NCBI GenBank assembly: GCA_051251855.1
Contig: JBPOGI010000007.1
Coordinates: forward strand, 160,001-224,000
Length of the DNA: 64,000 nucleotides
Source of the DNA: Roseibacillus sp.
Lineage (GTDB): Bacteria > Verrucomicrobiota > Verrucomicrobiia > Verrucomicrobiales > Akkermansiaceae
Direction of reading: 5' to 3'
Shown here: one piece after another, positions 1-64,000 of the stretch
Position numbering within the stretch: the first letter of the stretch is position 1
Layout: every line of letters begins with the position of its first letter
Notes under the pieces: generated by a model
Told to the model about the DNA's origin: nothing
The model's input: the letters and a program-made list of their open reading frames with translations, nothing else
The model's database searches: none
Program-made: the position numbers and the translations under genes

Positions 1-2301
1 ATCCCCAGCCAGATTTTTGACCGCAACGGCGTCCTCATTGGCCGTTCTTACGAGGAAAACCGTTCACTGGTGACCATCGACAAAATTCCTTCCGTCTTCA
101 TCAACGCCCTCCTCGCTCAGGAGGATCAGCGCTTTTGGCAACACAAAGGCGTCGACTGGACGGGTGTCTTGCGCGCTGTTTACCTAAACGTCAAAGCCGG
201 CGAAACGACTCAGGGAGCCAGCACCATTACCATGCAACTGGCCCGCAACGCCTTCAACCTGCAGAAAGAGGCTGATGAACGCGGCGAGTCCGGTATCGAG
301 CGCAAGATCGTAGAAGCATTTGTCGCTACCGAAATCGAGAAAACCTACGTTGGCAAGGTCTCTCCCGACGAGAGGGTCACTCGCAAGCGGAAGCTGCTCG
401 AGATGTATCTCAATCGCGTCCACTTCGGCAAAGGCTATTACGGCATCCGTGCTGCCGCGCTGGGATTCTTTGGAAAAGAGCCCGAGGACCTTTCTATCTC
501 CGAGAGTGCCTCCCTCGTAGCTTGTATTAAAAATCCCTACTGGATTAACCCCATCAAGAATCCCGAGCGTAACCAGAAGGATCGCAACCATGTCTTCACC
601 CGTATGTTCGCGGAAGGAACCATCCCTTCCCGCGAAGAATACGAGCGTCTCTCGGCTGCCCCTGTGGTCACCAATCCCCGACCACTCCGCCGAGGCACTT
701 CCCACCTTTACGATAAAGTAGTCGCCCTGACTCGAGATGTCGTGGGTGACGACGCCATGTCCCGCGGTGGCTTCTCCATCTACACGACCGTCGACAAGAA
801 AGTGCAGGAATCGGCCCGCCAAAGCCTCCGCGAACAACTCCTAGAAATAGAACAAGTCGAAGGTTACAGCCATCCCCTTCTCTCCGAACATAAACGAGAA
901 GATCTAGAAGCCCCTGAGTATCTTCAAGGAGCCGTCCTTGTGACAGACAGTAGCACGGGAGCAGTCATCGCGCACGTGGGTGGCCGCGAGTTCTTACACT
1001 CACAATACGACTTCATCGAGTCCGGCCGTCGCCCCATCGGCACCGCTTTCTTGCCCGTTGTCTACGCAGCGGCTTTTGAAAACGGACGCTCACCCGCCAC
1101 CTTACTTGACGACCTCCCTATTGATGCTCGCGAAGTCGCACTGGGAGGATCAGAAGGAATTCTCGGCGAATGGGGTATCGAGATCATGGACCCCGTTTAC
1201 GAGGGAGAAATCACCTGTCGGCAAGCCCTACGCGATTCCAAGATTGCCGCCAGTGTACGACTGGGATTGGACGTCGGGGTCGCCACCGTGGCCAACCAAG
1301 CGAAAAAGTTTGGCCTTCCTCTCGAGTCTGGCGAAATGCTGGCCCGCCTCCTCCTCGGTTGGGAGCAAAATTCCCTTTGGCAAGTATCTCGCATGTATTC
1401 CTCCTTTGCCCGCAACGGCCAAGCACCTAAGAATCTCTACTACATCGAGAGCATCAAAGACATCGATGGCAAAGAAGTTTACCGAGCACCTCGCACTAAA
1501 TCAGAAACAGAAGAAGTCTGCTCCTCCTCCTCAGCTTTCCAAGTGCACTCCATCCTCGCAGACACTACCCGCAAAGGCAACCTGAGTGGCAAAGCCGGGG
1601 GCCTCGTAGAGCCCGAGTTCTCCATTGTAAAAACAGGCACTAGCCACAACTTCTCCGATGCCTGGTCCGTCGGCTACAACGGTCAGCTGACCTGCGGCGT
1701 CTGGGTCGGATTTTTAGAAGGTCGCAAACCCATCTACGATTACGCCTTCTCCAAAGAAGCCTCCTTACCCATCTGGACCGATACCATGAACACCGTGGCC
1801 AACGAGTTTCCTGGTGAGCGTATCCGCATGCCCGCAACTCTTACCGCAGTTGGCCTTTGTCAGCGCTCAGGACGCAAAGTCACCCGCTATTGTTACGACA
1901 GTGTCTTTGATCCTGAGCTTGGAGTCAGCCTCGCCTCCACTTCCTACCCCGAGTATTTACGGGTAGGAGAAGCCGAAGTCGGGCTTTGCCCAGTACATGG
2001 CGCTGGAGGGGTCACCCCTTCCGCTAAATTCGCTCCCGATACCGAAGGCCTGCGCCAGCGACGACTTTCTGTCACCCCCATTCAAGTCCTCGCCACCGCG
2101 CTTCTTGGCGATGACCCCTATGGTTCCAAGACCCCGACCCCAGCGAAAGTGGAAGAAGAGGAAGAACCCCAGGAAGAAGATGGCGACTCTCTTGTCAGTA
2201 AAAAAGCTAGTTTCGTCGCCAAAGAAACTCGAAAAGGTGAAAGGGAAGCGACCATCAAATTGCGACCTCCTCCTCGCATCCCCATTTCGGACGAACTATG
2301 A
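1..2301 (+). CDS. Class A penicillin-binding protein (transglycosylase + transpeptidase-like domain), 5'-partial
   Basis: Frame is open from base 1 (IPSQIFDRNG...). GT51 motifs EDQRFWQHKG, GASTITMQLARN and RKIVE; KTGT motif in the TP domain. SxxK and SxN appear degenerate (see findings). Confidence 0.9.
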   Translation: MPSQIFDRNGVLIGRSYEENRSLVTIDKIPSVFINALLAQEDQRFWQHKGVDWTGVLRAVYLNVKAGETTQGASTITMQLARNAFNLQKEADERGESGIERKIVEAFVATEIEKTYVGKVSPDERVTRKRKLLEMYLNRVHFGKGYYGIRAAALGFFGKEPEDLSISESASLVACIKNPYWINPIKNPERNQKDRNHVFTRMFAEGTIPSREEYERLSAAPVVTNPRPLRRGTSHLYDKVVALTRDVVGDDAMSRGGFSIYTTVDKKVQESARQSLREQLLEIEQVEGYSHPLLSEHKREDLEAPEYLQGAVLVTDSSTGAVIAHVGGREFLHSQYDFIESGRRPIGTAFLPVVYAAAFENGRSPATLLDDLPIDAREVALGGSEGILGEWGIEIMDPVYEGEITCRQALRDSKIAASVRLGLDVGVATVANQAKKFGLPLESGEMLARLLLGWEQNSLWQVSRMYSSFARNGQAPKNLYYIESIKDIDGKEVYRAPRTKSETEEVCSSSSAFQVHSILADTTRKGNLSGKAGGLVEPEFSIVKTGTSHNFSDAWSVGYNGQLTCGVWVGFLEGRKPIYDYAFSKEASLPIWTDTMNTVANEFPGERIRMPATLTAVGLCQRSGRKVTRYCYDSVFDPELGVSLASTSYPEYLRVGEAEVGLCPVHGAGGVTPSAKFAPDTEGLRQRRLSVTPIQVLATALLGDDPYGSKTPTPAKVEEEEEPQEEDGDSLVSKKASFVAKETRKGEREATIKLRPPPRIPISDEL

Positions 2302-3419
2302 ACGAATCATCGCAGGAGCCTCTCGACTCCACAGGCTCCTGGGCGCCCTTCATGTGCCCCTCGTGTAGAGGCCTTTTTCGCTCTCCGACGGACAAAGCGG
2401 GTGACGCTCAATGCCCCCTTTGTGAATTGGACCTTACTGTCCCACGAGGAAAGCCTCCAGCCCGCAGCCAGGAAACTCCTGAGGTAAGCCCAACTCGAAA
2501 ACGAAGACGAAGTTCGAAAGCCAAGCGTCACAATTGGGAGAACGCACAGTCTCAACCCCAAAGTCGCGGCACTTCCAAAGGAATCATCTTCACTTCAATT
2601 TTCCTATCTTCTATCGTACTTGTAGCAGCGGTATTGCTTCTCCTCAAGGACAAGGAACGACGCCTAGGCTCTCCTCAAAAAGAGAGCCCCCTTTCTGAGG
2701 GGGGCCGAAGTCTCGACTCACCTTCGAGAGACTCCTTCTTTGACTTTTCGACGAAGTCGGCAAACAAGGCAAAAGAACCACTGTTAGAGATCGAGACCGC
2801 TGACCTTCAAATGGCTCGGGAAGCTGCCAGCGCCTTTCTCAGCTGTGAGAGTATCGACGAACTTGCTCCTCTGATTCGAGACCCTGAGCGAGTCATGCCC
2901 TTGCTTCGAGAGTTCTACCGACAAACACCCTACCAAGCCACTGAGGCCATTGCAGTTGACGAAGAAGGAGTCGCTCAAGTTGCCAAACGTTTTACGAGCT
3001 TCAACATCGTCCTCAAAGACTACTCCACGCGAGCCATAGCTGTTGAGCTAACCAAGACCGAAGCCCTCGTCGACTGGGAAAGCTGGGTGGGATATTGCGC
3101 CATCCCTTGGGAAACATTTGTGGAGTCAAAAATTACCGAACCAACGGAAGTTCGTGTCGAAGTCAAGCGTGCCTATTACTACAATTTCAACTTCAGAGAC
3201 GACAGTAAATGGGCCTGCTTCCGGCTCGCAACAACGAGCGATGCCCCCGTCATTTATGGTTACGCACCCCTCACTGAGGATTTTGTCAGCAAGCTCCCAG
3301 GCGCGAGTAAGCCAGGGGCCACATTTGTCCTCAAAATTCGTTTTCCTGACACTGCAGTCACCTCAAACCAGGTCATCATTACCGACTTCCTTCAGTCAGG
3401 CTGGGTCCTCGGCCTTTAG
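2298..3419 (+). CDS. Hypothetical membrane-anchored protein with N-terminal zinc ribbon
   Basis: CPSC...CPLC, single TM helix (IIFTSIFLSSIVLVAAVLLLL); start overlaps the PBP stop (ATGA). Confidence 0.75.
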   Translation: MNESSQEPLDSTGSWAPFMCPSCRGLFRSPTDKAGDAQCPLCELDLTVPRGKPPARSQETPEVSPTRKRRRSSKAKRHNWENAQSQPQSRGTSKGIIFTSIFLSSIVLVAAVLLLLKDKERRLGSPQKESPLSEGGRSLDSPSRDSFFDFSTKSANKAKEPLLEIETADLQMAREAASAFLSCESIDELAPLIRDPERVMPLLREFYRQTPYQATEAIAVDEEGVAQVAKRFTSFNIVLKDYSTRAIAVELTKTEALVDWESWVGYCAIPWETFVESKITEPTEVRVEVKRAYYYNFNFRDDSKWACFRLATTSDAPVIYGYAPLTEDFVSKLPGASKPGATFVLKIRFPDTAVTSNQVIITDFLQSGWVLGL

Positions 3420-3438
3420 AAATATTTACCCCATCCCC

Positions 3439-4782
3439 ATGACTCCCCTAGAGAAAGCCCTTCAACTCAATTTAGACCCCTCAATCTACGGGGTTTTTGC
3501 CGAAATTGGCGCCGGCCAAGAAGTCGCCAACTGGTTCTTTCGCGCCTCAGCTTCAGCAGGAACCGTCGCCAAATCGATTTCGGCCTATGACATGACCATG
3601 AGCGATGCCATCTACGGGAAATCTAGTAGATACGTCTCGCGAGAACGAGTGAAAGCCATGCTCGATCATGAATACCAAGTTCTCACCGAACGCCTCACTC
3701 CCCAACGAGGAGACAACTCCACCTTCTTTTCCTACTGCAATACCGTTCGTGCTCGGGGCTATAATGATACTGCTGAGTGCCATGGCTGGATGGGATTGCG
3801 CATGCAAACTAAACCTGGAGGACCTGCTGGAGACATCCTCCTGCACGTCCGCCTTCTTGATGACGAAAATGTCGACCAGATGGAGGCTCTTGGCACGGTG
3901 GGTCTCAACCTCATTCACGGAGCCTTTCACCACCGCGACAGCCTCGAAGACTTCGTAGCCCGCCTCGTAGACGGCTTGGCTCCAGGAAGGGTCGAGATCG
4001 ATATGCTCAAGTTCATTGGTGAACCATTCCATTACATCGACAATCGGATCTGTGCCCTTCAGCTCGTGACCGGCGGCCTTACCAAAACAGCCATGTTCCT
4101 TCCTGATGGCGATGTCGTGCAGCCTGCAGAGGTTCTCTACAAAAAGTCCGTTCTCCTTTTGCGTGGCTCCTTCAACCCAGTCACCAATCTACACCTTGAT
4201 ATGTTGGAGCAGGCTAAGGAAAATTTCCACGCCGATGAGAACGTCATGGAGATTTGCGAAATCTCCATGAACAACCTCCTCCGTGGAGAGGACATCGACT
4301 ATCTGAACTTCTTGGACCGCGTGGATGTCTTACAGGCCTTGGGCAAGACCGTAGTGATCTCAAATTGCCCCGAATTCTACCGAGTGGTGGCTATCTTACG
4401 GCGCTACACAAAAGAGCCCGTCGGCGTGATTCTATCTATTGGGCTCCTCAACGAGCTCTTTAAGGAGAAATGGTCTCAGCACTTAGATGGAGGCATTTTG
4501 GAATCCTTCGGACGTCTCTTCAAAGACCAGGTCAGACTGCTTGTCTCCCCATGGAAAAACCGAAAGACAGGAGACTTCGTCACCGCAGAGAACTTCCACG
4601 CCCCCGAGAAATTCACCGCGTTTTATCAGTTTCTTTATTCGAACGGTTACATTGTTGATCTCCCTTGCGGCGACGCCACCCTCCTCGATTGGACACCGCG
4701 CGACCTTCAGGAAATGAAGGAGCAAGGCAATCCCGCTTGGACCGACCTCGTCCCCACAGAAGCTCAACTCACCCCTTCTTAG
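3439..4782 (+). CDS. Nicotinate-nucleotide adenylyltransferase-like protein
   Basis: ATG at 3439 (MTPLEKALQLN...); FAEIGAGQEV and KSISAYDM N-terminal motifs; nucleotidyltransferase-like LRGSFNPVTNLH. Confidence 0.7.
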   Translation: MTPLEKALQLNLDPSIYGVFAEIGAGQEVANWFFRASASAGTVAKSISAYDMTMSDAIYGKSSRYVSRERVKAMLDHEYQVLTERLTPQRGDNSTFFSYCNTVRARGYNDTAECHGWMGLRMQTKPGGPAGDILLHVRLLDDENVDQMEALGTVGLNLIHGAFHHRDSLEDFVARLVDGLAPGRVEIDMLKFIGEPFHYIDNRICALQLVTGGLTKTAMFLPDGDVVQPAEVLYKKSVLLLRGSFNPVTNLHLDMLEQAKENFHADENVMEICEISMNNLLRGEDIDYLNFLDRVDVLQALGKTVVISNCPEFYRVVAILRRYTKEPVGVILSIGLLNELFKEKWSQHLDGGILESFGRLFKDQVRLLVSPWKNRKTGDFVTAENFHAPEKFTAFYQFLYSNGYIVDLPCGDATLLDWTPRDLQEMKEQGNPAWTDLVPTEAQLTPS

Positions 4783-4790
4783 TTTGCACC

Positions 4791-5702
4791 ATGAACTCAT
4801 CTTCGCCCGTCACCCGACGCGCTGCCCTGCTGGCCAAAGTATTCTGCATCTTCCCGATATACTCCGGATGCGGCAATATTGCGAACAAACCATTGTTACA
4901 ATCCTTGCTGCCTGATCCCGGCCCGGTTTGGTGTCGTTGCCGATGGGGCTCGTGGCTCCAATGCTACCTCAATGACTACGTAGGAAACTCCGTCTTCTAC
5001 TTCGGGGACCTCGATCCGAAGCTGAGCTGGATCATGCAAAAAACCCTCCGACCCGGAGACCAGTTTATTGACGTCGGTGCCAATATCGGGCTCCTTACCT
5101 TTTTAGGTTCGCAGCTCGTTGGTGATTCCGGCCGAGTCCTCGCTGTCGAACCTCAACCAAAAGTGATCTCCTGCCTCGAAAATGCCCTCGAACGAAACGA
5201 GAGTAAAAACATCACCCTTGCGCGCTGTGGCGTGGGACAAGAACCCGGACAACTCGACCTTCATGTCCCTGCCGGAAACCTCGGCTCAGCATCCTTCGCC
5301 GAGCTTCCAGGCGAAGCGACCGAAAGCTTCCAGGTTCCCGTGCGGACCCTTACCGACTTGCTCCAAGAGCACGATTTTCAAAGCGCGCGCCTGGTCAAAT
5401 TGGACGTCGAAGACTGGGAAGCCGAAGTGATCGCTGGTGCCGAAGAGGTTTGGAAAGACTCCCCCCCTCCGGGAATCATCTTTGAGTTCCGTGAAAAGAA
5501 GCGCATCCCTGACACCGAAGTCGGCAGACGCTTGACCGCCCTCGGCTATCACTTCTACCGCATCCCCCGCAATTGGTTTCGACCTCAGCTCATACGCAGT
5601 GACGAAGGCTTCTCCAAAGAAGTCACGCACGACGTCTTTGCAGTACACGAGTCCACCTCTTGCTTAGACTTGGGCTTTTCGGAACGAGAAATTGTCGAGT
5701 AG
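4791..5702 (+). CDS. FkbM family methyltransferase
   Basis: FIDVGANIG, VLAVEP and LVKLDVE motifs; ATG at 4791 chosen over the upstream in-frame extension. Confidence 0.85.
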   Translation: MNSSSPVTRRAALLAKVFCIFPIYSGCGNIANKPLLQSLLPDPGPVWCRCRWGSWLQCYLNDYVGNSVFYFGDLDPKLSWIMQKTLRPGDQFIDVGANIGLLTFLGSQLVGDSGRVLAVEPQPKVISCLENALERNESKNITLARCGVGQEPGQLDLHVPAGNLGSASFAELPGEATESFQVPVRTLTDLLQEHDFQSARLVKLDVEDWEAEVIAGAEEVWKDSPPPGIIFEFREKKRIPDTEVGRRLTALGYHFYRIPRNWFRPQLIRSDEGFSKEVTHDVFAVHESTSCLDLGFSEREIVE

Positions 5703-5713
5703 ACTTCCCAAAA

Positions 5714-6145
5714 ATGAATCCAGCCGTTCCCCCTCTCCCCAACAAGGATGATGAACACCTCAAGATTCTTTCGATTTTCCACTACGTTATGGCGGGACTG
5801 TTGGCGCCGACCATTTTCGTTCTCATCGCTCAATTTTTGATGCTGGATAGCCTGATGACGAACCCAGGCTTCTGGGGAGGCAACGCAGACCCTCCTCCTC
5901 AGGAAGCTCTTGGTATTATTCGCGCCTTCTTTGTCGTGACCGGATTTTTCATCCTCCTCATCGTCGTTCTCAACATCCTTTGCGCCCGTGATTTAAGAAC
6001 CAACAACAACCGCACCCTTTCCCTCATTGTTTCAGGTGTCAATTGCCTGAACTTTCCGCTCGGCACCACCCTCGGAGTCTTCACCCTTATTGTTCTCATG
6101 CGCCCTTCAGTCATTCAGCGCTATCAGTTCAAGCAACCCTACTAA
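5714..6145 (+). CDS. Hypothetical membrane protein
   Basis: DEHLKILSIFHYV and NCLNFPLGTTLGVFTLIVL hydrophobic segments; ATG at 5714. Confidence 0.75.
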   Translation: MNPAVPPLPNKDDEHLKILSIFHYVMAGLLAPTIFVLIAQFLMLDSLMTNPGFWGGNADPPPQEALGIIRAFFVVTGFFILLIVVLNILCARDLRTNNNRTLSLIVSGVNCLNFPLGTTLGVFTLIVLMRPSVIQRYQFKQPY

Positions 6146-6250
6146 CTTTTCCTTTTCAGGAAGCGGTCGACTCTTCCTGACCATCAGCAGCCCCCACTCA
6201 CAAGATTCGGACTTGGGGTTTCCCTATCCTTTCCCTAGCCTCTGCCTCAG

Positions 6251-7552
6251 ATGAATTTCCTCGACGCCTCCGCCGTGCTGCTCACCTTGGCCGCACTCTT
6301 TGCCTACTTAAATCACCGCTTCATCAAACTTCCGACAGCCATCGGAATCATGCTCATCGGGCTCTTCTTCAGCATCACCTTCATCCTCTTCGGCGACTTC
6401 ATCCCTGTCATCTCTTCCGCTGCAGATAGATTCGTCGAAGGCATCGACTTCGATACCACCCTCATGCAAGGCATGCTCAGCTACTTGCTCTTTGCGGGAG
6501 CTCTCCATGTCAACCTCAACGACCTCAAGGACCAAAAAGCACTGGTCGCCATCCTCGCCAGCGTGGGCGTCATCTCCTCAACCTTCATGGTCGGAGGGGT
6601 CTTCTACTACCTCTTTCCCCTCTTCGGCTATCAAGTCCCCTTCATTTGGTGCCTTGTCTTCGGTTCCATCGTCTCTCCCACCGATCCAGTTGCCGTATTA
6701 GGAATTCTCAAAAGCGCCAAAGCGCCCAAGACCCTCGAAACCAAAATCACTGGAGAAAGCCTCTTTAACGATGGCGTTGGCGTCGTCGTCTACCTAGCCC
6801 TCCTTGGCCTTGCGGTCAGCGCAGGTGGTCATGGTGATGAGGCCCATGGTGCCCACGGCGACACTGGTGCTATGGGCATCGCCAAACTCTTCGTTTGGGA
6901 AGCCGGGGTTGGGATTCTCTGGGGAGGTGCTCTCGGGCTTGTCGGCTACTTCCTCCTTCGCTCCATCGATAATTATCAGGTCGAAGTGCTTATCACTCTC
7001 GCTCTGGTCACTGGCGGCTATCGGGCTGCTTCCGCAATGCACATTTCTGGCCCCCTTGCCATGGTCGTCGCGGGCCTCATGATCGGCAACCACGGTCGTC
7101 TTCTCGCCATGAGCGACACGACCCGTATCCACCTCGACAAATTCTGGGAACTCATCGACGAAATCCTCAATGCCGTCCTCTTTCTCCTCATTGGTCTCGA
7201 ACTTTTCGTTCTTAAGCTCTCCGGTCCCGCCATCACCGCAGGACTCGTCGCCATTATGATTGGACTCGGCGCTCGCTTTCTTGCGGTCTGGCTCCCTGTC
7301 ACCCTTCTCAAGCGAACACGCACCTTCTCTCCAGGTGTGATTCGAGTCCTCACCTGGGGAGGGATTCGTGGCGGAATCTCTGTTGCCCTCGCCCTTGGGC
7401 TTCCCAAGGACTCCGATTACCGCGACCTCTTTCTCGTCATGACCTATGTCGTCGTCATTTTCTCCATCTCAGTTCAGGGGCTGACGCTTGGTCCTGTCGT
7501 TAGAAAGCTCGTCACTTCTCAATCGGGTCCAGATCCTGAGAATTCTCATTAA
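6251..7552 (+). CDS. Na+/H+ antiporter, CPA1 (NhaP-type)
   Basis: Polytopic; SPTDPVAV, GESLFNDG and WGGIRGGIS motifs. Confidence 0.92.
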   Translation: MNFLDASAVLLTLAALFAYLNHRFIKLPTAIGIMLIGLFFSITFILFGDFIPVISSAADRFVEGIDFDTTLMQGMLSYLLFAGALHVNLNDLKDQKALVAILASVGVISSTFMVGGVFYYLFPLFGYQVPFIWCLVFGSIVSPTDPVAVLGILKSAKAPKTLETKITGESLFNDGVGVVVYLALLGLAVSAGGHGDEAHGAHGDTGAMGIAKLFVWEAGVGILWGGALGLVGYFLLRSIDNYQVEVLITLALVTGGYRAASAMHISGPLAMVVAGLMIGNHGRLLAMSDTTRIHLDKFWELIDEILNAVLFLLIGLELFVLKLSGPAITAGLVAIMIGLGARFLAVWLPVTLLKRTRTFSPGVIRVLTWGGIRGGISVALALGLPKDSDYRDLFLVMTYVVVIFSISVQGLTLGPVVRKLVTSQSGPDPENSH

Positions 7553-7617
7553 TTGAAAATTCCTCGCAAGATTCTCTTGCCAATTTCCCGCTCACCCTTT
7601 AACACTCGCCGCCCACT

Positions 7618-7705
7618 GCTCGGGTGGCGGAATTGGTAGACGCGCCAGACTAAGGATCTGGTGTCCTTTACGGATGTGGGGGTTCGAGTCCCCCCTCGAG
7701 CACCA
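7618..7705 (+). tRNA. tRNA-Leu, anticodon AAG
   Basis: Acceptor stem GCTCGGG/CTCGAGC, D-loop GGAATTGGTAGAC, anticodon stem CCAGA/TCTGG with loop CTAAGGA, long variable arm, T-arm GGGGG-TTCGAGT-CCCCC, discriminator A and encoded CCA. Confidence 0.95.
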
Positions 7706-7713
7706 TCTTTTTT

Positions 7714-7750
7714 GAGGGACTTGTGAAAAATCACAAGTCCCTCTTTTTTT
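7714..7750 (+). terminator. Rho-independent terminator after tRNA-Leu
   Basis: Perfect stem GAGGGACTTGTGA/TCACAAGTCCCTC followed by T7. Confidence 0.85.
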
Positions 7751-7933
7751 GGGCTAATGTCTTCTTCCCCAGAAATCTCAAAACTTATGCACGATATCGA
7801 GCTGGCTAAGTCTGCATTTTGCTCGAAACGACCGCTTTCCACGGCACCCGATAGAGACTCAATATGCGGTATCTGAAGATACTCGGAGCCTGCGAGTCAA
7901 GATTGACACAACGCAAGCAAATCGAGAGCCCTG

Positions 7934-8032
7934 ATGACCACACAAGAGAAAACTAGCGAAGTCATCGACGCGCTCCGCCACGCCTACGAGATGGAAATTG
8001 AAACCGTTGAAAACTATCTGGCCGCTTTTTGA
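7934..8032 (+). pseudogene. Truncated ferritin-like protein N-terminus
   Basis: MTTQEKTSEVIDALRHAYEMEIETVENYLAAF* resembles helix A of ferritin/bacterioferritin-like proteins; stops after 32 aa. Confidence 0.5.
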
Positions 8033-8062
8033 AACAGTCTTGTCAAACTTCTCCGCTTCGCC

Positions 8063-8665
8063 TCAGAAAAGCTCGTCCTGAATGAGTCCTTGAGGCTTCT
8101 TAAGAAGCGGGTTTTCACACTCGCGAATCGTAAGGACTCCCTCAGCTACTTCTTGCAAAACCTCCTCCCCTGATAAATATCTCGCCGAATCCTCGGCACT
8201 TAGAACGACCGGCATGCGATGATGAATCGGTAACACTAACCGATTCGCCATCATCGTAAGCATGGAGAAACAGCGCCCAAATTCCGGCTGCTCTTCCCAT
8301 ATTCCCGCCATCCACAGTAACTCGCCATCAGGGCTCTCAAAACGATAGCTCTGCTTTTTCCCCTCCGGTCCTTTCCATTCAAAATAACCCGCCACCGGAA
8401 TCAAACACCGCCTCGTCTGATAAGACTCCCGCCACATTGAACTCTCCAAATTGTCTACCCGCGAATTATTCACCACCCCTATATTTTTTCGGCGAAAACC
8501 CCAACTCATCATCTCCACCTCTCCATCACTTCTCACAACCGGCGCAGCATCTGTTCGACGAATCAACCGGCGCTCCACAAACGCCTCAAGTTCCTTCACC
8601 GCTTCTTCCTTGAGAGAACCCGAGAAACTCCCTGTTTTCCCCCCCATCTCATAAGCATTGCACAT
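8063..8665 (-). CDS. SOS response-associated peptidase (SRAP/YedK family, abasic-site protection)
   Basis: N-terminal MC, NNSRVD, RRCLIPVAGYFEW and IHHRMPVVL motifs. Confidence 0.92.
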   Translation of the reverse strand: MCNAYEMGGKTGSFSGSLKEEAVKELEAFVERRLIRRTDAAPVVRSDGEVEMMSWGFRRKNIGVVNNSRVDNLESSMWRESYQTRRCLIPVAGYFEWKGPEGKKQSYRFESPDGELLWMAGIWEEQPEFGRCFSMLTMMANRLVLPIHHRMPVVLSAEDSARYLSGEEVLQEVAEGVLTIRECENPLLKKPQGLIQDELF

Positions 8666-8867
8666 CCTACTTTCACTTTAATGCAGTCACTCCTTGGCCG
8701 CCACGCTCAAAAACGATCTTATCGAGTCCAAAAGATAAAAGCGTCTTGCGGATGAGAATTCGTCGCGAGTCTCCTTTCTTCCTGCTAAAAAACAACACCT
8801 GTTCGTCTCAGTGACCACTCCGCAACCTCTGCGACTCTGCGTTGCACGAACCACCCTCTACCCTCTC

Positions 8868-9377
8868 ATGATTCCCGACAACGCCGTCCTCCAGCTCGCC
8901 TCCCTCCTGATTGCCAAAGAACCCACCCCCGACCTCTTAGCTACTCTTCAAAACCCCGCCGTCAGCGAAATACTCATCGCCCTCGAGCCCTCAGCCAAAG
9001 AACTCCTCACCCGCCCTTGGACCGAAAAAGACTACGAAGAAGCCGCCGTCGAATTCTGCCGTCTCTTCATCCTCAACCCCGCCGTCCCTGCTCGCGCTGC
9101 TGCATGGATCGAAGACAAACCCGACGAGATCGCAGGCCGCATCCAATTCATGCTCGACCAAGGCTTCCTCACCCTGCCCGAACCCTATGCCAACCTCACC
9201 CCCGACCACCTCTCCGTCCTCCTCATCATCCAATGCTCTCTAGGCGAAGAAGACGACGGTCAATTCTGGGCCGACAACCTCGCCCCCTGGCTACCACGCT
9301 TCGGTAAAAGGCTCCGCAAAGACTCCCACTCCCCCCTCTACCGCCTCGTCGGTCATCTTCTGAAAACCACCCACTAA
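8868..9377 (+). CDS. TorD/DmsD family molecular chaperone
   Basis: EFCRLF, TPDHLSVLL (E/TPDH motif), LAPWLPRF and HSPLYR pattern; ATG at 8868. Confidence 0.7.
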   Translation: MIPDNAVLQLASLLIAKEPTPDLLATLQNPAVSEILIALEPSAKELLTRPWTEKDYEEAAVEFCRLFILNPAVPARAAAWIEDKPDEIAGRIQFMLDQGFLTLPEPYANLTPDHLSVLLIIQCSLGEEDDGQFWADNLAPWLPRFGKRLRKDSHSPLYRLVGHLLKTTH

Positions 9378-9598
9378 AGGGAGGGCATCGACGGCCCCGC
9401 CGCGCAGCAACTCACCATTGATTAATCCGCAGCTTTTTCTAGTCGCTGAAAAAACGTCTTGGATAGAAGAGACCTCTCTTCCCATCTCACCTTCAGCCTC
9501 AAGAATGAAAGTCCCGTCCGTTTGGAAAAGAAATGGCCTCCCAATAACTAATCAAGCGGTCCGAGCCTATACAGTTCCAGCAATCTAACCTTTCCAAC

Positions 9599-9617
9599 CG
9601 CGACCTATTTTGTCGCG
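9599..9617. promoter_or_regulatory. Putative WYL regulator operator (CGCGAC-N7-GTCGCG)
   Basis: Perfect 6-bp arms with 7-bp spacer, 30 bp upstream of the WYL gene; same geometry as DriD-type CGAC-N7-GTCG boxes. Confidence 0.75.
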
Positions 9618-9646
9618 ACCTCACGGCATCCTGACATCATCACGCT

Positions 9647-10654
9647 ATGCCGCGAGCTTCTCATCAACAGACCATCTACCGCCAATGGCTCATCTTGCGG
9701 AAGCTGACCACCCGTCGCCCGGGAATCACAGCTCGGGAGATGAGGGACTATCTGGAAGGTGAAGACGTCCCCGTCACCAAGCGCACTGTCGAGCGTGACC
9801 TCAACGAACTCTCTCGCATCTTTCCCCTAGAGACCAGCGAAGGTAGCCCGCCCATCGGCTGGCGTTGGCGTAAGGATGCGGTGCAAGAGTTGCCGGGGCT
9901 CGAGCTCGTTGATGCGCTTTCCCTCTCGCTGGTGGGAGACCTTCTCAACCAAACCCTCCCCGCCAGTCTTCACCCCTCGATCAGCGCCCGCGTGGCCGAG
10001 GCTAGGGGCAAGCTGGATGCCCTTCCCAATCACTCCGTGTCCGCTTGGTCTCAAATGGCGCGCTACCTTCCGCCCGGCCAAGTGCTCCTCAAACCCACCG
10101 TCGACCCCGACATCTTGCATGCCGTCGAGGAAGGACTGGTAGGACAACGGCAACTCAGCGTCTGCTATCAAGCTCCCGCTGCATCCGAAGCATGGAGCAC
10201 TCACATGCACCCGGTGGCGCTTCTCTCTCATGGCTCTACCCCCTACCTGTTAGCGAGCCTAGGGAAAGGAACCGAAATCTGGCAATATCCCCTACACCGC
10301 TTCCTATCAGCCGAGCTCACTGAGACTCCTTCCTGGCGACCACCCGGCTTCGAACTCGACGAGTTCCTCGCGCAAGGACAGGCCAGCTTTGGAAAAGGAA
10401 AAACAATCCGCCTCGAAGCCCAGCTTGACGAATCACTCGCCAAGCTTCTTCGGGAAACTCCGCTCACGGACTCCCAAACCATTCGCGAAAAAGACGGTCG
10501 CTTCCTCCTCAAGGCCTCCGTTCAATATTCCTGGCAGTTGGTCTTCTACATTCTCTCGCAAGGCCCCAAGATCACCGTCCTCAAGCCCAAGTCCCTTCGC
10601 AACGAAATCATCGCCAGCCTTCAGTCCGCCCTCCAGAACTACAACCCGTCCTAA
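9647..10654 (+). CDS. wHTH-WYL-WCX transcriptional regulator (BrxR/CapW/DriD-like)
   Basis: HTH VTKRTVERDLNEL; WYL-like HPVALLSHGSTPYLLA...YPLHRF; WCX-like ILSQGPKITVLKPKSLRNEI. Confidence 0.92.
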   Translation: MPRASHQQTIYRQWLILRKLTTRRPGITAREMRDYLEGEDVPVTKRTVERDLNELSRIFPLETSEGSPPIGWRWRKDAVQELPGLELVDALSLSLVGDLLNQTLPASLHPSISARVAEARGKLDALPNHSVSAWSQMARYLPPGQVLLKPTVDPDILHAVEEGLVGQRQLSVCYQAPAASEAWSTHMHPVALLSHGSTPYLLASLGKGTEIWQYPLHRFLSAELTETPSWRPPGFELDEFLAQGQASFGKGKTIRLEAQLDESLAKLLRETPLTDSQTIREKDGRFLLKASVQYSWQLVFYILSQGPKITVLKPKSLRNEIIASLQSALQNYNPS

Positions 10655-10658
10655 TTCC

Positions 10659-12170
10659 ATGCGCCAACTCTCCAAATCCAAGATCATCGCCTTCCGTCAA
10701 TGCCCCAAACGGCTCTGGCTCGAACTCCATCGCCCGGAACTCCGCGACGACTCCGGCAGCGAGTTCGCTTTCGCAGTCGGCAATCAAGTCGGAGACATTG
10801 CTCACCTCATCTACGACCCCGAACAAAAGGGCCAGCTCATCGACATCCAGGAGATGGGATGGGACACCGCCTACTCAGTCACCGCCGATTGGTTAGCGGA
10901 CCAAGAGGCCCCACTTTTCGAAGCCGCACTCCGCATGCGCGGCGGGATCGCCCTCGCCGACGTCATGCTGCCCCAACGCGATCAGAACGGACTCCAATGG
11001 AACATGATTGAAGTCAAAGCCTCCACTGGTCCCAAGGACTACCACCACGACGACATCGCGGTGCAAGCCTACGTCGCCCGCGAGTCAGGAATCCCGCTCT
11101 CAAAAGTCTCCTTAGCCCACGTCGATATCACCTTCGTCTACCCGGGAAGCGGCGACTACCAAGGCCTGCTCAAGGAAGTCGACATGACTGAAGAAGCCAG
11201 CTCTCGGACAGCGGAAGTCGCGGGCTGGTTCGACGAAGCCCAAGCCATCGCCGCCCAAACAGAAGAGCCTCGCATCGAGCCCGGCCCGCAATGCCATAGC
11301 CCTTTCACCTGCGGGTTCTGCAAGCACTGCATTCCCGAAAAACCTCTCATGGACTACCCTCTCACCTCCTTCTATCGACTGGGTGCTGCAGGCATCGAAA
11401 CACTCGAGGCCGCTGGCTACAACGACGTGCGAGACGTGCCCGCCGACCAGCTCAGCTTCATCAACCAGCGCATCCGAGAGCACACCATCAGCGGCGAAGC
11501 CTACTTCGACCAAAAAGGAGCGGCCGGCGACCTTGCCAAACACCGGGGCGAGCCCCGCTTCCTCGACTTCGAGACCATCGCCTTCCCCGTCCCCATCTGG
11601 GCCGGCACGCGCCCCTATCAGCAGCTCCCCTTCCAATTCAGCCTTCACCACTTGGAGCGCTCTGGCGAAGTCCATCACCGCGAATGCCTCGACACCTCCG
11701 GAGACGATCCCCGCCCCGCCATCATCAAAGCCCTTCTCGACCACTGTGGCGACTCCGGGGACAGTGGCCCCATCTTCGCCTACAATGCCCCCTTCGAGAA
11801 AAAGGTCATCAAAGACCTCATCACCGCCTTCCCCGTGGAAGCCATCGGCCTCACCAATATCCTCAGCCGCATCGAAGACCTCCTCCCCATCGCCCGCAAA
11901 CGCTACTACCATCCCAGCCAACACGGCAGCTGGAGCATCAAAGCGGTCCTTCCCGCCATCTGCCCGGACCTCAGCTACAACGACCTCGAAGGCGTGCAAG
12001 ACGGAATGATGGCCCAACAAAGCTACCTCGAAGCCATCGCCCCCACCACCAACCCCGAGCGCCGCGAAGAAATCCACAAACAACTCCTCGCCTACTGCCT
12101 GCTCGACACCCTCGGCCTCGTAAGAATGTGGCAATTTTTTAAGAGCCAGCCCCTATCCAGAAACGCATGA
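10659..12170 (+). CDS. DUF2779 protein: Cas4-like PD-(D/E)XK nuclease fused to an RNase H-like exonuclease
   Basis: LSKSK...QCPKRLWL, ADVM...IEVKAST, Cys cluster CHSPFTCGFCKHC, FLDFET, YNAPFE, SIKAVLP, YCLLDT; ATG at 10659. Confidence 0.85.
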   Translation: MRQLSKSKIIAFRQCPKRLWLELHRPELRDDSGSEFAFAVGNQVGDIAHLIYDPEQKGQLIDIQEMGWDTAYSVTADWLADQEAPLFEAALRMRGGIALADVMLPQRDQNGLQWNMIEVKASTGPKDYHHDDIAVQAYVARESGIPLSKVSLAHVDITFVYPGSGDYQGLLKEVDMTEEASSRTAEVAGWFDEAQAIAAQTEEPRIEPGPQCHSPFTCGFCKHCIPEKPLMDYPLTSFYRLGAAGIETLEAAGYNDVRDVPADQLSFINQRIREHTISGEAYFDQKGAAGDLAKHRGEPRFLDFETIAFPVPIWAGTRPYQQLPFQFSLHHLERSGEVHHRECLDTSGDDPRPAIIKALLDHCGDSGDSGPIFAYNAPFEKKVIKDLITAFPVEAIGLTNILSRIEDLLPIARKRYYHPSQHGSWSIKAVLPAICPDLSYNDLEGVQDGMMAQQSYLEAIAPTTNPERREEIHKQLLAYCLLDTLGLVRMWQFFKSQPLSRNA

Positions 12171-13363
12171 ACAACCTTCAAACCGAAATTAGCCATCTCC
12201 TTATCAAAACCGAAGAAATATGCCGACGCTTCGAAGAGGTAGAGAAAACGACCGGAGCCGGATTTAACCTCCTCCATCTTCTCAACATGGGTCACTACGA
12301 AGCAAAAACTCACACCCCCATTTTGACAGACCTTCTGAACCCTCAGGGTTCGCACGGTCAAGGTGACGTCTTTCTCAAATTGTTTCTTACAGTGTGCTTC
12401 GAGAAAGACTTAGGCTTTATGTCGAAAGCCTCCGGGATCGTGGTCACGGAGGAAAAATACATCGGACGAGTAAATAGCGAACAAGCGTCTGGGGGTAGAA
12501 TAGACATTTTCTTAGAGTCATCACAAGGTGAACTCCTAGCCATCGAGAACAAAATCTACGCTAACGAACAGGACCAACAACTGCAACGCTATCTCAACTA
12601 CGTGAGCAGAGCCAAAGAGAACGGACGCGTTATCTACCTCACCCTCGACGGCCAAGAACCCGGTTCCATCAAAGGTAACAAGCCTGAAATTCTCTCGTGT
12701 ATCTCCTATCAATCACACATCGTCGACTGGCTCCGACTCTGTCGCAAAGAGGTCACAACGATTCCCACGATTCGCGAATCCCTCACAATCTATATCAACC
12801 TCATTTGCGAACTCACCAACCAAAGCCCCAACCAAGAAATGAATAAAGAGATTATGGAGTCAGTGTTAGAATCGCCTAGTAGTTTAGCGGCATACCTCGC
12901 TCTTCCGAAGGAAAATGAAATCCAGCAGTCCATCTTTGACAATAAAGTTGAAGAGATAAAACGGATTGCAAAAGAGCATTCGCTAGGCTTCTCGTTGTCC
13001 GAAAAAAAAGTAGCGGACCAGTATTTTGGTTTCAATTTAAAGTCCGAAAGCTGGTCAGATTTTTGGATCTGCTTCAACTTTGATAGCGCAAATTGTAAAA
13101 ACCTATTATTTGGATTTCAAGACGATGGTAGGCTTATTGAAGAAGAGCGGCAAACACTCAACCAAATGGTCTCGTCTCAATTTGGTGAAAGCACTGTTAG
13201 GAAAACCAAAATGTGGCCAGCTTGTCCGTTTTGGACAAAATATAGGAATTGGCACGGTGAAACTCTATCAGAAGTCGCTTACGGCAGCTTTCTCGAAGAT
13301 TTGGAAGAACAAGTGGCAACTTTCAAAAAGCTCGGTGACGAATTCGCAAGAACGACGCACTAG
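12167..13363 (+). CDS. PD-(D/E)XK nuclease family protein (PDDEXK_4-like)
   Basis: LLNPQGSHGQGDVFL, GRIDI...AIENKIYANEQDQQLQRY, IYLTLDG; ATGA overlap with the upstream gene. Confidence 0.88.
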   Translation: MNNLQTEISHLLIKTEEICRRFEEVEKTTGAGFNLLHLLNMGHYEAKTHTPILTDLLNPQGSHGQGDVFLKLFLTVCFEKDLGFMSKASGIVVTEEKYIGRVNSEQASGGRIDIFLESSQGELLAIENKIYANEQDQQLQRYLNYVSRAKENGRVIYLTLDGQEPGSIKGNKPEILSCISYQSHIVDWLRLCRKEVTTIPTIRESLTIYINLICELTNQSPNQEMNKEIMESVLESPSSLAAYLALPKENEIQQSIFDNKVEEIKRIAKEHSLGFSLSEKKVADQYFGFNLKSESWSDFWICFNFDSANCKNLLFGFQDDGRLIEEERQTLNQMVSSQFGESTVRKTKMWPACPFWTKYRNWHGETLSEVAYGSFLEDLEEQVATFKKLGDEFARTTH

Positions 13364-13368
13364 AATCT

Positions 13369-13387
13369 AGTGGCAGAAGTTGTCACT
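13369..13387. promoter_or_regulatory. Possible second WYL box (AGTGGC-N7-GTCACT)
   Basis: Near-palindrome (1 mismatch) with 7-bp spacer upstream of the DUF499 operon. Confidence 0.45.
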
Positions 13388-13527
13388 CAAATGGTTCATG
13401 ACCGATTTTCTGAGGCTCGCAGACTGTACTAGGCCCAATGAGAGGTTTCTCATCAAGCCTTCCGACAATTACGAGTGGACCCATTCCTATTCACCCGTTA
13501 GAACAAGCCTTCTTCTGTAATTCACAC

Positions 13528-16500
13528 ATGAAAACACTCAAGTGCTGCCAGCCTCGCCAATCCGTTCTTGATGGTTCGGAAGACTTTGTAGTCAACCTCT
13601 CTGCCCTTCAGGAACTGAGCGAGGCCGAAGCCAAAGAGTTTCTCGATGCCAACGTCCTCACCTCCGGAATGGAGGAACTCATCAGCCAGTCCTTCGACAG
13701 GCTAGCAGGCGGGCCAAGCCGAGGCATCTTCAAGCTCTCCGAGTCCATGGGCGGCGGAAAGACCCAGAGCATGATTGTCTGCGGACTTCTCGCTCGTTTC
13801 CCGGCACTTGCAGCGAGCCTCCACTTTGCCAAAGCACCCAAAAACGTCAATCCCGACCACGTCATCGCCTTCACTGGCCGAGATACCGACAAGAACATCT
13901 GGATCACCTTGGGCGAGGTATTCGATGCCGACTTCGTGGAAGACTCCGCCCCGTCGGAAAAGCAGTGGGCCGCTTTGCTTAAGGGAAAGAGCGTTCTCTT
14001 TCTCTTGGACGAACTCGCCTTCTATCTCGTCCACGCCAGCACCAAGGGCGACAAGGAAGAAGGAGCTCGTTTCTCAAAAAGAACCTCCATCGCCCTGACC
14101 AACCTCTTCGGAGCAGTGCGAGATCACAAGGAGGCCTCGCAGTCAGCAGTTGTCGTCGCTGACCTGCAAAAAGACTGGGACCAAGGCCACGAAGAATTGG
14201 CTAAGATCATGCGCTCCGATGCCACCTTGGGCGGCACCATTCAGAGTGCGGACAACGAGATGAGCAAAGGAGCAGTCTCCATCTCACCGGTTGATAACAC
14301 CAAGGACGAACTCTACTCCATCCTTCGCAAACGCCTCTTCAAGGACATCGCGGTCTCCGATGCAGAAAAGAAAGAAGTCATCGATGCCTATTTCAACGAA
14401 CTGCAAACCGCCAAGAAGGCCGGGCTCATAGAGCGAGCCTTGCCTACCATCCGCGAGGAACTCGAAGTCTCCTATCCTTTTCACTTTTCGACCAAGCACC
14501 TTATCGAGACCTTCAACGACAATCCCGGCTTCCAAAAGACCCGCGACGTCATCCGTCTCATGGCCTCAATCGTTCGCTCGATTTGGGAACAAGGCGACGC
14601 AGCCGTCTCACAACACCTACTCCTCTCACTCGCCTCTCCCGACCTCAACGTCTCAGCCGTTGCTTCTCGCTTTAAGGAAATCAAACGCTCCCTCGAAGGA
14701 GCCCTTCAGACCGATCTCGCCAACGGCGGCACCTCCTACGCGGAGAGCCTCATGTCGGAGACTGACGGCCTCTCATTGCCTGCCGCGAAGTGGATCTACG
14801 CCGCCTCCCTCTCCGATACGCGACCACATGGCCTTTCCAAAGAAGAGCTCGCCGAATACATGGCCGCTCCCGGAGTCGACATCTCCGGCCTCGGCTCCGC
14901 CTTGGAGGAGCTATCTCGCACCAGTTGGTATCTCGACCAGTTCCGCAGCGGGCGCTTCTTTTTCAATAAGGTCAAGAACCTCAATGCCCAGATCAACTCC
15001 CACTACAAGCTCTGCTCCGATGCCGATCGAGACGACTTGATCGAGGACAAGCTCCGCGAAATGTTCGATCCTCGGGACAAGCGTTGTTATCAAAACCTAG
15101 AAATTCACCCCGACCTTTCCAAAGTCCGCCTCAGCCGCGACAAGACAACCCTTCTCATCTGCCAACACGACGCGGACTACCAAGCCTTCTTTCAGAACGA
15201 AAAGTTCAAGAACCGCGTCGCCATCCTTACCCTCCTCGACCCCGCCGGACTCCTCCGAATTCGTAACCACGCCAAGCGCTTTTGGGCCATCCGCGAAGTC
15301 CTTAAGGACATGACCAAGGATGACCAACAGTTTGAAAAGGCCAAAGGCGAGCAGACCAACATTCAGACCGAGCTCTTCATGGCTCTCCGTTCGCTCTATG
15401 CACGCCTCTTCTACCCCCTCGGCGATCCTACAACGGGAGACACCAAGCTAACCGACACCACTCTCCTCGACTCCTTTCAAGACGACCTTACGGGCCAAAA
15501 CATTAAGTTCGAGGGCGACAAGAACAGCTCCAAGGGAGAACTCGTCGTCGAGAGCACCCTCCGCTCAGTAGCCAAGTTCCACGTCATCCCAACTGCCACC
15601 GGTGGCGACAAGCTCAAGGGCTACAAGTCCCTCCGCACCCGCTTCGAGCAATTCCTCTTCCCGTCTTCCGGACGCGCCTCTTGGGATCAGCTCATTGATG
15701 GCGCAGCCAGCCGAGGCATCATGGTCTGGACCGAGCCCGGCACCTCTGAGCGGATGAAGGACGCCCTCCTCACCGCAGGAGAGTGGCGTCAGGAGGCGGG
15801 ACAAATCCTCAAACCTCCCTTCGTGGAACTCGCGACCGTTCACATCGATTATGATCGCAATGCCAAGACCGGCAGCATCACCACCACCGACATCAAGCTC
15901 ATTCACGGTGACAGTCTCTTCGTCTCCGAGGACGGCGGACCGGAGAAAAAGATCAAGCACGACGAGGCCTTCGTCTCCGACGCCATGACCCTCGTCTTCC
16001 AATGCCGCGACTCCACCGGCAAGAATCAGGATGGCACGCCCTACACCATTCAGAATCAGGTCACCCTTAAGCACGAGTTCCTCGATTGTAGCACCCCGGG
16101 CCATCGCACCCTCAAGCTCGGGGTCGTGCCCACTGATTCCATCGTCAAGTGGACCGCCGACGGGAGTGATGCAGCCAACAACGGACAGCCCTATTCCGCT
16201 CAAGGCATCGACGTGCCGGAGGGAGCGACCGTGAAAGTCTTTGCGGAAAAGAACGCCACTCACAACGAGCTCTCCATCCCAGTCCCCAAAGACGATGCCG
16301 GCGATGACGATGACCAGCCCACCACCGGACTCGATCTCGACCTCCCCGCCAATCTCTCCTCTCAAGCCATGCGCAAGATGGAGCTCTCCACCCGCTTGGC
16401 CGTGCACGGACTTCTCAGCAAGCTCCCCCCCGGAACCACCATCTCCGGGGCCCGCGCTAAGGTCGTCAAGGCCGCTACCGACAATCGGGTTGCCGTCTCT

Positions 16501-16689
16501 TGGGACGGGAAGACCGAAGTCTCTCCCGAGCGCATCTTCAAGGCTTACGAATTCCTCGATGCTGAACTGCAGGATGCCGAGTGGGAACTGGAGGCGACTG
16601 GTAAAATCGTCTTTCCGTCTGGACGGGAGTTCTTGGATTGGCAAAAAGAGACCTCCTACAAGATCGCACCCGGATTCATCACCCAATGA
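13528..16689 (+). CDS. DUF499 ATPase (restriction-like anti-phage system, subunit 1)
   Basis: Walker A ESMGGGKTQS, Walker B LFLLDEL, ILRKRLF, SYPFH, GFQKTRDVIRLMA; Fn3-like VKWTADGS near the C-terminus; ATG at 13528. Confidence 0.88.
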   Translation: MKTLKCCQPRQSVLDGSEDFVVNLSALQELSEAEAKEFLDANVLTSGMEELISQSFDRLAGGPSRGIFKLSESMGGGKTQSMIVCGLLARFPALAASLHFAKAPKNVNPDHVIAFTGRDTDKNIWITLGEVFDADFVEDSAPSEKQWAALLKGKSVLFLLDELAFYLVHASTKGDKEEGARFSKRTSIALTNLFGAVRDHKEASQSAVVVADLQKDWDQGHEELAKIMRSDATLGGTIQSADNEMSKGAVSISPVDNTKDELYSILRKRLFKDIAVSDAEKKEVIDAYFNELQTAKKAGLIERALPTIREELEVSYPFHFSTKHLIETFNDNPGFQKTRDVIRLMASIVRSIWEQGDAAVSQHLLLSLASPDLNVSAVASRFKEIKRSLEGALQTDLANGGTSYAESLMSETDGLSLPAAKWIYAASLSDTRPHGLSKEELAEYMAAPGVDISGLGSALEELSRTSWYLDQFRSGRFFFNKVKNLNAQINSHYKLCSDADRDDLIEDKLREMFDPRDKRCYQNLEIHPDLSKVRLSRDKTTLLICQHDADYQAFFQNEKFKNRVAILTLLDPAGLLRIRNHAKRFWAIREVLKDMTKDDQQFEKAKGEQTNIQTELFMALRSLYARLFYPLGDPTTGDTKLTDTTLLDSFQDDLTGQNIKFEGDKNSSKGELVVESTLRSVAKFHVIPTATGGDKLKGYKSLRTRFEQFLFPSSGRASWDQLIDGAASRGIMVWTEPGTSERMKDALLTAGEWRQEAGQILKPPFVELATVHIDYDRNAKTGSITTTDIKLIHGDSLFVSEDGGPEKKIKHDEAFVSDAMTLVFQCRDSTGKNQDGTPYTIQNQVTLKHEFLDCSTPGHRTLKLGVVPTDSIVKWTADGSDAANNGQPYSAQGIDVPEGATVKVFAEKNATHNELSIPVPKDDAGDDDDQPTTGLDLDLPANLSSQAMRKMELSTRLAVHGLLSKLPPGTTISGARAKVVKAATDNRVAVSWDGKTEVSPERIFKAYEFLDAELQDAEWELEATGKIVFPSGREFLDWQKETSYKIAPGFITQ

Positions 16690-17540
16690 GACCTACCCCA
16701 CCAGAGATTCCATCCTTCGGCGTCGTCGATCCTGATGGCGAGCACGGTGTCCTCACCACGGACTCTGGGGCCCCTCGTTGCCTGCTCACCTTGGTCGCCC
16801 GCACGGAACGCGGCTTTCCCCGTCACGAGCTTGCCGCTATCCCAATGGCTACTTGGCGACAACTCTCCACCGTAGTGCAGAAGGAACTCGCCCGGGGCAT
16901 GGACCCCGAGGAATTGGGTTCCTCCAAGGCTCCTCTCTTTCGCTCCGGCGAGCAAGCTCTCAGCCCCCTCGTCACTCGGGAACTCGCCGTTCTCTTTTGG
17001 GCCTTGATGGAGGATGGCGAAGGCACCCACATCGACGCCCTTTTGACTGGCTGGCGTCAGCTCGCCCGCGAGGAGCGTTGGTGGCTCTATGCTCGGGCCA
17101 GTAATCCGAGCCAGAAGCAGGGCCGAGGTTGGCGACGGGCACTTTACTTTGCCCTCACCGACCCCGCAGACACCCGCACCGCCCCCCGCATGCTAGACAT
17201 CATGGACGCGGCGGATGCTCAAAAAAAAAGCTTGGGGACCAAACGCAAAGTCGACTATCGCGACAGTCTCAAGAAGAAAGCGGCCAGCAAGAAGACAGCC
17301 AAAAAGACGACTCCCAAGAAGGCTCCCCAGAAAACCGTCAAGAAAATCGCGGCCAAGAAGACCGTGAAAAAAGCGAACACGAAGCCCTCCCCACCGAAGG
17401 CGAAGACCCCGCCCTCTCCCCCGACAAGAGCGAAGAAGAAGAGCACAAGTCTGAAAAAATCAGCCCCTCGCAAGACCTCGAAGACCCCGGTAAAAAAAGC
17501 GACAGCCAAGAAGGCGACGAGCCGCCAGACCCGCCCGTGA
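16686..17540 (+). CDS. DUF3780 family protein with Lys-rich tail (alternative -1-frame tail to 17560, see findings)
   Basis: RELAVLFWALME, WRQLAREERWWLY and GWRRALYFALTD signature; ATGA overlap with the DUF499 stop. Confidence 0.82.
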   Translation: MRPTPPEIPSFGVVDPDGEHGVLTTDSGAPRCLLTLVARTERGFPRHELAAIPMATWRQLSTVVQKELARGMDPEELGSSKAPLFRSGEQALSPLVTRELAVLFWALMEDGEGTHIDALLTGWRQLAREERWWLYARASNPSQKQGRGWRRALYFALTDPADTRTAPRMLDIMDAADAQKKSLGTKRKVDYRDSLKKKAASKKTAKKTTPKKAPQKTVKKIAAKKTVKKANTKPSPPKAKTPPSPPTRAKKKSTSLKKSAPRKTSKTPVKKATAKKATSRQTRP

Positions 17541-17564
17541 ATCAGCTCGAATTATTCTAACTCC

Positions 17565-20500
17565 ATGCCCACCCCTCCTCAGAAGAGCCTCCTCGAAGTC
17601 CAATTCCCCATCGGCCAATTATCACTGGAGAGTTACATTGAGAGAAAAGCCGGCGCATCTCAGTTTCTAAATAGCCTTGGCAAGTGGTGGGGCTCTAAAC
17701 CTTTGGTCCTCACTAGAGCTATCATTCTCGGCTCTCTCTTTGAAGCTGACGATGACCCGGAACGCTGGCCCGACGATTTGGAGATTTTCCTGCGACTGAT
17801 GGCGTTTGACAATGCCGGAATGTGGAAACGCAAAAAGAAAAAGCTGCCTGCTTCTCTTTGTTATACATACGCCCAAGAAAACGAACTTCCCCTCTTTCGT
17901 GATCCAACGACGTGGGCCAAAGGTTTTTCTCCCGAAAACCGAAAAAGGCAACTCGCTTTGGAGAAACGGGCCTTCTATGCACTCGACCACGCAGACCAGC
18001 GGCCTTTTTGCTTCCGAGTCGAAGAAATCGAAGGACCACCCGAAGAGAGCTGGCAGGAGATCAATTCTTACTGCGGAACAAATGCTCATTCTCTAACAGA
18101 ATGGGTCGAAGAAATGTCACAACGCCGCTTCGGACGTAAGCTCAGAGTCGGTGACGCTTTCAGTGGGATGGGGTCCATCCCCTTTGAGGCAGCCGAGCTG
18201 GGCTGTGATGTCTATGCGTCCGATCTCAACCCTGTCGCCTGCCTACTTACTTGGAGTGCCCTCAATGTCCTCGGCAGCGATACTAAATTCCATGAAAAGC
18301 TTTCTGCCGCTCAGCAAAAAATTTATCAGGAAATTGACGAGTGGTATCTCGAGTCTGGCCTCGAAACCAGCGAGGAAGGCTGGCGAGCTGCTTTTCATCT
18401 CTACTGTGTCGAGGTCGAGGTGCCCGAGTGGGACGGATGGAAAATTCCAGTAGCTCCATCTTGGCAAGTCGACACACAACATGGAGCATGGGTAGAATTA
18501 GTCCCAATCCACGAAGAAAAGAGGTTCGATTTTAAAGTCTGCTTCGACCGAGAAGGGTATGACCTTGCTCGGAAAGGCTCGAAGCAAGGAACTGACGTCG
18601 TCTGCCCCGGAGTTCTTTGGGAAATTCTTCATGAGAAGAAGAAGGCAGGAAATACTACTCGTTCGATTAAACTCTCTACCCTAATCGAAAACCATGGCGG
18701 ACTGAGAAAGTGGGAGAAATCCGACATCATCCCAAAAGAGGGTGATTTTTTTAGCGAGAGACTCTACTGCATTCGCTGGATTAAGCCCGTTGTTTACGAT
18801 GACCACCAAGGAAACGAAATAGTAGCTCAAGAACTCATCTACCGAGAACCCCTTTCCCATGACCTTAATGCCGAAGCCGAAATTGTTCAGAAAATCGCAG
18901 GCTCTCTAGAGGAATTACACGAGGACGGTTGGATTCCAAACTGGAGAATTCAGAACGGAGAAAAAACACGTGAGCTCATACGTACCCGCGGATGGACACA
19001 TTGGCATCATCTTTTCACTCCAAGACAACTGTTGATGGTTGCCGAGCTCTCACGTCGAGTTGAAGGATCTGAAGTCGACATTCGAATGGCCCTGACATTA
19101 GGAATTGGAAAGCTTGCGGATTATGGCAGCAAACTAGCACATTGGCTGCCATCCGATAGTGGAGCTATTGGGGGCTCCAAACAGACATTCTACAACCAAG
19201 CATTTAATACCTTTTTCAATTTTCCTGCACGAGGGTGGATCCAACTTAAACCTCAAGTATGCCTAACTCATCGTTGCTTGGGTCCATTCACAGGCTCATG
19301 TGATACAAAAGTTGGTGATGCCCGCTACAGTGAAACAGACTGCGACCTTTGGATCACCGACCCTCCTTATGCTGATGCCGTCAACTATGAAGAGCTGTCC
19401 GAGTTCTTCCTCGCTTGGTATAAGCCCCACCTTCAAGCCTGCTTTCCCGATTGGTATACTGATTCCAAGCGAGACAAGGCTGTCAGAGGCGAAGACGCTT
19501 CGTTCCGAGTATCAATGGCCGAGTGCTATTCGCGCCTAGCACAGAAGATGCCAGCAGATGGCCTTCAAGTGCTCATGTTCACCCACAAAGACACCGACGT
19601 CTGGGAAGACCTCGCCTTAATCATGTGGTCGGCAGGATTACAGGTGAAGCAAGTCTGGAGCGTCGCAACTGAAACCCCGGGCGCAGGCATTCGAGTTGGA
19701 AACCATGTCCAAGCCACCTACAACATGGTGCTCCGCAAACGCCCCGCAGACGCACCGATGGGCTTTGTCGACCTAGTCATTCCACAAATCAAAACACGGG
19801 TGGAAGAAGTGATTCGCCACATGCGGGACAGTCAGATTCAGTCCGGCGGGTTAAACTGCGGCTACACCGATACCGACTACCTCCTTGCTGCCCAAGCGGT
19901 CGCCGCCGAGGTGGTCACTGGCTTCTCCAGCATCGACGGCATCGACCTCGACGAAGAACTCCGCACCCCGAACAAGGAGCGTGGCAACTCCGTCCTGAAG
20001 GACATGATGAACCAAGCGAAGCGCACCGCAGTGGACTTCCTCGTGCCCTTGGGCCTAGAGGAACACCTCCGCCGCTCGCCGGATGGCACAAGTGCCTACC
20101 AATTCTGGCGCAATCTTTCACCGGAGGAAAAATTCCTTCTCAAGTCCCTCGAACTGGAAGCGGGCGGAGTCGGCAAGATTGGAGCCTTCCAAGACCTCGG
20201 TCGCGCCTACGGCATCGCTGACTACGAAGACCTCCTCGGCCCCGTCGTCGCCAACGAAGCCCGCAGCAAGCTCCCAAGCGAGTTTCCCCGCGCCGACCTA
20301 GCCCGCTGGGAAGACTTGCCCGCCAACGAGCGCACCCACTTCCCCCACAGCGTGACCCGCCACCTTTACCAAGCTCTCAAGATGCTCTCCGAAGGAGCGG
20401 ACGCTGACCGAGCCGTCAAACACCTCGTCGATAGCACCAACTTCTGGTCCGACCGTCAGGGCAAACACCTCGTCATCCTCGCCTACCTCTACCAAACCAC

Positions 20501-20579
20501 CGAAGCCAACCAAGCCTGGCAAGACCTCCGCCCCCTACTGCAAACCTTACGGTTGGCAGTCGAGAACCATCGCGCTTAA
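17565..20579 (+). CDS. DUF1156 adenine-specific DNA methyltransferase
   Basis: LEVQFPI..LS.ES..ERKAG, LGKWWG.KPL, motif I DAFSGMGSIPFEA, motif IV ITDPPYAD. Confidence 0.9.
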   Translation: MPTPPQKSLLEVQFPIGQLSLESYIERKAGASQFLNSLGKWWGSKPLVLTRAIILGSLFEADDDPERWPDDLEIFLRLMAFDNAGMWKRKKKKLPASLCYTYAQENELPLFRDPTTWAKGFSPENRKRQLALEKRAFYALDHADQRPFCFRVEEIEGPPEESWQEINSYCGTNAHSLTEWVEEMSQRRFGRKLRVGDAFSGMGSIPFEAAELGCDVYASDLNPVACLLTWSALNVLGSDTKFHEKLSAAQQKIYQEIDEWYLESGLETSEEGWRAAFHLYCVEVEVPEWDGWKIPVAPSWQVDTQHGAWVELVPIHEEKRFDFKVCFDREGYDLARKGSKQGTDVVCPGVLWEILHEKKKAGNTTRSIKLSTLIENHGGLRKWEKSDIIPKEGDFFSERLYCIRWIKPVVYDDHQGNEIVAQELIYREPLSHDLNAEAEIVQKIAGSLEELHEDGWIPNWRIQNGEKTRELIRTRGWTHWHHLFTPRQLLMVAELSRRVEGSEVDIRMALTLGIGKLADYGSKLAHWLPSDSGAIGGSKQTFYNQAFNTFFNFPARGWIQLKPQVCLTHRCLGPFTGSCDTKVGDARYSETDCDLWITDPPYADAVNYEELSEFFLAWYKPHLQACFPDWYTDSKRDKAVRGEDASFRVSMAECYSRLAQKMPADGLQVLMFTHKDTDVWEDLALIMWSAGLQVKQVWSVATETPGAGIRVGNHVQATYNMVLRKRPADAPMGFVDLVIPQIKTRVEEVIRHMRDSQIQSGGLNCGYTDTDYLLAAQAVAAEVVTGFSSIDGIDLDEELRTPNKERGNSVLKDMMNQAKRTAVDFLVPLGLEEHLRRSPDGTSAYQFWRNLSPEEKFLLKSLELEAGGVGKIGAFQDLGRAYGIADYEDLLGPVVANEARSKLPSEFPRADLARWEDLPANERTHFPHSVTRHLYQALKMLSEGADADRAVKHLVDSTNFWSDRQGKHLVILAYLYQTTEANQAWQDLRPLLQTLRLAVENHRA

Positions 20580-20582
20580 TCC

Positions 20583-23324
20583 ATGGCTCTCCAAAGATTC
20601 AGCTCCAGACGCGAACGGCTCTTCGATGCCTTCCTCTCGAAACGTTTACCAGAAGCCACGAGCTATGACCGCATCGCGGGCTACTTTCAGTCTAGTCTTC
20701 TTTCTCTAGCAGCCGAGGAGTTCAAGGCCATCAAAACGGTCCGTATCGTCTGCAATACGGAGGTCAATCCAGCTGATGTCCATGCCGTCCGACAAGCGGT
20801 CGGTCCGAGACAAGAAGAGTTGCAAGCAGCCCTCCTTCGCATGGTCTGGAACAATGGGAACTTTCCACACGTCGTCGACGTCTACGGAGAGAAAGCAAAG
20901 AAGAGACTGCGCCTCTTGCAAGACCTCATAAAAGGCGATCCCAAAACTGGTCGCAGCTTGGAAATCCGCATCGTGCCCGACAGTGAGTTTGGCTTCATCC
21001 ACGGCAAAGCCGGAGTGCTTCGTTATCCAGACGGCAAAGCGACCTCCTTCATGGGAAGTGCAAACGATACTCGGCGTGCTTGGATGGAAAACTACGAACT
21101 CGTCTGGGAAGATGACGAGCCTGAAAGTGTTGCTTGGGTGCAGGAAGAGTTCGACGCCCTCTGGGACCGAGGCTTCCCCATCAGTGAGTTCATCGTCAAG
21201 CAGATGGGCCGTCTAGGAGAACGAACGGTAATCGAACACGTAGGCTCCTGGCAGCAGAAGCCAGAGATTGCCGCCGTCCTCGCCGAAGTTCCCACCTGCA
21301 CCGAGTTGTTCGGATTTTGGGACCACCAGAAATACTTTATCAAGAAGGCCTTCGACGAACATCGTCTCTACCAAAAGCAATCTGGCCGGGGTGCCCGCTT
21401 CCTGCTTGCGGATGGTGTAGGACTAGGAAAAACCCTCCAGCTTGGCGGACTTGCCAAATTGATCGGAACTCTCGATAAGGAGCCTATTCTCATCATTGCC
21501 CCCAAGGCGGTCGTGAGCCAGTGGCAGGAAGAGATGATGGACAAGCTAGCGGCCCCCAGCGCGGTCTGGACCGGCAAAGGCTGGCTCACCGAGCGAGACG
21601 AATTCCACCCTGCTACCGAAGACGATGTCACCAACTGCCCACGCAAGATCGCCATCGTTCCCACCTCCGTCATTCTCAGCGCTGCGAGAAGCAAATTGAA
21701 CGGCAAGCTCACCGAAGACCTTCTGAAGATGAAGTTCAGCTGTGTGCTATGGGACGAAGCTCACAAGATCCGTCGCTCCAACCTCAAGGAGCCAAAAGTC
21801 TGGCAAACACCCGAGAAGAACCTCCTCTACGATTGGGCGCTCAAACTCTCCAAGCAAACCAAGTCCATGGTCTTGGCTACTGCTACCCCAGTGCAAATCC
21901 ATCCGGTGGAACTTTGGGACCTCCTCGCTGTCTTAGCAGAGGGAAACCCTCAGGTCCTCGGCTCGGACTTGAGCCGGTGGAAGGATGCCACCAATCCGGT
22001 AATGTTCGACATTCTAGCCGGTCGCGTGAAGGTGGAGAATCCTTACGAGAAATGGGAATGGTGGAAAGATCCTGTTCCCGGAGAAGAAGAACGAGACGTC
22101 TTCCGGCTCATCCGAAGTTCATTGGAGCTAGCAGCGACCAAAGACACCGCAGTAAATGCTGACTTCGACGAAATCGATGAATTTGATCGAGACGAACTCG
22201 CTCAAATTGATTTACGAGAACTTAACCCCTTCACCATTCGGGTCATCAAGCGCTCCCGGGAACGCCTGGAGCAAGAGGGTAAACTTGTCAAAATTGAGCT
22301 GGTAGCCGTGGACGACGAGCGCCCAGTAGTCTCCACCCATAGTGTCCGGCAAGCGCTGGAGCTGGCGGAAGAATTTTCACAAGAACTCTACGAAAAAACA
22401 AAGGCTGCTGGCTTCATTAATACTGGCCTGCAACGGCGTGTCGGTAGCTCAGTCTATGCCGGGCTCAAAACCGCCGAACGCATGCTCGAAGAGAAAGATG
22501 TCGAGGACGAAGAAGGATTGGACGAAACAGGAGAAAGCCTTTATCCTCTAACTGAAGTCGAAAGAGAATTGTTAGAACGCCTCCGTGGTCACCTGGCGAG
22601 ACAATGGGAACAAGAGGGCGATCCCAAATTCGACCGTATTCTAGAGACCTTGACCTCGGACTTTGAAGGAGAGACCTGGTTGAAACTAGGAGCTCTTGTC
22701 TTCAGCCAATACTACGACTCCGCTTTCGCGCTTTGTGAGTTTCTTGCCAAAAACTTGGATATCCCTATTGGCCTCTATGCGAGTTCCAGTTCATCAAAAC
22801 TCTTTGAAGATGGGAAGGTGCAATCTGTCGATCGGGATCTACTCAAGGAAAAGGTCAAAACTGGAGTCCTCAAGCTCATGGTAGGAACTGATGCCGCAAG
22901 TACAGGCCTAAACCTACAAACCCTTGGCAGCCTCATCAACCTCGACCTCCCTTGGAACCCCACGACCCTTGAGCAACGGAAAGGCCGGGTGCAGCGAGGA
23001 ACCATGGGCAAGAGAATCCCCTTCTGCAACCTACGTTACGATGAAGGGGTCGAGCAAAGACTCTTCAACGTTCTGACCGGTCGGATCCAGGAGATCACCA
23101 ACATCTTTGGCACCGTCCCAGACTTCATCACCGACCGCTGGGTCACCGACATGCTGGAAAATCGCGACCTGAAGGAAAGCGACCTCGTCACCCTCATCTC
23201 CGACCAAGAAACCAGCCCCTTTAGCGTCAAAGAGACCTACGAGTATCTCGATGAAGAATGGGAAAACACCGCCGAGGTCCTCAACTCCCGAGAAGCAGTC
23301 GCGGTGTTCTTAAATGGCTGGTAA
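20583..23324 (+). CDS. PLD-like nuclease-SNF2 helicase fusion (restriction-like system)
   Basis: YDRIAGYF, FIHGKAG...GSAN (HKD-like), LLADGVGLGKT, WDEAHK, LATATP, GLNLQ, DLPWNPTTLEQRKGRVQR. Confidence 0.9.
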   Translation: MALQRFSSRRERLFDAFLSKRLPEATSYDRIAGYFQSSLLSLAAEEFKAIKTVRIVCNTEVNPADVHAVRQAVGPRQEELQAALLRMVWNNGNFPHVVDVYGEKAKKRLRLLQDLIKGDPKTGRSLEIRIVPDSEFGFIHGKAGVLRYPDGKATSFMGSANDTRRAWMENYELVWEDDEPESVAWVQEEFDALWDRGFPISEFIVKQMGRLGERTVIEHVGSWQQKPEIAAVLAEVPTCTELFGFWDHQKYFIKKAFDEHRLYQKQSGRGARFLLADGVGLGKTLQLGGLAKLIGTLDKEPILIIAPKAVVSQWQEEMMDKLAAPSAVWTGKGWLTERDEFHPATEDDVTNCPRKIAIVPTSVILSAARSKLNGKLTEDLLKMKFSCVLWDEAHKIRRSNLKEPKVWQTPEKNLLYDWALKLSKQTKSMVLATATPVQIHPVELWDLLAVLAEGNPQVLGSDLSRWKDATNPVMFDILAGRVKVENPYEKWEWWKDPVPGEEERDVFRLIRSSLELAATKDTAVNADFDEIDEFDRDELAQIDLRELNPFTIRVIKRSRERLEQEGKLVKIELVAVDDERPVVSTHSVRQALELAEEFSQELYEKTKAAGFINTGLQRRVGSSVYAGLKTAERMLEEKDVEDEEGLDETGESLYPLTEVERELLERLRGHLARQWEQEGDPKFDRILETLTSDFEGETWLKLGALVFSQYYDSAFALCEFLAKNLDIPIGLYASSSSSKLFEDGKVQSVDRDLLKEKVKTGVLKLMVGTDAASTGLNLQTLGSLINLDLPWNPTTLEQRKGRVQRGTMGKRIPFCNLRYDEGVEQRLFNVLTGRIQEITNIFGTVPDFITDRWVTDMLENRDLKESDLVTLISDQETSPFSVKETYEYLDEEWENTAEVLNSREAVAVFLNGW

Positions 23325-23339
23325 AATGAAAACGAAACC

Positions 23340-24332
23340 ATGATCTACGACGGAAAAAACAAGTTTACGGAATGGAAATTCCCTAAGGAGAAGGATATCG
23401 AAGAAGCAATTCAGAAGGTTCGCTCAGAGCTTTTCGGTTCCTCAAGAATCTACCTGGAAGTTAAGAAATTAATCGGCAAGAAGGGCGGCCAGATGAACAT
23501 TCCGGATGCCTACGTCCTAGATTTATCGAGCGCCAAGGCACCCAAACTCTTTGTGGTAGAGAACGAGCTTTCGAGCCACGATCACTTGCGGCACATCGCG
23601 GTTCAGATTCTACAGTTTTCGTTAGCCTTCGAGACAAATCCACACCGTGTCAAGGAAGTGCTCAGAGGAGCGCTCAAAGCGGACCAAGAAGCGGAAGCCA
23701 GGGTTCATGCTTACGCGACCTCCAACGGCTTTGATAACATCGACTACCTCTTGGAACAGATGGTTCACCGTAAAGAGGCATTTAATGCCCTAGTCATCAT
23801 TGATGAACTCAACGACGAGTTAGAGAACATCTTGAAAGAGAAATTCCGCTTCCCGGTCGAGCTTCTCACCCTTGAGCGATTTCGAAGCGAAAAGGGAGAA
23901 GTCTTTTACAAATTTGAACCCCTACTTGGAGACGTCGACTCATCGGACGAGGGCTCCACGTTGCCTCAGCTCGACCCTGCGGAGCTGGACACAGTTGTCG
24001 TCCCTGCACAGGAGGAAGGATTCACTGAGACCTTCATCGGAGAGAATCGCTGGCACCACATTCGAATGAGTGCAGCAATGATTCCCCAAATCAAATGGAT
24101 TGCAACCTACAGGGTTGCCCCCCTTTCTGCGATTACCCACGTGGCTAAGGTAGCTAAAATTCAGCCCTACAAGGACACGGGAAAATACGAGCTGCTTTTC
24201 GAGGGACCGCCCGAAGAATTGAAGAAGCCAATTCGACTCATTCCCAAAAGTGCCGTGAAATCGGTTCAAGCCCCCCGCTACACAGCCCATCAACGACTGA
24301 TTAACGCAAAGGATCTCAACGAAGCATTTTAA
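23340..24332 (+). CDS. Putative PD-(D/E)XK endonuclease with C-terminal accessory domain
   Basis: EKDIE...IPDAY...FVVENELSSHD...QI pattern; separate C-terminal domain DTVVVPAQEEGF...YRVAPLSAITH. Confidence 0.65.
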   Translation: MIYDGKNKFTEWKFPKEKDIEEAIQKVRSELFGSSRIYLEVKKLIGKKGGQMNIPDAYVLDLSSAKAPKLFVVENELSSHDHLRHIAVQILQFSLAFETNPHRVKEVLRGALKADQEAEARVHAYATSNGFDNIDYLLEQMVHRKEAFNALVIIDELNDELENILKEKFRFPVELLTLERFRSEKGEVFYKFEPLLGDVDSSDEGSTLPQLDPAELDTVVVPAQEEGFTETFIGENRWHHIRMSAAMIPQIKWIATYRVAPLSAITHVAKVAKIQPYKDTGKYELLFEGPPEELKKPIRLIPKSAVKSVQAPRYTAHQRLINAKDLNEAF

Positions 24333-24370
24333 TAGTGTCGCAGTCGGCTAAATCAAAGTGAGAACGGGCT

Positions 24371-24389
24371 CGCGACCCATTCTGTCGCA
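24371..24389. promoter_or_regulatory. Third WYL box (CGCGAC-CCATTCT-GTCGCA)
   Basis: 16 of 19 nt identical to the box at 9599-9617; lies just upstream of ORF 24412. Confidence 0.7.
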
Positions 24390-24411
24390 CAACTAGCTTC
24401 TCCTCTCTCTT

Positions 24412-25554
24412 GTGCTTCAGATTCCGCTAACTGTGCTTGAGAAATGGGCCTTAGACCTCTTTCAAAAAGAAGAAGCTGAGCCTCAGCTCTACCCGGATTT
24501 TGAGCAGTTTCTTCTGGGGACGTATCGTCGGGCTCGACACGACGAAGCAGTGGATTCTGCTTTTGGGCTGGGAAGTCCTTTCGCTGAAGAATTTTCACAG
24601 TTTCTCACTACCATCCCCTGCCCTGACTTTCTTGCCGACGAGGCTCAGAGTGATTTTGCCTACTATCGCGAGATGTTCGATGAGGGCTTTCCTCACAGTT
24701 TTCTCCTCCGGTATGTTGGCGAACGCCGGGAGGGACTCAAACGTGAGGAAGCGTTCAATCGCGTCTTCTCTGACTTGGACTTGGAAGATCAATTCGAAAT
24801 TCTCTACGACTACCTTCTCGCCCACGGAGAGTCAGAACACACCGCTACAGACTGCTCTCTCAATGCTCTTGGTGAAATTCCGCTGACGGACGCGTTGCCT
24901 ATCTTCCAAGAAAGAGAACGAGAAGAGGAGCGGATGCGAGGGCTGGGGTTTTCTCCTGACCGAGCCTACGCGTATGCCAAAGCCATTTCTGAAGACTGCT
25001 CTTCGGAGCAAGCCGGCCTCTACTCTTGGTATTTCGAGAAACAAATGCAGTGGAAGCTAGAACGAGAGTGGGCACAGGATCTCGCCAAGGAGTTTGCGCG
25101 CATCGCTCCCCTCTACGCTTCTCTTTACGAAAACAAAAACTACGAAACCAACATCGATGCCTTCACTCATGTCGAGGCTTCTCACCACTGCCATCAGCAA
25201 AACTTAGAAGAGGACTTTCGCGAACTCTTTATGACCGTTGCCGAACGGCTTCAGCCTCAAAAGAAAAAGGGCGAAGAGGTGCAGTTCTACAGCCAAGTCG
25301 AAACCCTCACTCGCAAGATCGGTCGAGGCGAAATAGCACTAAACGACCTCCCTGGGACCCCACCCCCTAAGCCAGAGAAATGGCGCGTCGCTCTTCGTCG
25401 CTACCGACGAGAGGAAAAAAGGGAATGGGAAGAAATCTCATCCGAGCCCGATCTCTCGCAGGACTTCCACCAAGATCCCGCCATTGCTCGAGCGACCTCT
25501 TCCTTTGAAGATAGCTTGAAGAGAAATGCCATTGATGGTGACTCCGTTCATTGA
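24412..25554 (+). CDS. Hypothetical acidic helical protein
   Basis: 380-codon ORF with GTG start, no recognised motif; start uncertain. Confidence 0.65.
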   Translation: MLQIPLTVLEKWALDLFQKEEAEPQLYPDFEQFLLGTYRRARHDEAVDSAFGLGSPFAEEFSQFLTTIPCPDFLADEAQSDFAYYREMFDEGFPHSFLLRYVGERREGLKREEAFNRVFSDLDLEDQFEILYDYLLAHGESEHTATDCSLNALGEIPLTDALPIFQEREREEERMRGLGFSPDRAYAYAKAISEDCSSEQAGLYSWYFEKQMQWKLEREWAQDLAKEFARIAPLYASLYENKNYETNIDAFTHVEASHHCHQQNLEEDFRELFMTVAERLQPQKKKGEEVQFYSQVETLTRKIGRGEIALNDLPGTPPPKPEKWRVALRRYRREEKREWEEISSEPDLSQDFHQDPAIARATSSFEDSLKRNAIDGDSVH

Positions 25555-25643
25555 GTTTTCTGCTTTCGTTACAAACTCTTAACACTTCTCGTCGCTTTCA
25601 ACATCAAAGCTTCATGTGAAGGTCTTTAGCTAGGGCCATCATT

Positions 25644-27509
25644 ATGAAAGCGAGACCAAAAGCAAAAGCCAACCCTCCTCGCCCTTCTTGCAAACGCAAG
25701 AACGACGAAACCGAAAAAACCACTGCCCGTCGTGTCACATCACGGTCAATCATCGGAAACTCTCATCCGAGACTTCTTCTCCCAGCACTAGGATTGAGCT
25801 TCTTCGTCTTTACTCCAGCCTTCGCCCAGCGCCCCGACCAAAGCTCATCGAACAACGACCGGTCAGCGGGCCCTCAAACTCCCAGAGCGATGTCACGCGC
25901 ACCTCGTCAGGATGAGGGCTCTCCCCGAGGCGAACGACGAGAACGTCCCGAAGCAGACCTCGATCTTCCCGCCGAAATCGCCCCTATCGATGGTTACGGA
26001 AACAACGAAGCCAATCCCTTGCAGGGAGCCGCAGAGCAACCCTTCATTCGCCTTGCCGAGCCAGCCTATGCCGATGGCGAAAGTGAACCCTCGGGAGAAG
26101 ATCGTCCCAATGCCCGTGCCATCTCAAACGCGATTTGCGCACAGGAAGAAGATATCCCCAACGCCCTCGGAGCCACCGACTACCTTTGGCAATGGGGTCA
26201 ATTCGTCGATCACGATATCGTCGAAACTCCCACCATCGACCCAGCCGAACCCTTCAACATCACAATTCCGGAAGATGATGTGTGGTTCACCCCTGGTTCC
26301 GAGATGAGCCTCAACCGCTCCTTCTACGAAGAACACAGTAGCCCACGCGAACAAGTCAATGCCATCACAGCCTATATTGATGGCTCGATGGTCTACGGCT
26401 CTGATGAAGTGCGCGCTTACGCCCTTCGAGCTCTCGACGGCTCGGGTCACCTCGCAGTGACCACGTCCGACAACGGGGACCTTTTGCCCTACAACTTCAC
26501 TGGACTCGACAACGCCCCCGCCTCTTCACCCAACTTCTTCTTAGCTGGAGATGTGCGAGCAAACGAACAAGTCGGATTAACAGCATTACACACCCTCTTC
26601 GTTCGCGAGCACAACCAATGGGCCGACCGCTTTCTCGACGAGAATCCCGCTGGCACCGGCGAAGAGGCTTACCAGTTCGCGCGCATGGTGGTTACGGCGG
26701 AGATTCAAGCCATCACCTACCGTGAGTTCCTGCCTATCCTGTTAGGTCGGGATGCCCTTCCGCCCTATCGCGGATACGACACGGAGGTCGATGCAAGCAT
26801 CAGCAACGAGTTCGGAGCAGCAGCCTACCGCATGGGCCACACCATGCTCTCATCCCAGTTGCTGCGGTTAGATGCCAGCGGAGAAGAGGCAGAAGAAGGC
26901 AACCTGTCTTTATCGGAAGCATTTTTCAATCCTGATCATATTGAGGAGAACGGAATAGACAGTCTCTTACGCGGTCTTGCCGGCCAAATTTGCCAAGAGC
27001 TGGACGAAAAGGTAGTCAATGATGTCCGCAACCTCCTTTTCGGTGCCCCCGGTTCTGGCGGCTTCGACTTAGCGAGCCTGAACATTCAGCGCGGTCGCGA
27101 CCACGGCCTGCCCGACTACAACACCATGCGGCGCGAAGCACGCCTTCGTCCTGTGCGCCGAGTGGGCGAGATCAATCCCGAGTTAGCGGAAGAACTAGAA
27201 TCTGTTTACACCTCACCCAACCAAGTCGACTTGTGGGTAGGCTGTCTTTGCGAACCGAAAGTGCCCGGCGCCATGGTGGGCCCTCTTTTACAACGAGTGC
27301 TTGCCAACCAATTCCGCCGCTTGCGCGACGGCGACCGCTTCTATTACGAAAGTCATCTTCCCCGCGAGATGAAGAGAATGATCGAGAAGCAAACACTCGC
27401 GACCATCATTCGGCGCAATACCGATATTGGTGACGAACTGCAAGACAACGTCTTCCTTTCAGAGGAAGCAGCTCCCCAACCGAATCGACGACCCAGCCGC
27501 CGACGCTAG
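25644..27509 (+). CDS. Heme peroxidase, peroxidase-cyclooxygenase (animal-type) family, probably secreted
   Basis: WGQFVDHD, GDVRANEQ, AYRMGH and NIQRGRDHG motifs; signal-like segment ending PAFA; true start uncertain. Confidence 0.92.
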   Translation: MKARPKAKANPPRPSCKRKNDETEKTTARRVTSRSIIGNSHPRLLLPALGLSFFVFTPAFAQRPDQSSSNNDRSAGPQTPRAMSRAPRQDEGSPRGERRERPEADLDLPAEIAPIDGYGNNEANPLQGAAEQPFIRLAEPAYADGESEPSGEDRPNARAISNAICAQEEDIPNALGATDYLWQWGQFVDHDIVETPTIDPAEPFNITIPEDDVWFTPGSEMSLNRSFYEEHSSPREQVNAITAYIDGSMVYGSDEVRAYALRALDGSGHLAVTTSDNGDLLPYNFTGLDNAPASSPNFFLAGDVRANEQVGLTALHTLFVREHNQWADRFLDENPAGTGEEAYQFARMVVTAEIQAITYREFLPILLGRDALPPYRGYDTEVDASISNEFGAAAYRMGHTMLSSQLLRLDASGEEAEEGNLSLSEAFFNPDHIEENGIDSLLRGLAGQICQELDEKVVNDVRNLLFGAPGSGGFDLASLNIQRGRDHGLPDYNTMRREARLRPVRRVGEINPELAEELESVYTSPNQVDLWVGCLCEPKVPGAMVGPLLQRVLANQFRRLRDGDRFYYESHLPREMKRMIEKQTLATIIRRNTDIGDELQDNVFLSEEAAPQPNRRPSRRR

Positions 27510-27538
27510 CTGCGAAAAGTAACATTTGAATCCCCATG

Positions 27539-27573
27539 GCCCTTTCATCGTTCTCGATGGAAGGGCTATTTTC
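27539..27573 (+). terminator. Terminator-like hairpin
   Basis: GCCCTTTCATCG-TTCT-CGATGGAAGGGC then TATTTT. Confidence 0.6.
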
Positions 27574-27594
27574 TTAAGAGTGCCCTAAAGTCGT

Positions 27595-27852
27595 TTAGTT
27601 CCCTACACCGCCGCCATTTTTGAGAGCGGCCGCTCTCCTCTTTGTATCATTATCAGAAATCGACTCTCCGTTCTCATCATCCAAGCCAGTGGCCTGCCTG
27701 TTCACACTCCGCTCTCCCTCTCTTTCGCTTCTCTTCTGCTGATACGAAGGCACCATCTCCATTCCAGGGATAGGAGCCATCCACCAACCAAAGTACTGCC
27801 CACTCACTAGGAGGACCGCACCCGCAAAAATAAGAGTAATCGCTGATTTCAC
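27595..27852 (-). CDS. Small hypothetical exported/membrane protein
   Basis: Hydrophobic N-terminus MKSAITLIFAGAVLLVSG; fills the intergenic gap. Confidence 0.45.
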   Translation of the reverse strand: MKSAITLIFAGAVLLVSGQYFGWWMAPIPGMEMVPSYQQKRSEREGERSVNRQATGLDDENGESISDNDTKRRAAALKNGGGVGN

Positions 27853-27960
27853 TTCGGTAGAATATCACAATTTCCAAAATTAAAAAAGGAGCGTTCTTGG
27901 GTGAGGCGAAATCACAGTGTATCCTTGATTCTTAGCCTGACAGTCCTGAGTCTACTTGTC

Positions 27961-28917
27961 TTGAAGGCGAAAAACATTCTCATCACGGGAGGAGCTGGCT
28001 TCATCGGCTCCCACCTTTCCGAACTTCTCATTGAAGAGGGTCACCAAGTGACCATTTTGGACGATTTCAACGACTACTACGATCCCGCCAACAAAGAAGC
28101 CAACCTCGCTCGCTTTCAGGATAAAGTCACCGTCATCCGAGCCGATATCCGTGACGCTGTCGCCGTAGAAAGAGCCTTTGCCGCGGGAAACTTCGATAGC
28201 GTCGTTCACCTAGCAGCACGAGCCGGCGTACGCCCCTCAATCTCGGATCCCAAACTTTACGTCACCACTAACATTGACGGCACCTTCAACCTTCTTGACG
28301 CCTGCCGCTATCATGAAGTCCCTCAGTTCATCTTCGCCTCTTCCTCTTCCGTCTACGGTGTGAACGAGAAGGTTCCCTTTGCTGAGACAGACGCCCTCAC
28401 CCGCACCATTTCCCCCTACGCGGCCACTAAACTCGCCTGTGAGCAGATTTGCTCGAACTACGCGCACTTGTTCGGCATTCGCATTATGTGTCTGCGCTTT
28501 TTCACCGTCTACGGACCCCGTCAAAGGCCCGACCTCGCCATCAACAAATTCACCAAGCGCATTCTCGCTGGCGAACCAATTCAACGTTATGGTGACGGCA
28601 GTAGCCGAAGGGACTACACCTTCATCAGCGACATCGTAGCCGGCATTCAAGCATCACTCACATATGAAGGGAGTAATTTCGAAATCGTTAACCTCGGAGG
28701 ATCACACACCACCACCTTAAGCGAGCTCATCGAAACCCTTGAGGACGTGATTGGCCAAGAAGCGATTATTGAAGAACTCCCTGACCAACCCGGCGACGTG
28801 CCTCAAACCTCAGCCGATGTCTCCAAGGCAAAAGCCATCTGGAACTGGGAGCCACAGGTCTCGATCAAGGACGGCCTCACCCAATACGTAGAATGGTTCC
28901 GCGAGCGAGGGCGCTAA
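27961..28917 (+). CDS. NAD-dependent epimerase (UDP-glucuronate 4-epimerase-like)
   Basis: ITGGAGFIG, HLAARAGVR, ASSSSVYG, YAATK, RFFTVYGPRQRPD; likely TTG start at 27961. Confidence 0.9.
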   Translation: MKAKNILITGGAGFIGSHLSELLIEEGHQVTILDDFNDYYDPANKEANLARFQDKVTVIRADIRDAVAVERAFAAGNFDSVVHLAARAGVRPSISDPKLYVTTNIDGTFNLLDACRYHEVPQFIFASSSSVYGVNEKVPFAETDALTRTISPYAATKLACEQICSNYAHLFGIRIMCLRFFTVYGPRQRPDLAINKFTKRILAGEPIQRYGDGSSRRDYTFISDIVAGIQASLTYEGSNFEIVNLGGSHTTTLSELIETLEDVIGQEAIIEELPDQPGDVPQTSADVSKAKAIWNWEPQVSIKDGLTQYVEWFRERGR

Positions 28918-29053
28918 AGGACTGCCACAAGCCTCTCAATCACTGAAGCGATTTAACAAGCACTGTCACGACCGCTCCTTCATCCCGTCTTCGGTCACGA
29001 ACACTATAGAAGCCATGCTCGCTCCCTGAGGGACCTTCTCCTTCGCTCTCTTT

Positions 29054-30571
29054 ATGAAACAGCTTTCGCCAACTCGCCTATTCCTCGTTTTCCTTCTCGG
29101 AATGACGGTCTTTCGCTTGCTTTGGCACGCCCTCCTCAATCCCATGGGTATTATGGGTGACGAGGCTTACAACTGGGACTGGGGGCGTCACCTCGCTTGG
29201 GGTTACTATTCCAAGCCTCCTGGCTCGGCTTGGCTTCATGGCCTCGTGGGCTTTCTCAGCAACGACTCTTTATTCGCGATCAAAGCGACCGCCACCCTTC
29301 TCGCCGGAGGCAGCGCCCTCCTCTTCTTCTTCACCCTGAGGCATGTCTTCACCGAACGTTTCGCCTTTTGGGTCGGGCTCCTTTACCTCCTGTGCCCCGG
29401 CCAACAAATGGTTTCTTCCATCCTCACCGCCGACGCCCAACTCCTTCTTTATTGGAACCTGGCCCTCTTCGCCACTGCTCGGATTCTATTTCCCAAGGAA
29501 TCCCAATCTTCGAACTCTCTCAATTTTCTCCTTCTCTTCCTTGCGCTCGCTCTCGGCCATCTCGCCAAGCAGATGATGCTGATTCAGATTCCGCTTCTGC
29601 TGATGGCGGTGGCTTGGATTCGCCCCACTCTTTTTAAGAATCCCCTGCTCTACCTCGTCCCGATTGCCTCCTTAGTCAGCCTCATTCCTCCCCTCTACTG
29701 GAATGCTCAAAACGACTGGATCACAGTCGAACACACCGCCCATCACTTCGAGTCTGAGCAATTCTCTCTCCTAGCCATCCTAGAACGTTTCGGCGTGCTT
29801 CTTCTACTTTCCTCAATCTTGCTCACTCCCTTAGCGGTGGCTGCGATACCTCGTTCGTTACGACTTTGGATTCGAGAAAGAAGAAGAATCGCCCCCAAAA
29901 CAGCATTCTTCATTCTCTACGGAGCACTCCCATTCGCCATCATGTTCACCATGACCTTGCGGCAGGACGTTAACCCCAACTGGCCTGCTGCTTACCACGG
30001 AGGCACCTTGGCCCTAGCTGGAATCTTCTTTGCTTTCCGAGGGGAAGAACTCACCAAAGCTTGGCGCGTTTCAATGAGAATCGCCGTCGCCACCACCGCT
30101 CTCATTGTCGTCGGCTTTCCGGCAGCAGAATTGCTTTTCAAGGTCACCCCTCTCAAGGCCCAGCGCCGCACCTACTGGGGATACCCTGAACTATCGGCGA
30201 AGATTTCCCAACATAACCCCGAAGGCAACCACGCTATTATTTTGAGAGGCCACCGCGATGGCGCCTCCGAATTCGCCTTTAATATGCCAGGCAAACCTGA
30301 AGTTCACGTTTGGAACGAAAAAAACAGAATCGCTCACCAATACGACTTCTGGCCCGGCCCCGATGTCGGCACCCCCACCCTTCTCATCATCGAGAGGCGT
30401 CGAGAATCGAGTAAAGCAACACCGAGCGACCGAATGCGAGAGTCATTCGACGACATCGAGTTTCTTGGCGAGTATGGACTTCACCCCTCGCGAGACTACC
30501 CTCGCTTTAAAGTCTATCGAACTTCGCCCCTTAAGTCCTGGCCTTCGCCGATTGAGAGTTCGCGGCGATAA
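29054..30571 (+). CDS. ArnT/PMT family (GT-C) glycosyltransferase
   Basis: DEAYNWDW...WGYYSKPP motif, multiple TM helices. Confidence 0.85.
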   Translation: MKQLSPTRLFLVFLLGMTVFRLLWHALLNPMGIMGDEAYNWDWGRHLAWGYYSKPPGSAWLHGLVGFLSNDSLFAIKATATLLAGGSALLFFFTLRHVFTERFAFWVGLLYLLCPGQQMVSSILTADAQLLLYWNLALFATARILFPKESQSSNSLNFLLLFLALALGHLAKQMMLIQIPLLLMAVAWIRPTLFKNPLLYLVPIASLVSLIPPLYWNAQNDWITVEHTAHHFESEQFSLLAILERFGVLLLLSSILLTPLAVAAIPRSLRLWIRERRRIAPKTAFFILYGALPFAIMFTMTLRQDVNPNWPAAYHGGTLALAGIFFAFRGEELTKAWRVSMRIAVATTALIVVGFPAAELLFKVTPLKAQRRTYWGYPELSAKISQHNPEGNHAIILRGHRDGASEFAFNMPGKPEVHVWNEKNRIAHQYDFWPGPDVGTPTLLIIERRRESSKATPSDRMRESFDDIEFLGEYGLHPSRDYPRFKVYRTSPLKSWPSPIESSRR

Positions 30572-30577
30572 CGACGC

Positions 30578-32023
30578 TCAGCCCAAGTCAGGCCGACCGT
30601 AAAGCGTATAGCCTGTCGAATCATCGACCTGAACATCGAAAATCTCGCCAGTCATACGCTCCACATCGCCATCAAAGATGACGATTTTATTGTGCACCGT
30701 ACGTCCACTCAGCCTGGCCTTGTTCGTCTTGCTTGGCCCCTCGCAAAGGACCTGCTGACGGGTTCCAATGAGAGCAGCATTCTTAGCCGTGGTGAGTTCA
30801 TTCTGAACACGAAGAAGCTCCTGATTCCGCTCCTCCTTCACCTTCTCAGAGAGCTGCCCCTCCATCTCAGATGCCGGCGTGTCTTTGCGCTTCGAATAGC
30901 GAAAGATGAAACTATTATCGAAGCCAATATGCTTCACACAATCGACCGTCGCTTGGAAGTCTTCTTCTGTTTCGGTCGGGAAGCCCACGATGATGTCGGT
31001 AGTGATCGCCATATCAGGCCGAGCCGCTTGCATTTTTTCACAAATCGCAATGAACTTCTCATTCTTGTAAGGACGACGCATCGCCTTCAAAATCCGGTCA
31101 CTACCACTTTGCATCGGAAAGTGAATGTGCGAACAAAGCTTGGGGAGGTAGGTGAACGCCGCCACCAAATCATCCCGATAACCAATCGGATGTGGACTCG
31201 TAAATCGAATACGCTCGATACCTTCCACCTCATGCACAGCCTCTAACAACTGCACGAATGGTGACTTACCATCGACCTTAGGAAACTCGGTTCGGCCATA
31301 GAGATTTACAATTTGCCCCAGCAAAGTAATTTCCTTCACCCCTTCGTCACGAAGGTGCTTCACCTCATCGACAATCTGGGTGATGGGACGCCCCCGCTCC
31401 TTTCCTCGAGTGTCTGGGACGATGCAAAAACTACAACGCATGTTGCAACCTTGCATGATGCTCACGAAAGAACTCGCCCTCTTCTCAGCAGAAGGGACAT
31501 GGTCACGGATCGTATTCTGGCTTCCGTCTTCCTCTTCAATATCGACCAGCCCCTCAGAAACAGGCTTAGGTTTACCGTTACTGCCCAAAGGACGAATGTG
31601 AACTTCTTCTTCCACTCGCGAGGTCACCATCTCAGCTCCGACCTCATCCATCCGACCCACCAGACGAGTTTTGAGAATCCCATCCACATGGTGAAAAACT
31701 CGGTGATACTTCTGAGTCCCCACCACGACATCGAGATGAGGGATCCTATCAAAAAGCTCCGCTCCTCGGCTCTGAGCCATGCAGCCCATAAATCCGTAGA
31801 CTACATGGGGCCGCTCCTCGCGGTGCTTCCCCATCATCCCCATCTTGCCCAAGGCCTTTTGCTCCGCCTGATCCCGCACCGAGCAGGTGTTTACCAGAAT
31901 GGCATCGGCATCGGTTTCATCCTTCGTCAGAGTGTAGCCTCCGTCCACGAACTCACGAGCAACCTGCTCGGAGTCGCGTTCGTTCATCTGTCATCCGTAG
32001 GTCTTAATAAATACTTTCGGCAT
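30578..32023 (-). CDS. miaB: tRNA-2-methylthio-N6-dimethylallyladenosine synthase MiaB, with in-frame TGA at codon 11
   Basis: MPKVFIKTYG*QMNERDSE, NTCSVR, GCMAQ, radical SAM CNMRCSFC, RFTSPHP, TDIIVGFP, C-terminal TRAM domain. Confidence 0.93.
31947..31983 (-). promoter_or_regulatory. SECIS-like mRNA hairpin 3' of the miaB UGA
   Basis: mRNA ACGAACGCGACUC-CGAGCA-GGU-UGCUCG-U-GAGUUCGU; the apical GGU loop starts 26 nt after the UGA. Confidence 0.6.
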
Positions 32024-32092
32024 AATAGCGGGACGGGAGGCTATAACCCTTCACCGAGAAAACTCAATCGCGAAGGAATAAGAAAACGACGC

Positions 32093-32127
32093 AAAAAAAG
32101 AGAGCAGAGGATCACTCCCCTGCTCTC
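32093..32127 (-). terminator. Rho-independent terminator of the OMP gene
   Basis: GAGAGCAG...CTGCTCTC stem with A7 on the + strand (U-tract on -). Confidence 0.7.
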
Positions 32128-32153
32128 AGTTAAATTAAACCAGGCGGTCTACT

Positions 32154-32765
32154 TTAGAAGTAGAAGCGCATTCCGATCTCGACGTTGGTGAGGCTGTCAC
32201 CAATCTCGTCTGCAACGCCGAAGACGTCAGAAGGAGACCAAGAATAGTTCACGCCAGCATAGACAGCCATGTGTGAACGGATGAAGTACTTAACGCCGAG
32301 CTCTCCAGAGAAAGCGAAGCCGTCGTTGCCCAACACCTCTTCGGTACCGACAAAGCGGTCACCTGAAGCTGCGTATGAAGCACCGAAACCAACGTAAGGA
32401 ACCCACTTGGAGCCGGTTGCGAAGTTGTACTCAGTGAAAAGACCGAAGCGGCTATCGCGAAGGATGTCACCGTCTTCACCTGCCCAGTCGACAGAGAAAC
32501 CGAACTCCCAGTTGTCCTGGATGAACCAACCGTAAGTCATGTTGAGATCCCAAGCGACACCGTCGTTGAGGTCAACGCTTCCGCCGATACCGAGTTCTTG
32601 AGTTCCCGCTGCAAGCATTGGGAGAGAGTTGTCACTGACGTTCATGAAGCCAGAGTTTCCGCCAGCCTGCTGGAGACCGACACCGTCATCAACGACACCA
32701 CCTGCAAAAGCAGTGGTAGCGGTCGCGATTGTTCCTGCGACGAGGAGTGTTGCGTATTTTTTCAT
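32154..32765 (-). CDS. Outer-membrane beta-barrel protein (8-stranded type)
   Basis: Signal peptide, WVPYVGFG, ELGVKYF, C-terminal GMRFYF. Confidence 0.85.
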   Translation of the reverse strand: MKKYATLLVAGTIATATTAFAGGVVDDGVGLQQAGGNSGFMNVSDNSLPMLAAGTQELGIGGSVDLNDGVAWDLNMTYGWFIQDNWEFGFSVDWAGEDGDILRDSRFGLFTEYNFATGSKWVPYVGFGASYAASGDRFVGTEEVLGNDGFAFSGELGVKYFIRSHMAVYAGVNYSWSPSDVFGVADEIGDSLTNVEIGMRFYF

Positions 32766-32946
32766 TATTGTTTTTGGGATGGGTTAAGCGATTCAATGAT
32801 TTTCAAGGAATCTCAATGACCGCTGCCGAGGAGACAGAGCCACAAACTTCTGTCTTTGGCCACATGAAATTTATTCATATTTACTGAAAAAAAACTTAGT
32901 TTTCCCCGACCTATAAGATACCCTGATTATCAGAAAACCAACCAAT

Positions 32947-33837
32947 TTGCCCCCGCTCATCGACAGTTTCATTATGTATCTCGCTACCGAGAGGGGCCTT
33001 TCTGCGGCCTATCAACTCTCGGTTCGTCAATCACTGGACGCCCTTAACCTTTGGTCAGAAAAAAAAGGGCTCTGTCATCCATCCCAAATATCAACCGATA
33101 AACTGTCAGGATTTTTGACCGCACGTCGCAAAAGTGGTCTTAGCGCTTCCTCTCAGCGCATTCTCGTAGTGCATCTTAAGATCTTCTTTCGCTTTCTCGT
33201 CTCTCGGCACGGTATGACCCACGATCCGGCGGAAGCCCTTCTCGCTCCCAAGCAACCTTCTAAACTCCCAGAAACCCTTTCCGCCGAGCACCTCAGAGCC
33301 CTTCTCAGCTCCATCGACCCAGCCAAACCACTGGGCAAGAGAGACCTCGCCATGATGGAACTTTTCTACTCTTCCGGCCTACGACTCTCTGAGCTTTGTA
33401 ATGCTCGCTTTGAGCACTTAGACGAAGATGACGCCATCCTTCGGGTCACCGGAAAGGGAAACAAAACTCGTCTTGTACCCGTGGGTGATCGCGCCCTGCA
33501 AGCTATCGCTCACTACCTCGTCAGCGAGCGGCCCGAACTTGTCAAATCAGGGAAGACCTCCTCCCATCTCTTTCTTTCCATCCGAGGCGGACCTCTCTCC
33601 CCCGACCGAGTCCGTCAAATCGTAAAGAGCCGAGCCGAACAAGCCGGACTCCCTCACAAAATCTATCCCCATCTGCTCCGACATTCCTTTGCCACCCACC
33701 TCCTCGAAGGAGGCGCTGACCTCCGCGTGATCCAAGAGCTCCTCGGACATGCCGACATCTCCACCACCCAGATCTACACCCACCTCGATCAGAAGCACCT
33801 CGTTCAGACCCACAAGAACCACCACCCTAGGGCCTGA
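32947..33837 (+). CDS. xerD: Tyrosine recombinase XerD
   Basis: RDLAMMELFYSSGLRLSEL, GKGNKTRLVP, HLLRHSFATHLLEGGADLRVIQELLGHADISTTQIYTH; TTG start. XerC not strictly excluded. Confidence 0.8.
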   Translation: MPPLIDSFIMYLATERGLSAAYQLSVRQSLDALNLWSEKKGLCHPSQISTDKLSGFLTARRKSGLSASSQRILVVHLKIFFRFLVSRHGMTHDPAEALLAPKQPSKLPETLSAEHLRALLSSIDPAKPLGKRDLAMMELFYSSGLRLSELCNARFEHLDEDDAILRVTGKGNKTRLVPVGDRALQAIAHYLVSERPELVKSGKTSSHLFLSIRGGPLSPDRVRQIVKSRAEQAGLPHKIYPHLLRHSFATHLLEGGADLRVIQELLGHADISTTQIYTHLDQKHLVQTHKNHHPRA

Positions 33838-33852
33838 CCTCCTCCCTCCAAG

Positions 33853-33893
33853 AAAAAAGGACGCCTTCCCTCGCGGGAAGACGTCCTTCAAAA
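33853..33893. terminator. Terminator between convergent xerD and the lipoprotein gene
   Basis: AAAAAAGGACGCCTTCCC-TCGC-GGGAAGACGTCCTT hairpin. Confidence 0.7.
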
Positions 33894-33913
33894 ATTCGAT
33901 TTGGAAAAAGCTC

Positions 33914-34681
33914 TTACTTGAGCTTCACCGTCACCTTCTCTTTCGACTCCATCTCGATACCGTCCAACTCCTTCACCGCAGCGGTAAAGGCTTCGCGAGA
34001 CTCTACATCAAGCTTCTTCATCGCGGCAAAGCCACCCTCATTCTTCATCATCTCATCAAAGTTCATCGACATCAAGTTGATGGTATTCCCTTCGTGGTAA
34101 GTCGCGTTTGTGGAATCAATTCCTCCCTCAAAGACCATCTTCGCAGACATCTTGAACCCCGCGAACATCGGTGCTGCCATTGCCATTTCCTCTTCGCTCA
34201 TATCATCATCACCTAATCCAAGGCCCTCCTCAGAAGGATCCGGCGTCGTAATGGTGAGCACCCCATCGTTGAACGAAAACATCTTCAGATCCTCCTCTTC
34301 ATCGTCCAAGTCCTCTTCGTCCGCCATCATCGCTCCAGGAGTAAACTTCAAGGTCGAGATATCCGCGAACTTGAAGACTGTGGTAAAGCTCACGCCACCG
34401 TCTTTCTCCTCCTTCGTCACCTCGACAAACTCTACCCCTTCGCCATACTTTGCCGCTTTGGCTTTCAGACTCTTCTCGCTAAACTTCGCCAACGGATCTT
34501 CTCCCCCCTCCGTCGCACCCATTCCCATCATGGCCACCATTTGCGCGCCCATCACCACTTTTTCGGTCAAGAGACCCGAGCCATCCTTGTTGACCGAAAT
34601 CGTCGATTCCATCTCCAAACATCCGCTGAGGCCAATCAGCGCCATCATCGCCCCAACGAGGGCCAGTACTTTTTTAAACAT
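33914..34681 (-). CDS. Hypothetical lipoprotein
   Basis: ATG at 34681 with GGAGG upstream; lipobox LSGC; INKDGSG-like VNKDGSG motif. Confidence 0.8.
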   Translation of the reverse strand: MFKKVLALVGAMMALIGLSGCLEMESTISVNKDGSGLLTEKVVMGAQMVAMMGMGATEGGEDPLAKFSEKSLKAKAAKYGEGVEFVEVTKEEKDGGVSFTTVFKFADISTLKFTPGAMMADEEDLDDEEEDLKMFSFNDGVLTITTPDPSEEGLGLGDDDMSEEEMAMAAPMFAGFKMSAKMVFEGGIDSTNATYHEGNTINLMSMNFDEMMKNEGGFAAMKKLDVESREAFTAAVKELDGIEMESKEKVTVKLK

Positions 34682-34744
34682 TGCCCCTCCATGAAACCTT
34701 TTTCCCCGCTTTCCACAATTCAGAAACATCGCTAACATCCCCTC

Positions 34745-35587
34745 GTGAGCGACCTCGCTGTTGATATCAAAGACCTCGTCAAAGAGTTCCCCGCCGCGAT
34801 CAAGCGAACCAAGCATCGCGCCGTCGATAACGTCTCCCTCACCATCGGTCGCGGCCAAGTCTACGGCCTCATTGGCCCCAATGGCTCCGGAAAATCCACC
34901 ACAATGAAGGCCCTCCTCGGCCTCCTCGCCCCCACCAGCGGCACCTGCGAAATTTTCGGCAAAAACTCCCTCAAAACCGACTCGCGCAAAGACGTCGGCT
35001 ATCTTCCCGAAAACCCCTATTTCTACAAACACCTCACCGGCAAAGAAACCCTCAAATTCTACGGCAAGCTCTGCGGAATGAAGGGCAAAACGTTGAACGC
35101 ACGCATCGAGGAACTCCTCGAACTCGCCTCCCTCACCGAAGCTGGAGACCGCCGTCTCGCCGGCTATTCCAAGGGCATGCTGCAACGCATCGGCCTCGCC
35201 CAAGCCCTCATTCAATCGCCCCGCCTCCTCATCCTCGACGAACCCACCGCCGGCGTCGACCCCTTGGGCTCCCGACAGATCCGCGACCTTATTCTCGACC
35301 TCAAGTCCAACGGCATCACCGTTTTCCTCTGCTCCCACCTCCTCGAGCAAGTGCAAGAAATCTGCGATACCATCGGCATTATTCATCAAGGAAAAATGCT
35401 CAGGCAGGGCCCTCTCGACGAACTCGTCGCCCTCGAAGACCAGACCGAAGTGATGCTTCAAAACGCCTCCCCCGAGCTCATCGCCCAAATCAAGAACCTC
35501 GTCGCCTCCGATCCCAACGGCGAACTCCTCTCCGCTTCTCACCCTCGCACCTCTCTCGAAAAGCTCTTCCTTGAAGAAACCAAGTGA
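34745..35587 (+). CDS. ABC transporter ATP-binding protein
   Basis: GPNGSGKST, YSKGMLQR, LILDEPTAG, H-loop CSHLL. Confidence 0.93.
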   Translation: MSDLAVDIKDLVKEFPAAIKRTKHRAVDNVSLTIGRGQVYGLIGPNGSGKSTTMKALLGLLAPTSGTCEIFGKNSLKTDSRKDVGYLPENPYFYKHLTGKETLKFYGKLCGMKGKTLNARIEELLELASLTEAGDRRLAGYSKGMLQRIGLAQALIQSPRLLILDEPTAGVDPLGSRQIRDLILDLKSNGITVFLCSHLLEQVQEICDTIGIIHQGKMLRQGPLDELVALEDQTEVMLQNASPELIAQIKNLVASDPNGELLSASHPRTSLEKLFLEETK

Positions 35588-35641
35588 ACACGCCTCGGAA
35601 AATTCTTTAACCTTTCCTAAATAACCGTAAACTCCCCACCC

Positions 35642-36688
35642 ATGGCCCGCGGGAGAACGACCAGAACCTCCAAAAAACGAATCGACCTCAAAGCTCCTCG
35701 CAAACGGAGTAAAAAGGCTCGCAAGACCCCGCTGAGCAGGCGCCCCACCCTCCGCGAAGCCTTTCGCACCGCCGACCAAGTCGCCCGTGCCCGCTCCAAT
35801 CGTCGCGTTGCCGGTCGCAAAGGCCTCCGCACCATCCAGGCCTCCCTCGACATCCCCCTCCCCGAAATCGGTACCATCGACTTCGACGAACCCGAAGAGC
35901 ACGCCCTCTCCCTCCCCGACCGCGTGATTCGCTTCATCATTGGCCTTCTCCTCTTCATTCCCTGCGCCGTCACCACCATCACTCTCTTTCAACGAGTTTC
36001 GGAAACTCAGGAAAACTCCGAGACCCCGTTCATCAGCGAATTCTGGCATACCTCTGAATTTTTCTACTTCGCCATCGGCTGCGGCATCTGCGCCACTTGG
36101 CTCCTGAGCGGAGTTCTACGTAAAATTTGGCTCTATCTCTACGTGCTTGGCCATGAGCTCACCCACGTCCTCTTCATCTATCTCTCCTTTGGTAAGGTCT
36201 CCGGCTTCTCAGTTGGCCTTGATGGCGGATACGTCGTCACCAATAAGTCCAACGTACTCATCGCACTTTCGCCCTACTTTGTCCCCTTCTGGTCGCTCGT
36301 CGCCCTGCTCATTTTAGCACCGCTCAACCACTTCCTCCCCCTGATCCCAGGCTTTCCCGAGAGCCTCTTAAGCTATGATCAGTCCAGCCTCACCCCTGAG
36401 ACTCCCGACCTCCTCTATTACAACGAAGTTCTCTTCGCCGTCATCGGTGCCACCTGGCTCTTCCACCTCCTCTTCACCTGCTGGATGATTCCCCGCGACC
36501 AACCCGACCTCAAGGAGAACGAAACCTTCTTCTCCCTCATGCTCATCATCCTCGCCAACATTGTTCTTCTCTCCGGACTCCTCTGCTTCGCCTCCCCCGA
36601 CCTCGGCTGGCGCGACTTCGTCTACAATTGGTATAACAACTTCCTCGACCTCTTCTGGGAACCCATCAGCGTCCGGTTCTTGGATTGA
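35642..36688 (+). CDS. Membrane protein, M50-like zinc metalloprotease
   Basis: HELTH in a TM context, IALSPYF, QPDL; basic N-terminal extension. Confidence 0.65.
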   Translation: MARGRTTRTSKKRIDLKAPRKRSKKARKTPLSRRPTLREAFRTADQVARARSNRRVAGRKGLRTIQASLDIPLPEIGTIDFDEPEEHALSLPDRVIRFIIGLLLFIPCAVTTITLFQRVSETQENSETPFISEFWHTSEFFYFAIGCGICATWLLSGVLRKIWLYLYVLGHELTHVLFIYLSFGKVSGFSVGLDGGYVVTNKSNVLIALSPYFVPFWSLVALLILAPLNHFLPLIPGFPESLLSYDQSSLTPETPDLLYYNEVLFAVIGATWLFHLLFTCWMIPRDQPDLKENETFFSLMLIILANIVLLSGLLCFASPDLGWRDFVYNWYNNFLDLFWEPISVRFLD

Positions 36689-36887
36689 AGAACAAACCAG
36701 TTGCGCCAATCTAGAAAACTGCAGGTTAAGACTGCCCCAACAGCGTCTCTTTGCACGCGATTCATCAATCAACGCAGTCCTTATGGTTATCGCACCCTGC
36801 GGAAACACCATAAGGACTATTTTGGGTTCAGTATTGAAAAGGCCCTTGATGCCTAAGTCGAAATCAACACACTGTTCGGCTGAAAAC

Positions 36888-37355
36888 ATGAAGAGATTAG
36901 CGTTGGTTCTAGGGGTCGGGTGTTTGGCCGTGTCCCTTGTTTTTGTTGCTGGTAGGTCTTGCACCGCTGGCGATGCAGCAGATTCATACAGGCACTCTCC
37001 AAGCGAGGCTGCAGCCCGTTCCAACGAGGATCCATTGCTATCGAGGCTTATGGACATCGACTCGGAAACTAGAAGTGCGATGAGGAACTACAACCCTACT
37101 TTTACAGAATCTAGCCCCGATTTCCGCGCAGAATTCCATCGGAAACGAGATGAGATCGTTAACGCGTTCTGGGAAAATTGTGGTGAACTATACCAAGAGG
37201 GGTTTGACGCCCTCCAAGCGAACGAAGATCCCAAGGGCCAAGCCACTTTTATCCCAGAGTTCGAGAAGAAGTATCACAAGCTACTCAAGCTCCTAAAAGA
37301 GGCTTTGCAGGTCCTTCATGCAGAATTACTCGCTGAGTGGAAGAAGATTACTTAG
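36888..37355 (+). CDS. Hypothetical exported protein (cassette-like gene)
   Basis: ATG 7 nt after GTTCGGC; signal-like MKRLALVLGVGCLAVSLVFVAG. Confidence 0.6.
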   Translation: MKRLALVLGVGCLAVSLVFVAGRSCTAGDAADSYRHSPSEAAARSNEDPLLSRLMDIDSETRSAMRNYNPTFTESSPDFRAEFHRKRDEIVNAFWENCGELYQEGFDALQANEDPKGQATFIPEFEKKYHKLLKLLKEALQVLHAELLAEWKKIT

Positions 37356-37369
37356 AAACCCTCAGAACG

Positions 37370-37487
37370 GCCTAACAATACGAAGCGCCATATATCCGAC
37401 CGCGCTGGTGGATCGGAGAATTGACTAGAGGAGGAAACTTGTTAGAAGCGCTAAGACGGTCGGACTCGATATACTTAAGCGTTCTGC
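37370..37487 (+). repeat. attC-like site
   Basis: GCCTAAC ... TATATCCGACCG ... CGGTCGGACTCGATATA ... GTTCTGC imperfect inverted repeat directly after a gene. Confidence 0.55.
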
Positions 37488-37590
37488 TGAAAATAGTCCG
37501 CCCTAACAATCGAACGCGCGTTTCTCCTAGCTGTGATTGCGAATTGTTTTTTATTTTACGAGTGGCGTCACGTGATACAAATATTGCAAG

Positions 37591-37953
37591 ATGACTCGAC
37601 GCGGATCAAAGCAAAACATCTACCGAGAATCTCGCGACCGAAGAGGCCGTATCGAGAAGTTGATGGCCGAGGGATGGATTAAGGATCCTAGCGAGATTCC
37701 AGATTCTGCGGTGCCCGTGAATCCTCATCGTCTTAATTTGGGTGGTTCGTGGTCACGACCTACATTTTTCCAGAATGTTGATTTTACCTGTCGGGATTGT
37801 GGCGTGATTCAGATCTGGTTGGCGGAGGACCAAGCTTGGTATTACGAATCATTTGGAGCGCCATATTATTCCTCTGCTATTCGCTGCAGGTCTTGTCGTC
37901 TTGCTGAACGAGAAAGGAAAGCGAAAGCAAGGCAAAACGCTGGCCACGAATAG
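37591..37953 (+). CDS. Zinc-ribbon domain protein
   Basis: FTCRDCG...AEDQAWYYE...RCRSCR. Confidence 0.75.
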   Translation: MTRRGSKQNIYRESRDRRGRIEKLMAEGWIKDPSEIPDSAVPVNPHRLNLGGSWSRPTFFQNVDFTCRDCGVIQIWLAEDQAWYYESFGAPYYSSAIRCRSCRLAERERKAKARQNAGHE

Positions 37954-38095
37954 AAAATAACAAGACGCAGAACTAAAATTCAGCCCTTTCTAGAAAATCA
38001 GAAGTTGACCGGACAAATGTAGAGGGTAGAAACTGCGCCAGTGCTACTTCTTCCGGAACGAGCGCTTTAAAATACTCGACTAAAATTGAAAACCT

Positions 38096-38566
38096 ATGGA
38101 AGCCAAATTTGAACTCGCTAAGGAAATGATCATCATTCTGCTGGGGATGATTGGATTCTCGGAACCTAGTTCAAGGATCTCGATCCAAGAAGAACTGACG
38201 AGTCTTCCTGGTTACCGAGTGACTAGAACATATACCGCGGACGTAACAAAGGATGGCTACTTCGTCTTTTTCGGAGAAGGAGACAGCCGCATTTCAATGA
38301 TGGCAGTGACCCGAGGCGATTCTGATTACTCGTTCATAGTTTCTGAATTCGCAGAATCGGAAAATAAAAAGGACCAAGCATCAATTCGTGCTGAAATAGA
38401 CCTAACAAAGCTCTTTCCAACCGTTGAATTTGAAAAATTCATCGCGGGAGGAGAAGTGAGTATAGACGATGAAGAAGAGACGTTTAAGATCACTAAAAAT
38501 GAGGGCAACCTAGTTCTCACAAGTCCCGACGCTGAAGTGTTCACGTTTTCGATTGAGCAGGAATAG
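38096..38566 (+). CDS. Hypothetical protein
   Basis: 156-aa ORF, AT-richer than the flanks, hydrophobic N-terminus. Confidence 0.6.
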   Translation: MEAKFELAKEMIIILLGMIGFSEPSSRISIQEELTSLPGYRVTRTYTADVTKDGYFVFFGEGDSRISMMAVTRGDSDYSFIVSEFAESENKKDQASIRAEIDLTKLFPTVEFEKFIAGGEVSIDDEEETFKITKNEGNLVLTSPDAEVFTFSIEQE

Positions 38567-38586
38567 TTCGAACTGAATGTAGCACT

Positions 38587-39180
38587 GTGGAAAGAGCCAT
38601 GGAACCCAAATCCGAATCCGAATCCGAGCTTACTCTCGAAAGAAAGAGCCGAAAGCGGCTGATTGCGGATGTCCTTGGATGCTGTCTTTTTCTCTACGGA
38701 GTTCTAGCGTTTACAATACGCACCAATATCAGCACAGAACACACCACGACCTTCTACCCTGAACACTATTTAGAAAGCCCTAGACTCAAACCCGGTCTAA
38801 AGAGCGAGTTCATTTCACAGGGTCTCCCCTACCAATCAGAGACCACCAAAAGAATGGTGTTTCCAATCGATGGTGCTCTCGCCATCGGCGTGGGGATCTT
38901 GCTCATAATGTTCTATGGCCGCAATAAACCAAGGCCAGCACTTGATGGGATTGAGAATGAAGAGGACGGCTCTTCTCTTGTTAGAGTTGATAGCCCTCCG
39001 CCAGAGACACTCCCTCATTCCGAGGAGAAGCAGGAAGCAGTTCGAGAAGAATACATCAGTCTCGAGGAGCAAATTCAGAGAGAACCCGGATTTCAAAGTT
39101 GGCTCGAATCTCATCCCGATCTTGTTCACCGGGATGTCGTTGACCAAATCGCTTTATTCCGCGACTTCCAGTCCTGCTAA
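38587..39180 (+). CDS. Hypothetical membrane protein (2 TM)
   Basis: Two hydrophobic segments; start could be ATG 38599. Confidence 0.6.
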   Translation: MERAMEPKSESESELTLERKSRKRLIADVLGCCLFLYGVLAFTIRTNISTEHTTTFYPEHYLESPRLKPGLKSEFISQGLPYQSETTKRMVFPIDGALAIGVGILLIMFYGRNKPRPALDGIENEEDGSSLVRVDSPPPETLPHSEEKQEAVREEYISLEEQIQREPGFQSWLESHPDLVHRDVVDQIALFRDFQSC

Positions 39181-39217
39181 TAGGACAAGTGCCGCGAAGT
39201 ATCTGCTTCCATAGCAC

Positions 39218-41086
39218 TTAGGGCAACGCGACCACCACAATGCCATTCATGAGAGGATTGTTCGCTGAAGCGGCAACATCGATGTTGAGAATCCCGTCGC
39301 TCACCGAAATGGTGGCACTGTTTGTGTAGGCAACCCACTTCCCCCCTTCCTCAACAAGATCAAGGTCGTCGATCACAAGAGCACCTTCCACCGAGACATC
39401 AAAGACCCGAGCCCCCGAGGTCTCCCAGAAAGTTTCCGCGAATTGCAGTTGCACGAGGTAGCTGCCATTGGGCACGGGAACGGAATACCCCGTGAAGGTA
39501 TTATCTGCCGAGCGAGCCGAATTGTAGAGCAGATCATCGTTCGTTCGGGCAACAGGATTGCCGGGAAAGTTATCCACGCCCCCGCCGTTGAAAGATTGGT
39601 CCGCAAAATAGGAAATCCCCGTATCAGCTGCATAGACACCCCCTCCACAATTGATCGCGATTGAGACCGCAGCCGAATCAACAACCTCCACCGTGTGTAG
39701 GGCAGTCGCCGAACTCCCCCCACCCGTTGCGGTAAGCTGAAGCTGATAGGTCCCCGTCGCGGAAAAGGTCGCGGTCGTCTGGGCCGAAGAAGCTGAATCA
39801 AACATGACGGCCCCGGGACCACTCAGTTGAGTCCAAGTTTGACCAGTCGCATCGGTAACGACCCCTTCCAGCCACGCACTCCCCGCTAAAGTAACCAATG
39901 CATCACCAGATGCCAGAGCAGTGGGAACCGCTGGAGGAAGACCAGACGACACCTCTAAGCGGGTAAACCATCGCGAAGAATTTCCATCAGGAAGCACGCG
40001 GAGAGTCACTCTTTCACTCTCGTTGTCGCCAAAGGGTACAGAGCCAATCATTTCCACGAGAGAGGCTTCAGTTCTCCAATCACCTCCCTTCAAACCATCC
40101 TGCTGCTGAAGAGCAAAGCGATTATTACGCGCCACATAATCGAAGCCTGCCTGTCCTACTCCCCCTGACCATTGTCGATAGGAAATCTGAAAGTCTGCCT
40201 CCACTGAGAGACACTCAAATTGAAACCACTCCGGCGAGTTCCCATAGTCACGAGCGAGATAGCGCACAATCCGGCGCAGAATCTCTTCATTATCCCTCTT
40301 TGTGATGTCGGAACCATCTCCACCATTCCAAATCGGCTGTCGGTCAAAGAGAGCCATCACATTTCCCTCCTCTACCTCTGCCAACCCAATCGCCGCCCAA
40401 ATCGGATTAACTATCGTGACGCCCACGGGATCGATGGCGAGGTTTCCATTAGAAACACGATTAGCCGCCCCCAGAGAAATGAGCGCCATCGCTGGGCCAT
40501 TCGGCTCAATCGCGACAGGTGAAACGCCTTCGCCCTCAAAAACCGGTTGATCCCAGATTATGGGGTTCGACGAATCCGCGTCCGGCTCATAGGCCCGCGT
40601 TCCTCCCGCCTGATCAACGGCAACCTCCATGCCATAGTTTGCCAAAATCGAATTCACCGCTGCTTGTCCCGTCTGGTTCTTAATTCCCACTCCCGGACTA
40701 CCGAAAAACCCACCCGCTGCCGAATCTGAATACATCAGAATCCCCCCGCCCGCTTTAATCCAATCATCGAGGGCAGCTTGCTCCCCCACCGACCAAATCT
40801 TCTGATGAAGTCCAAAAATCACGACATCAAACGAGGCCAGAAAACCCGCGTTTAAAGTCGTAGCCTGATCATAATGCTGCGAAATCGAATAGCCCTGCGC
40901 CTCCACCAGAGACTTGAACTGCGAAAGTCCGGTATCACCCGTATCGGTGAGCAACATCTGGTCATAAGGAGCATTTTGGCCCGAAGGAACATCTCCATTC
41001 CCAGCAACATCACCATAGATGTAAGCGACAGATTTAGCCCCCTGAAGAGTGGAGAGGCCTAGAAGGAGGAGAAATAGGATTTTCAT
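39218..41086 (-). CDS. Secreted multidomain protein: GATase-like/DUF4350-like N-domain, PKD-like and malectin domains
   Basis: Signal MKILFLLLLGLSTLQG; WTQLSGPG...GTYQLQLTA (PKD-like); AINCGG...VQLQFAET...RVFDV (malectin). Confidence 0.8.
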   Translation of the reverse strand: MKILFLLLLGLSTLQGAKSVAYIYGDVAGNGDVPSGQNAPYDQMLLTDTGDTGLSQFKSLVEAQGYSISQHYDQATTLNAGFLASFDVVIFGLHQKIWSVGEQAALDDWIKAGGGILMYSDSAAGGFFGSPGVGIKNQTGQAAVNSILANYGMEVAVDQAGGTRAYEPDADSSNPIIWDQPVFEGEGVSPVAIEPNGPAMALISLGAANRVSNGNLAIDPVGVTIVNPIWAAIGLAEVEEGNVMALFDRQPIWNGGDGSDITKRDNEEILRRIVRYLARDYGNSPEWFQFECLSVEADFQISYRQWSGGVGQAGFDYVARNNRFALQQQDGLKGGDWRTEASLVEMIGSVPFGDNESERVTLRVLPDGNSSRWFTRLEVSSGLPPAVPTALASGDALVTLAGSAWLEGVVTDATGQTWTQLSGPGAVMFDSASSAQTTATFSATGTYQLQLTATGGGSSATALHTVEVVDSAAVSIAINCGGGVYAADTGISYFADQSFNGGGVDNFPGNPVARTNDDLLYNSARSADNTFTGYSVPVPNGSYLVQLQFAETFWETSGARVFDVSVEGALVIDDLDLVEEGGKWVAYTNSATISVSDGILNIDVAASANNPLMNGIVVVALP

Positions 41087-41288
41087 AAGACGAAAGGACA
41101 CTGAATGAGACAGAAGGAGAGCGCTACCTGTGAATTCTACTAGCTCCCGCCAAATAGGCTCATTTGCGGCCCTAAAATCCCGAATCCAGCCTCTAAAAAC
41201 TTCCCCATCAATCTTGACTCCCACGTTCTCTCATGATTAATCCTCTCCCCCGCGGCGTCGGTAACGTCGCAATCCACCTCGGACTCCC

Positions 41289-41600
41289 ATGAAAAAAGAA
41301 ATTCATCCCGATTATCATCCGGTCGTCTTCCACGATATGACCACCGGCAAGCGCTTCTTTACCCGTTCGACTGTCAAGACGGACAAAACCGAAGAAATCG
41401 ACGGCGTCGAGTACTTCGTCGTTTCTATGGGTATCACCTCTGACTCCCACCCGTTCTTCACTGGCAAAGCCCAGTTTGTCGACACCGAGGGTCGTATCGA
41501 CAAGTTTCAAAAGCGCTTTGGAACCACTCGCCGTGCGTCCAAGCCCAAGCTTGCCGCCAAGGTCGAGGAAGCTGCACCCGCAGCCACCGAGGAAGCCTAA
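41289..41600 (+). CDS. rpmE2: 50S ribosomal protein L31, type B
   Basis: MKKEIHPDY.PVVFHD, SDSHPFFTG, DTEGRIDKF; no Zn-binding Cys. Confidence 0.93.
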   Translation: MKKEIHPDYHPVVFHDMTTGKRFFTRSTVKTDKTEEIDGVEYFVVSMGITSDSHPFFTGKAQFVDTEGRIDKFQKRFGTTRRASKPKLAAKVEEAAPAATEEA

Positions 41601-41625
41601 GCTCCCTCCCCCTTATTCTTTTTCT

Positions 41626-41657
41626 AAAAAGCAGAGCCTCAACGCTCTGCTTTTTTT
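41626..41657 (+). terminator. Rho-independent terminator
   Basis: AAAAAGCAGAGC-CTCAAC-GCTCTGC followed by T7. Confidence 0.85.
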
Positions 41658-41823
41658 GTGCCCAAAATAGAACAGTTCATCCACCGCGGCCTCATTTTCA
41701 GAGGTTTCCATTGATCCAAAAAAGGGAGAACTTTTCCACGGATCTGAAACCCGTGTTAAGTTCTCCCCTCAGGAATAGAACGGTCCGTTCGTTGAGCCCC
41801 CTTAGACAGAGCTCACGAAAGAA

Positions 41824-43581
41824 CTAGAACGAAAACCCACCAGTAACACCAACATAGTGGCTTTGAGCAAGGTCACCGAGACGGGCTTCGTAGTCCACCC
41901 CGACACGGAATCCATTGTCGCCATAGAAGAAGACTCCGGCACCGAGCACAGCCAAATCTTCATCAACAGTTCCTAGATTGAGACCCGCAATGTCCGAGCC
42001 ATCGGCCTCGAACTCATGTTCCCAAGCCGCACGCAATTGAGGGACAACCACTCCACCTGCCACTGGCATAGGGTAGGAAGCTTGGTAACCCAATTGAGTC
42101 GCCACTGACTTGTAATCAACATCAGGGAAAGCAGTTCCCCCATTTTCAGTATAGGCATCAATCTCGCCGTCGAGATAGCGGAACTGAACTACCGGGCCAT
42201 GGACGAGTTGTCCGCTCTGGTAATTGAGGCCGCTGTTCAGCTCCAGCAGATAAGAATTTCCCTCTGTGTCCCCATTAATTCCACCTGCTCGGGAGGTTTC
42301 GTAGTCGTGGAATCCGAAACTGAAGAGCGCATCGGCGTATAAATCAGCAGCACCCAGCGCATTGCGCTTATAGTAGGAGAGATACGGAGTGAGAGAAAAA
42401 CCATCGATATCGATATCACTTACTCCAGACGCATCTGCCTCTGATGTAGCAGCTCCAAAGGCCAATCCAATGTTGAACTCAGGACTGAGATCATAGTCGA
42501 TTCCGATACTTCCACCGAAAGTCTGTAGGTTTGTGCCAGGATTAAAGACCACTGGAGTTGTTCCCACGACGCCCTCCTGCCGATCCTGCTCTTCAGAGAA
42601 ATAGTAAACCTGACCCCATACTTCCCAAGGACGGGTGTATTCTGTCGTTACAGGAGTAAAGGCCTGCTTAGCGAGACCTCCTTTGGCTCCAGCAGAATGA
42701 GTCGATGGACCCTGCACAACTCGGGTAATAGTCTCGTTGAGCCTGCTAGAACGCATTCTATAGAGACGAGCGCCCACATCGTTGGTCATGGAACGCGAGA
42801 GAGCGATGGAACTCGAGCGCAAAGAAGTCAGGAGCGCGCGCCGATTTACATCCTCCATGATCACCGTCAAAATCACCTCGTCAAAGAGTTCGGCCAGAAT
42901 GGCCGGAATCTCGTCCTCGATACTGGAAAGGTCACTGATGTCTTCAAGAACACCGCCAGGCACACTGGTAATGCTTCCTCCCTCTTCGCCGCAACTCAGG
43001 GTCGCGGACGTAATGGCAGTCGCCTGTCCTGTGGAATCGAGACTACTCAAATCAAGCGCAACCACTTGAACACAATTATCATTTAAAGCCTGGAGAGTAG
43101 CGTCGAGGGTTGTTCCGTCGCTGGCAGGATCGAGACCGGGAGCATCTCCAAACCAGAAAATAAAGCGGCGAGAATCACTACGCCAAGGGGTGTTTTCTGC
43201 AACCTCCCTGAGACCAAAAAGGTTATCCTCGGGAAAGTCTCCTCCTCCGTTTGCGGACCAAAGATCAATCCCGCTACTCACGACACTAGTATCCGAAGTC
43301 AAGATAGGACTTCCGGCATCAGTCACGTTATAACGAAAGCCGAAAGCGTCAGAATTACCATCGCGATACTCCCCAACCCCGAATTCCACTGCACCGCGTT
43401 CGGAGAGAGATGAGAGAATAGCATTACTTGAACTCTGAACGCCGCTGATGAGGCCACCCATACTTCCCGTAGTATCGGAAAGAAAGACGACATCTAAAGG
43501 TTGTTGGCCCATCAATTGACAAACTGAGAGACTGAGACTGCAGAGAGAGGCTGCTTTGAAGCCTGGAATGGTACTTTTCAT
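41824..43581 (-). CDS. Autotransporter with vWA passenger domain
   Basis: DVVFLSDTTGSM (MIDAS), GGGDFPE, FGDAP; barrel with AAWEHEF and C-terminal GGFSF. Confidence 0.85.
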   Translation of the reverse strand: MKSTIPGFKAASLCSLSLSVCQLMGQQPLDVVFLSDTTGSMGGLISGVQSSSNAILSSLSERGAVEFGVGEYRDGNSDAFGFRYNVTDAGSPILTSDTSVVSSGIDLWSANGGGDFPEDNLFGLREVAENTPWRSDSRRFIFWFGDAPGLDPASDGTTLDATLQALNDNCVQVVALDLSSLDSTGQATAITSATLSCGEEGGSITSVPGGVLEDISDLSSIEDEIPAILAELFDEVILTVIMEDVNRRALLTSLRSSSIALSRSMTNDVGARLYRMRSSRLNETITRVVQGPSTHSAGAKGGLAKQAFTPVTTEYTRPWEVWGQVYYFSEEQDRQEGVVGTTPVVFNPGTNLQTFGGSIGIDYDLSPEFNIGLAFGAATSEADASGVSDIDIDGFSLTPYLSYYKRNALGAADLYADALFSFGFHDYETSRAGGINGDTEGNSYLLELNSGLNYQSGQLVHGPVVQFRYLDGEIDAYTENGGTAFPDVDYKSVATQLGYQASYPMPVAGGVVVPQLRAAWEHEFEADGSDIAGLNLGTVDEDLAVLGAGVFFYGDNGFRVGVDYEARLGDLAQSHYVGVTGGFSF

Positions 43582-44191
43582 AAGTTGTTGTTGTTGTGTG
43601 TTCTTTCTCTCCTTATGGAAAAATCGAGCTCAAGAATGAAACGTATTACACAACCAAAAGTCAATATATAAACAGATCCCAAAGAACACAAAGCGTCTGC
43701 TGTGAACAGGAACCCTCAAAATAAATTAGATGAAATTAACCATCATACTCTTAAAAGTATATTTTGAGAACATCGCCCTACCCGATTGAGACTATAAAAT
43801 AGAAACTCATCACTAAAAGAGAAGGAGCCATCAGGAACTCCAACAAAGATTCCTAACATCCCCACGACACTTCATCGGTTCAGATGACAGAGAGAGTCAT
43901 CCCTTCTGTCAGTTCATGCACACTTTAAACTTTCCCTAACAAAATCACGCCCCCAGCTTTGGCTCCCTTGGAAAGGGAACTTCCAGTCTCAAACATTTGC
44001 GAACTCGTCGTCCAACTCATGAGCGATGCCGAGGTAGAGCTGGCTATCCGACACGCGAGCTTCCCTGACAACCTCGTCACGATCGCCAACACCAACGAGG
44101 CAACAGGACTCCCCATCGACCATCCTCCTCGCTAGCCTTTTGGCTAGAACATTTCTCTTTCACAGACGGGTAAAGCAACTCAACGTTTGGC

Positions 44192-46732
44192 ATGCGCGCG
44201 CTCTTTCTTTGCCTTCTCACCGCCATTCCTGCAGTAGCGGAAAAGACTATCGACCTCGTCGAATACGGTCGCGAAGTCTTTCACACCGTCGGATGCGCCG
44301 AATGCCACTCCGAGACCAAAGACGACACCTCCATCAAAACCGGGCCAGGCCTCTACGCACTCTTACAAAAAGACGCACGTAAGCGAGACGTCCTCGCTGG
44401 AGGCGAACAACATCGCCAGACCATCAAAGCAGACCTCAAATACCTACAGCAGTCTCTTCGCAATCCTAATGCCGACCTCGCCATCGCCGAACAAGGACCC
44501 AGAAAAGGAGAAGCCTACCTTCCCGTCATGCCTCCTTATAACAAAGACTTCCTCTCCGACTTTAAGGTCAATGCTATCTACCAATACCTCCTCACACTCA
44601 ACGACGAAGAAAACCGAGGACCAGCCAAGCTCATCACCGAAGACAAATCAGGATCGGCCCTCACCAACGTCCTCGACGACCCCAACGAAATCCTCGTCAC
44701 CGACCGCACCCGCATTTATCGCACCCGCATCAAAGGTCAATCTGCCCGCGCCGTCTACGTCGGCACCCCCAGCGGATTCAACTACGCCTTCGACCCCGTA
44801 TCCCTCTCCATCGAGCGCATCTGGTGGGGCGGCTTCCTCAACATCGCCGGCAGCCTCGACGGACGCGGCCAAAAGCCCTCCCGACTTGGCCACAACGCCC
44901 TAGAAATCGAACTCCAAGCTCCCCTCATCGCCCCCATAGATCCTCAGACAGGCAAAGCTCTCGACCTCTCCTTCAAGTCACCACGCATGGACGACTTCGC
45001 CACCATTGGCAAGACCCTCAACAGTAACAAAGACTTTGCCGATCAACTCGCCCAAGCTGGAGGCTCTTTCCTCGGCTACGAACAAGCCGAAATCCCCACC
45101 TTCTTCTTCCGAGTGGGCAAGAACACCTTCCAGCTCCAATTCACCGTCGATGAAAGCGGGCAAGCCAAATTCAGCCTCAAGGGCAAACTCACCACTCCCC
45201 AAACCTTCCGGCTCGCGCCCCTCATTAAGGGAAAAAACCAAGACTGGACCATCTCCTCCCTGCCAGCCGAGCTCACTTTTCAAGTGCCGGTCAAACCCGC
45301 TTGGCAACCCACCGAAGCCCAACAAGCGCCCGCAGAACAACCTGTGCGCCTGACTCCCGCCAAATCTGTTAATCTCCCCTCAGGCTACCTCGCCGAACAA
45401 ATTGCCGCCCCCACAGACGTCAACGGGCGCGACCAAATGTTCGAACCCCTCGGAATGGTCAACGGAAAAGACGGCTCCCTCATCATCGCCACTCGTACCG
45501 CCGGCATCTGGAAACTTCACAACCAAAAGTGGACCCAAATCGCGGAAGGCTTTCAGGACTGCCTCGGAATTCTCGAAGAAGAAGACGGCTCCCTCATCAT
45601 CACTCAAAAACCCGAACTCACCCGCCTACGTGACCTTGACGGCGACGGGTGGTTTGACCGCTACGAAACCCTCAGCGAAGCCTTCCTCACCAGCTCCAAC
45701 TACCACGTATACCTCCACGGACCCGCAAAAGGCTCCGACGGCAACTACTACGTGGCCCTCAACCTCGCTCATCACAATAAAAAGGAAGCCATCTACAAAG
45801 CAGGTGGCAAATACATGGGCGCCGAAGGCGGCTATCGAGGCTGGGCCTTGCAAGTCACTCCAGATGGAAAGACCAACCCCTTCGCCAGCGGACTGCGTAG
45901 CCCCGCCGGACTCGCTACCGGTCCTGACGGCCAACTCTACTACACCGAAAACCAAGGCGAATACGTCGGAACCTCCAAACTCTTCTTGTTAGAGAAGGAC
46001 AAATTCTACGGCCACCCTTCCGGCCTCGTCGATCTCCCCAGCATGAACCCCGACTCCCGAAAAATCCGATGGGATCGAGTCAAAGACACCAAAGAAAAAG
46101 CCCTCGCCCTCATGCCTCATTCTCGGCTCGCAAACGCCCCCGGCAGCCCTGCTTGGAAGCCCGAAGCGCCGGCCAACGCAATGTGGGTCGGCGACCAAAC
46201 CCTCTCCACCCTTTTTCAAATCAAGATTAAACCCAATCACGAGGCAGTCCTTATCCCCTTCGCCGACGGCTTCCCCTCCGGAGTAATGCGCCTCGCATTC
46301 GCCGACGGCAATCAACTCTATGTCGGCCAAACTGGACGCGGCTGGCGCGCCAAAGGAGGAAGCGAACACGCCCTCGTTATCATCAAACGCACCTCCGACC
46401 CTCTTCCCAACGAATTGCAAGACATCACCCGCAAGGGAAGCCAATTCACCCTTCACTTCACCCAAGCTCTATACAAACAACCCACCCCAGAGCAAATCAC
46501 CCTCGAATCCTGGACCTACCTCGACTCACCCAACTACGGCTCCCCCGAGAACGACAAGACGACTCACAAAGTCACCTCCATTGAGCAAGGCTCAGACACC
46601 AAGACTCTCACCCTCACTATCGAGTCCATCCCCGAAGACGACAAAAACCGCGCCTTCCACTTCCTATCCAAAGACCTTCCCCCCACCAAAGGCGACCTTT
46701 GCGAAGCCTTCTTCTCCATCGTAGGTCAATAG
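44192..46732 (+). CDS. Secreted cytochrome c / sugar-dehydrogenase-like beta-propeller protein (PVC-type)
   Basis: Signal peptide, CAECH heme motif, DLDGDG, ASGLRSPAG, YTENQGE. Confidence 0.8.
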   Translation: MRALFLCLLTAIPAVAEKTIDLVEYGREVFHTVGCAECHSETKDDTSIKTGPGLYALLQKDARKRDVLAGGEQHRQTIKADLKYLQQSLRNPNADLAIAEQGPRKGEAYLPVMPPYNKDFLSDFKVNAIYQYLLTLNDEENRGPAKLITEDKSGSALTNVLDDPNEILVTDRTRIYRTRIKGQSARAVYVGTPSGFNYAFDPVSLSIERIWWGGFLNIAGSLDGRGQKPSRLGHNALEIELQAPLIAPIDPQTGKALDLSFKSPRMDDFATIGKTLNSNKDFADQLAQAGGSFLGYEQAEIPTFFFRVGKNTFQLQFTVDESGQAKFSLKGKLTTPQTFRLAPLIKGKNQDWTISSLPAELTFQVPVKPAWQPTEAQQAPAEQPVRLTPAKSVNLPSGYLAEQIAAPTDVNGRDQMFEPLGMVNGKDGSLIIATRTAGIWKLHNQKWTQIAEGFQDCLGILEEEDGSLIITQKPELTRLRDLDGDGWFDRYETLSEAFLTSSNYHVYLHGPAKGSDGNYYVALNLAHHNKKEAIYKAGGKYMGAEGGYRGWALQVTPDGKTNPFASGLRSPAGLATGPDGQLYYTENQGEYVGTSKLFLLEKDKFYGHPSGLVDLPSMNPDSRKIRWDRVKDTKEKALALMPHSRLANAPGSPAWKPEAPANAMWVGDQTLSTLFQIKIKPNHEAVLIPFADGFPSGVMRLAFADGNQLYVGQTGRGWRAKGGSEHALVIIKRTSDPLPNELQDITRKGSQFTLHFTQALYKQPTPEQITLESWTYLDSPNYGSPENDKTTHKVTSIEQGSDTKTLTLTIESIPEDDKNRAFHFLSKDLPPTKGDLCEAFFSIVGQ

Positions 46733-46787
46733 CAGCCCATCTAGCACACCAACCTCCCTTCTTATTCAGCTAGGCAGAGAAATGGGT

Positions 46788-46928
46788 GAGCGGTCTTTTC
46801 AAGCCGCCACCCTATCACCCAGAAAGTTAAGGGTAGGCCTGCTCTCCTCAAAATCAGCTATTTCTGTGGTGATTCGTTCATTTTCCTCGAAACAGAATCC
46901 TCACTCTGCGGCTTAAAAAGCCACGCTC
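46788..46928. repeat. REP/MITE-like inverted repeat pair
   Basis: GAGCGGTCTTTTCAAGCCGC (46788-46807) and GCGGCTTAAAAAGCCACGCTC (46908-46928) are near reverse complements. Confidence 0.55.
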
Positions 46929-47006
46929 CTATTTCAAGGCCCAAGTCTAACGGCTCCTTATCATTCTAGCTCTGGCGAACGACACTCACAGTTCGGGACA
47001 TATCAG

Positions 47007-49424
47007 CTACCAAACCTTCTCGTCCCGCTCGTCGAAGGGCAACCAGATCAATGAGACCGAGATGACCTCAATGTCTTTTTTATAAGGCTTCACCGACTCC
47101 TTCTCGAACTTCATGTGTAGTGGGTCAAAGTCTTTCTCCAGCTCCTTAACTTCTTCCTTCAGCTCCGCTTCCAGAAGCTCAACCTCCTCTTCGAGGCCGT
47201 CCACTTTACGCTCCGCCACCTTCACATCGGCACGCTGCTGATAGGCCCGAGACGCTGAAGTCACCGTACTGCTCCTCGACTTCCTCCCACCAAGCAAGGC
47301 TCCTAAAATACCTCCCACAATCTTGGCACCCGTCTGCATGGTCGCGGAGTGCGCTTGCGCTTTCTCCTTATCCAATGCCAACTCCGCCCGCTCAAGCTGT
47401 CCCTCTTTCGTCTTCAACTTCTTCTCATACTTATCACGTAGCTTTTCGACCGCTTCGTCACGCGCTTCCCGAGCCTTTAGCTGAAGCCGTGCTCGAAAGT
47501 CCCCTTCCCCCTCGCCCATCTGGGAATACTCATCGAGCTCATCACAGAAAAACAGCTCCACCCGCTCATTGCGATAGAGCCAATCCTCGAACTCGTCCTC
47601 CACCGGTTTGTAATTATCCGCGTTCATCGCAAAACCAGGGAGATTAGCAAATCCAGCTCCCTTGCGAGGCTCAGACTTCAAACTCTTCAAGGGCACCGTG
47701 CAGCCGCAGTCTTCCTCCCAATCAATTCCCTGCTCCTCGATCGGATTCACAAAGCGAATCAAGCGCGAGCCCTCCATCTTCGCCTTGCTCGATGAAAAGT
47801 GAACCTCCGCCTCCCGCAACAAAGCCGGGCGATACTCCACCCCATCTCCCTCACCGGCAAAGGGCACAAAGTGCTCCTTCACTCCCTTGCCCACGAGAGG
47901 ACGCTCGCCCTTGGGAGCTTCTGGTGCCGCCGCTTGACTCATCGCCATCGGATTGGCGCTCGCAACGACCTTCTGGGTCTTGGCGCCCTCAAAGAGACTT
48001 CGCTTGGGGTCCATCAAAGTCTTAATCTGACGGCGCGTGAGCGGCCCTCGCAGATAACTCATCACCCAACGCACATGAAACACCGTCGGCGCTCCGTCGT
48101 GGACATTGTTCATCAAAAAGACCCTCCCCTTCAGCCCCGAAAGCAACTCACTCACCCTCGAACGGTCAAAGTTCCCTCCCCCCTCATTCATAGCCCCCTC
48201 CAAACCATCCAATACACGCATCTTATCGCGCTCGGTTTGCAACCGACCCAACCACCATGTTCCGATGTTAGACAACGCTTTGTAATCGAGGTCCACCGGG
48301 TTCTGGGTCGCCACCAAGACTCCCAGACCAAAAGCACGCGCCTGCTTCAGCATGGTCATCAAAGGCTTCTTACTGGGTGGATTAGAGACCGGCGGCAAGT
48401 AGCCATAAATCTCATCAATATAAAGCATCGCCCGCAAGCTCGTCGTTCCACTCTGCGCCCGCATCCAACCCAACATCTGATTGAGCAACAACGAGACAAA
48501 GAACATCCGCTCTGTATCACTCAAATGTGCAATCGAGAAAATCGAGACCCGCGCCTTGCCCTCCGGAGTATACATCATGCGCTGAATATCCAACGGAGGC
48601 CCCTCCAACCAAGTCGAGAACCCAGGGCTTGCTAACAAGTTATTAAACTTAAGAGCCAACTTCTGTCGGTCCTTTTCCCCATAAAAACTCTCCACATCAA
48701 TGACTCCAACTTTCCCAAATTGCGGCCGCTGAATATTCCGAATCAACCCCTCTAACGAGAGGCTCTCCTCATTCCTCCAACAATGCTGAAAAATCGCGCC
48801 CAACAAAACCGCTTCCGGACTCTGAATCGGATCCGCATCCACTCCCACCAGGGACAACAATGAAGACACCGTGCTCTCGATGCGCTCCCCTAACAACTCA
48901 CCATCATCCATGACCTCAAAAGGAGGCACGTCCAACGAGCTCAAAATTGAAACAGGAATGCCCGCCTTACTCCCCGGCGTAAAGACATTGATATCCACCT
49001 TATCCCGCATCTGCTGCACCCGCTCCCCGCTCTGCCCCCATTCCGCGATGCCATTCTTCCACATCTCCGCAACCCCGGAAGCAAACTCCGGAACGGTCTT
49101 CCCCTTCTTGCGTGCATCATCCTCATTCACCCAAGGCTCGTAGTCCGAACCCTGAAAATTCGGGAAAGTCAGCATCAAGTTCGGAATATCACCCTTTGGA
49201 TCAATCACGATGGCCGGAATATTATCCATCGCCGCCTCTTCCAGCAACCCGATGCAAAGCCCGGTCTTACCCGACCCCGTCATTCCCAGGACCGCCCCGT
49301 GAGTCACCAAGTCCTTGGAGTCATAGAGAGTGAGATTGTCCTCCAACTCTCCCTTCGCGAGGTCATATCCTCGTCCAAGGTAAAACTTCCCCAACTTCTC
49401 GTAATCCGAAACAGCAATATCCAT
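47007..49424 (-). CDS. HerA/FtsK-like ATPase (DUF87-type) with C-terminal coiled coil
   Basis: GMTGSGKT, IDPKGD, YIDEIYG, KQARAFG, ATQNPVD. Confidence 0.85.
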   Translation of the reverse strand: MDIAVSDYEKLGKFYLGRGYDLAKGELEDNLTLYDSKDLVTHGAVLGMTGSGKTGLCIGLLEEAAMDNIPAIVIDPKGDIPNLMLTFPNFQGSDYEPWVNEDDARKKGKTVPEFASGVAEMWKNGIAEWGQSGERVQQMRDKVDINVFTPGSKAGIPVSILSSLDVPPFEVMDDGELLGERIESTVSSLLSLVGVDADPIQSPEAVLLGAIFQHCWRNEESLSLEGLIRNIQRPQFGKVGVIDVESFYGEKDRQKLALKFNNLLASPGFSTWLEGPPLDIQRMMYTPEGKARVSIFSIAHLSDTERMFFVSLLLNQMLGWMRAQSGTTSLRAMLYIDEIYGYLPPVSNPPSKKPLMTMLKQARAFGLGVLVATQNPVDLDYKALSNIGTWWLGRLQTERDKMRVLDGLEGAMNEGGGNFDRSRVSELLSGLKGRVFLMNNVHDGAPTVFHVRWVMSYLRGPLTRRQIKTLMDPKRSLFEGAKTQKVVASANPMAMSQAAAPEAPKGERPLVGKGVKEHFVPFAGEGDGVEYRPALLREAEVHFSSSKAKMEGSRLIRFVNPIEEQGIDWEEDCGCTVPLKSLKSEPRKGAGFANLPGFAMNADNYKPVEDEFEDWLYRNERVELFFCDELDEYSQMGEGEGDFRARLQLKAREARDEAVEKLRDKYEKKLKTKEGQLERAELALDKEKAQAHSATMQTGAKIVGGILGALLGGRKSRSSTVTSASRAYQQRADVKVAERKVDGLEEEVELLEAELKEEVKELEKDFDPLHMKFEKESVKPYKKDIEVISVSLIWLPFDERDEKVW

Positions 49425-49584
49425 TCCCTAGGCTGTCGCGAAATCGCCAAAAGAGAAACCAAAAATCGTGAATGCTTCTGCCCCCCGCCTCCCAGAATTT
49501 CGAATAGCCCTTCACTAATCCGAAATACCGCAGCCTTTCAAAAGGACCCTTTTTCTGTTAGTTTCATTGGAACAACAATCACCT

Positions 49585-52329
49585 ATGAAAGCGCTCTTCT
49601 CTCTTCTCGTTGGCCTTTCCAGCCTTCCGCTCATTGCCCAAGAATGCCTCGACTTTGAGGACTTCTCTCTAGGGAGCGCCTTAAGCGGCAGCTCAGAAAC
49701 CATTTCCTTCAGCACCACCTTTCTAGCTCAGCCCGTCTCCCTACCGGGCGGAGGAACGACCAGCGGAGGAAGTGTTTCGGTCGGCAACGCCATTGCGGCT
49801 CTCGGTTCCGGCCAGGCGCTTAATGTGAACAATGCCGCGATCGAAATCTGTCTTCCTGGTCTCAAGGAGGTTTCCTTCCGCTTCAGCAATCAGGGGGGAT
49901 ACTTCAACTTCTCAATCGATGGCTCTCCCGTTGCGATTCCCGCCAACGAGACTGGCTCCCTCTCGCTCAATGGCGTCGACATTACCATCACAGGTTCGAA
50001 ACCTAACAACCGACTCACTGGGGAAATTACCCTCGTCGCACAAAGCGGAACCTTTGGTTGTTTTTCAGTCGGAGGCCAAGAACTCCAGATCGATGACATC
50101 TGCTTCCTCACGTGCGAGAATCCACAAAGTCCCGACAGTGCGGTCCCCGGCATCAGTTGCGTCGAATTCGAAAGCCTCGACAAACAAGGACCATACCCCT
50201 TCGGCAGTAGCTATCTCGAAAACGGAATCCTCTTCAAGGTCAAGGACCACGACGGTCAATTCAACAGCGCCAAATCCTCCACCCAACACCTCGCCGGTCA
50301 CCTCGGGTTAGAATGGCAATTTGACCATGCTGGCTTCACGGTCGATTCCGATTGTTGGAGCGGTATCAAATTCAATTTCTACACCAAGGATCCCGTGATT
50401 ATGGTCGTGAACGGGGTCATGGTCACCGGAGCTAATCTCACCAGCTTGCACAACACCTTATTCGGCGACGTTCTCCTCACTATCATTGACGATCCCGATA
50501 TCTCGGGGGGCGGTATCGCTTGCCTCACTGGCCGCATCGAGTCTCTTGAACTCACCGGTGAAGACCTCTATCTCGATCACTTTTGTGCCGCCGATTGTTT
50601 GCGCGATTGCATCGACTTTGAGGGCGAGAGCAGCGGCCAAAAATACCTCAAAGATGATACCATCACCGAAGATGGTTTCGTCCTCGAAATTCTCGATCCC
50701 CTCGGCAACGGTGAACCTGCTCAAATCTCTACTCAAAATCTGGCTGGTGGCGGAGGAAAAGAATTGGTCCTCGTCGAAGGCGAAATTTCCTTCGGCAAAT
50801 ACTGTTTCCAAGGTCTCACTTTTCAATACGGCCAGTTCGACGACGGCATCCGTCTCATCGTGGACGAGAGCGAAGTCGAAGTGACCGACATCAGTGATTT
50901 GGACGGCCTCACCGTAGGCGGCATGACCATCGAAGTCTTTGTAGTGCAAAGCAATGGAGGCAACGAACGTGGCGTCGTTCGGATGACCGGAGCCGCCTCC
51001 AAGATTTTCCTACTCGCCAACGGAGTCGCCATTGACCGCGTTTGCATCGACGAGTGCCCTGACCCGCTGGTCGTTGCGTTCGACGAAGAGCCTCTCGATG
51101 AAGTCTTTGAAGAAGGCGACACTTTCGGAGAGGACGTTCTTGAATTCGAAGTTTGCCCCCTTCGCATCAATGACGTCGGAACCGCGACCATCACAGGCGA
51201 CAACCAAACCGGCGGCACAGGCCAAGCAGTGGCCCTCAGTTTTGCCACCCTCAAGTTCGACCTCCTCTGCGCCTCTCAGCTCAGTTTTCAATTCGCCAAC
51301 TTTGGAGCCAACGGTGGACCGCAAGGCTTTGGGGTCGACGTCCGCCTCAATATCAACGGCGACAGCTCCGGTCTTGTGCAGGGGTTCCCTGAACTTCATG
51401 GTGACACCATCGGTGGTGCCTCCATCATTGTGACTGGAACCGCGAGCTCCGGTCGCGTCACCATTACCGGAAACATCGAGAGCATTATCGTCGGCGGCTT
51501 CAATATCCAGCTCGACAACATTATCCAGACTCCCTTCCAGGGTGGCCCGCAGTGCCACGACTTTAACACTTGGAACCCGTCTCTCACCTACGGCCTTTTC
51601 GAAGAAAACTTCGTCACTTTAACCGATGGCACGGGTGCGTTTTTCAACTCGTTCATCGACTTGAACAGCAACTTTATAGATGGAACCGCGACCATCACCA
51701 ATACTCAGACTGCCGGAGGAAGTGGCCGCGAATTGACTCTCAACGGCGCGGTGATGTCAATTGCCCCCCTCCTCGGCGACTGGGCTGATGTCTCCTTCCG
51801 CTTCCGTGAAGCTGGTTCGGCAGCCACCCGCGAAGTCTCGCTCTACGTCAACGGAGAGGAAGAGATTTTCGCTCGCATTGACGACCTTGATGGACACGTC
51901 TTCCGAGCCGGCACCAGCCTCGAGGTCACCGCGCGCGTCTTGAGTGTAGAAGAAAACGGACGCCTCCTGGGCATCGTCAAACTTGAGGGAATTCTCGACA
52001 GCATCTACATCGGTGGCGAAGCCCTCACCATCGACGACCTCTGCGGAACGCAACAACCCGCCCCCGTTTATATCGATAGCTGGGTGGTCAGTGTGGAAGA
52101 AACTTCTCCTAACATCATCACTTATGTCTGGGACATCGAAGCCCTCAATGTTCAGACATCAGACTTTCTCATCCGAAGGAACGACGACCTTGGCACCTTT
52201 GGCCCCTTTTCCGGTAGCCAGCGAACGGTGACCAGCCACGGTGCCGGAACAAATCTTTACCGCATCACTGAGACCCAACCCATCGATACCGCGAAGCGAT
52301 TTTACCGCGTTGCGTTGAGAGCCTTTTAA
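49585..52329 (+). CDS. Secreted protein with five tandem beta-sandwich-like repeats
   Basis: Signal MKALFSLLVGLSSLPLIAQ; repeated C.DFE...GG.EL.IDD.C modules. Confidence 0.8.
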   Translation: MKALFSLLVGLSSLPLIAQECLDFEDFSLGSALSGSSETISFSTTFLAQPVSLPGGGTTSGGSVSVGNAIAALGSGQALNVNNAAIEICLPGLKEVSFRFSNQGGYFNFSIDGSPVAIPANETGSLSLNGVDITITGSKPNNRLTGEITLVAQSGTFGCFSVGGQELQIDDICFLTCENPQSPDSAVPGISCVEFESLDKQGPYPFGSSYLENGILFKVKDHDGQFNSAKSSTQHLAGHLGLEWQFDHAGFTVDSDCWSGIKFNFYTKDPVIMVVNGVMVTGANLTSLHNTLFGDVLLTIIDDPDISGGGIACLTGRIESLELTGEDLYLDHFCAADCLRDCIDFEGESSGQKYLKDDTITEDGFVLEILDPLGNGEPAQISTQNLAGGGGKELVLVEGEISFGKYCFQGLTFQYGQFDDGIRLIVDESEVEVTDISDLDGLTVGGMTIEVFVVQSNGGNERGVVRMTGAASKIFLLANGVAIDRVCIDECPDPLVVAFDEEPLDEVFEEGDTFGEDVLEFEVCPLRINDVGTATITGDNQTGGTGQAVALSFATLKFDLLCASQLSFQFANFGANGGPQGFGVDVRLNINGDSSGLVQGFPELHGDTIGGASIIVTGTASSGRVTITGNIESIIVGGFNIQLDNIIQTPFQGGPQCHDFNTWNPSLTYGLFEENFVTLTDGTGAFFNSFIDLNSNFIDGTATITNTQTAGGSGRELTLNGAVMSIAPLLGDWADVSFRFREAGSAATREVSLYVNGEEEIFARIDDLDGHVFRAGTSLEVTARVLSVEENGRLLGIVKLEGILDSIYIGGEALTIDDLCGTQQPAPVYIDSWVVSVEETSPNIITYVWDIEALNVQTSDFLIRRNDDLGTFGPFSGSQRTVTSHGAGTNLYRITETQPIDTAKRFYRVALRAF

Positions 52330-52355
52330 GGAAAAACACTCCTCCAGCCCTGAAT

Positions 52356-53030
52356 TCAATCAGCCTCCGAGGCCTCGCCCTCACCCATGAGTGAACCCGC
52401 TTTGTCTTGGAGGCGTTGGAACAGATCGCTCGATTTCTGAGCCGCCTTTTCCTTCAGTTCCTCCTTCATCTTCTCTAGGCGACGAGATTTGAGAGCAATC
52501 TTCTGATCCTTTTTCGTCAACTCAACCTGTATGGGCTCATACCGTTCGTCAGTCACGACCAATTCGTCCCATCGATAGGTCAGGTAATTCTCCGGGCCCA
52601 CCATGGCTTTACTACGGCCAGAGTCCGACCGGAGCTCATACTTAACCGACCATGCTGGAATCAACGAATCCGAGAGAAAACGGAGACGAGCCTTGAAGAA
52701 GGTTTCATGAACAATGAACCCTCCAACAACCACAGCCATCAGTCCATAACCTATCAACCGCGCTGCAAAGTTTTCACGATGAAACTTCTTATGAGCTGCC
52801 CTTAAAGTTGGGCGCTCCCTTTTCTTACCGAACAAGGTCAAAAGCCCCCAGACCAACATCTCTACTAAAAGAACAACGAACTCTATCGCTACAATCAGGA
52901 GTTCCAAAATGACCGCAACAAAGTCGACTAAGAGAATAGGGAGCGCTTCGATTCCGTCCACGGTCTGAATTTGCTTCTCCAAACGACTCAAGTGAAGTCT
53001 CAAATTCGCATCAGACGAGGAAGGAAACAA
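52356..53030 (-). CDS. Hypothetical membrane protein
   Basis: Two hydrophobic segments; start uncertain. Confidence 0.6.
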   Translation of the reverse strand: MFPSSSDANLRLHLSRLEKQIQTVDGIEALPILLVDFVAVILELLIVAIEFVVLLVEMLVWGLLTLFGKKRERPTLRAAHKKFHRENFAARLIGYGLMAVVVGGFIVHETFFKARLRFLSDSLIPAWSVKYELRSDSGRSKAMVGPENYLTYRWDELVVTDERYEPIQVELTKKDQKIALKSRRLEKMKEELKEKAAQKSSDLFQRLQDKAGSLMGEGEASEAD

Positions 53031-53095
53031 AGCTCATGGCTAAGGAAGCGCTCACATCAGGACCGTCAACCTTCACGTGAGTGCACCACCAGCTT

Positions 53096-54580
53096 CTAGA
53101 GACCCAACTGCAGCTGATAGAAGAGTCGAGGCTCGCTGGGGTCAAAGGCACCCAACTCTCTCCGAGTGATCCCGTATCGAGGATAACTATACGGTCCATA
53201 TTCGTTATCCGAGGAAGTCATCGGTAAGGAAGCCTTCTCGCGCACTCGGAACTGAGTCACGCTTCCTTTCAGGGCATAAAGCACCACCATACCGTCCTCA
53301 ATGCGCAGCTCAGGAATATCAGGAAGCGAGGGAATCACGGTCAATTCGGCATCCTCATCCCATATCGCCACATCATTCGAAATCCCCTTAGATAGCTCCC
53401 ATCCTCGCGAAAACCCACCGCCGACGAAAACTCGATCATTACCATCGATTCCGATACAATTGACGATTTGCGAACCAGTGGAGCCCAGTCCCGATCCCAT
53501 CGACTTCCAAGAACCGCTATCATTCCAATACGCAACATGATTCGCATCGCCCACTGCTCCGCCAACGGTCGTCTGAATATCGCCCCCGACATAAACCTTC
53601 CCCGTAGAATCAATTTCTAAATCATAGACGCCATCCGCCACGAAAGTGAGACCATTCGATTGCTCGTAGTCTGGTCCAAAACCGCCGTCCAACCCATCCC
53701 ATGTCCCTGTCAAAGGGTCGTAAGCCGCCACATCCCCAGCAGCCAGATTCGATGCTCCCACGGTGCTGAAACTGCCTCCCACAAAAATCCGTCCATCAGG
53801 ATGTCTTGCCATCGTGCGAATGACTCCCGATCCCCCGATATCCACCCCTCCCGCATAGGTGCTCCAAGCTGAACCATCCCAACGCTTAAAGCCATCCGCA
53901 GTCCGAGTCGCTGCCAATAAGTCCCCGTTGGGAAGAATCAACAAGTCATCCACAATCCCGCCAGTGCCAGTTCCGATGGCCTCCCAGGTCCCGGTGCTCA
54001 CACTATTCCCCGCCCCCAATTCGTAGCGCAAAATGTAGCGCTCATTCGTGGGGTTCGCTCCATTGGTGAAATTGCCTCCGACATAAATGTAATTGGCATC
54101 GCTCGCGATAGCCAACACTCGGCCATCCACAGGACCATTGTCCCAATCGTCATTCGCTAGATTCGAGCTCGGATCAAAGAGAGCTTCCCAAGTATTGTTC
54201 GTGGGATTGAATCTTACAATTCGCCGCGCCTCCGTTTCAGCAGGGAAAGCAAAGTTCCCCCCAAAGAAAATGAAGCCATTCGCATCTTCATAAATCTCAT
54301 CAACCCGACCACCAATATCCTGAAAGACATTGGGCACATCGAGTCCCGGCACATTCTCCCACTGCTCGGTCGCATAATTGTAGCGAGTCAAATCCTCTTC
54401 ATTCGCATTTCCCCCGGCCGAAATCAAAAGCCCTCCCATATAGAGATGAGTATCGGTGCTCAGCATCGCAAAAGGCTCTCCTCGATGATCGGTTTCATCA
54501 TAGAACCAATGCTGGTCATCAGCAACTTGGGCAGACAGAGAAGTCACAAGCGAGGCCGTGAAGATAAGAGACAATTTCAT
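53096..54580 (-). CDS. Secreted beta-propeller protein (kelch/galactose-oxidase-like blades)
   Basis: Signal MKLSLIFTASLVTSLSA; repeated (I/V)YVGG.F and W..(L/I/M)G.G blades. Confidence 0.8.
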   Translation of the reverse strand: MKLSLIFTASLVTSLSAQVADDQHWFYDETDHRGEPFAMLSTDTHLYMGGLLISAGGNANEEDLTRYNYATEQWENVPGLDVPNVFQDIGGRVDEIYEDANGFIFFGGNFAFPAETEARRIVRFNPTNNTWEALFDPSSNLANDDWDNGPVDGRVLAIASDANYIYVGGNFTNGANPTNERYILRYELGAGNSVSTGTWEAIGTGTGGIVDDLLILPNGDLLAATRTADGFKRWDGSAWSTYAGGVDIGGSGVIRTMARHPDGRIFVGGSFSTVGASNLAAGDVAAYDPLTGTWDGLDGGFGPDYEQSNGLTFVADGVYDLEIDSTGKVYVGGDIQTTVGGAVGDANHVAYWNDSGSWKSMGSGLGSTGSQIVNCIGIDGNDRVFVGGGFSRGWELSKGISNDVAIWDEDAELTVIPSLPDIPELRIEDGMVVLYALKGSVTQFRVREKASLPMTSSDNEYGPYSYPRYGITRRELGAFDPSEPRLFYQLQLGL

Positions 54581-54764
54581 AAAATAGAGCGGTTGTTGTA
54601 AAAAGAAGCTGCAAAAGACAGCTTCCTCATCCTCTACTAGCGAAGTTTCCACCCTAAAATTACAGAAAAAGTTCGGATTTTTTCCTAACCATCCGCGAAC
54701 GAAGTCGAAATGAACAAACAAAACCTTTGCGCTCGTCGCACTCTTTGAGGTGAATAAACACTCG

Positions 54765-55865
54765 ATGCCCTCCCCGCCACGCGCTTGCGCCGAGATTGAC
54801 CTCTCAGCCCTCGACCATAATCTCGCCTTCGCTCGTCGTCATTCCGGCCAGCAAGTCATGGCTGTATTGAAGGCTGGAGCCTACGGACACGGCCTCTCCA
54901 AACTCGCCAAACACCTCGACAACCAAAGCCTCCCCTACTTTGGCGTCGCCAATGTTCATGAAGCCCGCCTCCTGGCTGACGACGGAATTCAGACTCCCAT
55001 CTACCTCCTTGGAGCCTCCTTCCCGGAAGAACGCGAAGAGATCGTGCAACGTGGCTGGACCCCTTGCCTCTCCTCCCTCGCAGAAATTGACGACTTCTCA
55101 CAGCTCTGCACCAAACAGGAAAAAGTCCTCTCAGCACACCTCGCTATCGATACTGGCATGGGTCGCGGTGGTTTCCTCCCCGGAAAAGTCGCCAGCGCCC
55201 TCGACCACCTCGCCCTTCCTCAAAACAAGTCAATCCAGCTAAAAGGAGTCGGCTCTCACCTTCCCTCCGCTGACGAAGACGAAACCTTCACCAAAGCACA
55301 ATTCGACACCTTCGACCAACTCGTCACCGAACACTTTTCCCAAGAGCGGAACTTTCACATCCACCTCTCTAACAGCGCCGGACTCCTCGACTACCAATCT
55401 AGGACTACCAATCTCATACGCCCCGGCCTCATGCTCTACGGAGTCTCCCCGCTACCCGATTGGCAAAAGGAGTTACGCCCCGTCATGTCGCTGAAGTCCC
55501 GCGTCTCCCTCGTCCGTAGTCTCCCCGCTGGCCACGGCGTCAGCTACGGTCGCACCAGCATTCTCGAAAGAGACACCGCTGTCGCCACCATCGGCGTTGG
55601 CTATGGCGACGGCTATCCCCGCAACGTCTCCGGTCAAGGAGCCCACATCCTCATCAACGGCCAAAAAGCCCCCCTCCTCGGTCGCGTCACTATGGACCAA
55701 ATCATGGCCGACGTCTCCCACCTCCCCAGCTGCCAGCCAGGTGACGAAGTCGAGCTCTTCGGCCCCAACCTCCCCGTTGCCCAAGTGGCCGACTGGGCCA
55801 ACACCATCCCCTGGGAAGTCCTCACCCGCATCACCCCTAGGGTCTCACGCCAGTATTCGTCCTAA
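54765..55865 (+). CDS. alr: Alanine racemase
   Basis: AVLKAGAYGHG (PLP Lys), DTGMGR, RPGLMLYG, GYGDG, GRVTMDQ. Confidence 0.95.
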   Translation: MPSPPRACAEIDLSALDHNLAFARRHSGQQVMAVLKAGAYGHGLSKLAKHLDNQSLPYFGVANVHEARLLADDGIQTPIYLLGASFPEEREEIVQRGWTPCLSSLAEIDDFSQLCTKQEKVLSAHLAIDTGMGRGGFLPGKVASALDHLALPQNKSIQLKGVGSHLPSADEDETFTKAQFDTFDQLVTEHFSQERNFHIHLSNSAGLLDYQSRTTNLIRPGLMLYGVSPLPDWQKELRPVMSLKSRVSLVRSLPAGHGVSYGRTSILERDTAVATIGVGYGDGYPRNVSGQGAHILINGQKAPLLGRVTMDQIMADVSHLPSCQPGDEVELFGPNLPVAQVADWANTIPWEVLTRITPRVSRQYSS

Positions 55866-55943
55866 GCAACCCTGCTCCAATTTCCTCCATAGATTTTTCG
55901 TTTTTCGTTTTTCGTTCTCCCGTTCCCAGCCTAGAACCCCCTC

Positions 55944-56678
55944 ATGAATTTAACAGTCACCGGACGCACCGGACGCATGGGCCAATCCGTTATCGCCGCC
56001 ATCGAGGCCGAGCCCAACGCCAGCCTTCACTCCACTCACGACAAAGGCGAAGACCTTCCTGCCGCCCTCGCAGGCTCCCAAGGGGTCATCGACTTCACCC
56101 TACCCAGCCTCACCGACGACCTTCTCGAAAAAGCCCTCGCCGCCGGCACCCCACTCATCATCGGCACCACAGGCCACACCGACGAGCAACGCGCCGCAAT
56201 TGCCAAGGCCGCCGAAACCCTCCCCATCGTCTTCGCCTCCAACTACTCAGTCGGCGTCAACACCCTCTTCTGGCTCACCCGCCATGCCGCCCGTATTCTC
56301 GGCAACGAGACCTTCGACATCGAGGTCACCGAGATGCATCACCGCCACAAAGTGGATGCCCCCTCCGGCACCGCTCGCACTCTGCTGGAAGTCCTCAACG
56401 AAGAGACCAACACTTCCTACAAAGACGACATCGACCACGGCCGCTTCGGCGACACCGGTCCTCGTCCCCAAGGCCGTATCGGCATGCACACCCTTCGCGG
56501 TGGCGACGTGGTCGGCGACCACACCGTCATGTTTGCTGCCGACGGCGAGCGCGTAGAACTCACCCACAAAGCCTCCTCGCGCATGACCTTCGCCAGCGGA
56601 GCCGTCCGCGCCGCCCTCTGGCTCGAAGGCAAGCCTCCCGGCCTCTACTCCATGCAGGACGTTCTCGGTTTGGCTTAA
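55944..56678 (+). CDS. dapB: 4-hydroxy-tetrahydrodipicolinate reductase
   Basis: GRTGRMG, IDFT, IGTTG, EMHHRHKVDAPSGTA, RGGDVVGDH. Confidence 0.96.
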   Translation: MNLTVTGRTGRMGQSVIAAIEAEPNASLHSTHDKGEDLPAALAGSQGVIDFTLPSLTDDLLEKALAAGTPLIIGTTGHTDEQRAAIAKAAETLPIVFASNYSVGVNTLFWLTRHAARILGNETFDIEVTEMHHRHKVDAPSGTARTLLEVLNEETNTSYKDDIDHGRFGDTGPRPQGRIGMHTLRGGDVVGDHTVMFAADGERVELTHKASSRMTFASGAVRAALWLEGKPPGLYSMQDVLGLA

Positions 56679-56690
56679 AGAACTCTCCTC

Positions 56691-57194
56691 ATGAAAGTGT
56701 TCCTGGCGCTCGGCTCGAATCTCGGTAATCGCCTTGGTAACCTTCAACGTGCGCGCCAGCTTCTGTCAGCCCTGTCTGTTGGCGACATGCAATCGGCCGC
56801 TCTCTACGAAACCGATCCCCTCGACTGCCCACCAGATTCGCCCGCCTTTCTTAATAGCGCGATCTCCTTCCAAACTGAACTCTCCCCCGAAGAACTCCTC
56901 GCCAAAACCCAAGCCATCGAGAGCCACCTCGGTCGGGAAGCCAAAGAGACTCGCGCTACCAACGCCCCCCGCCCCGTCGATATCGATCTTCTCTGCTGTG
57001 GCGAAGAGGTACGTCTGACGGACGACCTAACCCTCCCCCACCCACGCCTCCACGAACGCCTCTTTGTTCTCTACCCCTTACGCGACTTGGCCCCGACCCT
57101 CATTCCTCCCACCCACGCCAACCCCATCTCCATTCTGCTAGAACTTTGCGAATCAACCGAACTCCCGCCGCTCCTGCTTCAGGCCGCGTGGTAG
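56691..57194 (+). CDS. folK: 2-amino-4-hydroxy-6-hydroxymethyldihydropteridine pyrophosphokinase
   Basis: LALGSNLG, FLNSA, PRPVDIDLL, LPHPRLHERLFVL. Confidence 0.95.
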   Translation: MKVFLALGSNLGNRLGNLQRARQLLSALSVGDMQSAALYETDPLDCPPDSPAFLNSAISFQTELSPEELLAKTQAIESHLGREAKETRATNAPRPVDIDLLCCGEEVRLTDDLTLPHPRLHERLFVLYPLRDLAPTLIPPTHANPISILLELCESTELPPLLLQAAW

Positions 57195-57230
57195 TCTTTG
57201 CATTTCTCTCTATCTGGAGGACACTCCGCC

Positions 57231-57713
57231 ATGGAGCACATCATCCAAGAGCAATTCCTCCCCATCTCTCGCGAAGAAGCATGGGAATTCTTCTCACACC
57301 CCCTTAATCTCGATAAAATCACCCCCGACGACCTCGGCTTCTCGACCACAAGCTGCCCCGAGGGCCCCGTCTATCCAGGTGCCATCATCATTCACAAAAT
57401 CAAGCTCGCTCCAGGCCTCTCCATCCCTTGGGTCACCGAGATCAAAGCAGTCGAGAAAGGCTACTCTTTCGTTGACGAACAACGCTTCGGACCCTACCGC
57501 TTCTGGCATCACCGCCACTCTTTCGAAGACGCGGAGGGGGGCGTCCTCATCCGAGACGAAGTTCATTGGAAAGTTCCCTTTGAGCCCTTCAGCGCTCCCA
57601 TCAAAGCCCTTTTCGTAAAGCCCAAAACCTTGGGCATCTTTGAGCATCGCAAAAAAATCCTCGCCGATTACTTCGCTAAAAACGCTAGCGAGAATGAACC
57701 GGAGTCGGTTTGA
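57231..57713 (+). CDS. SRPBCC family protein
   Basis: WEFFS.P.NL.KITP, FVDEQRFGPYRFWHHRH. Confidence 0.88.
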   Translation: MEHIIQEQFLPISREEAWEFFSHPLNLDKITPDDLGFSTTSCPEGPVYPGAIIIHKIKLAPGLSIPWVTEIKAVEKGYSFVDEQRFGPYRFWHHRHSFEDAEGGVLIRDEVHWKVPFEPFSAPIKALFVKPKTLGIFEHRKKILADYFAKNASENEPESV

Positions 57714-58026
57714 GCTGCTCCTTCTGTTGTCGAGCAGCAACCATAAACAACCCGAGCGTCAGAAAGACAAATCCAAGCGTCAACGACATCGTCGGCGTCA
57801 TCGTCAACAGCGTAATCACTTCACGGCTAAAGGTGAGATGAATGGGATTCACAAGCATTGCCGCGATATAGGCCGGGTAAATCATCGAAAAGGCCACCAA
57901 GATTGCGCCCGAAGACAAGAGCCATCCGCCACGATGACCAGAGCGGACAAGACGAATGCCAACCCACACAAGAAGAGTGAGCCCGATGTAACCTACAAAA
58001 TTCCCTGAATGTAAAAGTGAGGCCAT
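57685..58026 (-). CDS. Small membrane protein (3 TM)
   Basis: Hydrophobic ORF, coupled to the upstream gene (TAATG). Confidence 0.6.
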   Translation of the reverse strand: MASLLHSGNFVGYIGLTLLVWVGIRLVRSGHRGGWLLSSGAILVAFSMIYPAYIAAMLVNPIHLTFSREVITLLTMTPTMSLTLGFVFLTLGLFMVAARQQKEQLKPTPVHSR

Positions 58027-58370
58027 TAGTCTTCTTTGTTGATGATTTTAGCTTTTTTCCCCGAAGGGAGATTGCGAAACTTTAAGAACATCCCCGCTCC
58101 CAACGCGAGGAATCCAAAGTTGAAATTGAGAGATACCGGATTAACGCTCGCCGTGGGCGTCACCTCGGAAATTGCGGTCAGGGGAGCCAGCACCACAAAT
58201 GAGAACACCATTAAGAATGCCGCGCTTAATAGAAGCATCCGAGTGGTACGCCCTGCACCGGAAAGGAAGAACATCACTGCCACCGCAAGAACGATTGAGG
58301 ATGAAGCAAAAACAAGAAAGCGCTCGTCAGAGGCAAAGACATCCAGATAATCTGCAAAATCAGGTAACAT
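58026..58370 (-). CDS. Small membrane protein (3 TM)
   Basis: Hydrophobic ORF with architecture similar to its neighbour (LLS.A.L..FS; GF.(F/A)L.LG). Confidence 0.55.
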   Translation of the reverse strand: MLPDFADYLDVFASDERFLVFASSSIVLAVAVMFFLSGAGRTTRMLLLSAAFLMVFSFVVLAPLTAISEVTPTASVNPVSLNFNFGFLALGAGMFLKFRNLPSGKKAKIINKED

Positions 58371-58534
58371 TGCATGACACTAAATCGGGAAAGGTCGGTC
58401 ATCACAATAAGATTGAACCACGGATGTTCAGACCATGAAGCCACTAAAACTATAAGCTTTTCCTTAAGTTTTAGCGGCAGCGTAACTCAGTGCACTCTTG
58501 ACAGCCACGCGCTCGTGAGGCGATACCGCGCGTG

Positions 58535-59734
58535 ATGAACAAGCTCTCGATTCGCGATTTAGACGCAGCAGGAAAGGAAGTTTTGATGCGTGCGGACTTC
58601 AACGTCCCCCTCAATGATGCCGGCGAAATCACCGACGACACCCGTATTCAGGCAGCCCTCCCCTCTATCGAACACCTCAAAAAAGCAGGCGCAAAGCTTG
58701 TTCTTTGCTCACACATGGGTCGCCCGAAAGGCGAGCGGAACAGCAAGTATTCTCTTCAACCTGTCGCTACCCGCCTCAGCGAACTCCTCGGTTGCGAGGT
58801 CACATTTGCCAATGACTGTATCGGCGAAGAAGCCGCAGCAGCGCGCGCAGCCCTCACCGACGGCTCAATTCTTCTTCTCGAAAACACCCGCTTCCACGCC
58901 GCCGAAACTGCCAACGAAGCACCCTTTGCTGAAGCACTCGCTGGCACCGCCGAAATCTTCGTCAACGACGCCTTTGGCACTGCCCACCGCGCCCACGGCT
59001 CCACCGAAGGAGTCACTCACCACGTCACCCAAAGTGCCATGGGACTCCTCATGGAGCGCGAACTGGAATACCTCGTCGGCAAGGTCGGCAACCCAGACCG
59101 CCCTCTTCTCGTCATCATGGGTGGAGCTAAAGTAAGCGACAAAATTCAAGTCATCACCGCCCTTCTCGACAAAGCCGACACCATCCTCATCGGTGGCGCA
59201 ATGGCCTACACTTTCCGCAAAGCCCAAGGCTACAAGGTTGGCATGAGCCTCGTAGAGAACGATAAGCTCGACCTCGCCCTCGAAATCCTCAAAAAGGCCG
59301 AGGAAAAGGGCGTTAAATTCCTTCTTCCTGCCGACACTCTTATTACTCAGGAATTCAAGGACGGAGCTGAGACCCAAAACACCGCCCCTTACGCTGATGG
59401 AGGAACCATCCCAGACGATTGGGAAGGTATCGACATCGGCTCAGTTGCTATCGGCGAATTCAAAAGTGTCGTTGCCGAGGCCAAGACCATTCTCTGGAAC
59501 GGTCCCATGGGCGTCTTCGAAATCGACACCTTCGCTACCGGCACTAAGGAACTCGCTGAAGCTGTCGCCGCTAGCGACGCCGTCAGCATCGTGGGTGGAG
59601 GCGACTCCGTCACCGCTGCCAACAAGTTCGGTGTCGCTGACCGCATGACATTCATCTCCACTGGAGGAGGAGCCAGCCTCGAGCTTCTCGAAGGCAAGGA
59701 CCTCCCTGGAGTCGCCGCCCTTAGCGAAGCCTAA
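58535..59734 (+). CDS. pgk: Phosphoglycerate kinase
   Basis: RADFNVP, SHMGRP, LLENTRF, NDAFGTAHR, GGAKVSDK, WNGPMGVFE, STGGGASLE. Confidence 0.98.
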   Translation: MNKLSIRDLDAAGKEVLMRADFNVPLNDAGEITDDTRIQAALPSIEHLKKAGAKLVLCSHMGRPKGERNSKYSLQPVATRLSELLGCEVTFANDCIGEEAAAARAALTDGSILLLENTRFHAAETANEAPFAEALAGTAEIFVNDAFGTAHRAHGSTEGVTHHVTQSAMGLLMERELEYLVGKVGNPDRPLLVIMGGAKVSDKIQVITALLDKADTILIGGAMAYTFRKAQGYKVGMSLVENDKLDLALEILKKAEEKGVKFLLPADTLITQEFKDGAETQNTAPYADGGTIPDDWEGIDIGSVAIGEFKSVVAEAKTILWNGPMGVFEIDTFATGTKELAEAVAASDAVSIVGGGDSVTAANKFGVADRMTFISTGGGASLELLEGKDLPGVAALSEA

Positions 59735-59750
59735 AAAGCGCTCTCTTTTT

Positions 59751-59790
59751 AAAAAGCCGCCCTTCGAACCATTCGTCGGGCGGCTTTTTT
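59751..59790 (+). terminator. Rho-independent terminator
   Basis: AAAAGCCGCCC...GGGCGGCTTTTTT. Confidence 0.85.
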
Positions 59791-59849
59791 GTATAACATG
59801 GCAAAGAACGAACTACCCCACACCGCTCAATCCCAATAGAATCCGCCCT

Positions 59850-60218
59850 GTGAGCAGTCTCAATGTAGCCGTCGTGCTAACCCTCATCACCGGATTCGGT
59901 GGAGCCGTCGCTGGTGGCTACGTCTTCCGCGCCCCTTGGTGGTCTTGGCCGCTCATGGGAATCGCTGGTCTTTTTATCGGACTGATCGGAGCCATCATTC
60001 AGAACCAGATACGCATTCGCTTTCTGGAAAAAGGCGATGAAAACGAAAAAGGATTCCTCGGAGGCCTCCGCTTCGCAGCCAAGCTTGTCCTTCCCTTCGT
60101 TGCGGTAATTCTTGTTACCATTGTCACCGTCACAGGTTCCGTCTTTCTCACCAAAGCGATCTGGCCCGAACTCGCAGCGAATCCCCGCGACCTCGGTCGT
60201 CTCGAAGGTTCCCTCTAA
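59850..60218 (+). CDS. Hypothetical membrane protein
   Basis: Three hydrophobic segments, GTG start. Confidence 0.6.
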   Translation: MSSLNVAVVLTLITGFGGAVAGGYVFRAPWWSWPLMGIAGLFIGLIGAIIQNQIRIRFLEKGDENEKGFLGGLRFAAKLVLPFVAVILVTIVTVTGSVFLTKAIWPELAANPRDLGRLEGSL

Positions 60219-60232
60219 GGAGAGAGGAGAGG

Positions 60233-60979
60233 CTAACGCCCTACCTCATACCAAAACTGATTCGCTGCCTCTCGATCTGTCCCTCGAAAGACGCGCCAGA
60301 CGAAGCGTGGGTTGAGAAACAGATACCAATCCCCAAACTGGTCGAACTTACGACACGACGTCGTTAAAGGAGCCTGCACATTCGTCCCAAAACGCCGTCT
60401 CGTCGCTTTGCCGTGAGCCTTAAGCCTCTTCGCAAAATCCAAGTCCTCAATAGATACCAGCTCTTCATTGAAGCCTCCGATCGCTCGAAAGTCCCTCGTC
60501 TGGCACCAGAAAAGCCCGAATGAAACCCCGTGCCAAATCAGATACGGCATCACCGACCCCACACTAAAGAAGATGCCCAACGACCAGCGCTCCGGAAGGG
60601 TGAAGCTTCCCCCTCCTACAAACTTCCCTGTCGCTAGCTTCTCCTGAATCACTTCAAAAGTCCATTTATGCGGAACACTATCGGCATCGCAGGTCACCAG
60701 AATCGGTGCCGTCGCCACTGCAGCGCCTGCATTGCGAATCTTCGAAAGGTTGGCCTCATCTTCCCTCACGATTTTCGCGCCCGCCTCGCATGCAATCGCC
60801 TCCGTGCCATCAGAACATCGATTCAGCACCACAATCACCTCCACCTCAATCTTCGAAAAAGCCTCTGCCTGCTTCACCCCTACGAGACACTTGGGCAAAA
60901 ACTGTTCCTCATTATGAGCAGGAATAACGATGGAGATGTCAGCGATGGCGGAAGCTACTCCATCAACGGAGCTGGTCAA
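60233..60979 (-). CDS. Glycosyltransferase family 2
   Basis: SIVIPAHNEE, RNAGA, DAD, GGFNE...EDLD. Confidence 0.9.
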   Translation of the reverse strand: MTSSVDGVASAIADISIVIPAHNEEQFLPKCLVGVKQAEAFSKIEVEVIVVLNRCSDGTEAIACEAGAKIVREDEANLSKIRNAGAAVATAPILVTCDADSVPHKWTFEVIQEKLATGKFVGGGSFTLPERWSLGIFFSVGSVMPYLIWHGVSFGLFWCQTRDFRAIGGFNEELVSIEDLDFAKRLKAHGKATRRRFGTNVQAPLTTSCRKFDQFGDWYLFLNPRFVWRVFRGTDREAANQFWYEVGR

Positions 60980-61021
60980 TCGTCGGTCAATGAGAAAGAG
61001 GAGACCTCTTTTCTCTGCAAC

Positions 61022-63841
61022 TTATTTCCAATTCACCCTGACCCGTTGCTTCTCTGCCGAGAACTCAAGAGACCTCCCCCTTGAACCGTTTGATCTCAGC
61101 CGAGTCTCTCTAATTCTTCTCCAATTGCCTCCCTGTTTTTCCTCAACTATAAAGTCCAGAAAAGCTTCAGGTTCATTTTGCGGCTCCCCGTCCAAGGCCA
61201 CAAAAACCTGAGAGTGGGGGTCCAGAATGACCTTCATCGAACCTAGTAAGAATCGAATGGGGTTGTCCGTTTGATTATGAGCAAAAAATCCTCCCTCTAC
61301 ATCCCCGACAACTTCTGCCACCAATTTCCGTAATTCAACCCGCTCTTCATTCTTGCTCTCCTTCTGTCCCAATAGCCGAAGCACCAGCTGAGAATCTTCA
61401 CCCAAGGCTCCACGCAGTCCCATCCCCCAAAGAGCCACCCCACTCGCGAACTGAAAGTCCCCATCCGCCTTCGTCCAAGACTTCGCGTCCCCCTGCAAAA
61501 CAAACTGCTGCAACTTACTGACCTCCCCATCCGGCGCTTTGTGCCGCAACTTCACAGTCATCCAGTCCGGAGAATCATCCTTAGGGCGCACCTCTACTTG
61601 CTCTTGATATTTCAAATCATCCACTTCAGGCCGAACCGTATCCTTCACTTCCACCGGAACAACCTCATAGAAAGCCGTCACCTGATGGCCTGAGCCAACA
61701 TCCCCCGCATCCACCATATCATTATTGAAGTCCTCTTTCTTTAAAACCCGGTTGGCATATCCAATCAAACGATACTGGCCCACCTTGGCAGGATTGAACT
61801 CTACTTGAATTTTCACATCCTTCGCAATCGTCACCAGAGTTCCCGTCAACTTCTCCAAGAATACTCGACGCCCCTCGGCCAAACTATCGACGTAGTAGTA
61901 GACTCCATTACCGTCGTTGGTAATCGCCTCCAACATCGAATCATTCAGATTCCCGCGACCAAAGCCACACACGCTCAAGAAAACACCATCCTGCGCCTCC
62001 TTCTTCACCAACTCTACCAAAGCCTCGCGACTGGTCGTTCCTACATTAAAGTCCCCATCCGTGGCTAAAATCACGCGATTGATTCCCCCCGTCACAAAGT
62101 TCTCCTTCGCCAAGCGATAGGCCAACTCAATCCCTGCTCCGCCATTCGTCGAACCTCCAGCGGAAAGTCTCCCGAGCGCTGCCGCCACCTTCTCACGACC
62201 ACCCTGGCCCATTTTCGTTGGCTCCAACGCCACCCCTTCACTGCCAGCGTAGACCACAATCGCCACCCGGTCCTCTTCTTGCAACTCTTCTACTAACAAT
62301 CCTAAAGACTCAACAAGAAGAGGGAGCTTGTCCGAATCCTGCATCGAACCCGAGACATCAATCAAAAAAACGAGATTAGCCGCTCCCCGCTCATCCTTCT
62401 TGATATCCTTTCCCTGCAAAGCCACCCGCACCAGATTGTGCTTTGGCTCCCAAGGACAAGTCGCCATCTCCAATCCCACGCCGAAGGCCTCACCGTTGTC
62501 AGGCTGGGGATAATTGTAATCAAAATAGTTCACCAACTCCTCGATCCGCACCGCATCTTTGGGCACCGCCACACCATCTCTCAACATGCGACGAATGTTG
62601 GTGTAGCTCGCGGTATCAACATCGACTGAGAAAGTCGAGAGAGCCTCCTTCAAAGGATTCTTCCACGGCTGGTCGGTCAACTCCGCATATTTCGAGCCAG
62701 GCTCGCTATCTAGAATCATTGCTCGGTTTGCATAAGCTTGACCTCGTATGTTCAAGTTGCGCATCTTCGCTCTCTCCTCTGCACCTCGCCCCCAACCATC
62801 CCCAAAGTCAGACGGCTTTCCAAAGCTTGGCAACTTTGCCAGAACCTTTGGCGCGGGAGAGCTTGGTTGAGCGGGACGCCTACTCGCATTCATAGCTATC
62901 GCCTCCATCTTTTCCGCTGGTGCTGCCTCAGCAATCGCTCCAAATCTCCTCAAAGCCACTTTCTCCGAGGAATGCTTCAACTTGGCCTCCTGGAGCTGCG
63001 CAAGCGCCGACTCATACTCTCTTTCCGCTTCCTTATAGTCGTGCATCTCTGTGGCCAATTCAACCAACTCCGCATCCTTCTCTTCCCTCGTTCCTTCCAT
63101 CACAAGCAACTGCTCCGAAATCATTTCATAGTTAGTACGAAGACCTTCCCTCAACGTTCCAACCGAACTCTCCAGCTCTTCTTTCAAACCATTGAGCCTA
63201 TTCTCTTGAACCACTATCGACGGGTGCCTTTCACCAAGCCCTGAAGCCTTCAACTGCTCCAATTCACCTTCCGTCTTCTCATACTTCTGGTGCAAACCTC
63301 GAACCGAATTATTATCCACTGGCAACTCCGCCGCGTAACGAAGGACTTGTTCGTCATCAAGCGTCTCCATTCTGTTGAGGTAAATTCCATACTGATCGCG
63401 ATTCTTCTTCATCTCGAAGGCGTTCTTCTCAGCCATCATCTTTAACTGAGTCTTAGTTAACTGGGAACTATTGCTGGAACTATGAAAATGGGGCCTCCCC
63501 GTGATTCTCACGATGGTATCGAGCACCTTCCTCTTCGCCTCCACCTTTTCCTCCTGCGCCCTAATCAGCGCGTCCAACTCTGCAAGGCGCGCCTCTGCTT
63601 CTGCCATCGACTCCACAGCCAGAGTGGGTGGCTCGCTCGGCACATCCTGTCCTTTCTTGGAATACAAAACCGCTATTGCGGCAAACAAGACCATCGCCGC
63701 AACGGCGAGCACAGTCCTCACAAAATTACCCCTTCTGACTTTGGATTTGGCATTCGTGTCAACTCCCTCAGCCAAGTTTACATCACTCTCCCCGCGCAGC
63801 AGCGCATCCATCAAACGGTCATCGATCTCTTCTTTTTTCAT
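61022..63841 (-). CDS. YfbK-like vWA domain protein with N-terminal membrane anchor and coiled coil
   Basis: STFSVDVDTASY, VRIEELVNYF, NLVFLIDVSGSM, ATDGDFNVG, YRLIGYANR, DAGDVGSGH. Confidence 0.9.
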   Translation of the reverse strand: MKKEEIDDRLMDALLRGESDVNLAEGVDTNAKSKVRRGNFVRTVLAVAAMVLFAAIAVLYSKKGQDVPSEPPTLAVESMAEAEARLAELDALIRAQEEKVEAKRKVLDTIVRITGRPHFHSSSNSSQLTKTQLKMMAEKNAFEMKKNRDQYGIYLNRMETLDDEQVLRYAAELPVDNNSVRGLHQKYEKTEGELEQLKASGLGERHPSIVVQENRLNGLKEELESSVGTLREGLRTNYEMISEQLLVMEGTREEKDAELVELATEMHDYKEAEREYESALAQLQEAKLKHSSEKVALRRFGAIAEAAPAEKMEAIAMNASRRPAQPSSPAPKVLAKLPSFGKPSDFGDGWGRGAEERAKMRNLNIRGQAYANRAMILDSEPGSKYAELTDQPWKNPLKEALSTFSVDVDTASYTNIRRMLRDGVAVPKDAVRIEELVNYFDYNYPQPDNGEAFGVGLEMATCPWEPKHNLVRVALQGKDIKKDERGAANLVFLIDVSGSMQDSDKLPLLVESLGLLVEELQEEDRVAIVVYAGSEGVALEPTKMGQGGREKVAAALGRLSAGGSTNGGAGIELAYRLAKENFVTGGINRVILATDGDFNVGTTSREALVELVKKEAQDGVFLSVCGFGRGNLNDSMLEAITNDGNGVYYYVDSLAEGRRVFLEKLTGTLVTIAKDVKIQVEFNPAKVGQYRLIGYANRVLKKEDFNNDMVDAGDVGSGHQVTAFYEVVPVEVKDTVRPEVDDLKYQEQVEVRPKDDSPDWMTVKLRHKAPDGEVSKLQQFVLQGDAKSWTKADGDFQFASGVALWGMGLRGALGEDSQLVLRLLGQKESKNEERVELRKLVAEVVGDVEGGFFAHNQTDNPIRFLLGSMKVILDPHSQVFVALDGEPQNEPEAFLDFIVEEKQGGNWRRIRETRLRSNGSRGRSLEFSAEKQRVRVNWK

Positions 63842-63889
63842 CGTCTTCTCCTCTTAAAAATTACTTTGCGTCCTTGCGGTTCAAAAATT

Positions 63890-64000
63890 CTATCTCGCTA
63901 ACTGCAAACACTCCTTCAAAAGCGCCCTCGCCCTCTCCAGCCTCTTTCTCACTGTCGCCGCCGCTATCCCCAGCCTGTCCCCCACCGCCTCACTCTTCAT
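63890..64000 (-). CDS. ECF sigma factor, C-terminal region 4 (5'-partial)
   Basis: MKSEAVGDRLGIAAATVRKRLERARALLKECL*, a sigma-4 HTH pattern, directly upstream of the vWA gene. Confidence 0.75.
   Translation of the reverse strand: MKSEAVGDRLGIAAATVRKRLERARALLKECLQLAR

Follow-up and report, generated by a model that had tools for sequence, protein, structure and literature searches.

Why should the gene of a small co-regulator in a bacterial defence operon keep two long reading frames open behind a run of nine A's? The question is raised by the window, i.e., the whole stretch of 64,000 nucleotides of Roseibacillus sp. DNA that was analysed. Its mtsB gene encodes a DUF3780 domain followed by an A9 run, and past the run one frame continues into a basic tail, another into an acidic tail which ends in QLELF. 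We propose that in one deep clade slippage on an A9 or A10 run generates two isoforms of MtsB, one of which ends in a clamp-binding motif, and assign to this reading a probability of about 0.7. Automatic annotation gives the frame-0 MtsB alone; the isoform which carries the conserved motif is missed.

The locus is a MANTIS, or type-2 BREX-related, methylation/restriction operon and mtsB is its DUF3780 small co-regulator. The four-gene set is complete, co-directional and intact in all genes (Table 1). Spacing is tight as the earlier note had stated: mtsA and mtsB overlap in an ATGA (16686-16689), mtsB is followed by mtsC after 4 or 24 nt depending on the frame, and 3 nt separate mtsC from mtsD (20579/20583). 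The same note spoke of a restriction-like system. A defence operon it is, yet not a nameless one: MANTIS is known and partly characterised. In comparisons with the NCBIfam models all four proteins gave strong E-values but remained below the equivalog cut-offs in bits, MtsA with 499 (NF042962, cut-off 1200), MtsB with 67 (NF042961, cut-off 200), MtsC with 964 (NF042963, cut-off 1000) and MtsD with 960 (NF042964, cut-off 1100). This indicates a divergent MANTIS clade or subfamily, not another family. In a phylum-wide search DUF3780 was carried by 7 of 401 genomes; the other matches scored 133-235 bits against the standard Pfam model compared with 72 for the window, and on account of these far higher scores, and of the score alone, we take them as the canonical type.

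Table 1. Features of the mts operon and of the two reading frames of mtsB (positions within the window).
Feature	Position	Strand	Evidence or context
mtsA: DUF499 AAA+ ATPase, 1083 aa	13438..16689	+	Pfam PF04465; PADLOC DUF499 1.5e-117
mtsB, frame-0 ORF: DUF3780 and K/A/P/T-rich basic tail, 284 aa	16686..17540	+	PF12635 3.1e-19
A9 slippery run, first A is codon position 2 of frame 0	17221..17229	+	context GCT CAA AAA AAA AGC
-1-frame tail: 110 codons (K, then LGDQTQ...PPVNQLELF) and TAA	17228..17560	+	translation
Frame-0 stop TGA, within the codons just 5' of the -1-frame motif	17538..17540	+	
QLELF C-terminal motif, beta-clamp-binding type (Q-phi-x-[LM]-[FL])	17543..17557	+	
mtsC: DUF1156 N6-adenine methyltransferase, 1004 aa	17565..20579	+	PF06634; PADLOC DUF1156_MTase 1.7e-224
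mtsD: PLD-nuclease / SNF2-helicase effector, 913 aa	20583..23324	+	PLDc_2, SNF2-rel_dom, Helicase_C; PADLOC PLD_Helicase 6.2e-206

MtsB has been described as a small dimeric co-factor which is needed for methylation by MtsC (Shaw et al., bioRxiv 10.64898/2026.09.23.753747). In vitro, methylation was reconstituted with MtsA, MtsB and MtsC alone. The contacts between subunits were transient, the route by which MtsB activates methylation is unexplained, and the authors call its role unclear (Shaw et al., 10.64898/2026.09.23.753747). The type-2 DUF499-centred BREX-related system is also treated in a second paper, which reports 119 archaeal taxa (PMC12839542). The word 'frameshift' does not occur in the main text of either; 'slippage' and 'DnaN' are absent from the main text of the preprint, in which 'clamp' appears once, as an analogy only, and 'clamp' is absent from that of PMC12839542. 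Neither main text describes the A-run, the pair of tails or the clamp-type motif. The predicted fold adds nothing with respect to function, as in both of these reports. In the AlphaFold2 model of the frame-0 protein the blocks of residues 1-130 have mean pLDDT values of 70-94 and the tail lies below about 50. Foldseek of this model against the PDB gave no match at E <= 0.001, and a profile search of PDB sequences with MtsB had no match.

The anatomy of the junction is as the earlier note had it. The A9 run is positioned where it was placed. Frame 0 continues for 102 codons past the run as a basic tail with a net charge of +36, has SRQTRP as its last residues and stops 24 nt short of the mtsC ATG. 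The -1 frame is open across 17129-17560, extends for 109 codons past the run with a net charge of -21, and its PPVNQLELF end is followed by a TAA (17558-17560) 4 nt ahead of mtsC. The +1 frame stops at 17365-17367. By its coordinates, the -1 product would comprise residues 1-181 and the -1 tail, 291 aa in total. The 4.96-Mb genome has eight A9/T9 runs and none which is longer. When codons were resampled synonymously with the frame-0 protein fixed, the -1 frame of the window was open in 0.1% of 2000 trials (P=0.001). Codon usage was considered as a discriminator between the frames and discarded: the mean ln RSCU is 0.064 for frame 0 and 0.104 for frame -1, both within the range of real genes (0.063-0.166).

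A different scale is reached when mtsB genes of other bacteria are aligned. Among 109 sequences, 106 were analysed; three whose domain match stopped short of residue 150 were excluded. An A9 or A10 run is present at the post-domain junction in 46 of the 106 loci. The frame which ends in Q[LMIV]x[LMIV][FLM] is -1 in 37 of these, frame 0 in three and +1 in one; five have no such ending. Another A9 locus with two open frames (L004) stands outside the count of 46. In a quick tree of 94 of the 109 rows all 39 rows with a run of nine or more fall into a single clade of 46 rows (SH-aLRT 100). L004 belongs there as well, i.e., 40 run-bearing loci, and none of the 48 rows of the sister clade has the run. 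Thus, the conserved run, the two open frames and the C-terminal QLxLF, proposed earlier as a check on homologues, are all retained across a deep clade. The motif itself is close to invariant: in alignment A3 all 30 rows have the Q and the L at +3, and position +4 is F in 28 and L in two. The two frames overlap past the run for 45-150 codons across loci, a rare case of a long two-frame overlap in bacteria. The frame-0 stop is located 11-35 nt 5' of the -1 stop in 34 of 37 loci, with L032, at 35 nt, counted as inside this range and L068 (56 nt) and L064 (98 nt) outside.

Relatives that have no run are instructive. In three of them the motif is read in frame 0 (L051, QQLDLF; L069, QEKLF; L072, QMPLF), and their alternative frames are closed 1-29 codons past the domain; the longest open stretch in an alternative frame is 19-49 codons, against 59-81 codons for the frame-0 tails. 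Beyond the run clade, hLF[DGEK] lacking the Q is the usual form of the C-terminal motif, and several more residues often come after it, e.g., TLGLFD, KLSLFDFIEKGDI and GPGLFDTGED. In the family at large the strict motif is found in 11 of 150 representatives and an LF within the last 14 residues in 45 of 150; a PIP-like C-terminal motif occurs in none of these 150.

Are both frames under selection? Given the respective frame-0 proteins, the mean probability of an open -1 frame is 0.18, so 6.8 open frames are expected in 37 loci and 37 are observed. Conversely, an open frame 0 that extends into the last 36 nt ahead of the -1 stop, the fixed criterion, is seen in 28 of 30 representatives with pairwise identities below 80%; synonymous resampling predicts 16.9, and 14.3 of 30 are predicted when the codon order is shuffled as well. 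As the loci share ancestry these statistics overstate independence. Contigs of the nearest strain (Logan) have kept the A9 run and differ by three insertions of 12, 12 and 6 nt. Of 12 substitutions in the domain, 11 are synonymous in frame 0; of six in the tail, four are synonymous in the -1 frame and none in frame 0. Judged by these substitutions, purifying selection acts on frame 0 as far as the run and on the -1 frame past it. At larger distances strong amino-acid constraint is absent from both tail frames: in 27 pairs of loci the substitutions at the three codon positions are nearly flat in the tail (0.191 / 0.240 / 0.223), whereas the domain shows 0.124 / 0.080 / 0.407. These comparisons show the anatomy and its conservation, and they give evidence of selection that holds both frames open, with constraint at the amino-acid level on the -1 frame.

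The -1 tail might have been a small ORF of its own; this was ruled out by a survey of start codons. In 18 of 37 loci the -1 ORF has no ATG, GTG or TTG 5' of the run and in nine of 37 a -1-frame stop abuts the run. No ATG was among the listed starts, i.e., the last three upstream and the first four in the tail, in 28 of 37. The survey supports the view that the -1 tail is accessible only out of the DUF3780 frame, and we consider it highly probable that it is produced as a fusion with the DUF3780 domain. The conserved run, frames and motif, this restricted access and the fit of the motif to known clamp binders together make two-isoform recoding the best reading. To this extent the recoding into two isoforms suggested in the earlier note is supported, while DNA binding by the basic one is a conjecture; a DNA-mimicking tail, also suggested there, is not supported. 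The acidic charge is not conserved, the net charge of the -1 tails ranging from -21 to +8 across loci and averaging -0.05 per residue.

What, then, is the basic tail for? A function of its own is conceivable, with a little less than even odds in our estimate. At much the same odds only the -1 isoform is functional and the basic tail is a by-product which keeps ribosomes terminating beside the mtsC start; the open frame 0 would then preserve translational coupling to mtsC and avoid polarity. The frame-0 stop indeed is always located a few nt 5' of mtsC, with a gap of 3-31 nt in most loci, and the nearest strain has no tail substitution that is synonymous in frame 0 (0 of 6), which points in the same direction. 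So do the basic character of the unused +1 frame (+0.28 per residue), the relatives in which one frame holds the motif as well as a basic linker (P0131, P0265), and the RRKKKK patch that the -1 tails of two subclades have of their own. Against the by-product view, frame 0 resembles a protein and the +1 frame does not, K/(K+R) being 0.59 versus 0.18 and C plus W 0.3% versus 2.5%. Further, the Glu codons in the -1 frame of the window are GAA in 19 cases and GAG in two, while the genome uses them 50:50, a bias that indicates preservation of Lys instead of Arg in frame 0. In some lineages K-rich repeats have expanded, and one protein (P0088) has a precomputed Pfam HC2 domain (PF07382).

The function of the -1 tail hinges on its last residues. 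Clamp-binding motifs follow the consensus Q-phi-x-[LM]-[FL], are often located in a disordered C-terminus and bind to a hydrophobic pocket of DnaN (10.1101/2025.08.20.671105). Proteins with such motifs comprise Pol II, Pol IV, MutS, Hda, RecB and others (10.1101/2025.08.20.671105). The pocket lies between domains II and III of DnaN. The assignment of QLELF to the sliding-clamp-binding type, made in the earlier note, agrees with this consensus, and in a complex model the end of the tail docks onto the DnaN of the host. The model of the -1 tail with DnaN has an ipSAE of 0.64; the best control, in which DnaN was swapped for an unrelated protein, has 0.03. Of solved complexes 116 of 157 come up to this mark, of mismatched pairs 2 of 215. 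At least 33% of the contacts are common to the runs, and the partner pLDDT is at least 41. Contacts are made by tail residues 37-43, the last seven, with DnaN residues 171, 173-176, 241, 246, 277-279, 317, 319, 343, 345, 357 and 359-364. Peptide-clamp complexes have already been solved, so the score may partly reflect memory. The -1 tail is rich in D, E, S, Q and P with 11% hydrophobic residues; this composition, the partner pLDDT of 42-43 and a pLDDT below 50 for the frame-0 tail from the same DNA suggest disorder. The C-terminal QLELF accordingly sits in a probably disordered and accessible region, as is the case in clamp binders. From motif and model we judge that the -1 C-terminus probably binds DnaN.

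A competing explanation accepts the recoding and lets the terminal LF motif dock on MtsA, MtsC or MtsD, not on the beta clamp. The motif of the wider family, hLF[DGEK], mostly without Q and often not terminal, suggests that the ancestral motif may dock on a partner other than the clamp. Transient subunit contacts and the unexplained route of MtsB activation (10.64898/2026.09.23.753747) would leave room for such an internal contact, and a clamp score inflated by solved peptide-clamp complexes would weaken the case for DnaN. Yet the motif of the run clade matches the clamp consensus exactly, with its Q in every row, and forms the free C-terminal end of a tail that is disordered; the Pol IV homologue of the host (DinB) itself ends in QLELGL, and the model discriminates DnaN from an unrelated protein. 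Docking inside the MANTIS machinery is, in our judgement, tentative and rather doubtful.

By which route is the -1 frame reached? The run is nine (34 loci) or ten (7 loci) nucleotides long in 41 loci, irrespective of whether it starts in codon phase 1, 2 or 3, and is never seven or eight where both frames persist. Runs of nine A or T slip efficiently in bacteria, nine being the threshold (PMC1088944), and the commonest product has one additional A (PMC1088944, PMC5009743). The A9 at 17221-17229 is a coding-strand run of the length of about nine or more that slippage calls for. Its conservation includes synonymous positions, and a conserved ORF lies in the frame which an extra A opens. A length of 9-10 whatever the codon phase and no conserved hairpin favour transcriptional slippage over ribosomal frameshifting; on these sequence features it is probably the main route.

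Programmed -1 ribosomal frameshifting on A_AAA_AAA, of the E. coli dnaX type, would give rise to the same two products, and the protein would be identical to that from RNA-polymerase slippage. A_AAA_AAA is among the listed frameshift heptamers (PMC3711429) and every A9 or A10 run contains an in-phase X_XXY_YYZ heptamer in all three phases. But seven in-phase A's are all that this mechanism needs, and the run is nine or ten in 41 of 41 loci. A stimulatory structure 3' of the run is not conserved either (mean z -0.1, n=38 loci). The hairpin which the earlier note saw downstream can be drawn with -10.2 kcal/mol, but has a z of +1.46 and 187 of 200 shuffled sequences fold at least as well; an Rfam scan of 16600-17700 retrieved only a chance lncRNA match (E 0.63) and no frameshift element. 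Ribosomal frameshifting as the main route is therefore improbable. An SD-like GAGG is present upstream in some loci; it also encodes conserved residues and is for this reason uninformative on ribosomal frameshifting.

Still less likely, indeed with a slim chance only, is phase variation exclusively at the DNA level, in which slippage during replication switches the run between A9 and A10 (or A7), each cell has one isoform and populations are mixed. Homopolymeric phase variation is known from DNA methyltransferase genes (PMC3711429). Two loci, L053 with A9 and L055 with A10, are identical in the tail and in the domain tree row save for run length. A10 or A7 alleles which have the motif in frame are found in 5 of the 120 nearest proteins (A10-like, P0045 and P0077; A7-like, P0039, P0086 and P0103) and in L055, L060 and L001, which implies some switching at the DNA level. 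Set against this, 37 of 41 motif-bearing A9/A10 loci and 115 of the 120 nearest proteins have the motif out of frame. With states so unequal and a motif that selection keeps invariant, the motif is presumably reached without a change in DNA. An indel in the run was seen in none of 47 contigs from a roughly 5000x population, although contigs drop rare variants, and A7 alleles are poorly reversible. Length variants exist; one genomic state dominates, and a polymorphism that toggles between an intact and a truncated gene was not found. An artefact, be it a miscalled homopolymer or a pseudogene in decay, is practically dismissed: homopolymers are error-prone and a few loci are disturbed (L030, L043, L035, L005), but dozens of independent assemblies, and in addition the contigs of a related strain from a second study, show the same A9 and two open frames, and the operon genes are intact.

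If transcriptional slippage with a clamp-binding isoform applies, the following sequence of events can be envisaged. Translation of the unslipped mRNA in frame 0 would yield the DUF3780 domain with a basic, disordered tail and no terminal motif (284 aa). Addition of one A by RNA polymerase on the nine-A tract would direct some expression into the -1 frame, possibly supplemented to a lesser extent by -1 ribosomal slippage on A_AAA_AAA, and the product would be the DUF3780 domain with a tail ending in Q-L-E-L-F-COOH, about 291 aa. MtsB being a dimer, homo- and heterodimers of the isoforms are to be expected. The QLELF terminus would then tether MtsB, and via MtsB the MtsA/MtsC machinery, to the clamps of DNA in replication. 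That slippage sets a fixed ratio of the isoforms, with the clamp isoform taking MtsA/MtsC hemimethylation to the clamps left behind on newly replicated DNA and the basic one, by itself or as part of heterodimers, surveying incoming DNA independently of the clamp, is a speculative and, as a whole, rather unlikely scheme. The reconstitution of methylation from MtsA, MtsB and MtsC shows that the clamp is dispensable for the core reaction. Hemimethylation at asymmetric sites and MtsABCD-dependent restriction are reported for the Pseudomonas aeruginosa system only (Shaw et al., 10.64898/2026.09.23.753747).

A conserved recoding site with a clamp-type motif supplies a concrete hypothesis for MtsB, namely a link of methylation or restriction to replication. 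If true, the problem of the unmarked daughter duplex, which asymmetric hemimethylated sites pose after replication, would be solved, and the self/non-self timing of a defence system would be wired to the replisome. Bacteria would thereby have an equivalent of the coupling of DNMT1 to PCNA. No report of a clamp-binding motif in a phage-defence or restriction-modification subunit was found in the literature searched; within it, MtsB would be the first defence-system subunit with such a motif and the first case of programmed slippage in an anti-phage system.

How does the locus compare with known systems? With MANTIS (Gao_RL) it shares gene order and families (DUF499, DUF3780, DUF1156, PLD-SNF2), yet its proteins all score below the NCBIfam cut-offs. 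The known clamp-binding proteins bind DnaN, whereas binding of MtsB is modelled. Phase-variable DNA methyltransferases, the phasevarions, likewise have a simple-sequence tract within a methylation-system gene, and its length varies naturally; their tracts switch on and off by early truncation, whereas both mtsB frames are long and conserved. The run has a parallel in dnaX of Thermus thermophilus, in which nine A's late in the coding sequence lead to mRNAs with extra A's and to two products, tau and gamma, with a common N-terminal part and different C-termini (PMC1088944, PMC5009743). Its shifted frames stop almost immediately and give a shorter product; in mtsB both frames are long (45-150 codons) and the shifted one carries the conserved motif. 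In tssM1 of Citrobacter rodentium, a T6SS gene, a poly-A tract (A11) is reported to generate two length variants by transcriptional frameshifting. Without slippage the canonical C-terminal part of TssM1 is not made; both forms are required, as is the ratio between them. The unshifted frame of tssM1 ends at once, whereas that of mtsB continues into a long second tail.

Four co-directional, tightly packed genes in the window (see table) are MANTIS, alias Gao_RL or type-2 DUF499-centred BREX-related system, with the subunits MtsA, MtsB (the DUF3780 protein), MtsC and MtsD as named in the available text of Shaw et al. (10.64898/2026.09.23.753747) and of PMC12839542. All four proteins match NCBIfam anti-phage models with strong E-values and score under the equivalog cut-offs; this copy is therefore a member of a divergent clade. 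According to the accessible part of the preprint the MtsB of P. aeruginosa is a dimer and is needed with MtsA for the hemimethylation of asymmetric sites by MtsC; the role of MtsB is considered unclear (10.64898/2026.09.23.753747). Two nuclease-type genes with a mutual overlap of 4 nt lie directly 5' of mtsA (10389-13363) and may be accessory effectors of the locus. A 330-aa ORF begins 16 nt after mtsD (23340-24332, +) and has no match in Pfam, PADLOC or NCBIfam. Among relatives 0.7-1.6 kb of extra DNA separate mtsB and mtsC in the loci L153, L001, L002, L029, L030, L040, L057, and L074. In L153, a plasmid of Deinococcus sp. NW-56, the insert is a Phd/VapC toxin-antitoxin pair (L153:1339-1856).

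Coordinates of the MANTIS genes and their upstream neighbours in the window
Feature	Position	Strand	Remark
DUF2779/Cas4-like nuclease-type gene	10389-12170	+	Pfam/PADLOC
PDDEXK_4 nuclease-type gene	12167-13363	+	PADLOC candidate PDC-S26, 5e-98
whole four-gene set	13438-23324		co-directional, tightly packed
mtsA	13438-16689	+	DUF499 AAA+ ATPase
mtsB	16686-17540	+	DUF3780 protein, frame-0 ORF
mtsC	17565-20579	+	DUF1156 N6-adenine methyltransferase
mtsD	20583-23324	+	PLD-SNF2 helicase

The sequence bears out every coordinate of the earlier note, starting with a run of nine A at 17221-17229 in mtsB. Past the run frame 0 encodes a K/A/P/T-rich tail of 102 codons with a net charge of +36, up to TGA 17538-17540. 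The -1 frame is open for 109 codons with a net charge of -21 and ends ...PPVNQLELF at TAA 17558-17560, 4 nt ahead of the mtsC ATG; the +1 frame closes at 17365-17367. With the frame-0 protein fixed, the -1 frame stays open in 0.1% of 2000 synonymous resamplings. The whole genome has only eight A9/T9 runs and none that is longer.

A protein search yielded 255 homologues. In nearly all of the best 120 a basic tail comes after ...A-Q-K-K; five of these 120 take the other frame after AQK(K) and end QLALF, QLDLF, QLDLL or QLELF. At the DNA level 28 genome and 80 metagenome loci plus the window were compared (109 sequences), of which 106 were analysed, the three others having a domain match that ends before residue 150. 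A9 or A10 directly follows the DUF3780 domain in 46 of the 106, and in 37 of these 46 the -1 frame ends Q[LMIV]x[LMIV][FLM]. The three features for which the earlier note wanted homologues compared, i.e., an A-run at the junction, two open frames and a C-terminal QLxLF, all recur, the last as Q-phi-x-L-F in the -1 frame. The motif is in frame 0 in L039, L055, and L060 and in the +1 frame in L043; no frame matches in L036 (QPDLF), L074 (QGDLFDD), L030 (disturbed), L045 (ending at a contig edge), and L006 (without motif). A further A9 case is L004 from Rhodopirellula, in which the run sits farther 3' and the -1 frame has PPPNQLELF at its end. Q and the L at +3 are invariant in 30 aligned -1 termini; L, I or M follows Q, and F (28) or L (2) stands last. 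The -1 stop overlaps or adjoins the mtsC start in most loci with mtsC directly next (gaps mostly -9 to +7 nt; exception L071, +44 nt). In 34 of 37 tabulated loci the frame-0 stop precedes the -1 stop by 11-35 nt, within or just before the motif codons. In two subclades (L046-L058 and L061-L070) a conserved basic patch just precedes the motif in the -1 tail (...PRRKKKKDGGNGNDPQIDLF and ...TKTRPSKRKAK..EDDQMRLF), which resembles the RKRRRP-plus-LF layout of distant run-less homologues.

How is the -1 tail reached? Upstream of the run the -1 open stretch has no ATG, GTG or TTG in 18 of 37 loci, and in nine a -1 stop adjoins the run (e.g., GCTGAAAAAAAAA). In 28 of 37 there is no ATG among the listed start codons, i.e., the last three upstream of the run and the first four within the tail. 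The -1 tail is therefore reachable only by ribosomes from the DUF3780 frame. It is open in 37/37 loci, compared to 6.8/37 expected given the frame-0 protein. In the nearest relative strain, represented by Logan contigs of another study, the domain has 12 substitutions, 11 of them synonymous in frame 0. Of six tail substitutions four are silent when read in the -1 frame and none is synonymous in frame 0; one replaces the TGA stop of frame 0 by TAA and is silent in -1. Three insertions of 12, 12, and 6 nt are present and A9 is retained. Thus, the frame under purifying selection changes at the run.

A quick maximum-likelihood tree was computed from 94 domain rows after 15 of 109 rows with short or interrupted matches had been dropped. 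A single clade of 46 rows (SH-aLRT 100) holds all 39 A9+ rows, and no run occurs in the 48 rows of the other clade. With L004, a member of the same clade, run-bearing rows amount to 40/46. The records of this run clade are from Verrucomicrobiota, Planctomycetota, Bdellovibrionota, and Thermodesulfobacteriota. Its run-less members L051, L069, and L072 carry the motif straight in frame 0 (QQLDLF, QEKLF, and QMPLF, respectively); the longest open stretch of their alternative frames is 19-49 codons vs. tails of 59-81. In L001 the run is A7, frame 0 encodes the motif and the basic frame is still open; the run-less L005 and L035 seem to be degenerate. In some of the 50%-identity representatives a basic linker and the motif share one frame. 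The homologous proteins P0212, P0131, and P0265 have about 10 frame-0-like residues after an EKK junction followed by -1-like sequence, or a basic tail plus QLxLF in a single frame, which suggests that secondary indels re-fused both frames.

The terminus Q-[LIM]-x-L-[FL]-COOH matches the clamp-binding consensus, QL[S/D]LF, revised to Q-phi-x-[L/M]-[F/L] in the available text of 10.1101/2025.08.20.671105. The complex of the dnaA-linked host DnaN (L109:1501-2595) with the C-terminal 43 residues of the -1 tail was modelled with both partners as alignments. The ipSAE was 0.64 (best control 0.03), a mark attained by 116/157 solved complexes and 2/215 mismatched pairs, and this pass may partly be recall because peptide-clamp complexes are solved. 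Contact agreement between runs was at least 33% and partner pLDDT at least 41. Tail residues 37-43 (VNQLELF) contact DnaN 171, 173-176, 241, 246, 277-279, 317, 319, 343, 345, 357, and 359-364, which we take to be the canonical peptide pocket. The C-terminus of the host Pol IV homologue is ...TQLELGL. Outside the window lies a second, divergent DnaN-like ORF (G000:C6:224465-225553, -; 29% identity to the dnaA-linked DnaN, 28 bits against PF00712). Outside the run clade the C-terminus usually is hLF[DGEK] without Q, often with more residues after it (DLFSLPLFKDSK in many loci, TLGLFD in P. fluorescens, KLSLFDFIEKGDI in B. cereus); the target of the ancestral peptide could therefore be another MANTIS subunit. 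Of 150 family representatives, LF occurs in the last 14 residues of 45 and the strict motif in 11, many of the remaining ones being fragments. On balance, binding of the motif to the clamp is somewhat more likely than not. The suggestion that the acidic tail mimics DNA is not supported: between loci the net charge of the -1 tail varies from -21 to +8 (mean -0.05 per residue).

Is the basic tail maintained for its own sake? Among 30 representatives with <80% tail identity, 28 keep frame 0 open up to a point no more than 36 nt from the -1 stop, compared to 16.9 expected under synonymous resampling of the -1 codons and 14.3 when codon order is shuffled too, a test that is optimistic as the representatives share ancestry. 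The frame-0 tails (K 16%, P 15%, S 12%, A 11%, T 10%; C+W 0.3%; K/(K+R) 0.59) look like a real basic disordered region, unlike the +1 frame (R 25%, C+W 2.5%, 38 stops). In the window the -1 frame encodes Glu 19 times by GAA and twice by GAG (genome 50:50), a preference which preserves Lys in frame 0. Alternatively, frame-0 openness could reflect a need for the majority of ribosomes to stop beside mtsC. Weighing against frame-0 constraint, substitution rates of 27 locus pairs hardly differ between codon positions in the tail (0.191/0.240/0.223; domain 0.124/0.080/0.407), and the slowest tail position is the one which is wobble in neither frame. The odds that the basic tail has its own function are about even.

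Literature searches on DUF3780, on the clamp-binding motif with phage defence or BREX, and on programmed frameshifting with anti-phage systems gave no account of the run, tails or motif of MtsB. The available text of PMC12839542 lacks 'frameshift' and 'clamp', and its supplements might hold alignments showing the tails; that of the MANTIS preprint lacks 'frameshift', 'slippage', and 'DnaN' and uses 'clamp' once, as an analogy (10.64898/2026.09.23.753747). MANTIS marks self via hemimethylation of asymmetric sites. After replication one daughter duplex is then without a mark at each site. If clamp-tethered, an MtsB isoform could carry the MtsA/MtsC machinery to freshly replicated DNA.

The earlier note left the choice between recoding and phase variation; the comparison favours recoding. 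In 41 loci the run length is 9 (34) or 10 (7), and no locus that retains both frames has a run of 7 or 8. The first A of the run occupies codon position 2 in 35 loci, 1 in three and 3 in two (40 of 41 rows). For -1 ribosomal frameshifting, the mechanistic rival, seven in-phase A's suffice and a stimulator is usual. The runs exceed this length and the loci share no RNA structure 3' of the run (mean z -0.1, n=38); the hairpin proposed for the window is weaker than shuffles (z +1.46), and an Rfam search of its run region found nothing. DNA-level variants do exist, e.g., the metagenome contigs L053 (A9) and L055 (A10, motif in frame) with the same tails and domain rows, and A10-like and A7-like alleles among homologous proteins, yet phase variation alone is unlikely since about 90% of genomes have the motif out of frame and 0/47 contigs from an approximately 5000x population have an indel at the run. 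Transcriptional slippage is known from the A9 run of Thermus dnaX, and selection against slippage-prone runs appears at length nine in many bacteria (available text of PMC1088944). In vivo it is efficient on runs of 9 A/T, the most frequent product having one extra A (accessible part of PMC5009743), and one extra A puts the motif frame of the window mtsB exactly in register. Length, missing structure, register and these published properties therefore favour transcriptional slippage as the route to the -1 tail, with a probability of about 0.6. A precedent for two-product slippage as proposed for mtsB is tssM1 of C. rodentium, for which, in the account available, both products and their ratio matter.

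Follow-up and report, generated by a model that had tools for sequence, protein, structure and literature searches.

The miaB gene on the minus strand of the window (the whole 64,000-nucleotide stretch of Roseibacillus sp. DNA that was analysed) contains an in-frame UGA at codon 11, followed by a hairpin within the coding region, and very probably encodes a genuine selenocysteine (Sec)-containing form of MiaB. Both the UGA and the hairpin are conserved among relatives, the genome possesses the Sec machinery, the TGA form of the gene co-occurs with selA, and residue 11 corresponds to a conserved N-terminal cysteine position; from these observations we infer that Sec is inserted at codon 11 and serves as a cluster ligand, with whatever advantage this might confer. 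An earlier note, made from the sequence alone, had proposed a MiaB with Sec at a ligand position of the auxiliary cluster, and the presence of selA, selB, selD and tRNA-Sec supports that proposal.

The miaB Reading Frame and its Product

The features of the gene are as follows.

30578..32023, minus strand: miaB coding sequence through the internal UGA, 481 residues and a terminal TGA stop at 30580-30578 (from translation)
32021..32023, minus strand: miaB start codon ATG, 10 codons before the UGA (from sequence and translation)
31991..31993, minus strand: in-frame UGA, miaB codon 11, which replaces the first Cys of TYGCQMN and is predicted to be read as selenocysteine
31883..31885, minus strand: Cys47 codon (NTCSVR), second position of the N-terminal cluster triad, which aligns with Cys63 of 7mjv_A
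31781..31783, minus strand: Cys81 codon (GCMAQ), third position of the N-terminal cluster triad, which aligns with Cys97 of 7mjv_A
31424..31447, minus strand: radical-SAM CxxxCxxC motif, CNMRCSFC, residues 193-200, inside the Pfam Radical_SAM match

At its 5′ end the gene reads ATG CCG AAA GTA TTT ATT AAG ACC TAC GGA TGA CAG ATG AAC on the minus strand, and the TGA that the earlier note had reported at 31991-31993 is confirmed by the sequence, as is its remark that the mechanical ORF list begins the gene at a later Met (30578..31987, 469 aa). Neither side of the UGA shows any break in the frame, and the claim that the remainder of miaB is undamaged was likewise borne out, in that the frame reads to 481 residues and the read-through product matches the MiaB profile and domains. 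It scores 448.9 bits against TIGR01574, the NCBIfam MiaB equivalog (cut-off 355.3), and stays under the thresholds for MtaB (316.5 bits, cut-off 357.05) and RimO (296.3 bits, cut-off 356.95); the Pfam domains UPF0004 (PF00919, 3-102), Radical_SAM (PF04055, 187-361) and TRAM (PF01938, 419-477) are all found.

The top PDB match of the product is 7mjv_A (E 8.4e-91), in which residue 11 corresponds to Cys27; Cys27, Cys63 and Cys97 we take to be the cluster ligands in the 7MJV structure. U11, C47 and C81 are the only Cys or Sec positions in the N-terminal domain, and since two of the three are Cys and position 11 is UGA, the triad is complete only if the UGA is read as Sec or Cys. Three conserved N-terminal cysteines are described as the ligands of the auxiliary [4Fe-4S] cluster of MiaB (PMC5372745). 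The same genome encodes MiaA, which makes the i6A substrate (TIGR00174, 217.8 bits, cut-off 148.65; G000:C1:704847-705650).

The Hairpin Downstream of the UGA

Two further features lie 3′ of the UGA.

31946..31978, minus strand: SECIS-like hairpin within the coding sequence, codons 16-26 (from RNA folding and comparison)
31962..31964, minus strand: apical loop GGU, 26 nt after the UGA

The predicted hairpin has a 14-bp stem with two single-U bulges, a GGU triloop and a free energy of -23.7 kcal/mol. A hairpin with a G-containing loop 26 nt from the UGA had been noted earlier, and the fold agrees; the spacing is 26 nt because the first loop G is the 27th nucleotide after the UGA. The stem itself also stood, although its supposed extension by ACGAAC/GUUCGU is only roughly correct, the lower stem being CGCGA/UCGUG with a bulge beneath an apical stem of GAGCA/UGCUC. 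Apical loops 16–37 nt downstream of the UGA are among the criteria of bSECISearch, and the spacing in miaB also falls within the 18–32 nt seen in the candidate selenoprotein genes of the same genome (see below). A scan of positions 31850-32100 against Rfam, with E up to 10, returned no family for the hairpin, the only matches being noise (TLS-PK6, E 0.46; osmY, E 0.67).

Folded alone, the window sequence only modestly beats chance (z = -2.06; 6 of 200 shuffles were as good), and the case for a hairpin beyond chance is a comparative one and does not come from the single-sequence fold. Among 73 distinct TGA-form sequences the loop nucleotides G30, G31 and T32 are unchanged throughout, and the apical 8-bp helix is paired in 94.0% of cells, compared with 21.6–45.0% in slid controls; in 20 Cys forms the same helix is paired in 55.0%, which is no better than shuffles. 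One pair of the helix, 24-38, is compensatory (CG in 23 of the 73 sequences, UA in 22, UG in 20 and others in 8), a count that was matched by just 1 of 500 shuffles. Non-standard pairs occur at 26-36 in 15 of the 73 and at 24-38 in 8. What the genera have in common is confined to the apical 8 bp, the lower stem being variable, and in the window's own genus a bulged U leads to a register shift. In the closest Cys-form relatives (L010 and L011) the loop position is occupied by AGU; their hairpin codons differ from those of the window by synonymous changes only, and these changes break the loop and its closing pair.

Conservation and Selection Across Relatives

The alternation of TGA with TGY that the earlier note had suggested looking for is found at the same codon in 30 relatives' loci, where codon 11 is TGA in 10 and TGC or TGT in 20. 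In a sample of 401 genomes of the same family the TGA motif is present in 101, once per genome, with 0 control matches, and among the 120 matches listed from a global scan (total at least 120), 81 are real miaB 5′ ends with TGA. The MiaB tree contains at least 5–6 switches between Sec and Cys. The TGA form is not confined to uncultured genomes, being present together with selA in the cultured strain Rubritalea profundi SAORIC-165 (L098).

In the TGA forms, synonymous sites are frozen in the codons of the apical hairpin but free to vary outside it. Of 79 distinct TGA forms, 67 have ATG and 12 have GTG at the start-codon position; in all 79, codons 2, 4 and 7-10 each specify a single amino acid, with variation at the third base. 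Within the hairpin, third-base entropy at codons 19-23 is 0, 0, 0.43, 0.77 and 0.55 bit in the TGA forms, against 1.19, 0.99, 1.35, 1.81 and 1.78 bit in the 20 Cys forms; elsewhere in the TGA forms (codons 2-9 and 24-50) most third positions have about 0.8–2.0 bits, with one at 0.55. The hairpin conservation for which the earlier note had called is thus seen as synonymous sites held in the TGA forms only, together with the one compensatory pair, and selection acts upstream and downstream of the UGA as well as on the hairpin itself.

Selenocysteine Machinery and Other Candidate Selenoproteins

The genome holds selA (a profile match of 376.5 bits), a SelB winged-helix domain in a 754-aa frame, a selD with an in-frame TGA of its own (SSCAG-U-ASK), and a tRNA-Sec of 94 nt with anticodon TCA and the sequence A36-A37-A38. 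Four further genes with in-frame TGA are candidates in Sec-like contexts: an FdhA-like gene (CSRA-U-HAP), an Rdx/SelW-like gene (CSK-U) and two Prx-like genes. Hairpins of the FdhA-like, Rdx-like and selD genes and of one Prx-like gene carry loops containing G or U 18–32 nt after the UGA; those of the FdhA-like gene and selD are GGUCU, which has the letters GGU in common with the miaB loop. A genome scan for GCAGGT-N0-2-TGC with an upstream in-frame TGA gave 96 sites, with long frames only at selD and miaB. This narrow motif is blind to the other selenoprotein candidates, which therefore come from family searches.

Among the 401 family genomes, 96 have both the TGA form and selA, 5 have TGA only, 28 have selA only and 272 have neither. 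The TGA form thus accompanies selA in 96 of the 101 genomes that carry it, in agreement with the expectation that TGA would track the sel genes, and the motif is missing from 272 of 277 selA-negative genomes; the five TGA genomes without a selA match are all incomplete (72–89%). Genome-wide reassignment of UGA is rejected, UGA being an ordinary stop elsewhere: of 1595 open frames 400 codons or longer, 364 terminate in it, as does miaB itself.

Alternative Explanations

Readthrough of the UGA without Sec, for example by tRNA-Trp or tRNA-Cys modified with ms2i6A, in a feedback circuit through which MiaB would regulate its own production, is highly improbable. The earlier note had put forward a readthrough circuit of this kind, although only for a genome lacking Sec machinery, and it is not needed because that machinery is present. 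The tRNA-Sec of the genome does carry A36-A37-A38, which is the determinant recognized by MiaA. In addition, ms2i6A is tabulated as improving how Trp codons and the nonsense codon UGA are decoded (review table, PMC5699536). The same table gives E. coli tRNA-Sec as i6A37 and not ms2i6A, which weakens a feedback loop through tRNA-Sec. Against readthrough of any Sec-independent type stand the complete Sec machinery, the near confinement of the TGA form to selA-positive genomes (96 of 101) and the GGU letters that the miaB loop shares with the GGUCU loops of selD and the FdhA-like gene, and insertion of Trp at a cluster-ligand position would yield a dead enzyme.

More improbable still is that the UGA ends a 10-residue leader peptide and that the enzyme is re-initiated at the AUG two codons further on (Met13). 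An ATG does lie right behind the UGA (TGA CAG ATG), and the ORF list and public databases begin the protein there, the 469-aa entries P0004 and P0011 opening with MNERDSE. Met13 is, however, part of the QMN motif common to every Cys-form relative and therefore no special start, and a protein beginning at this residue would be without the first of the only three Cys or Sec positions in its N-terminal cluster domain. Furthermore, the ten codons before the UGA specify the same amino acids as in the Cys forms despite synonymous change, and re-initiation leaves both the frozen hairpin and the link to selA unexplained.

The TGA is not a sequencing error: it is unchanged, with no other letter, in contigs from two candidate source runs (word depth 28.9 in one and about 4,500–13,000 in the other), a 214-nt contig from a separate study is identical across the UGA site, and the TGC or TGT that the earlier note had named as a sign of error was found nowhere at the site in the assemblies. 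Three TGA-bearing miaB 5′ ends outside the clade do fit error or a pseudogene, namely those of a Hyphomicrobiales MAG (L089), a Ca. Enterousia MAG (L111) and a Terriglobus MAG (L128). These are probable errors or pseudogenes: all three lack the conserved core of the hairpin, and their genomes (completeness not given) yielded no selA match. For the gene in the window a nonsense mutation, pseudogene or sequencing error has a negligible chance of being the explanation, given the identity of the site in deep assemblies and a second study, the TGA shared at this codon by 101 of the 401 family genomes, and a frame that is intact, and under purifying selection, on both sides.

Proposed Mechanism and Comparison with Known Systems

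In a Sec-containing MiaB, translation would begin at the ATG at 32023. The UGA at codon 11 would be read as selenocysteine: SelB, bound to the GGU-loop hairpin starting 15 nt downstream in the coding sequence, would deliver Sec-tRNA(Sec) to it. Translation would then carry on to the normal stop and yield full-length MiaB, the tRNA i6A37 C2-methylthiotransferase, with Sec in place of Cys at the first of three ligand positions of the N-terminal auxiliary [4Fe-4S] cluster, itself a putative carrier of the sulfur or methylthio group passed to the tRNA.

The prototype of bacterial SelB/SECIS recoding is E. coli fdhF, where the spacing from UGA to loop is 18 nt. The two systems are alike in having an in-frame UGA followed by a stem-loop in the coding sequence with G and U in the apical loop, in the presence of selA, selB, selC and selD, and in the existence of Cys homologues. 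In miaB, however, the loop is GGU on a GAGCA/UGCUC stem at a spacing of 26 nt, the UGA lies close to the start at codon 11, and SelB binding is predicted. Cys-type MiaB (TIGR01574; Bacteroides uniformis, 7MJV-7MJZ) has the same three domains, CxxxCxxC, TYG-x-QMN, NTC and GCM motifs, but has Cys at the first N-terminal cluster position where the window's gene has UGA (Sec). The latter differs also in its conserved mRNA hairpin and in a linker between the N-terminal and radical-SAM domains that is ~39 residues longer than in 7mjv_A (query 107-166 versus chain 122-142).

Sec in place of a metal-binding Cys has parallels in FdhA (Mo/W) and [NiFeSe] hydrogenase (Ni), although here the ligand would sit on a methylthiotransferase's auxiliary [4Fe-4S] cluster, a metal site that is itself involved in sulfur transfer. 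According to section 7 of a 2026 review of selenoproteins, binding of atoms or chemical groups is predicted for ~20% of selenoprotein families, and in ~70% of those interactions the partner is a metal or a metal-derived group, Fe-S clusters among them (PMC13188914). Two radical-SAM selenoprotein families with predicted Sec appear in Table 1 of the same review (TIGR04167 rSAM_SeCys and NF045646 TrsS; PMC13188914); they belong to the same superfamily as MiaB but are other families, and neither is among the 24 NCBIfam families that match the window's protein. The literature examined contained no experimental case of Sec on an auxiliary Fe-S cluster of the methylthiotransferase type.

It is conceivable, if rather doubtful, that the selenolate ligand is functional, giving the auxiliary cluster, where sulfur and methylthio transfer takes place, greater oxygen tolerance or quicker rebuilding in these marine aerobes and at the same time tying the ms2 step of ms2i6A37, and hence UNN decoding, to selenium supply. 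In a bolder form of this proposal, selenium at the cluster would alter the transferred group and give rise to a methylseleno adenosine.

Significance for Selenoprotein and tRNA Modification Biology

MiaB is not in the table of 119 prokaryotic selenoprotein families (PMC13188914, Table 1), and MiaB, methylthiotransferase, TIGR01574, TIGR00089 and PF00919 have 0 mentions each in that 2026 review. Literature searches for Sec-containing MiaB, a selenocysteine methylthiotransferase or a Verrucomicrobia selenoproteome found none among the papers listed, judged by titles and the openings of abstracts. If Sec is inserted, MiaB would constitute a selenoprotein family absent from current lists, and hardly a rare one, with the motif in 101 of 401 genomes sampled from a single verrucomicrobial family; it would also be a radical-SAM methylthiotransferase and tRNA-modifying enzyme with selenium on its auxiliary iron-sulfur cluster. 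The role of this cluster in sulfur transfer is debated, being seen either as sacrificial or as a carrier (review, PMC5372745), and a natural selenium ligand would provide a handle on that question. Synthesis of MiaB, and with it the ms2 step of ms2i6A37, a translation-fidelity modification, would moreover depend on selenium supply. The database entries that match TGA-form genes begin at Met13 and, at 469 aa, are without one cluster ligand.

The miaB gene and its product

The TGA that the earlier note had placed in frame at minus-strand positions 31991-31993 is recovered at codon 11 of miaB, and the gene and its upstream neighborhood are laid out as follows:

32023-32021 (ATG) and 31993-31991 (TGA), minus strand: 5′ end of miaB, ATG CCG AAA GTA TTT ATT AAG ACC TAC GGA TGA CAG ATG AAC
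30580-30578, minus strand: terminal stop of miaB, TGA
32095-32135, minus strand: G+C-rich inverted repeat and then a T run (agagcagggg...cctctgctctcttttttt), between the beta-barrel-like gene and miaB
32154-32765: beta-barrel-like gene upstream of miaB

When the internal TGA is read through the frame is open for 481 codons; the mechanical ORF list takes the downstream Met as start (30578..31987, 469 aa) and, as had been remarked, misses the upstream one. The product scores 448.9 bits with NCBIfam TIGR01574 (cut-off 355.3) and falls under the cut-offs of both the MtaB and RimO models, contains the Pfam domains UPF0004, Radical_SAM and TRAM, and has the radical-SAM CxxxCxxC motif at residues 193-200. 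By these profiles it is MiaB, and the claim that the remainder of the gene is intact holds. The inverted repeat and T run look like an intrinsic terminator, and therefore a promoter of its own is probable for miaB in the gap of roughly 70 nt. A 292-codon open frame on the plus strand (31313-32191) overlaps the 5′ portion of miaB in antisense and probably only shadows the coding strand.

Selenocysteine machinery and other candidate selenoproteins

SelB-dependent insertion of selenocysteine (Sec) at codon 11, which would give a full-length MiaB with Sec as a ligand of the auxiliary cluster, is very probably the correct reading. It was the first of two proposals in the earlier note, and the sequence evidence for it is strong, comprising the Sec machinery of the genome, a hairpin selected in TGA forms and a link between TGA and selA. 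The window's genome (G000; 4.96 Mb, 13 contigs, 95.4% complete) contains selA, a 754-aa frame with the SelB winged-helix domain, a 94-nt tRNA-Sec with anticodon TCA, and selD, so that each of selA, selB, selC and selD is represented; miaA is also present. The selD gene is itself a candidate selenoprotein gene, and a family search detected further in-frame TGA codons in Sec-like contexts:

G000:C7:93121-94050, plus strand: selD (SSCAG-U-ASK)
G000:C1:1402835-1403575, plus strand: FdhA-like gene (CSRA-U-HAP)
G000:C9:34842-35024, minus strand: Rdx/SelW-like gene (CSK-U)
G000:C8:303718-304071, plus strand: AhpC/TSA-like (Prx-like) gene
G000:C1:1177195-1177512, minus strand: AhpC/TSA-like (Prx-like) gene

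Hairpins with G/U-containing loops are found 18-32 nt past the UGA in the FdhA-like, Rdx-like, selD and one of the Prx-like genes, the loop being GGUCU in both selD and the FdhA-like gene; folding past the UGA of the Prx-like gene on C1 gave no hairpin with such a loop.

The second proposal, a feedback loop in which UGA readthrough would depend on ms2i6A, is very unlikely. An excerpt of PMC5699536 lists ms2i6A as aiding UGA decoding, but lists E. coli tRNA-Sec with i6A, not ms2i6A, and the Sec machinery makes such a loop unnecessary.

Distribution of the TGA form and its link with selA

Related genomes (41) supplied 30 loci, at which codon 11 is TGA 10 times and TGC or TGT 20 times, each within TYG-x-QMN, which is the alternation that the earlier note had proposed looking for. 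Within the family Akkermansiaceae (401 genomes) miaB was located in 388, and the motif GG-N TGA CAR ATG AAY ... occurs in exactly one copy in 101; a reversed-control motif gave no match across the 401. By genus, with the window's genome excluded, the motif is present in 5/8, 1/1, 2/2, 37/42, 17/25, 26/31 and 12/20 genomes, and it is absent from five genera (0/102, 0/102, 0/35, 0/16 and 0/6) and from each of eight further small genera of the family. A sample of the order (201 genomes) contained one genome with the motif outside the family, in family f3 (1/52), and none in six other families (0/96).

A pattern scan over 185,579 species genomes returned at least 120 loci, the chance matches expected in the scanned DNA being, by our own arithmetic, of the order of a hundred. 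Among the 120 matches listed, 81 are genuine TGA-bearing miaB 5′ ends; the remaining 39 are unrelated. The verrucomicrobial type accounts for 78 of these 81, labeled, among the matches listed, mostly Akkermansiaceae, Roseibacillus, Rubritalea and Oceaniferula and including the cultured Rubritalea profundi SAORIC-165. The hairpin core is missing from the other three listed (MAGs of Hyphomicrobiales, Ca. Enterousia and Terriglobus), selA was not found in their genomes, and we take these 5′ ends for errors or pseudogenes. Two records labeled Vicinamibacteria (L063) and Bacterium (L141) bear a verrucomicrobial-type Sec-miaB 5′ end, which points to mis-binning of a contig or to loose labeling.

A search for selA located the gene in 124 of the family's 401 genomes. 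On whether TGA tracks the sel genes, a check raised in the earlier note, both motif and selA are present in 96 genomes, the motif only in five (72, 83, 83, 86 and 89% complete), selA only in 28 and neither in 272, counts given without a significance test because the genomes are related. A tree built from 30 full-length MiaB sequences with the codon-11 columns removed requires at least five changes of the Sec/Cys label, with four changes forced by well-supported branches; the f3 Sec form, when added, groups with an f3 Cys form (SH-aLRT 99), which raises the count to 6. Selenoprotein families typically show repeated Sec/Cys exchange. In the window's genome selA and miaB occupy separate contigs; several genomes from two other genera have them on one contig, just ∼3-7 kb apart:

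G019:C35:68169-69536 and 72867-73973: selA near miaB
G128:C58:17087 and 21697-22803: selA near miaB
G151:C52:7843 and 2203-3306: selA near miaB
G079:C6:47748 and 54508-55614: selA near miaB

The hairpin downstream of the UGA

Folding of the RNA 3′ of the miaB UGA gives a stem of 14 bp, interrupted by two bulged U and capped by a GGU triloop (−23.7 kcal/mol). The loop starts 26 nt past the UGA, where a SECIS-like hairpin had been claimed, and the structure fits the hairpin set of the window's genome. Alone it is only modestly unusual (z = −2.06; 6/200 shuffles fold equally well) and therefore requires comparative support, for which 79 distinct TGA-form 5′ ends were set against 20 Cys forms.

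Upstream codons 2, 4 and 7-10 specify a single amino acid in 79/79 TGA forms while their third bases vary, all four Pro codons occurring at Pro2, which indicates that translation of MiaB takes in the ten codons that precede the UGA. At the third bases of codons 19-23 the TGA forms have entropies of 0, 0, 0.43, 0.77 and 0.55 bit, versus 1.19, 0.99, 1.35, 1.81 and 1.78 bit for the Cys forms; the TGA-form codons are GAG (79/79), CAG (79/79), GTT (74/79), GCT (61) or GCC (18), and a last codon ending mostly in G. Most of the remaining TGA-form third positions (codons 2-9 and 24-50) lie at about 0.8-2.0 bits, a single one having 0.55. As the search pattern constrained codons 8-14 only, the low entropy at codons 19-23 is no search artefact.

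Across 73 distinct 72-nt TGA-form segments, which are relatives and hence non-independent, the loop letters G30, G31 and U32 never vary and the apical 8-bp helix is 94.0% paired, versus 21.6-45.0% with the partner slid. In the Cys forms (20) pairing of this helix amounts to 55.0% and does not exceed that of shuffles (423 of 500). Pair 24-38 is CG in 23, UA in 22, UG in 20 and other in 8, and is compensatory, with 22 cells altered on both sides, a count attained by 1/500 shuffles; pair 26-36 is non-standard in 15/73 segments and the lower stem differs between genera. The hairpin is encoded by synonymous choices plus R/Q alternation in S-E-Q-V-A-R/Q, a conserved peptide. In L010 and L011, the Cys relatives closest to the window (protein 92% identical), the hairpin codons depart from those of the window by just CAG>CAA, GTT>GTG and CGT>CGC, synonymous changes that turn the loop into AGU and disrupt the closing pair. 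Conservation and covariation, which the earlier note had left to be checked, thus indicate that the hairpin is under selection only in TGA forms. One Cys form (TGC; L031:1135-1206) from a selA-positive genome, G019, has the hairpin core GAGCAGGTTGCTCGG intact and looks like a recent Sec-to-Cys change.

Position of residue 11 in the enzyme

The best solved relative of the product is Bacteroides uniformis MiaB (7mjv_A, E 8.4e-91), to which residues 3-107 align at 19-122, gap-free until the last few positions. The alignment pairs U11 (the predicted Sec), C47 and C81 with Cys27, Cys63 and Cys97, which we take to be the cluster ligands in 7MJV; the N-terminal domain has no Cys besides C47 and C81. 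A passage in PMC5372745 gives three conserved N-terminal cysteines as the ligands of the methylthiotransferase auxiliary [4Fe-4S] cluster and adds that a sulfide carried by the cluster's fourth iron presumably undergoes methylation and transfer. Re-initiation at Met13, the start annotated in databases, is most improbable, as this Met belongs to the universal QMN motif, a MiaB started there would be one cluster ligand short, and neither the hairpin nor the selA link is accounted for.

Compared with B. uniformis MiaB, the interdomain linker is ∼39 residues longer (107-166 versus chain 122-142). MiaB is 481 aa in the window's genus, 450-464 aa in most other relatives, and 482-502 aa in L015 and L014, Sec forms related to it.

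31526-31702, minus strand: long linker, MiaB residues 108-165, N-terminal to the radical-SAM domain

Authenticity of the TGA

A sequencing error, for which the earlier note had looked to TGC or TGT in the reads, or a pseudogene is a negligible prospect and is excluded for the verrucomicrobial clade: contigs of two possible source runs (word depths 28.9 and about 4,500-13,000) cover the site with no alternative letter, and a 214-nt contig (31921-32134) from a different study's run is identical to the window over it. Reassignment of UGA in the window's genome is ruled out, since it terminates 364 of the 1595 open frames with 400 codons or more, and also terminates miaB. An extra in-frame TAA was seen in one TGA-form and one Cys-form miaB (G196:C73:3893-5317 and G257:C25:8594-9955), possibly broken copies or assembly errors.

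Relation to known selenoproteins

A 2026 review of prokaryotic selenoprotein families (PMC13188914), including its Table 1 of 119 families, has no mention of MiaB, methylthio, TIGR01574, TIGR00089, PF00919 or isopentenyl, and the window's MiaB matches neither of its radical-SAM entries, TIGR04167 and TrsS. MiaB is likewise mentioned 0 times in a 2022 review, and Sec-MiaB was not found in the literature searched, whose coverage largely excludes subscription journals. Judged from sequence, the predicted Sec-MiaB forms a new family of selenoproteins, and its kind is established: UGA/SECIS recoding, with Sec replacing a metal-binding Cys. Among the matches listed from a large protein collection, the closest entries are 95-98% identical, 469 aa long and start MNERDSE, and entries P0004 and P0011 correspond to TGA-form loci; identity does not exceed 90% for the full-length entries listed, the best of which, P0002, carries Cys as residue 11.
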